From contig OZ251539.1 in NCBI GenBank assembly GCA_965243135.1, forward strand, positions 3,136,001 through 3,200,000: a stretch of 64,000 nucleotides of DNA, written 5' to 3'. Below the pieces are notes generated by a model. That model was not told where the DNA came from and ran no database searches. It saw only the letters and a list, made by a program, of their open reading frames with translations. Source of the DNA: Alphaproteobacteria bacterium. Its GTDB lineage: Bacteria; Pseudomonadota; Alphaproteobacteria; MPNO01; UBA830. Position numbers and translations under genes: made by a program. Positions 1-64,000 of this stretch are shown here, piece by piece; positions within the stretch are counted from its first letter, which is position 1, and each line of letters opens with the position of its first letter.

Positions 1-1
1 C

Positions 2-115
2 GAGCCGAAATCCGTTCCGCAGAGCGCGCCGCAGCCGGAACCGACTCTCTCGGCGGTGGAGCAGGAGGAGGACCTGCTCGAGATTCCCGCGTTCCTGCGC
101 CGCCAGGCGAACTGA
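2..115 (+). CDS. ftsZ: Cell division protein FtsZ, C-terminal end (partial)
   Basis: Frame 2 reads ...EQEEDLLEIPAFLRRQAN*, the conserved alphaproteobacterial FtsZ C-terminal core peptide; lies directly upstream of lpxC as in the dcw cluster. Confidence 0.93.
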   Translation, partial: EPKSVPQSAPQPEPTLSAVEQEEDLLEIPAFLRRQAN

Positions 116-122
116 GCGTCAG

Positions 123-140
123 GTAACATTCCGTAACATT
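123..140 (+). promoter_or_regulatory. Direct repeat GTAACATT x2 (10-bp period), possible OmpR/PhoB-family regulator site upstream of lpxC
   Basis: GTAACATT at 123-130 and 133-140 in an AT-rich intergenic spot (GTAAC-N5-GTAAC). Confidence 0.4.
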
Positions 141-170
141 TATTGATTTGAGGATCTTGGGGCATGCGCT

Positions 171-1100
171 ATGTTGCCCTCGGATCTTCGCCGGAGGAGA
201 TCCTGTCTTGAAGCGGGAGCGGCCGAACGGGTGACCAGACAGAGGACCTTGAAGTCTTCCGCCGGATGCGGAGGCGTCGCCTTGCATTCGGGATTGCGGA
301 CAACGCTGAAACTGATGCCGGCGGACGCGAACGCCGGCATCCGCATTCGGCGAACGGATCTTTTCAACGGCGCGCGGGAGATAACGGCCAGCTGGCGGCA
401 TGTCGTCGACACGCACCTGTCGACCACGATCGCCAACGGGCACGGCGCCGCCATCGGCACGGTGGAGCACCTGTTTTCGGCCCTGGCCTGCTGCGGGATC
501 GACAACGCCGTCGTCGAGGTCGACGGGCCGGAAATCCCGATCATGGACGGCAGCGCGGCGCCGTTCGTGTCCATGATCGAGCGCGCCGGCGTCGCCGAGC
601 AGGACGCGCCGCGCCGGGCGATCAGGGTGCTCAAGCCGGTTTCCGTGGGCGACGACCGCCGGTCGCTGTCCATCGCCCCGGCGGAAACGTTCAGCGTGGA
701 TTTCGAGATCGAGTTCGACGACGCGGCGATCGGCCGGCAGGAATATCGTTTCGAGACCGCGCGGACGGACCTCAAGACGGACATCGCCCTCGCCCGCACG
801 TTCGCCCGCCGCGCGGACGTTAACGCGTTGCTGGAGGCCGGCTACGGACGCGGCGGATCGCTCGACAACACCGTGGTCGTGGACGACGGCGAGATTCTCA
901 ACGAGGGCGGCCTTCGTTACGAGAACGAGTTCGTGCGCCACAAGATTCTCGACTGCATCGGAGATCTCTATCTGGCCGGCGGGCCGGTGATCGGCGCGGT
1001 GACCGCGCGCCGGTCGGGCCACGAACTCAACAACCTGCTGCTGCGCTCTCTCTTCGCCGATCCGGACGCATGGACCGCGGTCGAGGGGCTGCCCGCCTGA
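171..1100 (+). CDS. lpxC: UDP-3-O-acyl-N-acetylglucosamine deacetylase
   Basis: QRTLK...GVALHSG N-terminus, TVEHL, EIPIMDGSA and RHKILDCIGDL zinc motifs; true start may be GTG at 231. Confidence 0.96.
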   Translation: MLPSDLRRRRSCLEAGAAERVTRQRTLKSSAGCGGVALHSGLRTTLKLMPADANAGIRIRRTDLFNGAREITASWRHVVDTHLSTTIANGHGAAIGTVEHLFSALACCGIDNAVVEVDGPEIPIMDGSAAPFVSMIERAGVAEQDAPRRAIRVLKPVSVGDDRRSLSIAPAETFSVDFEIEFDDAAIGRQEYRFETARTDLKTDIALARTFARRADVNALLEAGYGRGGSLDNTVVVDDGEILNEGGLRYENEFVRHKILDCIGDLYLAGGPVIGAVTARRSGHELNNLLLRSLFADPDAWTAVEGLPA

Positions 1101-1121
1101 CGCGCTTCCGATTCTCCGGGA

Positions 1122-1150
1122 GTGATATTCCGCCCCTACGGTGCTATAAC
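1122..1150 (+). promoter_or_regulatory. Putative sigma70 promoter of bamD (GTGATA-N17-TATAAC, extended -10 TG), probably leaderless
   Basis: TGcTATAAC at 1142-1150; ATG 6 nt downstream at 1157 with no Shine-Dalgarno. Confidence 0.45.
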
Positions 1151-1156
1151 GCGGAC

Positions 1157-5825
<4,669 letters not shown>

Positions 5826-6234
5826 ACGGCCTCCGCCGGTGTTTCGGCGGGACCGTCCGGCGCGCGGCGTCGACCGGCTCGCGGTCGAGGCGTTGCCCGT
5901 TCCCACGTCGCCGTGCAGGAAAACGAAAGCGTGCCGATCGCGCGTGCGGTGCGGAAGAGCGTGGATGCGCCAGGGCGTCTCGTTTCCGCCGCCCGCGGTC
6001 CGTTCGCAGAAGGGCGCGACGACCGCGGAGTCTCCGACCTACCGGCCGACGCGCCCGCGCCCTGCGTCGCGGGCGAATTGCGGACGCTCTACGCGGTTCG
6101 ACCGAAGCGCGCTCCGAATCCTTCGCGACGCCCGGAAGCGCAACCTGCCGCCGGGCAGCGGGGACGACGCGCCGTTTCCGGCGATCGACGGCCGCTTGCC
6201 GCGCAGCAGTACGAGTCGTTCCGGCGCGGCGACC

Positions 6235-8145
6235 TCATATCGAGGCGGCGGCAGCGTCCAGCCAGCTTCGCGCCGAGTCGCTCAACAGCGGCGCAAGAGT
6301 CTTCCTTACCCGCGAGTGATAAGCGTTGAGCCAGCTTCGTTCGTCGGGCGCGAGCAGGGAAGGCTCGACGAGCGCAAGGTCGACGGGAGCCAGCGTGATG
6401 GTCTCTAAACTCAGCATCCCGCCTTCGGACTCGCGCACGATCACAAGGTTCTCGATACGAATGCCGTACGCGTTCGGTTCGTAGTACCCCGGTTCGTTGG
6501 AGAGAATCATGCCGGGTTCCAACGGAGCGGCGCCGCTTTTCGCGGCGATTCTCTGCGGTCCCTCGTGAACCTCCAGATAACTGCCGACGCCGTGACCCGT
6601 GCCGTGATCGTAGTCGAGCCCGGCCTGCCATAACGAAATCCGGGCCAGAGCGTCGAGCTGACCGCCGCAGGTGCCGGCGGGAAAGCGAGCGCTCGCGATC
6701 GCGATATGCCCCTTGAGCACGCGGGTGAACCTGTCTTTCGCCTCCGGCGGAACCTCGCCCCCGGGAACGAGGACGGTTCGGGTCACGTCGGTCGTGCCGT
6801 CGAGATACTGCCCGCCCGAATCCACGAGATACAGGTCGCCCGGACGCAGCGTCCGGTCGCTTTCGGCGGTGACCCGGTAGTGAACGATCGCGCCGTTGGG
6901 TCCCGAACCCGAAATCGTTTCGAAGCTCGCGCCGCGGAAAACGTCGCCCGCTTCGCGGAAACGCCGCAGGCGATCCGCCGCCGAACGCTCGGTAACGGTT
7001 CCGGCCGGGCCGGCGCGCGAAAGCCACGCCAGAAATTCGCAGAGCGCTACGCCGTCCCGCACATGGCAGGCCCGCGCGCCGTCCAGTTCGACGCGGTTTT
7101 TCCTCGCCTTCGGCAGCAGGCAGGGATCGTCGCCTTCCGAGACCTTCGCCCCTGCGGACCGCAAACGGGTATCGACCCATACGGAGGCGGACTCCGGATC
7201 GAGGAGGACCCTGGATCCGCCCAGGGCATCGATGCGCTCCGGAAACGCGCCCGGCTCGAGAACGGACACGCCGTCGAGTCGGTCGCGAAGGTCGCCGACA
7301 AGCTTGCGTTCGTCGACGAACCACTCCACGGCGCCGTCGCCGCGCAGAATCGCGCGGCTCAGCGGCAGCGGCGCGAAAGCGACGTCGGAGCCGCGCACGT
7401 TGAGCAGCCATGCTATGGAATCCGGCTTCACGAGCACCGCGGCGTCGCAATCGGCTTCGACGACGATCCGGGCGACTTCCCGCCGCTTTTCCTCGCCGCC
7501 GCGGCCGGAGTAGCGCAGATCGTGAGGCCGAATCGGCCCGAGCGGCCGAGGAGGCTGGTCGACCCATAAAGCGTCGACAGGATTGACGTCGAGCGGAACG
7601 AGTGCCGCGGCAACGGCGTCCAGTTGCCGAAGGTCGTTCGGCGTGTGCAGCCACGGGTCGAAACCGATGCGTCCTTCCCCATGGTCTTTCAGCCACTCGG
7701 CGGGAGACGACCGCGTCAGGCGGCGCGGTTCAAGCGTTTTCGTGTCCACTTCGGATTCAACCTGCAGAGTGTATCGTCCGTCCACGAATATGGCCGCCTT
7801 GTCCGCCAGCACGACCGCCAAGCCAGCGGAGCCGGTGAAGCCGGTCAACCAGCTCAGCCGTCGCGCATGCGGCGGAATGAACTCTCCTCCGTATTCATCC
7901 GCGACAGGGACGAGGAAACCGTTCAACCCGCGCGCGGCGAGTTCCGAGCGCAGCGCCGAGATCCGATCTCGCGGCGCCGGGCCTGACGCCGGCTCTGCGC
8001 GACAGGCCTCCACCTGCCGACGCGCCTCCGCCGGATCGGCATGCGGCAGGAGTCGCGAAAGGATCCCGACGGCATCCGGGGCGCCGGTGTCGAACGCCGA
8101 AGCGGCCACGCCGCGCACCGTCTCGGCAGCGTTCCGAGGCGTCAT
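6235..8145 (-). CDS. Xaa-Pro aminopeptidase (aminopeptidase P, M24B)
   Basis: WLTGFTGSAG, FVDGRYTLQ, DSGGQYLDGTTDVTRT, HGTGHGVG, VHEGPQ, SNEPGYY, GIRIENL metal-site motifs. Confidence 0.95.
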   Translation of the reverse strand: MTPRNAAETVRGVAASAFDTGAPDAVGILSRLLPHADPAEARRQVEACRAEPASGPAPRDRISALRSELAARGLNGFLVPVADEYGGEFIPPHARRLSWLTGFTGSAGLAVVLADKAAIFVDGRYTLQVESEVDTKTLEPRRLTRSSPAEWLKDHGEGRIGFDPWLHTPNDLRQLDAVAAALVPLDVNPVDALWVDQPPRPLGPIRPHDLRYSGRGGEEKRREVARIVVEADCDAAVLVKPDSIAWLLNVRGSDVAFAPLPLSRAILRGDGAVEWFVDERKLVGDLRDRLDGVSVLEPGAFPERIDALGGSRVLLDPESASVWVDTRLRSAGAKVSEGDDPCLLPKARKNRVELDGARACHVRDGVALCEFLAWLSRAGPAGTVTERSAADRLRRFREAGDVFRGASFETISGSGPNGAIVHYRVTAESDRTLRPGDLYLVDSGGQYLDGTTDVTRTVLVPGGEVPPEAKDRFTRVLKGHIAIASARFPAGTCGGQLDALARISLWQAGLDYDHGTGHGVGSYLEVHEGPQRIAAKSGAAPLEPGMILSNEPGYYEPNAYGIRIENLVIVRESEGGMLSLETITLAPVDLALVEPSLLAPDERSWLNAYHSRVRKTLAPLLSDSARSWLDAAAASI

Positions 8146-8520
8146 TCGCCCTCCGCCGCAGAGCCCCTCGAACGGCGCGTTGCCCTCGCCGCCCGGTCGA
8201 CCTCGCCGGTACGGTTTCCGGCTCGGCCGAGCGAACGTCGCGCGAGGCGCGACTCAGGAAACAGCCTCATGCGTCCATTCTCCAAGAACCGATCACTGCG
8301 CACTGTCCGAGTATATCTTTTCCTGAAGGTCGCGGAAGCGCGACCGCCTTGAGGCATTTGCGCCACGCCGTTTTCTTTTCGGCCAACCTCCGGTCGGCAG
8401 GGCGCAGCAGCGAGAAGTTCCGCGCCGCGCGGCGCCGTGGCCAGGAAAGTCTCTGCACGGCGCCTTCTTGCGCTCCGGAAAGCGCGGCGAGCGGCGGCCG
8501 ACAGGGGAGGCGCCGGAAAC

Positions 8521-9378
8521 TCACCGGCGAGCCAGGCAAAGCGTGCTCCAGGAACCCACGAACACCCGGTCCGCGACCTCGAAGCTTCGCGCTTCGTAGG
8601 CCGCCGCGAGCGCATCCGCCCGATCGCCGAACAGGCCGGACAATACAACCCTGCCGTCGTCGGCGAGCGCCGCCTCGATCTCGACGGCCATGTCGGCGAG
8701 CGCCTCCTCGACGATATTGGCGACGATCAGATCGTAGGGCCGGTTGCGGCGCGCGACTTCATGGCCGAAGCCCCGACTCTCGACAACGGAAACGCGATCC
8801 GCCACGCCGTTCAATGCGACGTTTCGCCGCGCCACTTCGACCGCGACCGAATCGATGTCGCCGGCTACGACCTGCGCCCCGAAGCGCTTGGCCAGCGCGA
8901 TCGCAAGAATGCCGCTTCCGGTGCCTATGTCGGCCGCCCACGCCGGGCCCGCGCCCGGCAGCCTTTCGAACGCCCTCAGACAACCCTCCGTCGTCTCGTG
9001 ACGCCCGGTGCCGAAGGCCAGCCCGGCGTCGATGCGAATGGCCACAAGGCCTCGGGGCGGCTCCTCCGAGACATGCGAACCGGCAACGTAGTACCGGTCG
9101 ATCTGCAGCGGAGGCGACGACTCCCTGTAAGCCGCGATCCAATCGATCTCTTCGGTGCGCCTGAAGGAAACGGACCGCGCGCCTCCGGCCGCCGACAGCG
9201 CCCGTTCGACATCGGCGAACGCCGGCTTCGCGCGGAAATACCCCGTAACTCGCCACGTCTCCGAGGACTCGTCGACGAAGGCGGCGACCGCGACCGCGAG
9301 TTCTTCGAGCGCCGCCTCGAAAACGGGCAGGCGAGACCTGTCCGCGAACTCGACGACCACCTCCCACGCCCCGCTCAT
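8521..9378 (-). CDS. prmA: 50S ribosomal protein L11 methyltransferase
   Basis: IDAGLAFGTGRHETT, DIGTGSGILAI, YDLIVANI, LSGL. Confidence 0.92.
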   Translation of the reverse strand: MSGAWEVVVEFADRSRLPVFEAALEELAVAVAAFVDESSETWRVTGYFRAKPAFADVERALSAAGGARSVSFRRTEEIDWIAAYRESSPPLQIDRYYVAGSHVSEEPPRGLVAIRIDAGLAFGTGRHETTEGCLRAFERLPGAGPAWAADIGTGSGILAIALAKRFGAQVVAGDIDSVAVEVARRNVALNGVADRVSVVESRGFGHEVARRNRPYDLIVANIVEEALADMAVEIEAALADDGRVVLSGLFGDRADALAAAYEARSFEVADRVFVGSWSTLCLARR

Positions 9379-11552
9379 GCGGGTTTCACGGAGCTCGCCT
9401 CGACCTCCTTGTCACCGGCTTTCTCGAACGCAACCCCCAGCACGCCGCCTCGGCGGTACCGCACCGTGCCGTATCCGAATTTCTGGTGAAAGACGCGCAT
9501 GCCCTCCGTTAGCCGCCCTTCCCTCGACCGGCGGCCGCGGCGGCGCGCCATCATGCGCCGATATCCAGGTCCCCGGCCGGGGCGGGCGCGGTCCGGTTCC
9601 GCCGCCCCCGCCGAGCTCCTCCCTTGCGTCCTTTCAACGTCCGGCGAATTCAGTTCGTCGACGAACCGCGACACCGGAGCGGCCACCCAGTTGTTGTGCA
9701 CGCGTCGACTCGCAGCGTAGGAAACCCATACCCGGCGCTTGGCGCGGGTGATCCCGACATAAGCCAGCCGACGCTCCTCTTCCAGCGCAGCGTCCTTCCT
9801 TTCTTCCAGGGAACGGCGATTGGGAAAGATGTTTTCTTCCCACGCCGGAAGAAATACGTGCGCGAACTCCAATCCCTTGGCCGCATGCAACGTCATGAGG
9901 CTGACCATCTCGGGACCGCCGCTCTCTTCGCGATCCATCACGAGGCTGACATGTTCGAGGAATTCGGGCAGCGACCGGAATTCGGAGATCGCCGACACGA
10001 GTTCCTCCAGGTTCTCGATCCGGCCGGGCGCATCGATGCCCGGATCCGCCTTCCACATCGCCGCGTAGCCGGATTCTTCCAGTACGACCTCGGCCAGTTC
10101 CTCGGGGGGGACCTTCATCGCGCGCCAACGGTCAAGCTGCTCGATCAACCCGCCCAACGCGGCGCGGGCGCGGGCCGGCGCTCCGCCAGCCTCGATCAGT
10201 TGGCGGACAGCCTTCTGCAGCGGCGCCGACCGGTCGCGCGCGAAAGCGCGCAACGTCGTAAGCGTAGCCTCGCCGATCCCGCGGCGCGGGACGTTTACGA
10301 TGCGCTCCAGCGCCAGATCGTCGGCCGGATGAGCGACCGCGCGAAGATAGGCGACCGCATCCCGGATTTCCCGGCGTTCGTAGAACCGCGGTCCGCCGAC
10401 CACCCGGTAGGGCACGGCGATATCGAGCAGGCGATCCTCGAACTCTCGCATAAGGAAAGACGCGCGCACCAGTATCGCCACCTCGTCGAGCGACTCGGCC
10501 CGGCGTTGCAATTCCAAAATCCTTTCTCCGACGAAGGCGGCTTCCGCCTCGCCGCTCTGAAACGAGCGCACCGCCACCGGATGGCCGTCTCTCGCGTCGG
10601 TCCAGAGAGTCTTGCCCAACCGCTTGCGATTGCGCGAGATCACTTGCGAGGCGGCGTCAAGCAACGGCTGCGTCGACCGGTAGTTCTGCTCGAGCCGCAC
10701 GACCCGCGCTCCGGGAAACTCCTGCTCGAACCGCAGGATGTTGCCGACTTCGGCGCCGCGCCAACTGTAAATCGACTGATCGTCGTCGCCGACGCAACAA
10801 ATGTTGTTGCGCCCCTGCGCCAGCAACCGCAGCCAGAGGTACTGCGCGACGTTCGAGTCCTGATATTCGTCGACGAGAATGTAGCGAAACCGGTCCGCCC
10901 ACGAAGCGAGGACCTCGGAATTTTCCCTGAAGAGAGTTACGCAATGCAACAGCAGGTCGCCGAAGTCGACCGCGTTGAGCGTCGTCAGGCGGTCCTGATA
11001 CGACCGGTAGAGCGAGCCGATTCGCCCGTCCGCGAACGCGCCGTTCGACGAGCCGTCCTCCTCCGGCGCGAGTCCCCGATCCTTGAGGCGTTCTATCTCG
11101 GCGTGAACGGCGCGGGCCGGCCATTGCTTCTCGTCGATCTTCTCTTCGCCGCAAATCCGTTTGACCAGCCGAATCTGATCGTCCTGATCGAGGATGGTGA
11201 AATCCGCGCCGAGGCCGACTAGCCCGGCGTGGCGGCGCAGAATGCGGGCCGCGACCGAATGAAACGTGCCGATCCAGAGGCCGTCCACCGAGCTTCCGAT
11301 CATCGCGGCGACGCGGTCCGACATCTCGCGCGCGGCCTTGTTGGTGAACGTCACCGCCAGAATCTGTTCGGGCCAGGCGCGGCGCGTTTTCAGTATGTGC
11401 GCGATTCGCGTGGTAAGCACCCTGGTCTTGCCGGTGCCTGCCCCGGCAAGCACCAGAAGCGGTCCGTCGACGGCTTCGACGGCCTCGCGCTGCGGCCCGT
11501 TCAGCCTTTCGAAATACGGCGGCGCGTCCGAGGCATGGAGATCGTTGCTCAT
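9375..11552 (-). CDS. uvrD: ATP-dependent DNA helicase UvrD/PcrA
   Basis: LAGAGTGKT, VDEYQD, VGDDDQSIYSWRGA, LEQNYRST, MTLHAAKGLEF, EEERRLAYVGITRA; C-terminal Tudor-like RVFHQKFGYG. Confidence 0.95.
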   Translation of the reverse strand: MSNDLHASDAPPYFERLNGPQREAVEAVDGPLLVLAGAGTGKTRVLTTRIAHILKTRRAWPEQILAVTFTNKAAREMSDRVAAMIGSSVDGLWIGTFHSVAARILRRHAGLVGLGADFTILDQDDQIRLVKRICGEEKIDEKQWPARAVHAEIERLKDRGLAPEEDGSSNGAFADGRIGSLYRSYQDRLTTLNAVDFGDLLLHCVTLFRENSEVLASWADRFRYILVDEYQDSNVAQYLWLRLLAQGRNNICCVGDDDQSIYSWRGAEVGNILRFEQEFPGARVVRLEQNYRSTQPLLDAASQVISRNRKRLGKTLWTDARDGHPVAVRSFQSGEAEAAFVGERILELQRRAESLDEVAILVRASFLMREFEDRLLDIAVPYRVVGGPRFYERREIRDAVAYLRAVAHPADDLALERIVNVPRRGIGEATLTTLRAFARDRSAPLQKAVRQLIEAGGAPARARAALGGLIEQLDRWRAMKVPPEELAEVVLEESGYAAMWKADPGIDAPGRIENLEELVSAISEFRSLPEFLEHVSLVMDREESGGPEMVSLMTLHAAKGLEFAHVFLPAWEENIFPNRRSLEERKDAALEEERRLAYVGITRAKRRVWVSYAASRRVHNNWVAAPVSRFVDELNSPDVERTQGRSSAGAAEPDRARPGRGPGYRRMMARRRGRRSREGRLTEGMRVFHQKFGYGTVRYRRGGVLGVAFEKAGDKEVEASSVKPA

Positions 11553-11662
11553 GGAGGAATCAGCCGCCTTCGCGCAGCGGTTGGACTATCGCGCCGACCG
11601 GCCTATCTTGAAGACGGCAGCCGCGCATTGCGGAATGTCGCGTTCCCTGTGGAGGCGCCGAC

Positions 11663-12640
11663 ATGAATCGCATCCTTTATACCCTCCTTGCCATTGTTCT
11701 GCCATTGACGGCGACGGCGCAGCCTTCCCCGGCGCTTCTTTCTTCGATCGTCAAGATCAACGCGACGATATCGGAGGAGGCGCGGACCGCTTCGGGCCTC
11801 GGGACCGAACGGGAGGGCAACGGAGTGCTCATCGACGACGACGGGCTGATCGTCACGATCGGATACCTGATCCTCGAAGCGATCGCGGTAAAGGTGGAGT
11901 TCGCGGGCGGCGTCGTGAAGACGGCCGAGATCGTGGCCTACGACCACGACACCGGTTTCGGCCTGGTGCGAACGCGGCCGCCGCCCGGCGTGGCCTCGCT
12001 GGATCTCGGACGTTCCGGCGACCTCGAGCCGGGCCAGCAAGTGCTGGTGGCGGGGTTCGGCGGACAGGACGATGCGATGGGAGCGCTCGTCGTCGACCGG
12101 CGCGAGTTCGCCGGATACTGGGAATATTTGCTCAAGAACGCGATCTTCGTTTCGCCTCCCTACCCGCGGTTCGGCGGCGCGGCCCTCATCGACGGCCGGG
12201 GCGAACTGGTCGGCATCGGCTCGCTCATCGTTCCCAACGCCCTCGAACGGAACGACGGTATCGTGCCCGGCAACATGTTCGTTCCGATCGACGCGCTGAA
12301 GGCGGTCCTCGGCGACCTGATCGCCCACGGCCGATCCCTTCGCCGCAACCGTCCCTGGCTCGGCTTGCAGTCGGAAGCGGTGCGCGGCCGCATTTTCGTC
12401 GCGCGGGTGCCGAAAAGCGGCCCGGCGTGGGCGGCCGGCATCCGGCCCGGCGATCTGGTGCTGAGCGTCGCCGACAAGCCGGTCGAAAGCCTCGCGGATT
12501 TCTATCGCGAAATCTGGGCCCTCGGCGAACCGGGCGTGGTCGTGCCCCTGCGGATATTGCGCGGCAATGCGCTGCAGGATCTCGATATCCGTTCCATCGA
12601 CAGGTCCGATTGGCTGAAACCGTCGCCGAATCGCTCCTGA
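11663..12640 (+). CDS. Secreted trypsin-like (S1C/HtrA-like) PDZ protein, catalytic residues absent
   Basis: Signal peptide; GNGVLID, GGAALIDGRGELVGIGS, RPWLG and GPA..AGIRPGD PDZ motifs. Confidence 0.85.
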   Translation: MNRILYTLLAIVLPLTATAQPSPALLSSIVKINATISEEARTASGLGTEREGNGVLIDDDGLIVTIGYLILEAIAVKVEFAGGVVKTAEIVAYDHDTGFGLVRTRPPPGVASLDLGRSGDLEPGQQVLVAGFGGQDDAMGALVVDRREFAGYWEYLLKNAIFVSPPYPRFGGAALIDGRGELVGIGSLIVPNALERNDGIVPGNMFVPIDALKAVLGDLIAHGRSLRRNRPWLGLQSEAVRGRIFVARVPKSGPAWAAGIRPGDLVLSVADKPVESLADFYREIWALGEPGVVVPLRILRGNALQDLDIRSIDRSDWLKPSPNRS

Positions 12641-12738
12641 CGAGCCGGGGGGCGCTCGCGGCGAAGGGCGGGGTCGTCCTCTCTCGCGAAACGAATCCTC
12701 GAGATGACCCGGAGCCGGCGGCGGAACGCGCGGCGGCT

Positions 12739-14490
12739 TCATACCTCGCCGCGCTCTTCGCGGCGCGCGTCAACGAGCGCCCGGTTGTACACCTGCATCA
12801 CGTCGATCTCGTGAACGAAGCCCACAAGCCGCATCGTCTCGTGATTCTCGACGACGGCGAGATGCTCTTCGCCGACAGTGCGCATCGTCTTCAGCGCATG
12901 CTCCAGGCTATCCTCCTGCCGCAGCGTCGGAGGATGAAGGCGCGCGACGTCGCCGGCGTTGACGACGTCGTCGATCGAATGGTCGAATGCGCCCTCCGCC
13001 AGATCGGCAAGCGTTATCGTGCCCTCCAGCGCTCCTTGGGCGTTCACCACGAACAGTTCCCCGTGCGGCGCCGCCAGAAGCCTTTCCCGGATTCCGTTCA
13101 TGTCCAGCGAGGGGTCGACGACGGTGAAATCGCGGCTCATCACGTCGGCCACGCGCGTCGACTCCATCAGGCTCAGCTCGCGGGCGCCCTTGAGCGTGAC
13201 GCCGCGCCGGTCAAGCTGCCACATGAAGAACGATTGGCCGCGCACCTGCTGGGTAATCACCGTCGCGATGACCACCGCCACCATGACGGCGATGGTAAGC
13301 GCGTAATTGGCGGTCAACTCGAACACGATCAATATGGTCGACACGGGCGCGCCGAGAACGGCTCCCGAAACCGCCCCCAGTCCGACCAGCGTGTAGGCCG
13401 AATGGCCGGACGACAGCTCGGGGAATATCTGCGTCGCCACGATGCCGAACGCGCCGCCCACCATCGCGCCGATGAACAGCGACGGGCTGAACACGCCGCC
13501 GCCGAATCCGCAGCCCAGGCAGACCGCGGTCGCGGCCGTCTTCGCCGCGATCAACGCGACCAGGATGGCGAGATCGTATCGGCCCTGAAGCGCCTCGTCG
13601 GTGGCCTCGTACCCCACCCCCAGCACCTGCGGAAAGGCGAGCGCGATAACGCCGACGCACAGCCCGGCCGCCATCGGTCGAGCCCATCCGGGCACCCGCA
13701 ACCTGTCCGCGGCCTCCGCCGCGAACGCGATCGAACGGAGAAGAATGATCGCGGTCAGCGCGCAAACGCCGCCCAGAAGCGCGAACGCGGGAAGTTCCCA
13801 GAAGGAGACGATCGACTGGTCGGGAATGATGAACGCCGGAAAGTCCCCGAAATAAAGCCGGGAGATCATGGTGCCGGCCACGCTCGCGATCACGATCGGC
13901 GCAAACGCGCTGAGCGCGTAGTGGCCGACCACCACCTCGAGCGCGAAAAACACTCCGGCGATGGGCGCGTTGAACGATGCGGCGACCGCGGAAGCTACGC
14001 CGCAGCCAAGCAGCGTCACGGCCTGCGATCTGCTGAGGCGCAGCCGGGTCGCGACGAAGGACGACAGCGTCGCCCCGAGGTGAACGACCGGTCCCTCGCG
14101 CCCGACCGAAGCGCCGACGCCTATGGACGCTGCGCTGACGGCGGCGGCGCTCAACCCCTCCCGCAGCGTGATCCTGCCGGATCGCAGCGCGGCCGCCTCC
14201 ATTACGTCGGCGACTCCCCGGTTTCGCCGGCCCGGCATCAGGTAATGGACGAAGAGGCCGATCGCCAGCCCTCCCAGCGTCGGCACCGCGACGAGTTGCC
14301 ATTTCGGCAGGTCGCCGGCGAAAAACGACATCGCCTCCAGCGATCCCCCGAACGCGCCGGCCTGCGCGAGGACCACGACCTCGCGAAACACGACCGCGCC
14401 GAACGCGGCCGCCGAGCCCGCGACGATCGCGAGCAGAATCAGCACGGCTTGCCGATTGTAGACGATCCGGTGCACGGCCAGCCGCGTCAT
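12739..14490 (-). CDS. CLC-family chloride channel/H+ antiporter with CBS domains
   Basis: GASVGREGPVVH (gating Glu), FNAPIAGVFFALE, GGVFSPSL; C-terminal CBS pair. Confidence 0.93.
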   Translation of the reverse strand: MTRLAVHRIVYNRQAVLILLAIVAGSAAAFGAVVFREVVVLAQAGAFGGSLEAMSFFAGDLPKWQLVAVPTLGGLAIGLFVHYLMPGRRNRGVADVMEAAALRSGRITLREGLSAAAVSAASIGVGASVGREGPVVHLGATLSSFVATRLRLSRSQAVTLLGCGVASAVAASFNAPIAGVFFALEVVVGHYALSAFAPIVIASVAGTMISRLYFGDFPAFIIPDQSIVSFWELPAFALLGGVCALTAIILLRSIAFAAEAADRLRVPGWARPMAAGLCVGVIALAFPQVLGVGYEATDEALQGRYDLAILVALIAAKTAATAVCLGCGFGGGVFSPSLFIGAMVGGAFGIVATQIFPELSSGHSAYTLVGLGAVSGAVLGAPVSTILIVFELTANYALTIAVMVAVVIATVITQQVRGQSFFMWQLDRRGVTLKGARELSLMESTRVADVMSRDFTVVDPSLDMNGIRERLLAAPHGELFVVNAQGALEGTITLADLAEGAFDHSIDDVVNAGDVARLHPPTLRQEDSLEHALKTMRTVGEEHLAVVENHETMRLVGFVHEIDVMQVYNRALVDARREERGEV

Positions 14491-14892
14491 GCTCCGACGC
14501 CCGACGGAAGGACGGCCCGAACGGCAAGCGCTTCGCAAAATGGATTCAACGGGTTGAAAACCATCCTGTCATACGTATCGCGCTCCGCTAACGGCGAAAA
14601 GCAAAAAATGCAGATCCCTCGGGCAGTTCGATCGGCCGGGACGCCGCGCTGCCTTGCCCGGACGGGCAAAAGGCAACCGAACTCGGCGGAAACGAAAGGA
14701 CGTCAGCGTCTCCGGAAGAGCGAGACTCCGCGCAAATCGTCGGGACGGATTATTCGGAGCGTCTTCGCGCATGAAATCACGTTCTTGCGCGTGAACGTTC
14801 CGGCGGAGACGCCGGGTTTCTCCGGGTCGGTGGACGAGCCCGAGTCGAAGGAAACGTACGGGATCGCGGAAACGGCATTTCCACTTCGGCCA

Positions 14893-23275: not shown

Positions 23276-25549
23276 TCACGCGCATTTGGAGTATCCGCAA
23301 GAGGTGCAGAGGTCGCAGCCTTCCTGGTGGACGAGGCCGGGCTGGCTGCAACGGGGGCAGAACGCCGGCGGCCGCTGCGGCCCGACGGCCTGAAGAACGG
23401 AGGCTTCGGCCTCGGGCCGGAGGAATCCGATGGCGACCATGTGGTTCTCGATCACGCCCCCGATAGCCGCCAGCAGCGACGGCACGTAGGCGCCGTCCAT
23501 CCACTGGCCGCCGCGCGGGTCGAACACCGCCTTCAGTTCCTCGACCACGAACGACACGTCGCCGCCGCGCCGGAACACCGCCGAGATCATGCGCGTCAGC
23601 GCCACCGTCCAGGCGTAGTGCTCGGTGTTCTTCGAGTTCACGAACACCTCGAACGGCCGCCGCCGCCCGTCGCGCACGATGTCGTTGAGCGTGATGTAGA
23701 TCGCGTGGTCCGACTCCGGCCACCGCAGCTTGTAGGTCGAACCCGGCAGCGCCTCGGGACGGTCGAGCGGCTGCGTCATGTAGACTACGCCCGCCTCAAG
23801 TTCGTCCGCCGGCTTTTCCGCCGCCGGCTCCGGCAGCGGCAGCGCCGGCTCGGCGTCGTCCTTCGGCGCTTCCAGAACGGCCCCCGTCACGTCGTTCGGC
23901 CGGTAGGTCGTGCAGCCCTTGCAGCCCGACTCCCAAGCCTGCATGTACACGTCGCGGAACGCCTCGAACGGAATGTCCTCGGGCACGTTGATGGTCTTCG
24001 AGATCGAACTGTCGACGTACTTCTGCGCCGCCGCCTGCATGCGCACGTGATCGGCGGGAGCCAGCGTCTGCGCGTCGACGAAACAGTCCGGCAACGGCGC
24101 GTCCGGTCCCTTGAGGCGGCGGAACAGCCGCAGCGCGTAGTCCGCCACCTCCTCGCTCCGCCGGCTGCCGTCCGGCATCAGCACGTTGCGCGTGAAGCTG
24201 AAGGCGAAGACCGGCTCGATCCCCGACGAGACGTTGTCCGCCAGCAGCGAGATCGTGCCCGTCGGCGCGATCGAGGTCAGCAGCGCGTTGCGGATGCCGT
24301 GCGCCGCCACCGCCGCCCGCACGTCCTCGTCCAGCGTCCGCGCGAACGCCCCGTCAAGCCAGGCGTCGCGGTCGAACAGCGGAAACGCTCCCTTCTCCCG
24401 CGCCAACTCGACCGACGCCAGATACGCGGCGCGGCACAGCCGCTTCATCCACCCCTCGGCCGCCGCAACCGCCCGGTCCGACCCGTAGCGCAGGCCGACC
24501 ATGATCAGCGCGTCCGCCAACCCCGTCACCCCCAGCCCGATGCGCCGCTTGGCCCGCGCTTCCGCCGCCTGCGCCTCCAGCGGAAACCGCGACGCGTCCA
24601 CGACGTTGTCCATCATCCGCACCGCCGTCGCCACCGTCCGGTCGAACGCCGCCTCCTCCAGCGCCGCGCCCTCCTCGAACGGACGCGACACGAACCGCGT
24701 CAGGTTGATCGATCCCAGAAGGCACGCCCCGTAGGGCGGCAGCGGCTGCTCGCCGCACGGGTTCGTCGCCGAGATCGTCTCGCAGTAATGCAGGTTGTTC
24801 AGCCGGTTGATCCGATCGATGAAGATCACCCCGGGCTCCGCGTACTCGTAGGTCGCCCGCATGATCCGGTCCCACAACTCGCGCGCCCCCACCGTCGAAT
24901 GCACCATGCCGCCGAACCGCAACTCCCAGGCGTCGTCCTTCGCCACCGCCTCCATGAAGGCGTCGGTCACCAGCACCGACAGGTTGAACATCCGCAGCCG
25001 GCCCGGGTCCCGCTTGGCGGCGACGAACTCCCCGATGTCCGGATGGTCGCAGCGCAGCGTCGCCATCATCGCGCCGCGCCGGTGGCCGGCGCTCATGATG
25101 GTGCGGCACATCGCGTCCCACACGTCCATGAACGACAGCGGACCCGACGCATCGGCGCCGACGCCCCGCACCGGAGCCCCCCTCGGGCGCAGCGTCGAGA
25201 AGTCGTAGCCGATGCCGCCGCCCGCCTGCATGGTCAGCGCCGCCTCGCGCAGATGGTCGAAGATGCCGCCCATGTCGTCGGGAACCCCGCCCATGACGAA
25301 GCAGTTGAACAGGGTGACGTTGCGCGGCGCGCCGGCTCCCGCGAAGATCCGGCCGGCCGGCAGGAAGCGGTGGTCGCTCAGCGCCTCCATGAAGGCCTCC
25401 TCGTGGGACGCGGAATCCTTCTCGGGCGCGGCCAGGGCGCGGGCGACCCTCCGCCAGGTGGCCTCAAGGTCGCCGTCGACCGGCGTGCCGTCCGCCGCTT
25501 TGAGGCGGTACTTCATGTCCCAGATCTGCTGCGAAATCGGCGAAGTCAT
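23276..25549 (-). CDS. nrdJ: Adenosylcobalamin-dependent (class II) ribonucleotide reductase
   Basis: FLPAGRI, TLFNCFV, ATNPCGEQPL, IAPTGTIS, SISKTIN, KGCTTYR; C-terminal TSCPD-like domain and CPRC...CTSCGYSKC Zn ribbon; RBS GGAG before the ATG at 25549. Confidence 0.96.
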   Translation of the reverse strand: MTSPISQQIWDMKYRLKAADGTPVDGDLEATWRRVARALAAPEKDSASHEEAFMEALSDHRFLPAGRIFAGAGAPRNVTLFNCFVMGGVPDDMGGIFDHLREAALTMQAGGGIGYDFSTLRPRGAPVRGVGADASGPLSFMDVWDAMCRTIMSAGHRRGAMMATLRCDHPDIGEFVAAKRDPGRLRMFNLSVLVTDAFMEAVAKDDAWELRFGGMVHSTVGARELWDRIMRATYEYAEPGVIFIDRINRLNNLHYCETISATNPCGEQPLPPYGACLLGSINLTRFVSRPFEEGAALEEAAFDRTVATAVRMMDNVVDASRFPLEAQAAEARAKRRIGLGVTGLADALIMVGLRYGSDRAVAAAEGWMKRLCRAAYLASVELAREKGAFPLFDRDAWLDGAFARTLDEDVRAAVAAHGIRNALLTSIAPTGTISLLADNVSSGIEPVFAFSFTRNVLMPDGSRRSEEVADYALRLFRRLKGPDAPLPDCFVDAQTLAPADHVRMQAAAQKYVDSSISKTINVPEDIPFEAFRDVYMQAWESGCKGCTTYRPNDVTGAVLEAPKDDAEPALPLPEPAAEKPADELEAGVVYMTQPLDRPEALPGSTYKLRWPESDHAIYITLNDIVRDGRRRPFEVFVNSKNTEHYAWTVALTRMISAVFRRGGDVSFVVEELKAVFDPRGGQWMDGAYVPSLLAAIGGVIENHMVAIGFLRPEAEASVLQAVGPQRPPAFCPRCSQPGLVHQEGCDLCTSCGYSKCA

Positions 25550-25822
25550 CGGAATGCATCTCCATGATTCGATCGTCGACGGCATCCGCAGCGGGCGGAG
25601 CGGAGCTTCGCGCACGCCGACGACGAAGTACCGGCCGCGCATCTGCCGGGCGCGGCCGGCGCGACGGCGGACGCAGGTTTTGCCCGCGGCAGCCGGCAGG
25701 TGCGCCGAGCGCCCCGCATTTGCCGTTGCCTTCCGGGCGACGCGCCCGGCCGGGATTCCGTCGCCGTTTCGCAGGGCGCTTGCGGACGCTTCAACGTCGT
25801 TCGCGGTCCCCGGCGCGGCTGC

Positions 25823-26407
25823 TCATCGTCGCGTCTTCTTGCGCAGCACGCGCAGGAGGCCGCCGATCCTGCCTCCGCTCTGAGCGATCACGGACGCGAA
25901 TTCGTCGCGCTGCGTCACGCTCATGCTGACGCCCTCGACCAGCACGTCCGTTATCTTGAACCCGTGGTCCGCCCCGCGGATTCGCCAGTTGACCTTGACC
26001 GGCGACGAGCCTCCCGCCTCGATCTCCGAAAGCACGAGCGTCTGTCCGCCCGTCAGCTCTTCCGATCGGAGGACGGTGAGTTTCTTGTCGCCGAGATCCC
26101 GAAATCTGTTGGCGTAGGCCAGGACGAGATATTTCTCGAACAGCGACGAGAACTCGCGCCTCTCCTCCTCCGACGCCGCGCGCCAGTAACGTCCGAGCAC
26201 GAAACGCGTGATCGCGGGCAAATCGAACGCCTCGTTCAGAAAGCCCCGGAACCGGCGGGCGTGTTCGGCCGAATCCAGTCCCTCCTCGCCGAGGGACGAA
26301 AGCACTCGGGCCCCCGTCTCGCTTACGAACGCTTCCGGCGAGGACGCGCCGGCGGAAAGCGGGAAAATCAGAAGCGCTCCCAAAATCGGCAACGCGCGTC
26401 GTAACAT
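25823..26407 (-). CDS. mlaC: MlaC/Ttg2D-family periplasmic lipid-binding protein
   Basis: Signal peptide, FDLPAITRFVLGRYWR, KITDVLVEGVSMSVTQRDEF. Confidence 0.88.
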   Translation of the reverse strand: MLRRALPILGALLIFPLSAGASSPEAFVSETGARVLSSLGEEGLDSAEHARRFRGFLNEAFDLPAITRFVLGRYWRAASEEERREFSSLFEKYLVLAYANRFRDLGDKKLTVLRSEELTGGQTLVLSEIEAGGSSPVKVNWRIRGADHGFKITDVLVEGVSMSVTQRDEFASVIAQSGGRIGGLLRVLRKKTRR

Positions 26408-26488
26408 GTTGTCTCTCCGGTTGCGGCGGTGCGGGCACGCGGGCGGAACCCTTCGCCGTGAAACGAAAACGCGGGCTTCGCCGCCCCC

Positions 26489-27280
26489 TTACTCGAACAG
26501 ATCCATGATCCAGCGTCGAATCGGATTCAACCGGTCCGATTCGACGCGCGGCTGTTCCGGGTCGCTGGGAGCGCCGTTCCGGATCATGTCGGCGCGGCGC
26601 TGACGATAGAGACTCCGAACGGCGGCGTAGAAATCCAGCGACCGTTCCTCAAGCTCGTTGAACTGGTCGTAGTTGCGGGCGCGGGAATCGACGGCCCGGC
26701 CCGCCGTCGCGCCAAGCCGGAGCTCCTCGGAAGCCAGGCGCGGAAACGGATCGATCACGGAATCGACCGCCGTTCCGACGCCGTCCCTTAAATTGGCCGG
26801 TCCGATGATCGGAAGCATGAGATACGGACCGGCGCCGACGCCCCAGATCGCGAGGGTCTGGCCGAAGTCCTCCTCGTGCTCCGGGAGCCCGAATTCGGCG
26901 GCGACGTCGTTTATGCCGAAAACGCCCATGCTCGAATTCATCGCGAAACGCACCATGACCGTTCCGGCGCGGTCCAGTTCGCCCTGCATCAGGTCGTTGG
27001 CGAACGTCACCGGGCTGCCCATGTTCGACAGGAAATTGTGAACGTTGTCGCGCAGGGGCGCCGGCACGCACCGCCTGTAGACGTACGCCACGGGCTTCAG
27101 GACTGCCTTGTCGAGGACGAGATTGAATTCCAGGACCGCGCGGTTGAGCGGCTCGAGAGGATCGTTGATCTTGCGGAACGCCGCGGTCGCTTCGGCGTCT
27201 TCCGCCGGCGGCGGCGTCGCGCACCCTGAAATCGCGGCGGCCAGAGCGCAGGCGGCGAGCGCTCGAATCGTCAATCTCAT
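26489..27280 (-). CDS. mlaA: MlaA/VacJ lipoprotein
   Basis: Lipobox ISGC, NDPLEPLNR, EDFGQTL..WGVG.GPYLMLP..GP..LRD, DFYAAVRSLYRQRR. Confidence 0.92.
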   Translation of the reverse strand: MRLTIRALAACALAAAISGCATPPPAEDAEATAAFRKINDPLEPLNRAVLEFNLVLDKAVLKPVAYVYRRCVPAPLRDNVHNFLSNMGSPVTFANDLMQGELDRAGTVMVRFAMNSSMGVFGINDVAAEFGLPEHEEDFGQTLAIWGVGAGPYLMLPIIGPANLRDGVGTAVDSVIDPFPRLASEELRLGATAGRAVDSRARNYDQFNELEERSLDFYAAVRSLYRQRRADMIRNGAPSDPEQPRVESDRLNPIRRWIMDLFE

Positions 27281-27327
27281 GCCCGGTCACTCGCAACCCG
27301 TTTCCGCCGGAAGCGGCGGCCCGCGCC

Positions 27328-29700
27328 TTATGTAGCGGATTCGCGGCGATTATCAACCGCCTTGCGGCCGCCCGAAGAGCCTTTTCCGACGAGCCAGGCG
27401 CCGAGCGCCGGCAGAAGAACGACGGCGCCGACCATGTTCACGAGAAACATGAACGTCAGGACCGTTCCCATGTCGGCCTGGAACTTGAGCGGGGCGGCGA
27501 TCCACGTCGCCACGCCCGCCGTCAGCGTAAGGCCCGTGAGCACGACGCCGGCGCCCGTGACGGCAAGCGTCTTCTCGTACGCCGCGGCGAATTCCAGGCC
27601 CTCCGCCAGGCAGGCGCGAAGCCGCCCGTAGACGTAGATTCCGTAGTCCACTCCGATGCCGACGCCGAGGGCGACCACGGGCAGGGTCGAGATCTTGAGT
27701 CCGATCTCGAGCGCCGCCATGAGCGCGTACGCGAGCAGGGAAACGACCGCGAGCGGCGCGACGATGCAGGCGGTCGCCGCCGCCGAGCGGAAGGAAACCA
27801 GGCACAGCGCGATTATCGCGGCGTAGACGTAGCCGAGAATCGGGAACTGGGACGCCTCGACCTCTTCGTTGGTCGCCGCCATCACGCCGACGTTGCCGGC
27901 GGCCAGCCGGAAGGCGACGGGGACCTCGGGGTCCGCGGCGCGGTAGTTCTTGACGGCGGCGACGATCCGCTCGATGGTTTCGGCCTTGTGGTCGACGGTG
28001 TAGATCGACACCGGCATCAGGCTGCAGTCGGTGTTGAGAAGGCCGCTGCCGGTGGGCACCGGCGAGACGGCCTGAACGAGGGAATACCGATTGCGCGGCA
28101 AGGCGCGCCACTTGAGGTTGCCTTCGTTCCAGCTCGCGTTGACGTTGCGGGCGATTCCGGCGAGTCCGCGCACGGACCGAACGCCCTCGACGTTCAGCAT
28201 CCGCCACTCGAAATCGTCGACGACGCTCAATATCCCGTGGTCGATGCAGCCTTCGGGAACGGTTTCCGCGATCACGGTCAGCACGTCGACGCCGATGTCG
28301 AAGCGTTCGCCGATGATCGCCGCGTCGCGGTTGTACGTGGAGTCCGCGCGCAGTTCCGGCACGCCCCGATGCTCGTCTCCGATGCGAACCTCGGGCGCGA
28401 GGCGCGCCCCGACGGCCAGAAGCGCGGCGGCCGCGGCGATCGCGGCGATCGCCGGACGCCGCCGCGCCGTCCGCGCGACGCGCGACCAGACCGGCAGGAG
28501 AAAGGCGTCCCGCGCCCGCGCCGAAGCGCGCTGCGCGTCGTCCGCCTCGAAGTACGACAGCAGGACCGGGAGCAGCGCCAGATTGGTGAGGATGATGGCG
28601 GCGACCCCGAGGCTCGCCGTAATCGCGATTTCCCGTATGACCGGCGCCTCGATGAAGGAGATGGTCACGAAGCCGACGGAGTCGGAGACGAGCGCCACCG
28701 CTCCCGGCAGGAGCAGGCGGCGGAAGGCGCTTCGCGCGGCGTCCGGGCCGCTCGCGCCGTCGATCGTTTCCGAGCGCACGGCGCACATCATCTGCACCCC
28801 GTGGCTGACGCCGATCGCGAACACCAGGAACGGCACGAGTATGGACATCGGATCCATTCCGAAACCCAGCATCGTCAGGCCGCCGAGCTGCCAGACCACC
28901 GCCGCGAGCGAGCAGGCCAGAGGCGCCGCGGTCAGGCGCAGGGATCTGGTGTAGGCGTACAGAAGCGACGCGGTGATCAGGAACGCGACAGCGAAGAACG
29001 CGACCACCTGCGTCGCGCCCGCCGCGACGTCGCCCACGATCTTGGCGAAGCCGACAATATGGACGTCCACGTCGGCGCGGGCGAGAGCGGACGCGCGGAT
29101 GTCCTCGAGCCGCCGCGCGACCTGTATGTAATCGAGCCGCTCGCCGGTGTTGGGGTCGAATTCCTGCAAGCGTCCGGCGACCAGCGCGCCGCTGAAGTCG
29201 TTCGCCGCCAGAAGGCCGACGACGCCGGCCTTGCGGACGTTCTCGCGCACCCGCGCGAATCCCGCCGCGTCCGGCTCGAAATCCGCCGGCATGACGTTGC
29301 CCGCGACGACTCCGTCCTCGACGACCTCGATGTAGCGCACGTTCGGGGTGAGGATGGAGCGCACCTGGGTCCGGTCGACGCCGGGCAGGAAGAACATCGC
29401 GTCGGTGACCTCGCGCAACGCCCCGAAGAAGTCCGGCGTGAACATGTCGCCGTCGCGCGCCAGCAGGGCGATCGCGACTCTGTCGGCGCCGCCGAATTCG
29501 TCGCGGTGCTCGAGGAAAACCTTCATGTAGTCGTGTTCGACCGGGATCAGCTTGGTGAAGCCGGCGTCGATCCGCAGTTCCGAGGCGAACCAGCCCATCG
29601 CCGCGGTGACGAGGAAGAATACGGCGAGCACGAGCCGGCGGCTGGCGAACAGCAGCGTTTCGACGCGCGCCGCGAGGGACGCGTTGGGCGCGGCCGGCAT
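27328..29700 (-). CDS. MMPL/RND-family transporter
   Basis: Two MMPL halves; LVFAIGVSHGVQ, LGVGIGVDYGIY, LKFQADMG; start at the ATG overlapping the upstream stop. Confidence 0.9.
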   Translation of the reverse strand: MPAAPNASLAARVETLLFASRRLVLAVFFLVTAAMGWFASELRIDAGFTKLIPVEHDYMKVFLEHRDEFGGADRVAIALLARDGDMFTPDFFGALREVTDAMFFLPGVDRTQVRSILTPNVRYIEVVEDGVVAGNVMPADFEPDAAGFARVRENVRKAGVVGLLAANDFSGALVAGRLQEFDPNTGERLDYIQVARRLEDIRASALARADVDVHIVGFAKIVGDVAAGATQVVAFFAVAFLITASLLYAYTRSLRLTAAPLACSLAAVVWQLGGLTMLGFGMDPMSILVPFLVFAIGVSHGVQMMCAVRSETIDGASGPDAARSAFRRLLLPGAVALVSDSVGFVTISFIEAPVIREIAITASLGVAAIILTNLALLPVLLSYFEADDAQRASARARDAFLLPVWSRVARTARRRPAIAAIAAAAALLAVGARLAPEVRIGDEHRGVPELRADSTYNRDAAIIGERFDIGVDVLTVIAETVPEGCIDHGILSVVDDFEWRMLNVEGVRSVRGLAGIARNVNASWNEGNLKWRALPRNRYSLVQAVSPVPTGSGLLNTDCSLMPVSIYTVDHKAETIERIVAAVKNYRAADPEVPVAFRLAAGNVGVMAATNEEVEASQFPILGYVYAAIIALCLVSFRSAAATACIVAPLAVVSLLAYALMAALEIGLKISTLPVVALGVGIGVDYGIYVYGRLRACLAEGLEFAAAYEKTLAVTGAGVVLTGLTLTAGVATWIAAPLKFQADMGTVLTFMFLVNMVGAVVLLPALGAWLVGKGSSGGRKAVDNRRESAT

Positions 29701-30641
29701 CACTCGATTCGCGCGAGGCGGCGGACGCCGAACTCTCCGGTCAGCAAGGCGCCGTCCCCGACCGCCAGCGCCGACGTGATGCCCCTGCGCGTGGGCGAGC
29801 GGATCGGCGACGCGGTCCGTCCGCCGTCCCTGCTCGCGAGCAGGGCGCCGTCGAGCCCGGTCACGAGTATCAGGCCGGACCGCAACCGCGCGACGCTGGT
29901 GAGGGTCGCGGAAACGCCGGTCGGCACCCGCGTCCAGGTGCCGCCGCCGTCGGCGGTCAGGAACAAATGGCCCCGGAGGCCGGCCACGAGCAGACGGTTC
30001 TCGTCGAGCGCGAGCGCGCCGAACCACGAACCGGAATACGGAGAGGGCAATTTGCGCCAGCTGCGTCCGCCGTCGTCGGAGCGATAGAGAACGCCCGCTT
30101 CCGCCGCGATGAACAGGCGCGCCGGACCGGCCGCGACGAGCGCGTTCAGATGGTGGTCTTCTTCGCCGATCGCGCGCGGGGTCCAGCTGCGTCCGCCGTC
30201 CTCGGTGGAGAGGAAGCTTCCGTAAGCGCCGATCGCGAAACCGGCGTTCTCGTCGCGGAACCAGATATCGAACAGCGGACTGTCTTCCTCCGGCGCGCGG
30301 CGAACGATTCGCCAGGTTTCCGCGCCGTCGTCGGTGCGCAGGATCACCGCGTCGTGTCCGACCGCGAAACCGGTGCGCGAGTCGCGCATATGGACCGCCG
30401 TGAGCAACGCGCGCACGGGAACCCGCGCCTGTTTCCAGGTCTCGCCGCGGTCGTCGGAGAAGAGAACGTGTCCGCGCTCGCCGACGACGACCAGCCGCCG
30501 CCCGGCGATGGCGGCGTCAAGCAGCAGCGACTCGATCGCGAGCGGCGCCTCCACGGCGGGCGCCGGCTCGGCGCCGGCCGGAAGCCAGTGCAGCGCGGCG
30601 CCGGCGAAGCCGGCGGCGAGCGTTCGGCGAAGTCCCCGCAC
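29700..30641 (-). CDS. YCF48-like BNR-repeat beta-propeller protein
   Basis: Repeated SDDxGxTW / TxDGGxSW BNR motifs, VGERGHVL, VGHDAVIL. Confidence 0.88.
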   Translation of the reverse strand: MRGLRRTLAAGFAGAALHWLPAGAEPAPAVEAPLAIESLLLDAAIAGRRLVVVGERGHVLFSDDRGETWKQARVPVRALLTAVHMRDSRTGFAVGHDAVILRTDDGAETWRIVRRAPEEDSPLFDIWFRDENAGFAIGAYGSFLSTEDGGRSWTPRAIGEEDHHLNALVAAGPARLFIAAEAGVLYRSDDGGRSWRKLPSPYSGSWFGALALDENRLLVAGLRGHLFLTADGGGTWTRVPTGVSATLTSVARLRSGLILVTGLDGALLASRDGGRTASPIRSPTRRGITSALAVGDGALLTGEFGVRRLARIE

Positions 30642-30752
30642 TATTTTTCGGTCGCGCGGCCCGGCGGCGTCTCCGCGCGCGCCGCCGCGGCGCAGGCCGG
30701 GCGCCTCCGAAGGTCGCGGCCGCCGGGCAAGTCGCTCGCGGGACCGCCGGGC

Positions 30753-32111
30753 CTACCGCCGGCCCTGGCGGCGCAGCGCCGCCGGGGTGAAATCGCGAGA
30801 CTTGAAGTTCGCGTCCCAGGTGCACATGGAGTACTCGTTGTCGAGTCCGAGGGCGAGATAACGGCCCGCCTGCAAATCCGTGTGAACTTCGAGCGTCGGC
30901 CAAATCAGCGGCTTTTCGTAGTAGTTGACGACGTGGCCTTCCGAGACGCGCCACAGCTGATCGCGATTGTCGTAGATGTCGACCAGCAGGATCTGCCAGG
31001 AATCCTCGTCGAGATAGAACGTGCGCCGCTTGTATATGTGGCTGGCGCCTTCCTTGAGGGTCGCGTCCACCACCCAGACCCTGTGCAACTCGTAGCGCAG
31101 ATGCTCCGGATTGACGTGAAGCGGCGTGAGGATGTCGGAGAAGGCGAGCTTGTCGCTGTGCAGCTTGTAGGAATTATAGGGCACGTAGAGTTCCCGCTTT
31201 CCGACGAGGCGCCAGTCGTAGCGGTCGACGGCGCCGTTGAACATGTCGAACTGATCGGCGGTGCGCAGCCCGTCGGTGGTCGTGCCCGGGTTGTCGTAAG
31301 CGATGTTCGGGGCGCGGCGCACGCGGCGCTGCCCCGGGTTGTAGACCCAGGCGTTGCGGGGTTCCCGGAACTGGTTGATCGTTTCGTGCACCAGCACGAT
31401 GTCTCCCGCGAGCCTCGCGGGAGACAGCACGCTCTGCTTGAACAGGATCATCGTGTTGCCGAGCTTCTCCGCCGTCATGCCCGGCAGGGAGTAACGGACC
31501 TCGACGTCGATTCCGTACTTCACCATGGTGTAGGCGCCGCCCCGGGTCACCGCGGCCTGTCCGATGGCGCATCGGATCGTCTCTCCCCGATAGCGCAGCA
31601 GGTGATTCCAGATCGCCTCCAGCCCGTCGGCCGGAATGGGGAACGGGATGCCGACGGCCGCGTTGTCGACGCCGTTTCCGCCGTCGGCCAGTTTCGCGGC
31701 GGCGGCGGTCTTGCGTGTCGCGTCGTAGATCCGTTGCGGCGCCGAGGCGCTGCGCCGGGTCGGATAGACGGTCAGCCGGAAAGACGGGTAGGTCTCCAGG
31801 ATGCGTTGATGTCCGACGGAAAGGCGGTCGCGGTGGCGATCCAGATTGGCGGCGTCGATCGTCATGCGCGGGCGGTCGCCGGCGAAGGGATCGCGATGAT
31901 GCTCTCCGCGCTCGTAGCCGGCGGGCGGCGACGTTATGCCGCCGGTCCACTCGGGGATGGTGCCGTCGGCGTTGCCCGCCCGCTCGCCGCCGAGAGGAGT
32001 GAGGTCCTTGCCGAGCCTCGCGATCTGGTCGGCCGGGAGTTCGGCGGCGGCCGGAGCGGCGAGCGCGCACCCCAGCGCGAGCGCCGTGCGGATTGCAATC
32101 TTGTTTCTCAT
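30753..32111 (-). CDS. DUF1329 periplasmic protein
   Basis: LTPLGGERAGNADGTIPEWTGG, AWVYNPGQRRVRRAP, RYELHRVWVV, FTPAALRR. Confidence 0.9.
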   Translation of the reverse strand: MRNKIAIRTALALGCALAAPAAAELPADQIARLGKDLTPLGGERAGNADGTIPEWTGGITSPPAGYERGEHHRDPFAGDRPRMTIDAANLDRHRDRLSVGHQRILETYPSFRLTVYPTRRSASAPQRIYDATRKTAAAAKLADGGNGVDNAAVGIPFPIPADGLEAIWNHLLRYRGETIRCAIGQAAVTRGGAYTMVKYGIDVEVRYSLPGMTAEKLGNTMILFKQSVLSPARLAGDIVLVHETINQFREPRNAWVYNPGQRRVRRAPNIAYDNPGTTTDGLRTADQFDMFNGAVDRYDWRLVGKRELYVPYNSYKLHSDKLAFSDILTPLHVNPEHLRYELHRVWVVDATLKEGASHIYKRRTFYLDEDSWQILLVDIYDNRDQLWRVSEGHVVNYYEKPLIWPTLEVHTDLQAGRYLALGLDNEYSMCTWDANFKSRDFTPAALRRQGRR

Positions 32112-32118
32112 CTTGGCC

Positions 32119-34191
32119 TCAGAACGAATAGGAGGTGGAGAAGGAGACGAAGTCGCGGTCGCTCAGGTAGTTCTTGCCGCCGCCGTAGAGCGTGACGCTC
32201 AGATCCGCCCGCAGCCGGTCGAGCCAGCCCAGTCCGACTCCGAGAGTGACCGCGGTGCGTCCTTCGACGAAGGGGCCGCCGACGGCGCTGCTGCCGTTCA
32301 AGTCGTGCTGGTACTGCGCGTACGGCGAAAGCCGCGCCGAAGCGAAGGCGTTGTTGTAGTCCAGCCGCGCCGCCGCGCGCCAACCCCAGGAACTGGCGTC
32401 GGCAAGTTCGCTCCTGGCCCCGCCGCTGGCCAACGGAAGATCGCCCTTGCCCGGCATGTCGTGAATTCGCGTCAGCGCGACCTCCGTCGCGAACGCGAGG
32501 CTGTCGGCCCCGAAGGCGGGCCCGAACACCCGCGTCGCCGTCGCCTGGACCTGGCTGACGTCGCGCTCGATCCAGCCCTGCAATTTCCCGCCGAGCAAAC
32601 CGCGCAGGGCGGGAGCCCGCGGATCCCGTCCCAATGCCGCGGTCAAAGGCAGGAGGCCTTGCCCGAACAGATAGTCTTCGGCCAGTTGCAAGGGGCTGTC
32701 GAGATGAAACGAGTATTCTCCCTGCAGCGCCCAGCCGGTGCTGCCCAGCTGCGTGTTGAAGCTGAGGCCGAAGACCTTGAGATCTTCCGGATATTCGACG
32801 AAGTAGCGTGCGGTGCCGGCGTAGCGGTCTACGGCGAGAAGCGGCGCCACTGACCGGATACTGTTGACCTGCCCCGTGACATTATCATCGATTAGCTCCT
32901 TGGTTTCCGGTGCTCCCAGCCGGGTCGCAACGAGTTCATCGATCATCGCCTGCGGTGTTCCGGGCGGTACCCCTGCAACAACGGCTGTCCTGATCTGCGT
33001 GGCCACTTCCCGGGTCACCGCCTGCCGCACCACGCCGCTTACCGTCGGCAAATCGCCCCTCTGGACCACTTCTGCCGCCACAAGACCCGAACCGTACCCT
33101 TCCAGCGTGCCGTAACGCGCGCTGACGAGCGGCAGGCGGCTGTGATGGTTGACGAAATAGAATCCGAACTCCGTGTCGTTGAGGTTTTCGGAAAGAATGC
33201 GCATCGCGATTCCCCACTGGCCGGAATCTCGGGGATCGCGGTCCGGGCTGCGCGCCACGCCCAGGAAATCGGGTGCGCGCGCCGGTTCGCAACCCGGCCC
33301 CTCGAAGGTCGAATCTGCGATCCGGCATTCCACACGGCCCGATAGGGCGAAGTCGGCGTTGATGGCGGGGAGCAGAGGGAGCAATTCAGGCGGCAATCCT
33401 CCGCCCTTGTCGGACACGGACACGTTGGGCAGAGTGAGAAAACCCATGCGACCGCCCGGGGTTGCGTAGTCGTTGGTCGAGAAATACGTCCCGCTCGGAT
33501 CGATCTCGGTCTCCTTCCAGGCGAGCTGGTAGAAGCCCTCCAGCGACAACGCGTCCAGCGGCGCGACCGACGCCGAAATCATCGGAACCGGCAGCAGGCC
33601 GTCGCGCAGTTCGGCGCCGGGCTTGCGCAGCTTGGCGACGTCGAACGGGTTGATGACGTTGATGCCGTTCTGGATGAAGGTGCTTTCGCCCCAATTGAGG
33701 ACGTGGCTGCCGAGGCGGAAGTCGAAGGGAACGTCCCCCGCGTCGAACGCGCCCGTGACGTAGTAGTCCAGCACTTCGAAACCGTCCCCGACTTCGTCCA
33801 GCGCCTCCCTGGACAGAGCCACGTGCTTCCGGTCGCGGTTCCGGTTTTCGAAGTCGGCGAACCCCTGGACGCGGACGAACGCGCCGAGCCCGCCCCGCCA
33901 GTCGACGTCGAGTTCGCTCGTGATCTTCGCGGTGTTGCTGATGACCCCGCGCGCGTAGTTGCGGTCGCCGTCGTCGGAATTCACGCCGATGAGGCTGTCC
34001 TTCCGCTGACCAATGCGAAACGCCATGCCGTGCGTGACGGTGGTGTCGAGGCTGACCCGGGTGTCGCCCTGGCTCAAGTCGGCCGCCAGCGCCGCCGGGA
34101 GCAGGCCGACGGCGGCGAGCGCGCCCGTCAGGGCGGCCGCGAGCGATACGCCCGCCTTGCGAAGCGGCAGGTTCCTTCGTGGTTGGTTCAT
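32119..34191 (-). CDS. DUF1302 outer-membrane beta-barrel protein
   Basis: Signal peptide, NSDDGDRNY, VLNWGESTFIQNGIN, GTYFSTND, DRDFVSFSTSYSF C-terminus; RBS GAGAGG before the ATG at 34191. Confidence 0.88.
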   Translation of the reverse strand: MNQPRRNLPLRKAGVSLAAALTGALAAVGLLPAALAADLSQGDTRVSLDTTVTHGMAFRIGQRKDSLIGVNSDDGDRNYARGVISNTAKITSELDVDWRGGLGAFVRVQGFADFENRNRDRKHVALSREALDEVGDGFEVLDYYVTGAFDAGDVPFDFRLGSHVLNWGESTFIQNGINVINPFDVAKLRKPGAELRDGLLPVPMISASVAPLDALSLEGFYQLAWKETEIDPSGTYFSTNDYATPGGRMGFLTLPNVSVSDKGGGLPPELLPLLPAINADFALSGRVECRIADSTFEGPGCEPARAPDFLGVARSPDRDPRDSGQWGIAMRILSENLNDTEFGFYFVNHHSRLPLVSARYGTLEGYGSGLVAAEVVQRGDLPTVSGVVRQAVTREVATQIRTAVVAGVPPGTPQAMIDELVATRLGAPETKELIDDNVTGQVNSIRSVAPLLAVDRYAGTARYFVEYPEDLKVFGLSFNTQLGSTGWALQGEYSFHLDSPLQLAEDYLFGQGLLPLTAALGRDPRAPALRGLLGGKLQGWIERDVSQVQATATRVFGPAFGADSLAFATEVALTRIHDMPGKGDLPLASGGARSELADASSWGWRAAARLDYNNAFASARLSPYAQYQHDLNGSSAVGGPFVEGRTAVTLGVGLGWLDRLRADLSVTLYGGGKNYLSDRDFVSFSTSYSF

Positions 34192-34521
34192 CGGGTCCTC
34201 TCTCGAAGCGTCTTTCCGGCCAGTCGCGCCGCCGCGGCGAGCGGCGGCCGCAAACGGTTCGGTCATTTTCCATGCAAGGGCGCGGATGTCAAGGAACGCC
34301 GTCCGGGCGCGCGGCGCGACGCATGCATCGGCCGAAGAAGCGGCCGCGCAGGGGAACGCAACGCCCGCGTCTCGGCCTTCGAAGCCGCGGAAGCGACCGC
34401 GCGGCGCGCCGGACCCGGCTGCCGACGGGCGGACCCGCCTCGCATCGAAACCGCGATTCCCTTATGTTGGCCCGCGCTGCGGGCGGGCGGCGCGAAAGGC
34501 GTTCGGGGACATGGCTTACGG

Positions 34522-35007
34522 ATGAGGAAGATCGAGGACCTGCCGGAAATCTGGCGCGAAAGCGCGCGCGCCGAATGGTGCGATTACAACGAACATCTCA
34601 ATCTGGCGTACTACGTCCTGATCTTCGACCACGCGACAGACGCGTTCTACGATTCGGTCGGTCTCGACGAGGCCTACCGCAAGGCCACGGGCTGCTCCAC
34701 CTTCGCCGTCGAATCGCACACGAACTATCTCGCCGAACTCCGTGCGGGCGACGAGGTCTTCTGCACGACTCAGCTCCTTGGCTGCGACGCCAAGCGAATG
34801 CACTATTTTCACCGCATGTACCACGCGGAGCGGCGCTACCTTGCCGCGACCACCGAGCTCATGGGCGTCCACGTCGACCTTCGGGTTCGCAGGGTCGCGC
34901 CGATGAACGGGGATTTGATAACCGCGTTCGAACGTCTTCTGGAAGATCATCGGCAGTACCCGCGTCCCGAACAGCAAGGCCGCGTCATCGGCATTCCCGG
35001 GGCGTAG
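34522..35007 (+). CDS. Hotdog-fold thioesterase (4HBT-like; resembles carnitine-pathway thioesterases)
   Basis: EWCDYNEHLNLAYY, FAVESH..YL.EL; C-terminal part of the 33703..35007 ORF. Confidence 0.85.
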   Translation: MRKIEDLPEIWRESARAEWCDYNEHLNLAYYVLIFDHATDAFYDSVGLDEAYRKATGCSTFAVESHTNYLAELRAGDEVFCTTQLLGCDAKRMHYFHRMYHAERRYLAATTELMGVHVDLRVRRVAPMNGDLITAFERLLEDHRQYPRPEQQGRVIGIPGA

Positions 35008-35439
35008 GGCGTTTCGGCCCGGCGGCAAGGCGCAGGGAGGCCGCGATCCTGCGGCGGTCGCCGGGCGCTTGGCGGCGCGCCGGCCCTTCGACTCCTTCGT
35101 CGCGCCAGCCGCCCGCTGCGAACCCGGTCGCCGCGCGCCGACCGGCGCGCGAACGGCGGCCCGGCCGGCAACCCGCGGCCCCCTGCGCGAAGGACGGCGG
35201 CTTGACCGCGCCTGCGGGAGCGCGAAACGAGCGAACGGGAGCGCCCGGCGGCCGGTTCCCGCTCGCCGCGACGGCCGCCGGATTCCGTTCCGCGAGCGCT
35301 CGCGCCGAAAAATGCCTCAAGATTCCCGATTCTGGATTCGCGTATCGAATTCCGGTATCTTTCGCTGACCTGTCACGGTCGGGGCGTCGGGTTTCGGTCG
35401 TTGGGCAATGGACCTTTACTACAGGGAAGGGACACAACA

Positions 35440-37416
35440 ATGTCGGCAAAAATTGTCTGGCTATCCATTTTCGTCCTCCTCTACTGGTGCTACTGCATCT
35501 ACTGGGGGTTCAAGTCGGCGAGGATGGCGAAGACGGCGGGCGACTACTTCATCGCGGGCCGCCAGATATCCATGTGGGTATTCGTGCTCGCGGCGACCGC
35601 GACATCGTTTTCGGGATGGACCTTCATGGGCCACCCGGGCCTGGTATACCGCGACGGCTTCCAATACGCGTACGCCTCGTTCTACACGATCACCATTCCA
35701 TTCACCGGCGTCATGTTCCTGAAGCGCCAGTGGATGTTGGGCAAGCGATTCGGATACGTCACGCCCGGCGAGATGTTCTCGGACTATTTCCAGGGCGACG
35801 CGATCCGGATTCTGACCGTCATCGTCGCGCTCCTGTTCTCCATCCCCTATCTCGGCGTCCAGCTCGGCGCGTCGGGCTTCCTGTTCAACGTCCTGACCGA
35901 CGGCTACGTCACCCAGGAATTCGGGATGTGGGTGCTGTCGCTCATCGTGCTCATCTACGTCGCCTCGGGCGGACTTCGCGCCGTGGCCTACGTGGACACC
36001 CTGCAATGCGTACTGCTCGCCATCGGCATCATCGTCACGGGCTTCATCGCCCTCAGCCTCGCCGGCGGATGGGGCGGACTGAACGAAGGCTTCGCCAAGC
36101 TGGCGGCCTCCGACGTCGCGAAGTGGGGAACGACCAAGGGCGTCGCGCTTTCCGGCGGCGACTACAATTCGTACTTCGCGATTCCGGGCGTGATCCAGTT
36201 CACGGCGGGCCTCGGCAAGGAAACGCCGATCGGCGGCCTGTGGACCGGCGTCATGGTCCTGACCTACATGTTCGCGCTGATGGGCATTCAGTCCGCGCCG
36301 GCGTTCTCGATGTGGTCCTTCGGCAATCGCAACCCGCAGCCGTTCGCGCCGCAGCAGGTCTGGGCCTCCTCGTTCGGCATCGGCCTGATCCTGTTCTTCT
36401 TCACCGCGTTCCAAGGCATGGGCGCGCATCTTCTGGGCGCCAATCCGCTGGTCAACGAGGCGAACCTCGCGATGTCGAACGCCCTTCCCGATTCGATCGC
36501 GGGGAGGCCGGATTCGCTCGTGCCGTTCTACTTCAACAACATCGCGGACGCCGCTCCGTGGCTGGTCGGCCTTCTCGCCGTCTGCGCCCTTGCGGCGATG
36601 CAGTCCACCGGAGCGGCGTACATGTCCACGGCCGGCGCGATGCTGACCCGCGACCTGTACAAGAGGTATCTCAAGCCTGACGCCAGCCACAGCGAGCAGA
36701 AGTTGTACGGCCGGTTGGGCGTCGCGTTCATCGTGATCGCCGCCCTCCTCGTCGCCACCTTCTCGCGAGACGCGCTGGTGCTGCTCGGGGGCCTGGCGGT
36801 GGCGTTCGGCTTTCAGATGTGGCCGGCGCTGGCGTCGGTTTGCTGGTTTCCGTGGCTCACCCGCCAAGGCGTGACCTGGGGGCTGGCCGCAGGTTTGCTG
36901 GCGGTCATCTTCACCGAGACCTTCGGACAGCAGATCGCCGGAACCATCGGCCTCGAGCTGCCGTGGGGCCGCTGGCCGTGGACCATCCATTCGGCGGGAT
37001 GGGGCATCTTCTTCAACCTGCTGATATGCCTTCCGGTCTCGGCGATGACCCAGGACGAGAGCGCGCGGGCGCATCGCATGCAGTTCCACAACTTCCTGCG
37101 CGAACACGCGTCTCTGTCGCCCGACAAGCGAAGCCTGGTTCCGGTAGCCTGGATCGTCACGCTGGCCTGGCTGTTCTTCGGCATCGGTCCCGGAGCGGTC
37201 ATCGGCAACGACATCTTCGGCGCGCCCAACGCCGGCATCGACGGCTGGACCTTCGGGATCCCGTCGATCTGGGCCTGGCAGATCCTGTTCTGGGTGCTGG
37301 GCGTCGCCATGATGTGGTTCCTCGCCTACAAGATGGAAATGTCGACCGTGCCCGAGCGCGAAATCGAAGCGCTGGTCGAAGACATCGGCGACAAGGCCGC
37401 GCAACAGAGCGGCTGA
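35440..37416 (+). CDS. Sodium:solute symporter family protein
   Basis: DYFIAGR, ATSFSGWTF.GHPG, GGLRAVAYVD, AAMQST; about 14 TM segments. Confidence 0.92.
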   Translation: MSAKIVWLSIFVLLYWCYCIYWGFKSARMAKTAGDYFIAGRQISMWVFVLAATATSFSGWTFMGHPGLVYRDGFQYAYASFYTITIPFTGVMFLKRQWMLGKRFGYVTPGEMFSDYFQGDAIRILTVIVALLFSIPYLGVQLGASGFLFNVLTDGYVTQEFGMWVLSLIVLIYVASGGLRAVAYVDTLQCVLLAIGIIVTGFIALSLAGGWGGLNEGFAKLAASDVAKWGTTKGVALSGGDYNSYFAIPGVIQFTAGLGKETPIGGLWTGVMVLTYMFALMGIQSAPAFSMWSFGNRNPQPFAPQQVWASSFGIGLILFFFTAFQGMGAHLLGANPLVNEANLAMSNALPDSIAGRPDSLVPFYFNNIADAAPWLVGLLAVCALAAMQSTGAAYMSTAGAMLTRDLYKRYLKPDASHSEQKLYGRLGVAFIVIAALLVATFSRDALVLLGGLAVAFGFQMWPALASVCWFPWLTRQGVTWGLAAGLLAVIFTETFGQQIAGTIGLELPWGRWPWTIHSAGWGIFFNLLICLPVSAMTQDESARAHRMQFHNFLREHASLSPDKRSLVPVAWIVTLAWLFFGIGPGAVIGNDIFGAPNAGIDGWTFGIPSIWAWQILFWVLGVAMMWFLAYKMEMSTVPEREIEALVEDIGDKAAQQSG

Positions 37417-37431
37417 CCGCCCGCGCTTCGA

Positions 37432-37460
37432 ACCCGGGGAAGGACGGTCCTTCCCCGGGT
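37432..37460. repeat. Perfect inverted repeat with 14-bp arms after the symporter
   Basis: ACCCGGGGAAGGAC-G-GTCCTTCCCCGGGT, no U-tract. Confidence 0.7.
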
Positions 37461-37474
37461 CCTGAACCGACCGC

Positions 37475-37717
37475 ATGGAAGATCTGTTCACAGGCCGGTT
37501 TCAGCTATTCTGGGCGGTGGCCCTGGCCGGACTGCTTTTCCTTCCGGTCAGGCAACTCGTCTGGGTGCTCTCGGTTCGGCGCGCCGAACGCGACGGCGCG
37601 AAAACGGGCGACGAGGAGCGTCGGCGGCTTCGTCGGCGTTCTTCCGTCACCGCCGGGTTGCTCGTGTTCGTCTTTTCCTATTTCTACACGCTTCAACTCT
37701 TCCGGGACGGCGCATGA
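37475..37717 (+). CDS. Small two-TM membrane protein
   Basis: Two hydrophobic segments flanking a basic loop; stop overlaps the next start (ATGA). Confidence 0.7.
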   Translation: MEDLFTGRFQLFWAVALAGLLFLPVRQLVWVLSVRRAERDGAKTGDEERRRLRRRSSVTAGLLVFVFSYFYTLQLFRDGA

Positions 37718-38325
37718 ACGCCCGCGTTCTCCGGCGGTTCGTCATTCTGCTGGCGGTCGCCACCGGGGCGATGCTCACCGTCTGGACGATCGTTCTTCCG
37801 ATGGTGCGGAGCCCGCCCGGCGATTACGAAACCCGTCAGGGGGACATCCTGCTCGGCGACGGAAAGCTCGACGAGGCTCTGACCAGGTTCGACGAGGCGC
37901 TCGCCGCCTCGCCGGACCACCGGGGCGCGCTGATGGGACGCGCGCTGGTCTTCATCCAGAGCGAGAACTACCCGGATGCGAAAGCGGAGCTGACATACCT
38001 GATCCGCTTTTTGACGCGCTCCCTCGATCAAAGCGACATCACCGGGCGCGGGGTTCTCGCCGCCGCCTACGCCAACCGCGGGATCGTGCACGACCGGCTC
38101 GGACATTACCGGAAGGCGCTGGAAGACTACGTGGCGGCGCTCAGGACCGACGAGGGAACGCTGGAAGGCCCGGGGCTTTTCGAGAAGATCATCTACGGAA
38201 CGCCGCGGCCCTCGACCGTGCGCAAACGCGCCCGGTACATTTACGAACAGCTCCAGCTCCCCCCTGAAAAACGCCTGCTGCGCGTACCGGAAATCGACCG
38301 CAAGCAGCGCATGCACAAGCCCTGA
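37714..38325 (+). CDS. Membrane-anchored TPR protein
   Basis: N-terminal TM; TPR motifs (ALTRFDEAL, AYANRGIVHDRLG.YRKALEDY). Confidence 0.82.
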   Translation: MNARVLRRFVILLAVATGAMLTVWTIVLPMVRSPPGDYETRQGDILLGDGKLDEALTRFDEALAASPDHRGALMGRALVFIQSENYPDAKAELTYLIRFLTRSLDQSDITGRGVLAAAYANRGIVHDRLGHYRKALEDYVAALRTDEGTLEGPGLFEKIIYGTPRPSTVRKRARYIYEQLQLPPEKRLLRVPEIDRKQRMHKP

Positions 38326-38333
38326 GCCGGGCC

Positions 38334-38534
38334 TCAGAAAGTGACGACGCCAAGCACGTCCTGGAAGAGCACGAGAAAAAAGAAGACGGCGGCGATGCAG
38401 CCGAAAAGCAGATGCACGAAGTCCTGCTGCCCGTCGGGATTGCGCTTTCTCAGGCCGTTCCACGCGATGGCGGCCGTCGCCGCGAGAAAAATCCAGTTGA
38501 CCGCCGTTTCGTATTCCCCGGTGAACTCGAACAT
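38334..38534 (-). CDS. Small two-TM membrane protein
   Basis: 66 aa, two TM segments, RBS-like GAGGG upstream. Confidence 0.65.
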   Translation of the reverse strand: MFEFTGEYETAVNWIFLAATAAIAWNGLRKRNPDGQQDFVHLLFGCIAAVFFFLVLFQDVLGVVTF

Positions 38535-38561
38535 ACCCTCTTCCTCTCCGCGGCTCCCGTT

Positions 38562-39029
38562 TCACTGCCCGGCCGGAACCAGCTCCCTCTTCTCGAAATA
38601 AGGCGGCAGGATAGATCCTCCCTCTTCGGTTGAATAGTGGGCGAGCGCCAGTCCAAGCGCGAGAACGCTGAACACGGCGACCGACGCGACCGCGAACCTG
38701 CGTCCAGCTCGCGGCACGGGCTTGACGTAGTCGGGATCGTAGCGATGAAAGCGCGGATCTCGCCAGTCGAGCGCGCCCCTGGCGTCGAGGTCGAGAATAT
38801 TCCGCGCGTAGTGCCGCGCCCAATGCGGCACGCTGTCGCGAAGCATGTACGAAGCGAACAGCGAGTCGACCAGCGCCGCGGGGAGTTCCCGACCGTGCCA
38901 GTCGCGATACGCGAGTTGCAGAAGCTGGAACTCGCCCACCTGCAGAGCGTTGGCGGCGCGGGCGATTTCCGCCTTCTCCGGCTCCTCCTCCCGGTCCGGG
39001 CGCAGCAACGCTTTCAGGAATTCGTCCAT
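38562..39029 (-). CDS. Hypothetical membrane protein
   Basis: Protein-like composition (VGEFQLLQLAY, VPHWARHYAR), one C-terminal TM. Confidence 0.7.
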   Translation of the reverse strand: MDEFLKALLRPDREEEPEKAEIARAANALQVGEFQLLQLAYRDWHGRELPAALVDSLFASYMLRDSVPHWARHYARNILDLDARGALDWRDPRFHRYDPDYVKPVPRAGRRFAVASVAVFSVLALGLALAHYSTEEGGSILPPYFEKRELVPAGQ

Positions 39030-39115
39030 CGCAGGCTCCGTCCGCCCCCGTTATCTGATACCGTCGGTCGAGGGATCAAGGTCCGGTCCCGAAGCGCCAC
39101 GTCCAGATTCCGGCC

Positions 39116-40801
39116 ATGACAGATCCCGTCGCCGTCCGCATCCTTCGCAATCGCGTCTCCAGCGTCATGGAGGAAATGGACTATCACTTCTACCGATCCG
39201 GGTACTCCACGATCGTCCGGGAATCCAGGGATTTCAGCTGCGTTGTCGCCGACCGCAACGGACGCCTGGCGGCGGCGCCGCCGATGTTCTTCCACGGGCC
39301 GGTCTATTATCACCTCGTCCAGCGCGTTCTGGAGCTTTACGGGGAGAACGGCCTCGCCGACGGCGATTACCTCGTCTGCAATCATCCGTACGAAGGCAAC
39401 CTGCCCCACGTTCCCGACATGGCGATCGCCGCTCCCGTCTTTCACGGCGGGCGACTCGTCGCCTTCGCGGCGAGCGTCGCCCACAAGGCGGACATGGGCG
39501 GAGCGGTTCCCGGCAGCGCCTGGGGCCAGGCGACGGAACTGTTTCAGGAGGGGCTGCTTCTGCCGCCCCTCAAGATCGTCCGCGCCGGCGTTCCGAACCG
39601 CGACCTCGAACGCCTGATCGGCGCCAACTCTCGCGCGCCCGAACTGGTGCTGGGCGACATGCGGGCCCAGATCGGCGCGGTCGGAATCGGACGACGGCGC
39701 GTCGAGGCGCTGTGCCGCCGGTTCGGAGCGGACGCCTTCGCCGCGACGATGAAGGCCGTGATCGACGCGTCGGCCCGAAGTTTCAAGGCGGCGGTCGAAC
39801 GCCTGCCCGAGGGCGAACACGCCTCGGAAGGCTTTCTCGACGGCGACGGCGTCGACCGCGCCGCGCGGGTTCGCCTGCACGTCAGAATCGCCGTCGCGAA
39901 CGGGCGGGTGGAGTTCGATTTTTCCGGCTGTTCGGGCCAGACGCGGGGCCCCGCCAACCTGCGCCTCGCCATGGTCGAGGCCTGTTGCTTCTACTGCCTG
40001 ACGGGGTTTCTCGACCCCGAACTCCCGTACAGCGACGCCGCGAGGGACCTCGTGAGGTTCGTCTTCGCGCCCCGCTCCGTCCTCAACCCCGAACTGCCCG
40101 CCCCGTGCTCGTCCTACATGAAGACTTGCCACAAGCTGGTCGACGTCGTCCTGCAGGCGCTCGATCCGTTCATGCCCGGCCGGGCGATCGCCAACGCCGG
40201 CGGCAGCGGCGGCAGCATCGTCATGGCGTGGCCCGACCGCGAGCCGGGCCGCGGCAACCAGTACGAGATCTTCGGGTCCGCCTACGGCGCGGGAAAGAAC
40301 AACGACGGGGCGACCGGCGTTTCAACTCACCTCGCCAATCTCTACTGCACGCCCGTCGAGATCGTCGAATCGGAGTTCCCCTGCCGCGTCGTCCGCTACG
40401 AGCCGGTTCCCGACACCGGCGGCAACGGCGAGTTCCGCGGCGGGTTGTCCGTCCGGCGGGATTACGAACTGCTTGCGCGCGCCAGCGTCGTCTATCGCGC
40501 CGACCGGGCGGTCGTGCCGCCGGCCGGCCTTGCCGGCGGCGGCGACGGCGCCCCCAGCAGGTTCCTTCTCCATCCCGATACCCCGCAGCAAAGGCAGCTG
40601 CCTTCGTCTTTCCGCGAGGAATTCGCGCCGGGAACCCGCTTCAGCCTGCGCAGCGCCGGAGGCGGCGGTTACGGCGACCCGGCCCGCCGTTCGCCGGCCG
40701 CCCGCGCCCGCGACCTTGCGGAAGGCTACGCGACGAAGGCGGATGACGGCGTATCGAGGCTCGCGTTTGCCGAGGAAAAAGACGCGCGCCGCGGCGAATG
40801 A
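39116..40801 (+). CDS. Hydantoinase B/oxoprolinase family protein
   Basis: RSGYSTIVRESRDFS, NHPY.G..HVPD, HKADMGG, PVEIVESEFP, GGGGYGDP. Confidence 0.92.
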   Translation: MTDPVAVRILRNRVSSVMEEMDYHFYRSGYSTIVRESRDFSCVVADRNGRLAAAPPMFFHGPVYYHLVQRVLELYGENGLADGDYLVCNHPYEGNLPHVPDMAIAAPVFHGGRLVAFAASVAHKADMGGAVPGSAWGQATELFQEGLLLPPLKIVRAGVPNRDLERLIGANSRAPELVLGDMRAQIGAVGIGRRRVEALCRRFGADAFAATMKAVIDASARSFKAAVERLPEGEHASEGFLDGDGVDRAARVRLHVRIAVANGRVEFDFSGCSGQTRGPANLRLAMVEACCFYCLTGFLDPELPYSDAARDLVRFVFAPRSVLNPELPAPCSSYMKTCHKLVDVVLQALDPFMPGRAIANAGGSGGSIVMAWPDREPGRGNQYEIFGSAYGAGKNNDGATGVSTHLANLYCTPVEIVESEFPCRVVRYEPVPDTGGNGEFRGGLSVRRDYELLARASVVYRADRAVVPPAGLAGGGDGAPSRFLLHPDTPQQRQLPSSFREEFAPGTRFSLRSAGGGGYGDPARRSPAARARDLAEGYATKADDGVSRLAFAEEKDARRGE

Positions 40802-41793
40802 CCGCGCGCGCAAGAGGCGCGACGCAAAACTGGAACGATCGAAAGTTGGCCTTCGAGGCCGCGAAGGCGGCCAACAGGCTGAGCGGCGCTGAAGGTCGCA
40901 CGCCCCAGTCGCCCGATCTCAGAGAGTTACGCCTGACGCGCTCCGGAGCGGGCGGTTCTCTCCGGTTTCTCGTTGAGCCGGCCCGCCCCGCGAGGTCCGT
41001 GAAATTTCTTGTCGGACGCCGGATTTCGCCCGTCATCCGGCTCCCTTCACGGATGCATCGCGCTCCGCGCCGGCCAACGGCTGCATGCGCTTGACGGCAT
41101 GGCGTTCAGCCGCGAGGCGGGCGCCCTTGAGTTTTCGGCGCGCATTGGATGCCGGAAAAGAGAACTTTCGGTCGGCGAGAGCGGAGAGCGTCGCCGAGCG
41201 TTTCCTGGACGCGCTCGCGGGCTGACCGGCGAAGATCTCGCTGCATCGACGGCGCAATAGGAGATCCCTGCCCGACATGCGCCACGGCGCACTGCCGGGC
41301 GAACGAGAACGTCCTCGACAAGTTTCGCGAGGGGCCGGCCGTCGCGGTCTCCATGCTGTCGCGCTGCCGAACCCAAGGAAGACGCCTGCATCGCCAGCCC
41401 GACAACTTCGACGACCTGCCGACCTGCGTCCGTTACAAGGATCCCGGCAGACCGAAGCGCGAGCGCTGCGATTGTTCGCAAAGTTCGGCGACGAAATGCA
41501 GGCGCTTTCCAGGACAGGATCTCGTGCATCCTGTTCGCCATTTTCGCCAAGAAGCGGCAGGGTGCGCCTCCCTCGTTCTCGCAAACACGGAATTTTTTTG
41601 CGAACCCAGACGACCGGGCTTGATTCGGTGCGCGACAATCATATATGTTTCGAACGTCGCCCAAAGGGATGGCCGAACGTGGCCTTCAGGGATCTTTCGG
41701 ATGACTGATTCCCTGCAGGTTCGGCGTTGAGCCGAAATTCTGCTCGTCCCGGCGGATCGATTCAATCAACTCCGCATCCGGGAGATCCATCTC

Positions 41794-44700
41794 ATGTCTC
41801 AGAAGACGACCGTGGCGGTTCTCGTCGCCACCGCTAATCGACCGACTCTGCTGAAAAGTCGGGCCCTTCCCTCGATCGCAGAACAATCCCGGCCGCCGGA
41901 CCGCGTGGTCATCGTCGACGATTCGACCGACGACATGGCCGAACATATCGAGAGGCTGGTCCAAGGCTGGCAACCTCCGGGAATCGCTGTCGATTTCCTG
42001 CGCAACCGGCGGACGAAAGGCGCGGCCGGCGCATGGAATTCCGGTCTGGATCATTTGCTGCGGACATGCGGCGATCCGGCCCTGCTCTACGTCGCGATCC
42101 TTGACGACGACGACCGATGGGCGCCGCGCCATCTGGAGACATGCCTGGAAGCCGCGGATAATTTCGGCTTCGAGGTGATCGCGGCGCCTTTTCGGAGAAT
42201 CGAGGAAGGCGCCGAACCGAGCTTGACGATTCCGCCGCCGAACCTCGACGAGGCGGATTTTCTGGCGGGGAATCCCGGCATCCAGGGCAGCAATCTGGTC
42301 ATCCGTCTGGACGCGCTGCTCGAAGCCGGGCTGTTCGACGAGTCGCTCGCTAGCTGCACGGATCGCGACCTGTGCATCCGTATCTCCGAGTTGCCGAACG
42401 CGCGCTACGGCGTCACGTCCGAGGCAACCGTCGATCATTTCGCCTGCGCGTCGCGGGCGCGCCTGTCCACGCCGGGTTCGGACGCCAAAATAAGGGGATT
42501 GGACCGCTTCTACCGCAAGTACCGGGGCCGCATGTCCGAAGATTTGCGCCGGAAATTCCGGGCGCGGGCGGCTCGGAATTTCGGGTGGGAGGAATCGGCG
42601 CCGAAAGCCATGAACGGAGCCGCCGCGCGCCGCGGACCATCGCCGCCGCGGTCCTCGGCGCCGCCGCAAGCGCCGCCCCATCTGATTGTCGGGATGATCG
42701 CCGACACGGCGCGACTCGAAGACTTGGGTGGTTTGCTCGCGGACCTTCGCGGCCTCGCCGAGGACCCCGAACTTTCGGGCCTCGACGTTCTGATCCTGGA
42801 GAACGGGCAAGGACGGGCGCCCGACGAATCGTTGCGGAGCCTTGTCGAGCGCAAGCGCACGGATGGCCTGCGGGTCCATCTCGTGGACCGCGCACGGCAC
42901 GCCGAGGACGCGAGAAACGCACTTGTCCTCGACGGCGGCGCGGGAGAGGGACGCAGGCTGGCCATAGCTCCCGCTCGAACGGTTCTCCAATCGTATCTGT
43001 ACGCGTTCGCCAAGCGCCGGCCCGGCGCTGTGGTATGGATCGTCGATGACGACATGCGGCTGGATCCGCTCGTCATCGGAAAGGACGGGCGATTGCGGCG
43101 GCAACCCCGGCCGCTCGCGTCGACCCTGCGGGAACTTCGCAGACTCCACGCGGGCGGCAAACTCGACATCGCCATCGGGACGTACGCCGGGGCGCCTCCG
43201 CTGCCGTTCGCGGCGACAGTGCGGGTGCAGCTCGTCGATCTGACCGCGTCGCTCCGGTTGCTGGCGTCGCTGGATCCGAAGGGGATCCTGCCGGACAGCG
43301 GCACGGAGAATGCGAATCTGCGATCCGGCCGGCGCGACTATTTTTACGACCTTTCGCGCGAGGAAACGGATCGCTTGGAAACGCCGTTCTGGATCGTTCC
43401 CGCGTTTCCGGGCGAAACCGTCGGCGAAGCCTTTGAGCGGATTTCCATGACGGCCGAACGTATCCTGGCCGGCGAGCAGATCTTCCGGCCCCTCGCGGCC
43501 ATTGCCGACGCCGACCCTCTGGAGTCGATCGGCGTGGGCCTCCAGCGCGGCGGCAATACGTTCGTGTTCGATGTCGAGGCGTTGAGGCTGGCGCCAAATC
43601 CCTCGCCAACCATCGACGGGCGGCCAAGCCGACGCTCCGACATGATCTGGGCCCTGCTGCAGGAGCGCCGCTTCGGCCGGCGGGTCGCCACCGTGCCGAT
43701 CGCCCTCTATCACGACCGCTCTCGCGTCCTTGCCGGAGAACTGGACGCCGAGCGCATCGTGGACGACGTTCGCGGCTATGCGACGTTTTCGGCTCTCCAG
43801 GACACTCTCGAATCCATTCCCGACGACGGGCGAGGCTCTGTCACGGATAGCTTCGGCCAGATCGAAGGAGGGATCGAACGCTTCACGAATCTTGCGCGCA
43901 AGTACCTTGAAGAACGGCTGGCGGCGTTCCGCCTGTCCTTCTACCGCATCCTCGGCCTGAAACGCGTCCTTCGCAGACTCGTGGACGACGGGGAGATCTG
44001 GTGGCGGGAGGAGCGGTACCGGGACGCCAGAGCGCAGCTCCGAACGTTCTGCGATCGGCTGGACCGCTTCTACGCGATGGAGATTCTGAACCGTATCGAA
44101 CGCGAAGCTGAAGCCTTGCAGGCTCCTCAGATTCGCGAATTTCTCGATCAGCTTCCCAAGGAGATCGAAGCGCATCGGAACCGACTCTCGAAGTTCCCGG
44201 CTCTGGCGCATGGTATCGAGGGCGAAAGAATCCTTAACGCCAAAGCCGTCGCTGCGCGGCTGGGCGGGTCCGCCGATCCTCTCACGGTATTGGGATGCGG
44301 CATGGAAGGCGTGGCGCTCACCGACGGGAAACGGGTGATCAAGGTCTTCGACTACTGGTGGAAGTCGTCGCACGTCATCTCGGCTCCATCGTATCTGCGC
44401 ACGCTCCCAAGCGCGTGGAAGGGCACGCGTTGCCTATATCCCATCCTCGATTTCCGTGAATGGGGATATCGCGCGGTACTGGTCTATCCGTTCGAGGTCA
44501 GCGAACCGTACTCTGGCGGCCACGGGCCGGGCATGGCCGAGTTCCTTGCCGAATGCCGACGGCATGACGTCGTTTGCCGCAACCTCCATCCCGACAACCT
44601 GCGGGTCGTCGATGGGCGGGTCCGGCTGGTCGACTACGGATCGGATATTCGTCCTCTGGAAAAGGAGCGCGAGTTCGCGGCGATGTGCCAACGGGGCTGG

Positions 44701-47043
44701 CTATGTTACCGCTGGGCGAACCGTCCCGACCTCAAATCGATCATGCGTCGGGCCCGAAACGATGCGGCCATCGCCGAACTGGATGGCTTCGAGCGGTTTT
44801 ACGAGGCGGTTCGACGGATGACGGGACTGCAGCGAACGTCGGAGGACATCGTTCTCAAGATGGCCGGTCGACCCGTGCGCGTCCTCGATTACGGGTGCGG
44901 AAGCGGCCGGCTGGCCAAGGCAATGGCGAACCGGGGAGCGCGAGTCCTGGGCTACGACCCCGACCGCGCCCATCGAGCGCGCTGGGATTCGCGTTGCGCG
45001 GCAACGAACCGGTTGCGATTTACGAGCGACCGGGACGAGGCGCTGGCGGCCGGACCGTTCGATCTCGTGATCTGCCGCCGAGTGCTCTGCACCCTCGAGG
45101 ACGATGTCGAATTGCGAGCCGTGTTCGACGACCTGCGGGCCTCGGTAAGCGAGCGCGGCCATGCCATCGTGACCGTATGCGACCCGCACTTCACGTTCGG
45201 CGGTCCGACCCCGGAGGCCGACCGCGAATTGCCGCCCGGGGCACGTTACGAAAGCACTTTCACATGGCGCAAGAGGCTGCGCGCAACGGGACGGGTGCGG
45301 CGCGACGTGCATCGGCCTGAGCGGGCGTTGCGGCGCGAATTCGCCCGTGCGGGTCTTGCGGTGTGCCGCCGTCTCGAAGTGCCGACGGTCGATCTGGAGC
45401 GGTTCGAGCCGGCATCGGATCAATTGGCGTTCGAACTACGGCCGTTGGCCCCCCTTGCCGGAAAGGTCGCGCTGATGGTCAAGGCGTGCGCGATGGAGGC
45501 GAAGACCCTCGACATCCAGCTCCGCCACCTGGTTTCGCAACTCGAAGAGCCAAGAGCGTTCGCCGAGCGGATTCTCGTGATCGATTCCCGCGAGAACGGT
45601 TTTCTCAGACAATACGCGCAGGGCGACCTGCGCAGTCTGCGAGAAGCGGCGCATCGTCTGGCGGAAGCCGGTTGGATCGACCGGATCGTAGAGGGACCCG
45701 GCGACGGCGAGGCCACCGCAGCGCTGCATCGCGCGTGGTTCGGGATTCCGTGCCCGCTGGCGCACGTCGCGACCGGTATTCAGTCAGCTTCGACGTTGAC
45801 GGGTTTCGAGGCATGCACGACGCGCTATGTCCTCCATGTAGACGCGGATGTCATGATCGGCCGTCTGGATCGCAACCACGACTATCTGGCCGAGATGACG
45901 GCGGCGCTGGCCGGAAACCCCGACGCGCTCACAGTGTCGTTCTACATCGCATCCGACCGCGACCGGCCAGTCGGCGCCGATGAAGGGTCCGGTCCATGGC
46001 GCACGGAAACGCGCGCCGGGATGTTGGATCTCTTTCGACTGCGCCGTGCGCGCCCGCTGCCGAACGCGCTCGACGGAAACCGCTTGGCGCTCCCTTGGCA
46101 CAGAGCGTTGGACCAAACCGTCCGGGAAGGGATTGGGCGCTCCTATCGGGGCGGCGACCGCCGGGCCTTCTTCGTGCATCCACCCAACGTGCGCAAGCGA
46201 GATCAGGAAGCGTGGTTCGCGACGCTCGACCGTATCGAACGGGGAACGGTTCCAAGCGTTCAGAAAGATAGAGTGAACTGGACGGGCACCGCCGAGGAAT
46301 GGTCGGGGCCGCAGCGGAACGAACCCTTCGTGTTCGTCGTCTCGGGCCGCAACGTGCCGCCGGGCCGGCTGCGCCGCTGCCTCGACTCGATGATCCGCCA
46401 GCGCGGTCCGCAATGGGGCGCCGTGGTCTTCGACGACGCATCGGAGCCGCGCTTCGCCGATCATTTCGAGATCGCCTGTACGCAGCTCGGAGCGCACTGC
46501 ACGATCGTTCGGAACCGGGTTCGGCGCGGGCTGCTGCCCAACATGGTCGCCGCCATTCGGACGATATGCACGAACCCCGACTCGGTGATCGTGACGTTGG
46601 ATGCGGACGACGCCCTGATCGGCGCGCGGGTCCTGGAGCGGCTGAACGAAGAATACCATCGGGGCGCCGACGTCACTGTGGGTTCGATGCTGCGGACCGA
46701 TCAGGCCGCCGACTATCCTGTGCACTTCGACCGGCCGCGCGAACGGCGAGGCGGCAACATCTGGCAACATTTGCGGTCGTTCAAGAAGCGGCTGTTCGAC
46801 GCCATACCGGACGATGCCCTGCGCCTCGATGGCGGCTACATCGATTTGGCCAACGACTGGGCGTTCATGCTGCCCATCGTGGAGATGGCCCGCAACCCTG
46901 CGCACATCCCAGACCCGCTCTATCTGCACGAACCTTCGGCGACCGGGAAAAGTCCGGCAATAAGGGCGGCCCGCGAAGAAATCGTGGCGCGTATCGTCGC
47001 CAAGAATCGAGTCTTGCCAGACGACGGCCGGGTCGGATCCTGA
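41794..47043 (+). CDS. 1749-aa multidomain protein: GT2 + GT-A-like + kinase-like + class I SAM methyltransferase + GT-A-like + GT2
   Basis: GT2 motifs VVIVDDS, GAWNSGL, ILDDDDRW, FDESL.S.TDRDL; WIVDDDMR (aa ~415); kinase-like LGCGMEG..VIKVFD / CRNLHPDN / LVDYG (aa ~830-950); VLDYGCGSG...FDLVIC (aa ~1030); HVDADV (aa ~1350); VFDDAS / LDADDAL (aa ~1545-1605). Confidence 0.85.
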   Translation: MSQKTTVAVLVATANRPTLLKSRALPSIAEQSRPPDRVVIVDDSTDDMAEHIERLVQGWQPPGIAVDFLRNRRTKGAAGAWNSGLDHLLRTCGDPALLYVAILDDDDRWAPRHLETCLEAADNFGFEVIAAPFRRIEEGAEPSLTIPPPNLDEADFLAGNPGIQGSNLVIRLDALLEAGLFDESLASCTDRDLCIRISELPNARYGVTSEATVDHFACASRARLSTPGSDAKIRGLDRFYRKYRGRMSEDLRRKFRARAARNFGWEESAPKAMNGAAARRGPSPPRSSAPPQAPPHLIVGMIADTARLEDLGGLLADLRGLAEDPELSGLDVLILENGQGRAPDESLRSLVERKRTDGLRVHLVDRARHAEDARNALVLDGGAGEGRRLAIAPARTVLQSYLYAFAKRRPGAVVWIVDDDMRLDPLVIGKDGRLRRQPRPLASTLRELRRLHAGGKLDIAIGTYAGAPPLPFAATVRVQLVDLTASLRLLASLDPKGILPDSGTENANLRSGRRDYFYDLSREETDRLETPFWIVPAFPGETVGEAFERISMTAERILAGEQIFRPLAAIADADPLESIGVGLQRGGNTFVFDVEALRLAPNPSPTIDGRPSRRSDMIWALLQERRFGRRVATVPIALYHDRSRVLAGELDAERIVDDVRGYATFSALQDTLESIPDDGRGSVTDSFGQIEGGIERFTNLARKYLEERLAAFRLSFYRILGLKRVLRRLVDDGEIWWREERYRDARAQLRTFCDRLDRFYAMEILNRIEREAEALQAPQIREFLDQLPKEIEAHRNRLSKFPALAHGIEGERILNAKAVAARLGGSADPLTVLGCGMEGVALTDGKRVIKVFDYWWKSSHVISAPSYLRTLPSAWKGTRCLYPILDFREWGYRAVLVYPFEVSEPYSGGHGPGMAEFLAECRRHDVVCRNLHPDNLRVVDGRVRLVDYGSDIRPLEKEREFAAMCQRGWLCYRWANRPDLKSIMRRARNDAAIAELDGFERFYEAVRRMTGLQRTSEDIVLKMAGRPVRVLDYGCGSGRLAKAMANRGARVLGYDPDRAHRARWDSRCAATNRLRFTSDRDEALAAGPFDLVICRRVLCTLEDDVELRAVFDDLRASVSERGHAIVTVCDPHFTFGGPTPEADRELPPGARYESTFTWRKRLRATGRVRRDVHRPERALRREFARAGLAVCRRLEVPTVDLERFEPASDQLAFELRPLAPLAGKVALMVKACAMEAKTLDIQLRHLVSQLEEPRAFAERILVIDSRENGFLRQYAQGDLRSLREAAHRLAEAGWIDRIVEGPGDGEATAALHRAWFGIPCPLAHVATGIQSASTLTGFEACTTRYVLHVDADVMIGRLDRNHDYLAEMTAALAGNPDALTVSFYIASDRDRPVGADEGSGPWRTETRAGMLDLFRLRRARPLPNALDGNRLALPWHRALDQTVREGIGRSYRGGDRRAFFVHPPNVRKRDQEAWFATLDRIERGTVPSVQKDRVNWTGTAEEWSGPQRNEPFVFVVSGRNVPPGRLRRCLDSMIRQRGPQWGAVVFDDASEPRFADHFEIACTQLGAHCTIVRNRVRRGLLPNMVAAIRTICTNPDSVIVTLDADDALIGARVLERLNEEYHRGADVTVGSMLRTDQAADYPVHFDRPRERRGGNIWQHLRSFKKRLFDAIPDDALRLDGGYIDLANDWAFMLPIVEMARNPAHIPDPLYLHEPSATGKSPAIRAAREEIVARIVAKNRVLPDDGRVGS

Positions 47044-47149
47044 AATGGGACGCAGCGATTTCTTCGGATAGTGCGCTTCCACGAAACCGCCGACCCGCTT
47101 TGAAGGCGCGCGAGTTGATCCTGTGTCGATCACTCAGGAAAAGAGCTGA

Positions 47150-48253
47150 GGTCAAGAATCGGGCGCAATGCGGCGGACGGGGGCGTCGACGAGCCGTTCG
47201 ATGTGATCCGCTCCAAGCTCATGCGCCTCAGCGACCACGGAGGGCAGGCGCAGTACACCCTGAAACGCGATCGCCAATCGCCGCCTTGCGTCGAGTCTTG
47301 CGAGGTCGCCAACCTCGGCCCCAAGCCGTGCACCGAACGGGAAACCGTCGGCGACCCGAAACGCGCAGATCTCGTCCATCCGATGTGCAGTTCGCCGACG
47401 AGGGACGAAGTGCGGCGAACCGTAACCTCGCCCGAGTTCGCGATCAGCTGGGAGGACGGCAACCTTCGGACGAGTATGGTCGGGATCGTGCCGGACGGCA
47501 TCTTGGAATCGCTGCCCAAACGGAGAAAAAACCGCAACGCCGGTTTACAACGCCATCGGCAAGGGAAAACTGCACCGCAGGCATCCTGAAGTGGGAATGG
47601 AACAGTATCGGGATCTTCAGGACGCTCTCGACTATCGGGAAACGGTCTGGGATGAAAGCCCCAACCAATTTCCCACCCTGATTGTTCACGCTCCCCGAGA
47701 CGCTGACCGTTGGTGGCAATACGCGATCCCTCGACACGAAAGGCCGTCGTCTTTTGAGCGTCCATTCGGCGACGAGAGGCGCCGCCACGCCAAAAAGGCC
47801 AAAACCGCCGTCATCCCGGGAAGCGGTGGAAAAAGAAATGACGGCGGTCAAAAGGGGAGCTTGGAGGGTCGCAACATCCCCGCAGGCACTATTTCAGCCG
47901 GTACAACGAGTGGCTCAAGCTCCCCGGCTGCAATATGGAGCCCGGCGACGATGAGAGCAATCGTCCTGGAAAGCGACGGTCGGCGGGAGCCGCACCGCCG
48001 GGAGACATGCCCGAAAGCCGCGGGGACTCTCGGCCTCGCCGCGGACGTCGAAGCCGCTTCTTGCGGGCCCACGCTATCGCAGATACAAGGGGAATTCAGA
48101 CTCAGCTTTCAAGTCGCCGTCAGAATCCGGCGCCGCAGGAGCTTGGATCGACTCGGCCGGGGGAAAACGCGATCCGTCTTCTCCTACCGGGGTGATCCCC
48201 GTTCCCGCTGCATGAAAACGGCAGAAGAACTGAACGAACAGCGAGGTGGATAG
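47150..48253 (+). pseudogene. Probable eroded gene(s) between the GT megaprotein and the helicase
   Basis: Short protein-like + strand segments in shifting frames (DVIRSKLMRLSD, VGIVPDGILESLP, YRDLQDALDYRETVWDE); the last frame stops at a TAG overlapping the helicase GTG. Confidence 0.35.
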
Positions 48254-50838
48254 TGGCCTTATTACGTTACCAAAACCTTGGCGTTCATCGCCCTGACATT
48301 CTTATGGAGCGGTCGGTCAATGGCCTCAAGATATTCTATGACTTTCTAACTCAAGCGAAGAGGTACATGAAGAGCGAGAGCGCCGTGAAGCGGCTCGCGT
48401 GGCGCAAGGGAAACTCCCCCGACGACATTAAGCACAAGGGGCAAGGATCGTGGGTTCAGCTCACCGAGCCCGAAGATCGGCCCGACGAACCGAATGAGAC
48501 GTTCCGTTCTTTTCTCGACGAGAACGTCGAAAAAATCTACGAATGGCAACCGACGGAGGAGCGGCAAGACTCCGCTTTACGTCCGCATGATCGCTTCAAA
48601 TCCGAACACAGAATCCGGATTCTGGATCGGCATCCTGAGACTGAACAGCTTTTTCTCGAACGCGCACCGTCGGAAAACGCACAGCTTCTCCTTGAACCCA
48701 ACACTTACGTCATCGAACGTCAGCGGCGGGCGCTACGAGCGCTTCAGGACGCGCCGACGCAGGATCACCTGCCTCTGCTGCGGCTGTTCGAAAGTCTGGA
48801 TCATGCCGATTGGGAGAACGTATCCCCAGAATACATGGGCGAAGCGGACTGGACGGTGCTGACCGACCTCGACCGTCCCGGTACGAAAGAACAGCGGCGG
48901 TTCGTGGAAACGGCTTTGGGCACGCCGGATTTCGCTTTTCTGGAAGGTCCGCCCGGCTCGGGCAAGACCACGGCCATCTGCGAACTGATTCTCCAGCTGG
49001 CGAAGCGCGGCAAAAGGGTGCTGCTCTGCGCGTCCACCCACGTCGCCGTCGACAACGTGCTTGAGCGTCTGATGGACGGTGGCAATCCCCACCGCGATCT
49101 CATGATCCCGGTCCGCATCGGCGACAGGAGAAGAGTCTCGGACAAGGCGCGGCCCTGGCAAATCGAGAAGTTCGTCAGGACAGAGAGGAAGAGGATTCTA
49201 GGCGGGATCGACCGCGCCGAACCGCTCACGCGTTCCCGAGCGGCACTGCGCGAATTGTTGCGACAAGGAGACGAAACCATCGAACGCATGGTGCTCGACG
49301 CTGCCAATCTCGTTTGCGGCACTACCATCGGCATTCTGCAACACCCGGACATCAAGAAACGCGGCAAGGAACGCCGCGGTACCGTTCCCGAATTCGATAT
49401 TCTCATCATCGACGAGGCGTCGAAAACGACATTTCAGGAATTTCTCGTTCCCGCGTTATGGGCGAAACGCTGGATGATCGTGGGCGACGCGAAACAGCTT
49501 TCTCCATATGTGGACGACGAAGCGTTGGCCGTGAATATCGAAACATGTCTCCCGGAGAAATATAGGCGTGATGCTTGCGTTGACGCTTTCCTGGCCGCCA
49601 ACGACTCTCGCCCACGCGTCGCAGTGGTCGTAACGGATTCCGAGGCGGCCAAGCGCGCTTACAAGGCTGAATGCGCCGAGCGACCGGTAAAGGTCGTCGA
49701 CAGCGATGAAGCCACCGGGGGCGAATTGTGGGACGCCTCCATCGTCATCGGCGGGAGAGACAGCTTGCAGCAAAGATCGGGCGAATTGCCCCTGGACGTT
49801 GCCTCGCTTCGTTGCGCCGACGGCGAATTTCCGGTTCTCCGTCGGCGCGTCGATGCTTGGCTGCGTCTTTCCGGGCAAGACCGGGAGGAACAATCGGAAT
49901 GGGCGGAAGAGGTCGGCTGGCGACTGGCGCGGTTGTACGAGCAGCGGTTTACCGAGGAAGACAATGGAAAGACGAGGGCAGCGCAGCTCAAAGAACAAAT
50001 CGACAATCTTCTTCCCACGGAGGGCGATAAAGAGGTCTGGAAGAACATCGACAGGGTCAGACGCGTCGCTTTGCCGTCGGTGCTTGAATCTCTGCAATCC
50101 GGCTTCGAACGCGATGACCGCCAGCGCCGCGGGACAGCGCTTTCCGACGGTCTGCCCGATCACGTATTCAGACCGCGCCATGTGCTGCTCAGAACCCAGC
50201 ACCGGATGCATTCGGAGATAGCGCAGTTCTCGCATGACCACGTCTACGACAAAGAGGCGCTCCGCACGCCGGATGACATGGATCGAGAACGAGGCTGGAG
50301 CTACGGCCGTTACGATTATCGGGCCGTATGGATCGACGTGTCGGCGGACGGCGCTTTCAGCAACAACCGCAACGAGAAAGAGGCGCGCAAAGTCGTCGAG
50401 GAGCTCCGCCATTTCGACGAATGGGCGAAGGCCAACCGCAGGAGCGACGGTTCGCCATGGAAAGTCGCCGTTCTGACGTTCTACCGCGGCCAGGAGCGCG
50501 AAATCCGGAAGCATCTGCAGCGCTGGACGGGATCGGCTTCGGCCATGCGTCATTTCCGTCGCGGACCGGGAGGTCGCACGCATATAACCATCGAGCTTTG
50601 CACCGTCGATCGTTTCCAGGGCCACGAGGCCGACCTTGTCCTGATCAGTTTCGCCAACCGGCGGTCGACCAGCTTTCTCGAAAGCCCGAACCGCCTCAAC
50701 GTCGCGCTGACCCGCGCGCGTTACCAGCGGGTGGTCATTGGGGATCGCACTGCGATGCAACGCGCCAGGAACGGCGCGCTCCGCGAGTTCGCCAAACATG
50801 AGAAATGGGAACGCGATATGGGAAGGACGAGGGGATGA
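48253..50838 (+). CDS. Upf1/DNA2-like superfamily 1 helicase (AAA_11/AAA_12)
   Basis: EGPPGSGKTT, LLCASTHVAVDNV, IIDEASK, VGDAKQLSP, LRTQHRMH, LTFYRGQ, TVDRFQGHEAD, NRLNVALTRAR; start GTG 48253 (RBS GAGGTG) or ATG 48368. Confidence 0.92.
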   Translation: MALLRYQNLGVHRPDILMERSVNGLKIFYDFLTQAKRYMKSESAVKRLAWRKGNSPDDIKHKGQGSWVQLTEPEDRPDEPNETFRSFLDENVEKIYEWQPTEERQDSALRPHDRFKSEHRIRILDRHPETEQLFLERAPSENAQLLLEPNTYVIERQRRALRALQDAPTQDHLPLLRLFESLDHADWENVSPEYMGEADWTVLTDLDRPGTKEQRRFVETALGTPDFAFLEGPPGSGKTTAICELILQLAKRGKRVLLCASTHVAVDNVLERLMDGGNPHRDLMIPVRIGDRRRVSDKARPWQIEKFVRTERKRILGGIDRAEPLTRSRAALRELLRQGDETIERMVLDAANLVCGTTIGILQHPDIKKRGKERRGTVPEFDILIIDEASKTTFQEFLVPALWAKRWMIVGDAKQLSPYVDDEALAVNIETCLPEKYRRDACVDAFLAANDSRPRVAVVVTDSEAAKRAYKAECAERPVKVVDSDEATGGELWDASIVIGGRDSLQQRSGELPLDVASLRCADGEFPVLRRRVDAWLRLSGQDREEQSEWAEEVGWRLARLYEQRFTEEDNGKTRAAQLKEQIDNLLPTEGDKEVWKNIDRVRRVALPSVLESLQSGFERDDRQRRGTALSDGLPDHVFRPRHVLLRTQHRMHSEIAQFSHDHVYDKEALRTPDDMDRERGWSYGRYDYRAVWIDVSADGAFSNNRNEKEARKVVEELRHFDEWAKANRRSDGSPWKVAVLTFYRGQEREIRKHLQRWTGSASAMRHFRRGPGGRTHITIELCTVDRFQGHEADLVLISFANRRSTSFLESPNRLNVALTRARYQRVVIGDRTAMQRARNGALREFAKHEKWERDMGRTRG

Positions 50839-51941
50839 ACAAGCATGTCGTTTTGAAAAGACGGATCGCCATACGGGGCTGGCGCGTGGTCGGATATGTC
50901 TCCAAGGCGGACAAGCGGAAGGAACTCGAGCCGATTCTGGAGCGCGCCCGCGAAACGGGCGGGACGGACGCCGATGATGTGGCCCGGCATCTGCTTTTCG
51001 AGTCCTCCCGCAAGGTCGTCGCGCAGAGGCTTCTCCGCATCGGGAGAGTATTAAATCTCCTGGAAGAAAATGGCAGAAAATATAGGCTGACCGCGGACGG
51101 CGAGAGAGCCATCGACACCGGCAATGTGTTCGTGCCGGAGCATGGCGCATGGACCGTATGGGTGAGCGAAGATCCGTTGCTCCCGTCTCCCGTCCTGAGA
51201 ATCGACGCTTGGGAAGAACTTGACGCCCTTACCGAGAGCCGGAACCGCCGGGACGCGGAAAAGAAGCGATCGTTCGAGCCGTTGCCGGACATAATTCGCG
51301 AGGTCCAGGAAACGGAAGTCACGCCGCCCGCTTCCGGAGACGGCGTCGCGGTTCGTGTCGGTGAACTGGAGGAGAACGTTGAAGCGGTTTCCTCCGGCGA
51401 ATCCCTGAACCTGATATGGAGCGTCCATGAGCGCCGATTGCGCCTGCAGGGAAAGTGGGACAACAAGACGGTCGACTTCGAACTGGAGGCTCCCGAAACG
51501 CCGCCCGACGAGTTATGGGAAGCTCTTCTTGCCGGCGAAGGGCTATTGAACGATTGGGAACGGCATGCGTTGCGCGTTTCCTTCGCGGAAACGACCGAGA
51601 GCGAACGAGAAAGCATGTCTCGCGATTTGGAGATTCCGAAGCCGTCCGTGCCCCGTTTCGGGGAATTCGAGCCTCTTACGGTTCCGGAGATAGCCATCGC
51701 GGCCCGCTCGCGCGACGATGCCCGCGATTGGTCCGCCTGGCGCCTGCGAACGCGCATCCGAGACTTCGCCACGTCGGAACGTTATGACGAGTGGCGGAAA
51801 GAGGCTGCGGCGCCGTTCGTCGAACACCGCCCGGAGCTTCCCGCCAGGGCCGAACTCGCCGCCGAAGAATGGGCAAACGCCGGCGACAGGCCCGCTCCCC
51901 GAGCATGGCATCTCGTCGCGGCCGAGGACTGGAGACTGTAA
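50835..51941 (+). CDS. Hypothetical protein, coupled between the helicase and the PLD; possible N-terminal winged helix
   Basis: ATGA overlap with the helicase stop; LLEENGRKYRLTADGERAI resembles a wHTH wing; acidic C-terminal half. Confidence 0.8.
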   Translation: MNKHVVLKRRIAIRGWRVVGYVSKADKRKELEPILERARETGGTDADDVARHLLFESSRKVVAQRLLRIGRVLNLLEENGRKYRLTADGERAIDTGNVFVPEHGAWTVWVSEDPLLPSPVLRIDAWEELDALTESRNRRDAEKKRSFEPLPDIIREVQETEVTPPASGDGVAVRVGELEENVEAVSSGESLNLIWSVHERRLRLQGKWDNKTVDFELEAPETPPDELWEALLAGEGLLNDWERHALRVSFAETTESERESMSRDLEIPKPSVPRFGEFEPLTVPEIAIAARSRDDARDWSAWRLRTRIRDFATSERYDEWRKEAAAPFVEHRPELPARAELAAEEWANAGDRPAPRAWHLVAAEDWRL

Positions 51942-53464
51942 TGAAACGCGACGAGACTGCCTGGATCAGACACCACTCCCGCGTCGTCGACCAGCGGGAC
52001 TATCGGTTGCCGTCCATGTGGGCGCCGCGTTCGGCGCCGCGTTCGGCGCCGCGCGCGGCCCAATCCGAGAGCGGCCGTACCGTCCACGCGTCCGGGCGAA
52101 ACCGCGAACTCGCGAACCGGATCGTCTCGATGCTGGCCGACGCCGAAGAGCGGGTCGTGTTGTCGAGTTTTCTGCTTGCCGACCGCGATATAGAAGACGC
52201 GATCCTCGCCGCCGCCGCGCGCAAGGTGCGCGTCTACATTCTGCTGGCGTCGGAAGCGCGGCTCGACATCGAGGACAAGGACGGCGAGTTCGAGCAGGCC
52301 ATGCGCGACCAGCATCGGGAGATGCTGTTGCGTCTCGGCGGCCATGCCCTTTTCCGCTCGGCGCCGCACTTCCACGCGAAGTTCGTCCTGGCCGACCCCG
52401 GCGGCGGCGGCGGCGCCGGTCTCCTGCTCACAGCGAACCTCACCAGGGAAGCGCTCCAACGCAACGAAGAGCTGGGCGTGGAGTTGACTCCCGAAGAAGT
52501 GAAGGAAACGTTCGCGCTTGCGCGTTGGGCGTTCTGGGAGTACGCCGAGCATGAATTCGTCGACCCGACGGATCGCTTCAAGTCGGTCAAACCTTTGGGA
52601 TCGGTGGACCATCCGGAACCGTCGTCCCACGTTCCGGCGACGACGTCCGAATCCCGGGAGCTGCTCGCCGAAGCCACGCGTCTCGTCGAGGCCGCTTCCG
52701 GGAAACTCGTCGCCGCCAGCTTCGGATGGGACAAGGACCACGAGATCGTCGAGTTCCTGCGCGTCCGCGCCCGCGAGGGCCTTGACGTGACGGCGCTCGC
52801 CCGCATACGGCCAAGCCAGATGCCTGCGCTTCTCGCCCTCGCCGAATCGGGAGTGCGCGTCTTCGGTTTCAAATGGCTTCACGCCAAAGCGCTGTGCGCC
52901 GACGGCGACAAGGCGCTCGTCATGTCCGCGAACCTGCAACCCGACGGACTCGACCGCGGTTTCGAGTTGGGCGTGCGGCTGAACGGCGATCGCGCCCTGG
53001 AAGTTCGAGATCGACTGGATCAATGGTCCAAGGCTGCCCGTTTTGAACTCCTCGCAGCCCCGACGCTGGGCGACATCCAGGGCGACGCCTTGGCATGGCG
53101 CGAGAACCGACTTGACGAGATGACGGTCGAAGCCGAGCGCCGCATCGACCTCGGGCCGGTCACGGCGGAGTCCGCGGACAGACTGGACGACGCCGCGCCT
53201 CCGGATCCCCCGCCCGCAGGCGATTTACCCGAACTCGCGCACAGCGTCGTTTACGAATGGCGAACGCAGGCTCCCGTTCTCGCCAAGAATGCGAAGCCGG
53301 TGCTCCACGCCGGGAAGAACGAAAAACCCGCTCCCTACGACCTTCCGGTATTCGATGAACCGGGCGGCAGACGCGTCGTGGCGGTCGACTCCGAATTGCA
53401 GATACCCGAGGCACAGGAGATAGCCGCCAGCGCAAAGGCCGCCGCGATCGTGGTCAAGGAGTGA
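51941..53464 (+). CDS. Phospholipase D-family nuclease with two HKD motifs
   Basis: TAATG overlap; FHAKFVLAD...LLTANLT...NEELGV and LHAKALCAD...VMSANL...FELGV; no signal peptide. Confidence 0.88.
   Translation: MKRDETAWIRHHSRVVDQRDYRLPSMWAPRSAPRSAPRAAQSESGRTVHASGRNRELANRIVSMLADAEERVVLSSFLLADRDIEDAILAAAARKVRVYILLASEARLDIEDKDGEFEQAMRDQHREMLLRLGGHALFRSAPHFHAKFVLADPGGGGGAGLLLTANLTREALQRNEELGVELTPEEVKETFALARWAFWEYAEHEFVDPTDRFKSVKPLGSVDHPEPSSHVPATTSESRELLAEATRLVEAASGKLVAASFGWDKDHEIVEFLRVRAREGLDVTALARIRPSQMPALLALAESGVRVFGFKWLHAKALCADGDKALVMSANLQPDGLDRGFELGVRLNGDRALEVRDRLDQWSKAARFELLAAPTLGDIQGDALAWRENRLDEMTVEAERRIDLGPVTAESADRLDDAAPPDPPPAGDLPELAHSVVYEWRTQAPVLAKNAKPVLHAGKNEKPAPYDLPVFDEPGGRRVVAVDSELQIPEAQEIAASAKAAAIVVKE
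52022..52053 (+). repeat. In-frame 12-bp tandem repeat GCGCCGCGTTCG (about 2.7 copies; APRS APRS APR)
   Basis: Direct reading of 52022-52053. Confidence 0.75.
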
Positions 53465-54004
53465 TAAACCGGAAAGCCGCGCGCGACAGCAGGCCCAAGT
53501 CCGTCGTTTCCTGCTTTTTTGCTTCGGAGATCCGGGGCGAAGACCGGGCCGAGGCCCGGCCGCGAAAGCCGAACGCGACATGCCGCTTGGCCAAAAAAAA
53601 AGCGGCGGGCAGTCCTCTCCGGCAGCATCGCGTTGTGTCGCTGTCAAACTGCAACATGAGGAGCGTCCATGGAACGTTGGCGTACCGGCGAAGCGGAAGC
53701 TTCTCGCGGCGGCCGAGCGAACGCACGTTTCGCCGAACCCGTAGCCGGACGTTGCGCTTCCTGAAGCAACGGCCGAACTGCGTCGCCGCCGGTCAAGCCG
53801 TTCGTCAATCGTCGGAAGAACGACCCGCCTGTCCGTGCCGTTGAGCGCCGCCAACCTTCAGGAAGGAGGCGGGCGACGCGACGGCGCGCGGCAAAAGGCG
53901 GCGAACCGCAAAAGATCGCGACGGCGCGAACGCCTCGCTTTGACGGCCCTTGCGACGATGCCTATCTTCCGGCGCGATCCGTCTCCGCAAGCGAAAGGGC
54001 GCAG

Positions 54005-54772
54005 ATGTACCTGCTGAGCATCGAGGGCCGCGTCGTCATCGTGACCGGCGGCGGCAAGGGCATCGGGCGCGTCTACTGCCGCGAACTGGCGAAGGCCGGA
54101 GCGAGAGTCGTGGCCGCCGACATCGACCGCGACGCGAACGAAGACACGGTCGCTGAGATCAGGGCCGCCGGAGGCGAGGCCATCGCGGCGACGACCGACG
54201 TCTCCGACGAAGGACAGACCGTCGAAATGGCGCGCAGAACCGTCGAAGCGTTCGGCCGCATCGACGGACTGGTCAACAACGCCTCGCTCATGAGCGTGCT
54301 CGAACGCCGCGACTGGAACCTTATCCCGGTCGACGAGTGGGACCGCGTCATGGAGGTCAACCTTCGCGGCATCTTTCTCGGCTGCAAGGCGGTGTTTCCG
54401 CAGATGAAGGATCAGGGCGGCGGCAAGATCGTCAACATTTCCTCGGGCCGGTTCTGGAGCGGCACGCCCAACCGCCTTCACTATTCCACCTCCAAGGCCG
54501 GAGTCATCGGCCTCACCCGTTCGCTGGCCCGCGAGGTCGGACCGGATAACGTCTGCGTCAACGCCGTCACGCCCGGCTTCACGCTTTCGGACACCCAGGT
54601 CGCCTCGTCCGGCGAATACGCTCAGACCAACGCGCCGCCCGAGGACAGATGCATCCGGCGCCACCAGTACCCGGAAGATCTCGCGGGCGCGGTGATGTTT
54701 CTGCTGTCGCCGGGGAGCGACTTCATCTCCGGACAGACCCTGAACGTGGACGGCGGCCAGCACATGCATTGA
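54005..54772 (+). CDS. SDR family NAD(P)-dependent oxidoreductase
   Basis: TGGGKGIG, LVNNA, YSTSK catalytic motif, GQTLNVDGG. Confidence 0.93.
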   Translation: MYLLSIEGRVVIVTGGGKGIGRVYCRELAKAGARVVAADIDRDANEDTVAEIRAAGGEAIAATTDVSDEGQTVEMARRTVEAFGRIDGLVNNASLMSVLERRDWNLIPVDEWDRVMEVNLRGIFLGCKAVFPQMKDQGGGKIVNISSGRFWSGTPNRLHYSTSKAGVIGLTRSLAREVGPDNVCVNAVTPGFTLSDTQVASSGEYAQTNAPPEDRCIRRHQYPEDLAGAVMFLLSPGSDFISGQTLNVDGGQHMH

Positions 54773-54818
54773 AGCCCGGTTCCGCGGCATGAGGACCGGA
54801 AAGGACGAGGAGAACGCG

Positions 54819-56282
54819 ATGCCGGAAGGCAGGGGTTACGGCGAATACGATCGGCCGCACGAGGACCTGCGCGAATGGATCGAACGCGCGGAAAATCTGG
54901 GCGAGCTGATGCGCATCGACGGCGTCGACTGGAACCTGGAAATGGGTTCGGTCGCCGAGATGATCTATCACGCCAAACCCGACAACCCGCCGGCGATTCT
55001 GTTCCAGAACGTTCCCGGCTACCCGTCCGACTACAGCGTTCTGTCGGGCGCGACGAATTCCATGAACAGGCTTGCGATGACGCTGGGTTTCCCGAAGCCC
55101 GACGGCCCGCTCGACGTCGTGCAGTGCTACCGCGACCGCCTGAAGGACTTCGAGATCGTCCCGCCCCGCGAGCTGAACGCCGGCCCGGTGATGGAGAACG
55201 TCGACCGGGACGGCGAGGTCGACGTCTACAAGTTCCCGATCCCGTTCCTGCACGAGGAGGACGGCGGGCGATATTTCGGAACGGCGGATCTGGTCACGAT
55301 CCGGGATCCGGACAGCGACTGGGTCAATCTCGGAACCTACCGGGTGATGGTCCACGACAGGAACACGGTCGGGCTGTGGATGTCGCCCGGCAAGCACGGA
55401 CGGCAGATCCGCGAGAAATACTTCGCGCAAGGAAAGCCCTGCCCGGTCGCGATCAGCGTCGGACAGGACCCCCTCCTTTTCCTGTCGGCGGCGAACGAGG
55501 TGCATTGGGGCACGCCGGAATTCTCGCATGCGGGCGGGCATCGAGGGATTCCCTTCGACATCACCAGAACCGAGCTTCACGGACTGCCGATGGCGGCCGC
55601 GGCGGAGATCGTTCTCGAGGGCGAGATCATGCCCGACGAGAAGCGCGTCGAGGGCCCGTTCGGCGAATGGACCGGCTATTACGCCAGCGCCGAGCGCGAA
55701 GACTACGTCGTCAAAATTCGGCGCGTCTACCACCGCGACCGACCGATCCACACAATGGCGCGGCCGGGGCGTCCTCCGTCCGACTACTCGTTTTCGAAAT
55801 GCACCGTCAAGGCGGCGATGATCTGGGACGACGTGGAAAGAGCGGGACTTCCCGGCGTCCACGGAGTCTGGAGCATGGAGTTCGGCGGCGGACGCATGTT
55901 CAACGTCGTCGCGATCGAACAGAAATATCCCGGCCACGCCCGGCAGGCGCTGCTGCTGACGGCGGGGTCGCACGCGGCCAACTATCTCGGACGGTTCGTC
56001 GTCGTCGTCGATCACGACATCGATCCGACGAGCGTGCACGACGTCATGTGGGCGGTGGCGTCGCGCTGCGACCCGGAGCACGACATCGACATCATTCGCC
56101 GGACCTGGTCGGGTCCGCTCGATCCGATGAAGCGACCGGGCGAGAACATGAACTCGCGCGCGCTGATCGACGCCTGCCGGCCTTTCGAGTGGATCGACGA
56201 ATTCCCGCACGTCGCCGAAGCCAGCCCGGCCGAACGCGAGCGAATTCGGAAGAAGTTCGGCCACCTGCTCGCACGTCTCTGA
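54819..56282 (+). CDS. UbiD-family prFMN-dependent (de)carboxylase
   Basis: HEEDGGRY, NLGTYR, EIVLEG, EGPFGEWTGYY, VVVDHDIDP; RBS GAGGAG before the ATG at 54819. Confidence 0.92.
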   Translation: MPEGRGYGEYDRPHEDLREWIERAENLGELMRIDGVDWNLEMGSVAEMIYHAKPDNPPAILFQNVPGYPSDYSVLSGATNSMNRLAMTLGFPKPDGPLDVVQCYRDRLKDFEIVPPRELNAGPVMENVDRDGEVDVYKFPIPFLHEEDGGRYFGTADLVTIRDPDSDWVNLGTYRVMVHDRNTVGLWMSPGKHGRQIREKYFAQGKPCPVAISVGQDPLLFLSAANEVHWGTPEFSHAGGHRGIPFDITRTELHGLPMAAAAEIVLEGEIMPDEKRVEGPFGEWTGYYASAEREDYVVKIRRVYHRDRPIHTMARPGRPPSDYSFSKCTVKAAMIWDDVERAGLPGVHGVWSMEFGGGRMFNVVAIEQKYPGHARQALLLTAGSHAANYLGRFVVVVDHDIDPTSVHDVMWAVASRCDPEHDIDIIRRTWSGPLDPMKRPGENMNSRALIDACRPFEWIDEFPHVAEASPAERERIRKKFGHLLARL

Positions 56283-56496
56283 CCTGCCGGGCCGCCCGGC
56301 GCGCCGACGAGTCGGAAAACGGCAGGGCCGCGGGACCCGGGAACGGCGCCGCGGACGCGCCGGGCGGCGTCGCGCGTCTCGAAGGAAGACCGTCAACGGC
56401 TTCCGGGAGTTCGAAATCGCGGACCGGGAGTATTTCCGGACGAAAGGAAGACGCGGGGCGGCCTGCGCGGGACGCCCCTCGCCCAGGGAGACCGCC

Positions 56497-56940
56497 ATGT
56501 CGGCAAAAGCCAAACCCGTCGGTATCAACCATATCGCGCTCGAAGTCGGCGACATTCGGGAAGCGCTCGATTTCTACGGCGGCTTTCTTGAGCTGGAAGT
56601 CGTCTCGCGGAACGAAAAGGCCGCTTTCGTCTATTTCGGGGACCAGTTCATCAACTTCATCGCCGGCCGCACCCAGGGTCCGGACCAGCGGCGTCATTTC
56701 GGCATCGCGGTCGACGACAAACCGCTGGTTCGCGAACGCCTGACGGAGATGGGCGTCGAACTGATCGGCGGCCGGTTTCTGGACTTCCTCGACCCGTGGG
56801 GCAACCGGGTCGAAATCACGACTTACGAGAATATCCAGTTCACCAAGGCGGACCATGTCCTCCGGGGCATGGGACTCGGGCATCTGAAGAAGACCGAAGC
56901 CGCCCTGAAGGAATTGGCCGAAAAAGGCATGGCGCCCTGA
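56497..56940 (+). CDS. VOC/glyoxalase family protein
   Basis: GINHIALEV, RHFGIAVDD, FLDPWGNRVEI. Confidence 0.9.
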   Translation: MSAKAKPVGINHIALEVGDIREALDFYGGFLELEVVSRNEKAAFVYFGDQFINFIAGRTQGPDQRRHFGIAVDDKPLVRERLTEMGVELIGGRFLDFLDPWGNRVEITTYENIQFTKADHVLRGMGLGHLKKTEAALKELAEKGMAP

Positions 56941-57127
56941 ACGCCGTCCCGATTCCTCGGCCGGCGACGGCCTGCCGGCCCGCGCCTCCCCTGCCCGACG
57001 GTCCGGCGGCGAACGTGACAGGTTTCCCCGAAAGCCGCCGCCGCCGGGAGCGAAAGCCTTCCGAAACGCGTCCGTTTCCGGCGGCGGGAACCAGGGCCCG
57101 AACGACGATAGGGAGGCTCGACGGGAG

Positions 57128-59200
57128 ATGACTCGGAACCGCATCGGGGTCGACGTCGGCGGCACCTTCACCGACCTTGCCGTCGTCGACGGAGAAGGCG
57201 GCATCCGGGCGGTCAAGGCCTTTTCGACGCCCGGCGCGCCCGAACGGGGCGTCTTCGACGTTCTGGACCGCGCCGCCTCCGTCTTCCGTATGCCGGTGGA
57301 GGACATCCTGGCGGAAGCGGACGCCTTCGCCCATGGAACCACCGTTTCGACCAACGCGCTGATCGAGCGGAACGGCGCCCGCGTCGGCGCTCTCCTCACC
57401 CATGGTTTCGAGGACACCCTGGCCATCGGCCGCGGCCCGGTCGGGCGAGTCGGCGGCCTGCCGCAGTCCAGCGCGATGGACTTCGTTCATACGGAACCGC
57501 CGGCCCCGCTGGTGGCGCGGAACATGGTCCGCGGCGTTTTCGAACGCATCGGTTCGGACGGGCGAATCGTCGCGCCGCTCGACGAGGCCCGGCTTCGCGA
57601 GGCGATCGGCGCGCTGCTGGACTCCGGCGCCGAGAGTCTCGCCGTCTGTCTCTTGTGGTCGTTTCGCAACCCCGTTCACGAACGCCGCGTGGCCGCCGTC
57701 GCCGCGGAGATGGCGCCCGGGCTTCCGGTCAGCCTGTCCTGCGACATCGCGCCGAAAATGGGTGAATTCGAACGCGCAGTGACTACGGCCGTGAACGCCT
57801 TCGTCGGTCCGGTTACCCGGAACTATGCGGCAAACCTGGAGGCCGGGCTATCGAACAGGGGGCTCGGCAGCCCTCTTCGCATCATCACTTCCCGCGGCGG
57901 CGCGGTTCGCGCCGAAGACGCCGGCCGCGAAGCCGTCTCGGTGGTCAACTCCGGACCGGCGGGCGGCCTTGTCGCCGCGCGGTATCTCGGCGATTTTCTC
58001 GGCCATGAACGAATCATCACCGCCGACATGGGAGGAACCAGCTTCGACGTAGGCCTGATCGACGGCGACGCTTTGGAAGAGGAACCGCGGCCGTTCCTCG
58101 GCCAGGGCCTGCCGGTCCTCCTGCCGGCGGCCCGACTCGTCACCATCGGCGCCGGCGGCGGCAGCGTCGCCTGGACCGACGGTTACGGACTGCGCGTGGG
58201 ACCGCGCAGCGCCGGCGCCGAACCCGGTCCGGCGGCTTACGGACGGGGCGGCTCGGAGCCCACCGTCACCGACGCCCTGATCGTCTGCGGCGTCATCGAC
58301 CCCGAATTCTTTTTCGGCGGCGCGCTCGACCCCGATCTCGCCGCGCGCGCCGTCGCCGACCGGATCGCCCGGCCGCTCGGCATGACGCTCCACGACGCGG
58401 CCTCCGGAATCGTCGAAGTCGTCAACGCGCGAATGGCGAACCTCATCCGCAAGGTTTCGATCGAAAGCGGCCACGACCCGGACGATTTCACGCTGTACGC
58501 CTATGGCGGCGCCACGGGCGCTCATTTCGCGGATTTCGCGAGGCAACTCGGCATTCGGAAGGTCGTTCTGCCGTACGCGGGACCCGTCTTCTCCGCGCTC
58601 GGCGTGGCGATCGCCGACATCGTCCATATGCACGCGCGCTCGGAGCCCGTTCCTCTCTGCGAAGCGGCGACGGCGGTCGCGAACCGCAATTTCGGGGAAC
58701 TCGAAGAACTCGCCCGCAACGATCCCGGCGACCGCTGGGTCCTTCGCCGCCGGATCGAGATGCGCTACCGCGGGCAGATGAACGAAGTCACCGTCGACTG
58801 GCCGAAAGAGGCCATGTCCGACGGAGACGACGCCGTCCTCCGGAGACTCTTCGAAACCGAATACGAACGCCGGTTCGGCGCCGGCGTCGCAAGACCGGAA
58901 TCGCCTCTCGAGCTGGTCAGTTTCCGCGTCGACGCGGCGCTTCCGACCCGCAGGCCGGATCCGGCTCCGCTTCGCTTCGGAAAGCCGGAGCCGGTTTCGA
59001 GGACGCGCAGGATCCACGCGCGCGGCGCCGGCTGGATCGAGGCGGCCGTCCACGAATTCGGGGCGCTGACTCCCGGAACGGAGATCGGCGGGCCTGCCGT
59101 GATCGAACGGGACATGACCACGATCTGGTTGCCGAAAGGCGTCAGGGCGACGCTCGACGCGTACGGCAATCTTGCGGCGGACACCGGAGACGCCCGATGA
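57128..59200 (+). CDS. Hydantoinase/oxoprolinase subunit A (ATP-binding)
   Basis: IGVDVGGTFTD, HGTTVSTN, SGPAGG, DMGGTSFDV, IGAGGGS, SAGAEPGP. Confidence 0.93.
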   Translation: MTRNRIGVDVGGTFTDLAVVDGEGGIRAVKAFSTPGAPERGVFDVLDRAASVFRMPVEDILAEADAFAHGTTVSTNALIERNGARVGALLTHGFEDTLAIGRGPVGRVGGLPQSSAMDFVHTEPPAPLVARNMVRGVFERIGSDGRIVAPLDEARLREAIGALLDSGAESLAVCLLWSFRNPVHERRVAAVAAEMAPGLPVSLSCDIAPKMGEFERAVTTAVNAFVGPVTRNYAANLEAGLSNRGLGSPLRIITSRGGAVRAEDAGREAVSVVNSGPAGGLVAARYLGDFLGHERIITADMGGTSFDVGLIDGDALEEEPRPFLGQGLPVLLPAARLVTIGAGGGSVAWTDGYGLRVGPRSAGAEPGPAAYGRGGSEPTVTDALIVCGVIDPEFFFGGALDPDLAARAVADRIARPLGMTLHDAASGIVEVVNARMANLIRKVSIESGHDPDDFTLYAYGGATGAHFADFARQLGIRKVVLPYAGPVFSALGVAIADIVHMHARSEPVPLCEAATAVANRNFGELEELARNDPGDRWVLRRRIEMRYRGQMNEVTVDWPKEAMSDGDDAVLRRLFETEYERRFGAGVARPESPLELVSFRVDAALPTRRPDPAPLRFGKPEPVSRTRRIHARGAGWIEAAVHEFGALTPGTEIGGPAVIERDMTTIWLPKGVRATLDAYGNLAADTGDAR

Positions 59201-61224
59201 ACGCTCCCGACCCCGTGACCTTCGAGGTGATCAAGCATCGCCTCTGGCAGATCAACGACGAACAGGGGATCGCGATCAAGACCATTTCCGCGTCCCCGAT
59301 CGTGGTGGAGGGCAACGATTACAACGTCGGACTGTTCACCGCGGAAGCGGAGCTCGTGACGGCGGGCATCGGCTCGCTGGTTCACGTCACCACGATGGGC
59401 GACGCTCTCAAATCCGTCATCGAGGGGGCGAGCGACATCCGCGACGGCGACGCCTTCATGACCAACGATCCGTTTCTGGGCGCGCTCCACCAGAACGACG
59501 TCGTCATGGCGAGCCCCGTCTTCCGGGACGGAGAGATATTCATGTGGGCGGCGAACGTCCTGCATCATGCGGACGTAGGCGGCATCGACGCGGGCAGTTT
59601 CTGCATCAACGCCCGAACGATCTTCGAAGATCCGCCGCGGTTCTTCATGAAGATCGTCGATCGGGGCAAGCCCGTCAGGGAAGCGGAGCACACCTTCGTC
59701 TCGAATTCCCGGCTCCCGGATTCCGTCGCGCTCGACCTGCGGGCCCAGATCGGCGCGCTCAACGTCGCCCGCGAAAGGCTTCGCGAGCTGCTGGACGAAC
59801 GCGGCCGCGATCTGGTTCGCGCCGTGATGAAGCGCTCGATCGACGTCGCCGAACGCCGGGTTCGCGAACTCGTTCGCGAACTGCCGGACGGCTCCTGGAA
59901 CGGCGAAGCGTTCATGGACGGAGTGCGCGTCGGAGACGAGCGCATCTGCCGGGTCGCGCTGACGCTGCGCTGCGACGGCGACCGGCTGCATTTCGACTAC
60001 GCCGGTTCGTCGGATCAGGTGGACGCGGCGGTCAACAGCACCTACTCCGCCACTTTCGCGGGTTCGGCCGTGCCGCTGTACGCGTTCCTGTGCCAGGGCG
60101 ACATCGACTGGAACGACGGTCTCAAGCGATGCATTTCGGTCGCCGCGCCGGAAGGCAGCGTGGTCAACGCCCGTCATCCGGCGCCCGTCAGCATCTCGAC
60201 GGTCGGGTTTCGCTGGCTCGTCACGGTGGCGGCGACTCAGGCGGTCGCCCGCATGTTCGCGGACTCGGAGCGCTTCCGGGATCGCGCTTGCCCGTCCTGG
60301 AACTCCTCCAGCAATTGCAACAATATCTTCGCCGCGTTGCCGGACGGCAGGCGGGCGGGAGCGCTGCTGTCGGATCACCGCGGATCCGGCGCGGCCGGGC
60401 GCTCCTTCGCCGACGGCTTTCACCATGCCGGCACGGTGACGTCCTACGCGAGCAGCCTGGGCAACGTCGAGGCGACCGAATGGAAGCTTCCCGTGCGCTA
60501 CCTCTATCGCCGGAGGCTGCCGGATTCCGGCGGTCCCGGCGAATTCCGCGGAGGCTTGACCTCGGAGGCCGCGCTGACTCCCTACGGGGTCGAGGAGCTC
60601 GCGCTCAAATCGACCAACACCGCGGGAACGGAACAGACCAACGCCCACGGCATGGAGGGAGGATATCCGGGGGCCGGCTCCCAGACGGCCATCGTCCGCT
60701 GTGCGCTTCCGCTCCCGGGCGAAGAAATTCCTTCCTTGCAGGATTTTCCCGGAACGCTAACGTGGTTGCCGTCGAAGGCCGACGAGATCGTCCGGGCGGG
60801 CGACGTCTTCGCCTTCTGGGCGGCGGGCGGCGGCGGCTTCGGCGATCCCCTGAGCCGCCCGCCCGAAAGGGTCGCGCAGGATGTCGCCGACGGCGCAGTA
60901 TCGGCGGAGGTCGCCGCTTCCGTTTACGGCGTCGCTCTCGCCGAAGGAGGACGGCCGCGCGAGGACGCCACCGCGGAACGCCGGAAAGCCATCCGAAACG
61001 CGCGCATGAGCGCGGGCCGGATCGTTCGCGGAGGCATCCGATGCGGAAATTGCGGACAGGATGAAACTTTCAGGATCTCCCGCCATCCCCTTCGACGCGC
61101 CGGTCCGTGGGTTGCGCGGCGCCACGACGGCGACGGACCGAACTTCGTGCTGGAGGAAACCTGCTGCGGCGCTTGCGGCGCGCTTCTCGACGTCCGGGAG
61201 GCGCGAAGAACAGCCGAAACGTAG
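59197..61224 (+). CDS. Hydantoinase B/oxoprolinase subunit with a C-terminal Cys-rich (acetone carboxylase gamma-like) extension
   Basis: NDPFLGALHQND, HHADVGG, DSGGPGEFRGG, GGGGFGDPL; tail IRCGNCG...EETCCGACGALLDV. Confidence 0.9.
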   Translation: MNAPDPVTFEVIKHRLWQINDEQGIAIKTISASPIVVEGNDYNVGLFTAEAELVTAGIGSLVHVTTMGDALKSVIEGASDIRDGDAFMTNDPFLGALHQNDVVMASPVFRDGEIFMWAANVLHHADVGGIDAGSFCINARTIFEDPPRFFMKIVDRGKPVREAEHTFVSNSRLPDSVALDLRAQIGALNVARERLRELLDERGRDLVRAVMKRSIDVAERRVRELVRELPDGSWNGEAFMDGVRVGDERICRVALTLRCDGDRLHFDYAGSSDQVDAAVNSTYSATFAGSAVPLYAFLCQGDIDWNDGLKRCISVAAPEGSVVNARHPAPVSISTVGFRWLVTVAATQAVARMFADSERFRDRACPSWNSSSNCNNIFAALPDGRRAGALLSDHRGSGAAGRSFADGFHHAGTVTSYASSLGNVEATEWKLPVRYLYRRRLPDSGGPGEFRGGLTSEAALTPYGVEELALKSTNTAGTEQTNAHGMEGGYPGAGSQTAIVRCALPLPGEEIPSLQDFPGTLTWLPSKADEIVRAGDVFAFWAAGGGGFGDPLSRPPERVAQDVADGAVSAEVAASVYGVALAEGGRPREDATAERRKAIRNARMSAGRIVRGGIRCGNCGQDETFRISRHPLRRAGPWVARRHDGDGPNFVLEETCCGACGALLDVREARRTAET

Positions 61225-61234
61225 AGGAACGGGC

Positions 61235-61396
61235 GTTGAAACCGCGGGAGTCGTCGACCTCGGAAAGATGCGAGGTCCGCTGGCGCGTCGCCTCTCGACC
61301 GGCGGCTTCGGGACGTTGGGCTCCGATATCCGAAGGGAAGCGTTGGACGCCGCCGCCGCATCGGCCTGCCGCTTTGCGGCTCCGTCGGGGAAGTGA
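61235..61396 (+). pseudogene. Remnant N-terminus of a beta-hydroxyacid (3-hydroxyisobutyrate-type) dehydrogenase
   Basis: VETAGVVDLGKMRGPLARRL..GGF...G.DI..EAL is a decayed GxxGLGxMGxPMARRL Rossmann start; GAGG upstream, no intact start codon, early stop. Confidence 0.55.
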
Positions 61397-61481
61397 TAAA
61401 AGGCGTCGAGATTCGGTCAGGGAATGCCGACGGAGAAGTGACGATTCGCCTGCCGTCTCGGCGTCGAAGGGGGAGACATTG

Positions 61482-62015
61482 GTGAGAAGGATTGTCACAG
61501 GACACGATCAGGTCGGCAAGGCCATCGTCGTCGCCGACGGAGAAGCGCCGAACGTCGTTCGGCCGGAAAACCGTCCCGGCGTCGAAATCAACAATCTCTG
61601 GGTGATCGACGGAAGCCCGGCGAAGGCGCATGGCCCGGAGGAAACGACCGACCGCAAGATCGGCCTGCTGCCGCCCGCGAACGGCTCCGTCTTCCGCATC
61701 ATCAGATTCCCGCCGGAGAAAACCTGGATCGACGATGTCGACCGGGAAGCGGCCCGGCGCAGCTTCGCGTCCGTCGGCGCCGAGACGGCCGCGGATGCGT
61801 CCGAAAAGCCTCCCCATCCCTTGATGCATCGGACGGAAACGGTCGATTACGCCGTCTGCCTTTCCGGCGAGATCTATCTGGTGCTCGACGATTCCGAAGT
61901 CCTGATGAAAGCGGGCGACGCCTGCGTCCAGCGCGGAACGAACCATGCCTGGAGCAACAGAACCGACGAAGACTGCCTCATGATGTTCGTCCTGGTCGAC
62001 GGGACGTTCGATTGA
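61482..62015 (+). CDS. Cupin domain protein
   Basis: VRRIVTGHD..GKA, MHRTETVDY, GDACVQRGTNHAWSN; RBS GGGGAG. Confidence 0.9.
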   Translation: MRRIVTGHDQVGKAIVVADGEAPNVVRPENRPGVEINNLWVIDGSPAKAHGPEETTDRKIGLLPPANGSVFRIIRFPPEKTWIDDVDREAARRSFASVGAETAADASEKPPHPLMHRTETVDYAVCLSGEIYLVLDDSEVLMKAGDACVQRGTNHAWSNRTDEDCLMMFVLVDGTFD

Positions 62016-62037
62016 ACGGGACGCAGGGGCGACCGCC

Positions 62038-63330
62038 GTGCCTGCCGCGCTCTTCACCGAGGAAGAAAACGAACTCCTGGCGCGGACCGGTCCCGGCGCG
62101 CCCATGGGCCGCCTTCTGAGGCGTTTCTGGCTGCCCGCGCTGCGATCGGACGAGATCCCCGAACCCGACGGACCGCCCGTCCGCCTGAAACTCCTGGGCG
62201 AGGATCTGATCGTCTTTCGCGACACGCTCGGACGCGTCGGCATCCTCGACCAGTTCTGCCGCCATCGCCGGGCGTCGCTCTTCTTCGCCCGCAACGAGGA
62301 ATGCGGGCTGCGCTGCAGCTATCACGGCTGGAAATTCGACGTCGAAGGACGGATCGTCGACATCCCGTCCGAACCCGATCACGCGTCCTGGAAGAGCAAG
62401 CCCCGCATCAAGGCTTACCCTGCGGCCGAGGCGGGCGGCATCGTGTGGGCCTATATGGGGCCGCCCGACAAGAAGCCTTCGCCGCCGGAGTACGAATACT
62501 GCCTTCATGGCGAGGCGCATCGTTTCGCGACGCGGCGATGGGAGGACTGCAACTGGCTGCAGGGGCTCGAAGGCGGAATCGATCCCGTTCACGTGCCGTT
62601 CCTGCACAAGTGGGAGCTGAGTTCCGACCCGCTGCACAGGAACACCGCCGGAGCGGATTTCACCGCGACGACCGACATCCATTACGACAGCGTAAACCAG
62701 CCGTATGGGGTCAACGTAATCGCGCGCCGGCCGGCCGGCGCAGAGACGTATTACTGGCGCATCGGCCAGTGGATCATGCCGTGCTTCACCATTGCGCCTC
62801 CCTACGGCGATTTCGCCATGGGTTCGAACGCCTGGGTTCCGCGCGACGACGAGAGTTTCTGGCGCTGGATCATCTCGTGCCATCCGACGCGTCCGCTGTC
62901 GAACGCCGAACGCGCCGCGATGTCGGAAGGCAAGGGCACCCACGTGAAGACGGATCCCGATACGTTGCGTCCGCTGGCCAACAGGGACAACGACTATTTC
63001 ATCGATCGCGTGGGCCAGAAAGCCGGCAAGACCTACAACGGCGTATACACGGTCGGGCTTCAGGACAAGGCGATGCAGGAAAGCCAGGGCGCGATCCACC
63101 GCCGCCATGACGAGTATCTCGTCAACAGCGACAAGTCGATCATCATGGTCCGGCGCCGCCTGCTCGACGCCGTCGACATGAACGAAAAGGGGTTCGATCC
63201 GCCGGGGCTTCGATCCGAGGACCAGCGAATTCGTGCGGCCTCGCTCGTCGCCGACCGGTCGTTGAGCTTCGAACAGGCCAGCCGCGACGCTCTGCGCACG
63301 CGCGAAGGCGTGCCGGTGACCTCCGTCTGA
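62038..63330 (+). CDS. Rieske non-heme iron oxygenase alpha subunit (phthalate 4,5-dioxygenase/LigXa-like)
   Basis: TGPGAPMGRLLRRFW; Rieske CRHR...CSYHGWKFD; mononuclear Fe EGGIDPVHVPFLH; QDKAMQESQG. Confidence 0.92.
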   Translation: MPAALFTEEENELLARTGPGAPMGRLLRRFWLPALRSDEIPEPDGPPVRLKLLGEDLIVFRDTLGRVGILDQFCRHRRASLFFARNEECGLRCSYHGWKFDVEGRIVDIPSEPDHASWKSKPRIKAYPAAEAGGIVWAYMGPPDKKPSPPEYEYCLHGEAHRFATRRWEDCNWLQGLEGGIDPVHVPFLHKWELSSDPLHRNTAGADFTATTDIHYDSVNQPYGVNVIARRPAGAETYYWRIGQWIMPCFTIAPPYGDFAMGSNAWVPRDDESFWRWIISCHPTRPLSNAERAAMSEGKGTHVKTDPDTLRPLANRDNDYFIDRVGQKAGKTYNGVYTVGLQDKAMQESQGAIHRRHDEYLVNSDKSIIMVRRRLLDAVDMNEKGFDPPGLRSEDQRIRAASLVADRSLSFEQASRDALRTREGVPVTSV

Positions 63331-63693
63331 TCGGGCGCGCAAGCCGCCCGCTTCCCGCCGATGCCCTCCGCGGCGGAGGAAGGATTCTCGAAGATCCCGT
63401 CGGCGGGAAAGCATGGCGGCAGGCGTCGCTTTCGCGGCCGAACGGCGGCGCTTCGCCGCGCCGGCAGACCGGAAGGAAGCGCGGTCCCGGGGGCGCGGAG
63501 TCTCATTGTCGAGGCGCTCGAAGAGCTTGCCGCAATCGGCCGTTTCGACAGGAACGCCCTCGACCGTTCGTCGCCGGCTTGCGGCCGTTCGCCGGAACCG
63601 TGACGAGGCGCGAACCGCCGGAGGCAAGGAGGCGTCCGGGACCGTGCCCGCTCTTTTCGTGAATTTTTGATTTCTCCATAAAAGGTTCTTTTT

Positions 63694-63815
63694 GGCCTCT
63701 TATGGCGTCTTTCCGACACAATAGGCCAAAAATAGCCTCTTGACATTCCTTCCAATAACGGCCATAGTTGGCTGCATATCGTGGAATTTCACCCTTAAGA
63801 GGCCTAATATGGCTG
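63694..63815 (+). promoter_or_regulatory. Sigma70 promoter (TTGACA-N17-CATAGT) with four GGCC-N6-GGCC-like operators
   Basis: TTGACA 63740-63745, CATAGT 63763-63768; operators start at 63694, 63724, 63760 and 63801. Confidence 0.65.
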
Positions 63816-64000
63816 ATAACGACTATAGAACGGCAACTTCGATCGGAGCGGAGCTTGGCAGGCGCTTGGCCAAGACCCGCCTCGCCCGAAACGTCACGCA
63901 GAAAGCTCTCGCCAGAGACGCAGGAATCGGGTTGCGCACGCTTCGCCGACTTGAGACGGGGCAATCGTCCACTCTCGACAGTTTCTTGCGCATCGTCGTC
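63809..64000 (+). CDS. XRE-family HTH regulator, HipB-like antitoxin (partial, runs off the window)
   Basis: Not in the ORF track; translates MADNDYRTATSIGAELGRRLAKTRLARNVTQKALARDAGIGLRTLRRLETGQSSTLDSFLRIVV; RBS AGAGG. Confidence 0.85.
   Translation, partial: MADNDYRTATSIGAELGRRLAKTRLARNVTQKALARDAGIGLRTLRRLETGQSSTLDSFLRIVV

Follow-up and report, generated by a model that had tools for sequence, protein, structure and literature searches.

The window, the 64,000-nt stretch of an alphaproteobacterial genome analysed here, holds an island of four genes on the + strand, framed and interrupted by spacers. Its features are as follows:

39116-40801, + strand: hydantoinase B/oxoprolinase gene, left native flank (Pfam Hydantoinase_B, 3.9e-149)
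40802-41793: left spacer of the island, 992 bp, GC 0.634, no recognisable gene
41615-41785, + strand: GT upstream leader, about 170 nt, matched by blastn/tblastx to the pre-GT stretches of relatives
41794-47043, + strand: GT megaprotein gene, 1749 aa (Pfam GT2, 1.3e-28 in two stretches; Methyltransf_23, 1.4e-15)
47044-48303: non-coding spacer between GT and helicase, 1260 bp, GC 0.608, holding a 75-nt GT relic
48304-50838, + strand: Upf1-like SF1 helicase gene, 844 aa, MkoA/CnuH-like (Pfam AAA_11, 8.8e-36; AAA_12, 2.5e-31)
50835-51941, + strand: middle gene, 368 aa; winged helix, then a beta-rich/helical part and a conserved C-terminal tail
51941-53464, + strand: double-HKD PLD-family nuclease gene, 507 aa (Pfam PLDc_2, 3.1e-19 in two stretches)
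53465-54004: right spacer, 540 bp, the place of an RtcR-like CARF/AAA+/HTH gene in relatives
54005-54772, + strand: SDR gene, right native flank (Pfam)
54789-56282, + strand: UbiD-family decarboxylase gene, right native flank (Pfam)

The general layout described in an initial annotation, made from the sequence alone, held up. The four ORFs are co-oriented, and the last three are coupled through ATGA and TAATG overlaps. They contain more A/T-containing codons than the flanks, with GC3 values of 0.77, 0.70, 0.71 and 0.79 for GT, helicase, middle gene and PLD, respectively, against 0.82-0.88 in the five flanking genes measured. The site lies between catabolic genes, with hydantoinase B on the left and SDR, UbiD, glyoxalase and hydantoinase A also among the flanks by Pfam. 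The borders, proposed to be decayed, hold no recognisable gene: two ORFs tried in the left spacer gave no Pfam match, and blastx recovered no relic there of proteins neighbouring GT or cassette loci, apart from the last ~170 bp; the right spacer likewise has neither a Pfam-matching ORF nor any relic at the protein level.

The insertion comprises ~13.2 kb (about 40802-54004) and splits genes that are adjacent in a same-genus genome. HyuB and UbiD orthologues adjoin, 130-1200 bp apart, in all four same-genus genomes (UbiD, 89-91% identical; HyuB, 71-77% aa), and in one of these, G003, the SDR also lies between them (86% aa identity). The left spacer was not alignable to the same-genus genomes, and positions 53613-53827 of the right spacer resemble a few other places in this genome, as scattered copies of 67-93%. 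In sequencing run X7, which stems from another study and is about 94-97% identical, contigs link GT with helicase as well as PLD with SDR; therefore the arrangement persists in a diverged population. One of these contigs covers 52897-55220 and shows no additional gene.

The helicase, counted from its ATG (an alternative GTG start lies at 48253), carries the motifs GPPGSGKT (Walker A, 48946-48969), DEAS (49411-49422) and TRAR (50710-50721). About 150 residues separate Walker A (residues 215-222) from DEAS (370-373), and AAA_12 starts only at residue 627. The PADLOC MkoA profile (PDLC03920; 1112 positions) aligned over its positions 504-1096 with an E of 2.9e-85; residues 1-199 alone hit no Pfam family at E <= 1. 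None of the 17 Pfam hits is a kinase family, in line with the earlier statement that the helicase shows no kinase motifs. The PLD contains two HxKx4D motifs, HAKFVLAD (52373-52396) and HAKALCAD (52880-52903), and aligns with positions 311-599 of the 610-position PADLOC MkoB profile (7.1e-11). The catalytic motifs of both proteins are intact, and the MkoA and MkoB matches sustain the description of the pair as Mokosh-like. The best family-level matches of the PLD are DrmC models (PADLOC, 6.2e-19), a likeness to DISARM; however, NCBIfam DISARM_DrmC_I reached 92.8 bits, below its cutoff of 133, the window's protein, unlike DrmC, carries two HKD domains in 507 aa, and the island holds no DrmA, DrmB or methylase genes.

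The middle protein belongs to no Pfam, PADLOC or NCBIfam family but has 406 representative relatives. In its AlphaFold model (pLDDT 95.1), the winged helix, residues 26-97 (50910-51125), superimposes on 2x4h_A with Z 11.3 and an rmsd of 1.3 over 66 residues; residues 98-368 alone found no solved relative (best Z 4.3). For the conserved tail at the C-terminus (residues 346-368; 51870-51938), docking on the PLD is predicted. Models of this complex reached an ipSAE of 0.80 (0.80, 0.79 and 0.80 in separate runs), compared with 0.00 for the best of three controls, and the runs agreed in 100% of contacts, with partner pLDDT of at least 81. Of 157 solved complexes, 116 attained this ipSAE mark, as did 2 of 215 mismatched pairs; the counts are rough because own alignments were used. 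The modelled interface places middle-protein residues 311-368 on PLD residues 70-222 and includes the middle protein's invariant residues W358, A362, D365 and W366. A search for fused middle-gene/PLD proteins, which gives weak evidence, found none.

The trio of helicase, middle gene and PLD forms a genuine cassette with a strict gene order. Across 27 loci of the middle-gene family, three of which are identical, the PLD gene lies 3' of the middle gene in every case, and the helicase gene lies 5' in all 24 loci where the contig allows (24/27 overall, the remaining three contigs beginning inside the middle gene). These upstream helicase relatives are full length and 44-68% identical. The PLD is followed by a gene for an RtcR-like CARF/AAA+/HTH sigma-54 activator in 20 of the 21 loci with room for it, where the contig continues for 600 bp or more past the PLD; three of them are identical to one another. 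This protein matches PADLOC RtcR_PspF1 end to end (1.4e-158) and Pfam Sigma54_activat (6.6e-38); against NCBIfam RNA_repair_RtcR it scored 4.3e-52, below the cutoff. No family beyond these four recurs across the 27 loci. Nine of 15 metagenome loci have a sigma-54-type site at a distance of 78-133 nt upstream of the helicase, and none was found in the other six; the background amounts to 40 such sites over the 569,456 nt scanned. By annotation, plasmids of Vibrio rumoiensis and Pontibrevibacter nitratireducens also carry the four genes; the site was found in neither of these two loci. The cassette's surroundings in other genomes are those of defence islands: CBASS (patatin and DncV-like), type I restriction-modification (HsdM/S/R), GmrSD (two) and CRISPR-Cas genes (Cas3/Cse1/Cas7), together with integrases, occur among 47 neighbour proteins.

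The GT gene shows a different distribution. Its family is large and crosses phyla, with 607 relatives passing E <= 0.001 and an identity of 57-84% among the top 120. Relatives of helicase, middle gene or PLD were found within 10 kb in none of 26 GT-homologue loci (homologues 44-76% identical, most of them flanked by 10 kb in each direction), and a GT relative in none of the 27 middle-gene-family loci; both locus samples came from pattern-based scans favouring closer relatives. The family has a recurring neighbour of its own, a SLOG LDcluster4 protein seen in eight loci. Within the window, GC3 sets GT (0.77) apart from helicase and middle gene (0.70-0.71), and no GT lies beside a decayed second copy of helicase and middle gene elsewhere in the genome. 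GT is thus cargo unrelated to the helicase genes, and a four-gene system is not supported.

Our preferred reading, to which we assign a probability of about 0.75, is that two independent imports, the GT gene and the helicase/middle gene/PLD cassette, share one insertion hotspot, the trio being three quarters of a conserved four-gene anti-phage-type cassette of the Mokosh or CnuH-CnuE kind. The linkage of the genes, their domains, the defence-island setting and the missing regulator are observed; substrates, binding, induction and defence itself are our inference, as follows. The Upf1-like helicase would load on RNA or RNA/DNA intermediates of foreign origin. As an adaptor, the middle protein would contact either nucleic acid or the helicase through its winged helix and would hold, by its conserved C-terminal tail, the double-HKD PLD, which would cut nucleic acid. 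In complete cassettes, the RtcR-like activator would sense a nucleotide or RNA-end signal and switch on the sigma-54 promoter before the helicase.

According to the Mokosh preprint (Millman, 10.1101/2022.05.11.491447), defence depends on the ATP site of the helicase as well as on the PLD site, and the type I helicase gene includes a Ser/Thr kinase domain. The window resembles type I in having a Upf1-like, COG1112-type SF1 helicase gene and then a separate PLD-family nuclease gene, with the required Walker A and HKD motifs present. It differs in the lack of a Ser/Thr kinase in the helicase, leaving MkoA profile positions 1-503 unmatched, as are MkoB positions 1-310 by the PLD. Moreover, type I has two genes, whereas here a third, encoding a winged helix and an unknown fold, stands between helicase and PLD in 27/27 loci, and the cassette elsewhere adds the RtcR-like activator gene and a sigma-54 promoter.

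Bell et al. (eLife 2024, PMC11090510) describe CnuH as a Upf1-like helicase in which a large helical insertion follows Walker A; its gene usually precedes one that encodes a winged helix and a nuclease, and RtcR homologues are frequently associated. The CoCoNuT III-C effector CnuE fuses an elongated winged helix to two PLD domains, and an RNA target is proposed for CnuH-CnuE modules (type II/III CoCoNuT). Judged by these descriptions of CnuH and CnuE, the cassette shares the Upf1-like helicase, the winged-helix-bearing partner, the two PLD domains and the RtcR-like association. In contrast to CoCoNuT as presented there, the island has no McrB-like GTPase (CnuB), McrC-like (CnuC), CnuD or TerY-P genes, and McrB/McrC families, expected of III-C, are also not among the four recurring in the 27 loci. 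Winged-helix protein and PLD are separate genes, unlike CnuE, and the RtcR-like gene comes last in the cassette, on its 3' side, not at the 5' end as in that paper. The regulator also recalls the non-Rtc RtcR-like CARF/AAA+/HTH family, which Makarova et al. (2014, PMC4012209) describe as often linked to restriction-modification systems. It resembles RtcR in its end-to-end match to RtcR_PspF1 and in going with sigma-54-type promoters, but the genes under its putative control are helicase, adaptor and PLD, not RtcA/RtcB as in the rtcBA regulon.

Unlike RtcR-regulated cassettes, the window's trio is a copy of the conserved cassette minus regulator gene and sigma-54 promoter. In the right spacer (53465-54004), tblastn with five RtcR-like proteins gave a best E of 0.09 and no relic, and the whole genome contains no CARF orthologue, only AAA+-domain-level hits at two places. 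The sigma-54 promoter consensus is TGGCAC-N5-TTGCT; no site with up to two mismatches to it occurs in 47044-48330, and sigma-70-like sites are not enriched. The copy may therefore be silent. Having presumably lost regulator and promoter, it would be either expressed some other way or heading to decay. Whether the trio is already a dead remnant, unexpressed since the loss of activator and promoter, is a doubtful though serious alternative. Beyond the regulator that 20 of 21 relatives possess and the missing sites, it draws on the gene-less flanking spacers and on the second copy at 5.146 Mb, which is already reduced to fragments (helicase residues 435-724 and middle-gene residues 305-368) and would exemplify the same decay. 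Against it, all three ORFs are full length relative to their relatives, free of stops and intact in their catalytic motifs, one other locus (L075) likewise lacks the regulator, and the regulator-less arrangement persists in run X7 at about 94-97% identity.

It is unlikely that the cassette, instead of serving immunity, is a module for RNA/DNA quality control, repair or plasmid maintenance under stress-responsive sigma-54 control like the rtcBA operon. The closest named relative of its regulator is indeed RtcR, the RNA-repair activator (by the below-cutoff NCBIfam match), Upf1-like helicases act in RNA surveillance according to PMC11090510, and the cassette is carried on plasmids. These points are outweighed in our view by its CBASS, type I restriction-modification, GmrSD, CRISPR-Cas and integrase neighbours, by a patchy distribution (the query used did not find it in the four same-genus genomes), by its turnover within this genome and by the anti-phage activity of its nearest tested relatives, the Mokosh systems, as reported in 10.1101/2022.05.11.491447.

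A very improbable reading is that of the initial annotation, in which all four genes form one Mokosh-related system whose GT acts by glycosylation or methylation on nucleic acid, nucleotides or proteins, either providing a self mark or working as a sensor/effector: co-orientation, a single insertion relative to G003, GC3 below that of the flanks, conservation in run X7, a GT relic between GT and trio, and a kinase-like GT region recalling the type I MkoA kinase speak for a bond, but co-occurrence is 0/26 and 0/27, the 1260-bp non-coding spacer, which the annotation had not stressed, parts GT from the tightly coupled trio, the cassette's conserved fourth partner is the RtcR-like CARF sigma-54 activator rather than a modification enzyme, and GT recurs with the SLOG protein. 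The homologue survey that the annotation itself had proposed found GT homologues without helicase or PLD genes, the outcome it had named as contrary to its model. The relic in question (47964-48038) corresponds to the 5' part of a GT-family gene, pairing with 42098-42172 at 73% as direct repeat D1 and matching the GT gene of locus L030 at 78.7% over 61 nt (blastn E 1.9e-7); both ORFs of its spacer lack a Pfam match.

On the reading of two imports, the GT gene would be self-contained, mobile between phyla and equipped with its own ~170-nt leader. The leader is 76-78% identical over 168-174 nt to the stretch just 5' of the GT start in three loci (L029, L032 and L033; blastn), was also matched in L030 and L050 by tblastx, and belongs to no Rfam family. 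The protein comprises, in order, a GT2 domain (residues 9-138), an unassigned region with an invariant DDD, a helical linker, a kinase-like region (860-951), a SAM methyltransferase (1018-1190), a further unassigned region and a second GT2 domain (about 1523-1652). Of the four GT-A domains, kinase-like domain and methyltransferase named earlier, the methyltransferase stands, Pfam gives two GT2 domains only, and the kinase-like region resembles protein kinases only weakly at the profile level (ROCK2 and TTK in the PDB, E about 3e-3) and has no Pfam kinase family. Residues 290-700, 810-1010 and 1215-1500, scanned alone, hit no Pfam family at E <= 1.

WbdD-type kinase and methyltransferase terminators of glycan chains may resemble the GT megaprotein in logic. 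In GT, a kinase-like and a SAM methyltransferase region go together with a helical linker and glycosyltransferase domains, a combination that may echo WbdD. GT differs in domain order, with the kinase-like region before the methyltransferase, in the weak match of that region to eukaryotic-type kinases with none seen to the WbdD kinase, and in the absence of ABC exporter or sugar-nucleotide genes from the window. Against the PDB, the family profile matched methyltransferases at up to 2.9e-9, the hits to the methyltransferase part of WbdD (4azw/4azs, E 5e-5) standing alongside many other methyltransferases. Most likely, the protein would build and cap a glycan or glycoconjugate by phosphorylation or methylation. 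GT itself may also have a defence role apart from the cassette: defence-like neighbours are frequent in its loci, with AAA_15/AAA_21 ATPases in five, plus HsdM, SIR2_2, PIN and HEPN.

The initial annotation had described four co-oriented genes, the last three translationally coupled, with more A/T-containing codons than their flanks, and this observation was largely right, all four open reading frames (ORFs) being present in the sequence:

41794-47043, + strand, glycosyltransferase megaprotein gene (GT), ORF of 1749 aa, GC3 0.77
48304-50838, + strand, Upf1-like helicase gene, ORF of 844 aa from ATG, with an alternative GTG start at 48253, GC3 0.70
50835-51941, + strand, middle gene, ORF of 368 aa, GC3 0.71
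51941-53464, + strand, double-HKD PLD gene, ORF of 507 aa, GC3 0.79

The overlaps read ATGA between helicase and middle gene and TAATG between middle gene and PLD. The GT is uncoupled from this trio, being separated from the helicase by 1260 bp in which no gene is recognisable. The GC3 values of 0.70-0.79 compare with 0.82-0.88 in the flanking genes for hydantoinase B (HyuB), SDR, UbiD, hydantoinase A (HyuA) and a symporter. Pfam assigned AAA_11/AAA_12 to the helicase and two PLDc_2 stretches to the PLD protein, and the Walker A, DEAS and TRAR motifs of the former and both HxKx4D motifs of the latter are intact.

The block had also been proposed to form a Mokosh-related system extended by the GT, a claim that co-occurrence does not support. 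Scanning one genome per species yielded 26 GT loci, none with a helicase, middle gene or PLD nearby (tblastn, E <= 0.001), and conversely the GT was found at none of 27 metagenome loci carrying the middle gene. These counts speak against the GT as a component of the helicase/middle gene/PLD system; it looks from sequence to be a remarkable mobile glycosyltransferase unrelated to the adjoining trio. A false lead, that of a glycosylating 'extended Mokosh', is thus removed and a testable one put in its place.

The middle-gene family had 406 representatives, most of them near 370 aa in length. In the metagenome scan, performed with a 13-sequence alignment, the PLD gene followed the middle gene at all 27 loci and the helicase preceded it at 24, the remaining three contigs starting within the middle gene. 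Neighbour clustering revealed a fourth gene directly 3' of the PLD, which tblastn recovered at 20 of the 21 loci where 600 bp or more of sequence follow the PLD (a count that takes in the identical loci L068, L069 and L070; L075 was the single exception). Its product is a CARF/AAA+/HTH sigma-54 activator, matching Pfam Sigma54_activat at 6.6e-38 and, end to end, the PADLOC profile RtcR_PspF1 at 1.4e-158. Sigma-54 promoters follow the consensus TGGCAC-N5-TTGCT, and of 15 loci in which the helicase start is complete (two L068 duplicates left out), 9 had a site within two mismatches of it 78-133 nt before the helicase, against a background of 40 occurrences over 569,456 nt. Near-consensus promoters preceded the helicase at L057 (TGGCACGCGCCTTGCT), L060, L062, L065, L066 and L071.

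Plasmids of Vibrio rumoiensis and of Pontibrevibacter, the latter conjugative, carry the same four genes, annotated under generic names only, so that cloning from culturable hosts is possible. One complete cassette is at NZ_AP018688.1, positions 512-7340. Neither of these two plasmid copies had a sigma-54-type site before the helicase, and no phage record encodes the middle protein. A scan of 47 proteins neighbouring the cassette put it in a defence context, with a patatin and a DncV-like cyclase at L056, HsdM/S/R immediately before the cassette at L059, a pair of GmrSD genes (L068), Cas3/Cse1/Cas7 (L077), an SMC/phosphoesterase pair (L065) and integrases (L057 and L076).

The middle protein matched no Pfam, PADLOC or NCBIfam family. 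Its AlphaFold model (pLDDT 95.1) contains a MarR-type winged helix at residues 26-97, which superimposed on 2x4h_A with Z 11.3 and an rmsd of 1.3 over 66 residues and on 5h3r_A with Z 11.0 and an rmsd of 1.8 over 69 residues. Residues 98-368, modelled alone at pLDDT 84.9, returned no chain at Z >= 5 in a VIA-wide comparison with 48,161 representatives (best Z 4.3), a result that does not in itself prove a new fold, and Foldseek searches of the PDB with the whole protein and with residues 98-368 gave no hit at E <= 0.001. All clusters from the ESM Atlas were labelled 'hypothetical protein', and PF24409, at 0.89, was a weak lead. Relatives of 645-2000 aa, as expected of a fused form, were not found, which is weak evidence. 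Modelling the PLD protein in complex with the middle protein resulted in an ipSAE of 0.80 (runs 0.80, 0.79 and 0.80), compared with 0.00 for the best of three controls, with 100% contact agreement between runs and a partner pLDDT of at least 81. Among solved complexes 116 of 157 attain this ipSAE, as do 2 of 215 mismatched pairs, counts that apply only roughly here because we used our own alignments. In the predicted interface, the family's invariant C-terminal tail (W358, A362, D365 and W366) would rest on the first PLD domain.

The Mokosh kinship suggested for the last three genes was borne out by a scan with PADLOC HMMs, in which helicase and PLD both matched Mokosh profiles. According to the Millman preprint (10.1101/2022.05.11.491447), Mokosh type I consists of a helicase gene with a Ser/Thr kinase domain and a PLD gene, and defence requires both the ATP site and the PLD site. 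The window proteins resemble this system in helicase and PLD, whereas they leave the kinase part and the N-terminal half of each PADLOC profile unmatched, and the cassette has two additional conserved genes. Among the literature examined, the closest printed description is the CoCoNuT paper (PMC11090510). There, the gene after a CnuH-family helicase typically encodes an elongated winged helix joined to a nuclease, which in CoCoNuT type III-C consists of two PLD domains, and RtcR homologues often accompany the family. In contrast, the cassette contains no McrB- or McrC-like genes, encodes winged-helix protein and PLD separately and has the regulator as its last gene. RtcR-like, non-Rtc CARF activators near restriction-modification genes are described in Makarova et al. 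2014 (PMC4012209). No paper naming the four-gene cassette was found in the literature searched; the CoCoNuT supplements may list it among CnuH relatives.

Measured against these loci, the window trio is a copy, without its regulator, of a four-gene cassette that apparently has no name yet. The 540 bp after the window PLD held no regulator relic (best E 0.09), the whole genome had no CARF orthologue and only two AAA+-level matches, and the 1260-bp spacer contained no sigma-54-type site. A second, shattered copy lies outside the window at genome positions 5146485-5148140 (L015:1391-3046), with pieces of helicase residues 435-724 (51-76% aa identity) and middle-gene residues 305-368 (60%), broken by an unrelated high-GC3 ORF and with no PLD, regulator or GT nearby. 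The window copy illustrates erosion of the cassette, in which the regulator was the first to go, and the second copy is down to fragments.

Turning to the GT, the initial annotation had assigned GT-A-type, kinase-like and methyltransferase domains to the 1749-aa protein. Pfam confirmed a GT2 domain at either end and placed a SAM methyltransferase at 1018-1190; the kinase-like part was matched weakly, a profile of 21 family members hitting protein kinases at E about 0.003 over residues 860-951. The same profile matched the WbdD methyltransferase part at 5e-5, among many other methyltransferases, and the three regions between the Pfam domains, each scanned alone, gave no Pfam family at E <= 1. 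The family, large and well conserved, comprises 607 proteins at E <= 0.001, the best 120 of which are 57-84% identical and mostly full length. The 26 loci came from Alpha- and Gammaproteobacteria, Latescibacterota, Poribacteria, Gemmatimonadota, a Poriferihabitaceae MAG, Roseovarius and others, with GT identities of 58-78% across the first five of these groups and of 58-76% across MAGs labelled with the first six (L029-L053). This spread looks like cross-phylum transfer inside one habitat, striking enough to merit separate study.

GT neighbours were heterogeneous: among the 147 of 150 chosen proteins scanned with Pfam (leaving out L040:5325-8093, L041:2756-7867 and L047:3384-7901), we found housekeeping and catabolic proteins as well as HsdM, SIR2_2, PIN, HEPN and AAA_15/AAA_21 ATPases. 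A single partner recurred, a SLOG LDcluster4 protein encoded directly downstream at eight loci, often with a polysaccharide-deacetylase-like C-terminus; its gene is translationally coupled to the GT end in several lineages (L039:15271-16584, L044:15268-16575, L029:13917-15227, L032:13686-15215) and is absent from the window. At four loci (L035, L036, L051 and L054), several genes take the place of the single GT gene, in an operon that also has sulfotransferase, M20 peptidase, PhyH and radical-SAM genes. Shorter variants at L029:10001-13884 and L032:10001-13827 have no equivalent of residues 1216-1688.

About 170 nt before the GT start (41615-41785) are 76-78% identical at the nucleotide level to the corresponding stretch of three MAG loci from alphaproteobacteria (L029, L032 and L033). 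The gene therefore moves together with this segment, which matched no Rfam family and may serve as its leader or in regulation. In the spacer before the helicase, a 75-nt relic (47964-48038) of the GT-family 5' (DxD) region is 78.7% identical to the GT of L030 as against 73% to the resident GT (42098-42172), which suggests repeated traffic at this site and could reflect a previous GT allele of another type or a rearrangement there.

A bolder joint reading, to which we give a probability of roughly 40%, is that the helicase/winged-helix adaptor/double-HKD PLD/RtcR-like cassette represents an unnamed inducible branch of the Mokosh-CnuHE type and that, separately, the GT, often with its SLOG partner, is a mobile module crossing phyla of sponge-associated bacteria that may serve conflict or host interaction. 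In the proposed mechanism, the CARF sensor would detect a nucleotide or damaged-RNA signal and, via sigma-54, switch on a helicase-guided nuclease held by the adaptor, that is, the middle protein, whose main body is without a solved structural relative. Upf1-like helicase/PLD immunity would here take a four-gene, transcriptionally induced form with an obligatory adaptor and a CARF-type sensor. If the RtcR-like protein answers RNA-damage products, RNA-end sensing would be tied to a DNA/RNA nuclease with no CRISPR or McrBC component involved.

The block appears as an insertion when compared with relatives. In four out of four same-genus genomes, HyuB (71-77% aa) and UbiD (89-91% aa) orthologues lie 130-1200 bp apart, with an SDR (86% aa) between them in one (G003); therefore, about 13.2 kb (40802-54004) is extra in the window genome. 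Neither the GT (best match 31% identity, one GT2 domain) nor the helicase had a full-length relative in any of 40 related genomes. We found no direct or inverted repeats bordering the island, no tRNA in the window, no Rfam family in 40000-55000 at E <= 1 and no excess of sigma-70-like or terminator-like sites over shuffled expectation; when the three spacers were compared by blastx with the GT and every neighbour protein, the 75-nt GT piece was the one convincing remnant. Metagenome contigs from another study's run (X7) span 52897-55220 and 46415-48369 at roughly 94-97% identity to the window and bridge PLD to SDR and GT to helicase, respectively, so the arrangement is real and common to a diverged population; this comparison used the long X7 pieces, the rest being mostly short, mixed metagenome fragments. 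Several runs holding window parts are labelled sponge metagenomes.

Part of the right spacer (53613-53827) recurs at 67-93% identity in about five further places of the genome, for example 3732024-3732322 and 2767314-2767628, and may belong to a repeat, intergenic or regulatory, that paralogous operons share. UbiD-family and hydantoinase B-family paralogy in this genus is very large, with 26-30 and 7-17 matches per genome, respectively, in the four relatives (G001-G004; window genes 39116-40801 and 54789-59200). The GT also stands beside hydantoinase genes at L030 and L043, probably by chance.
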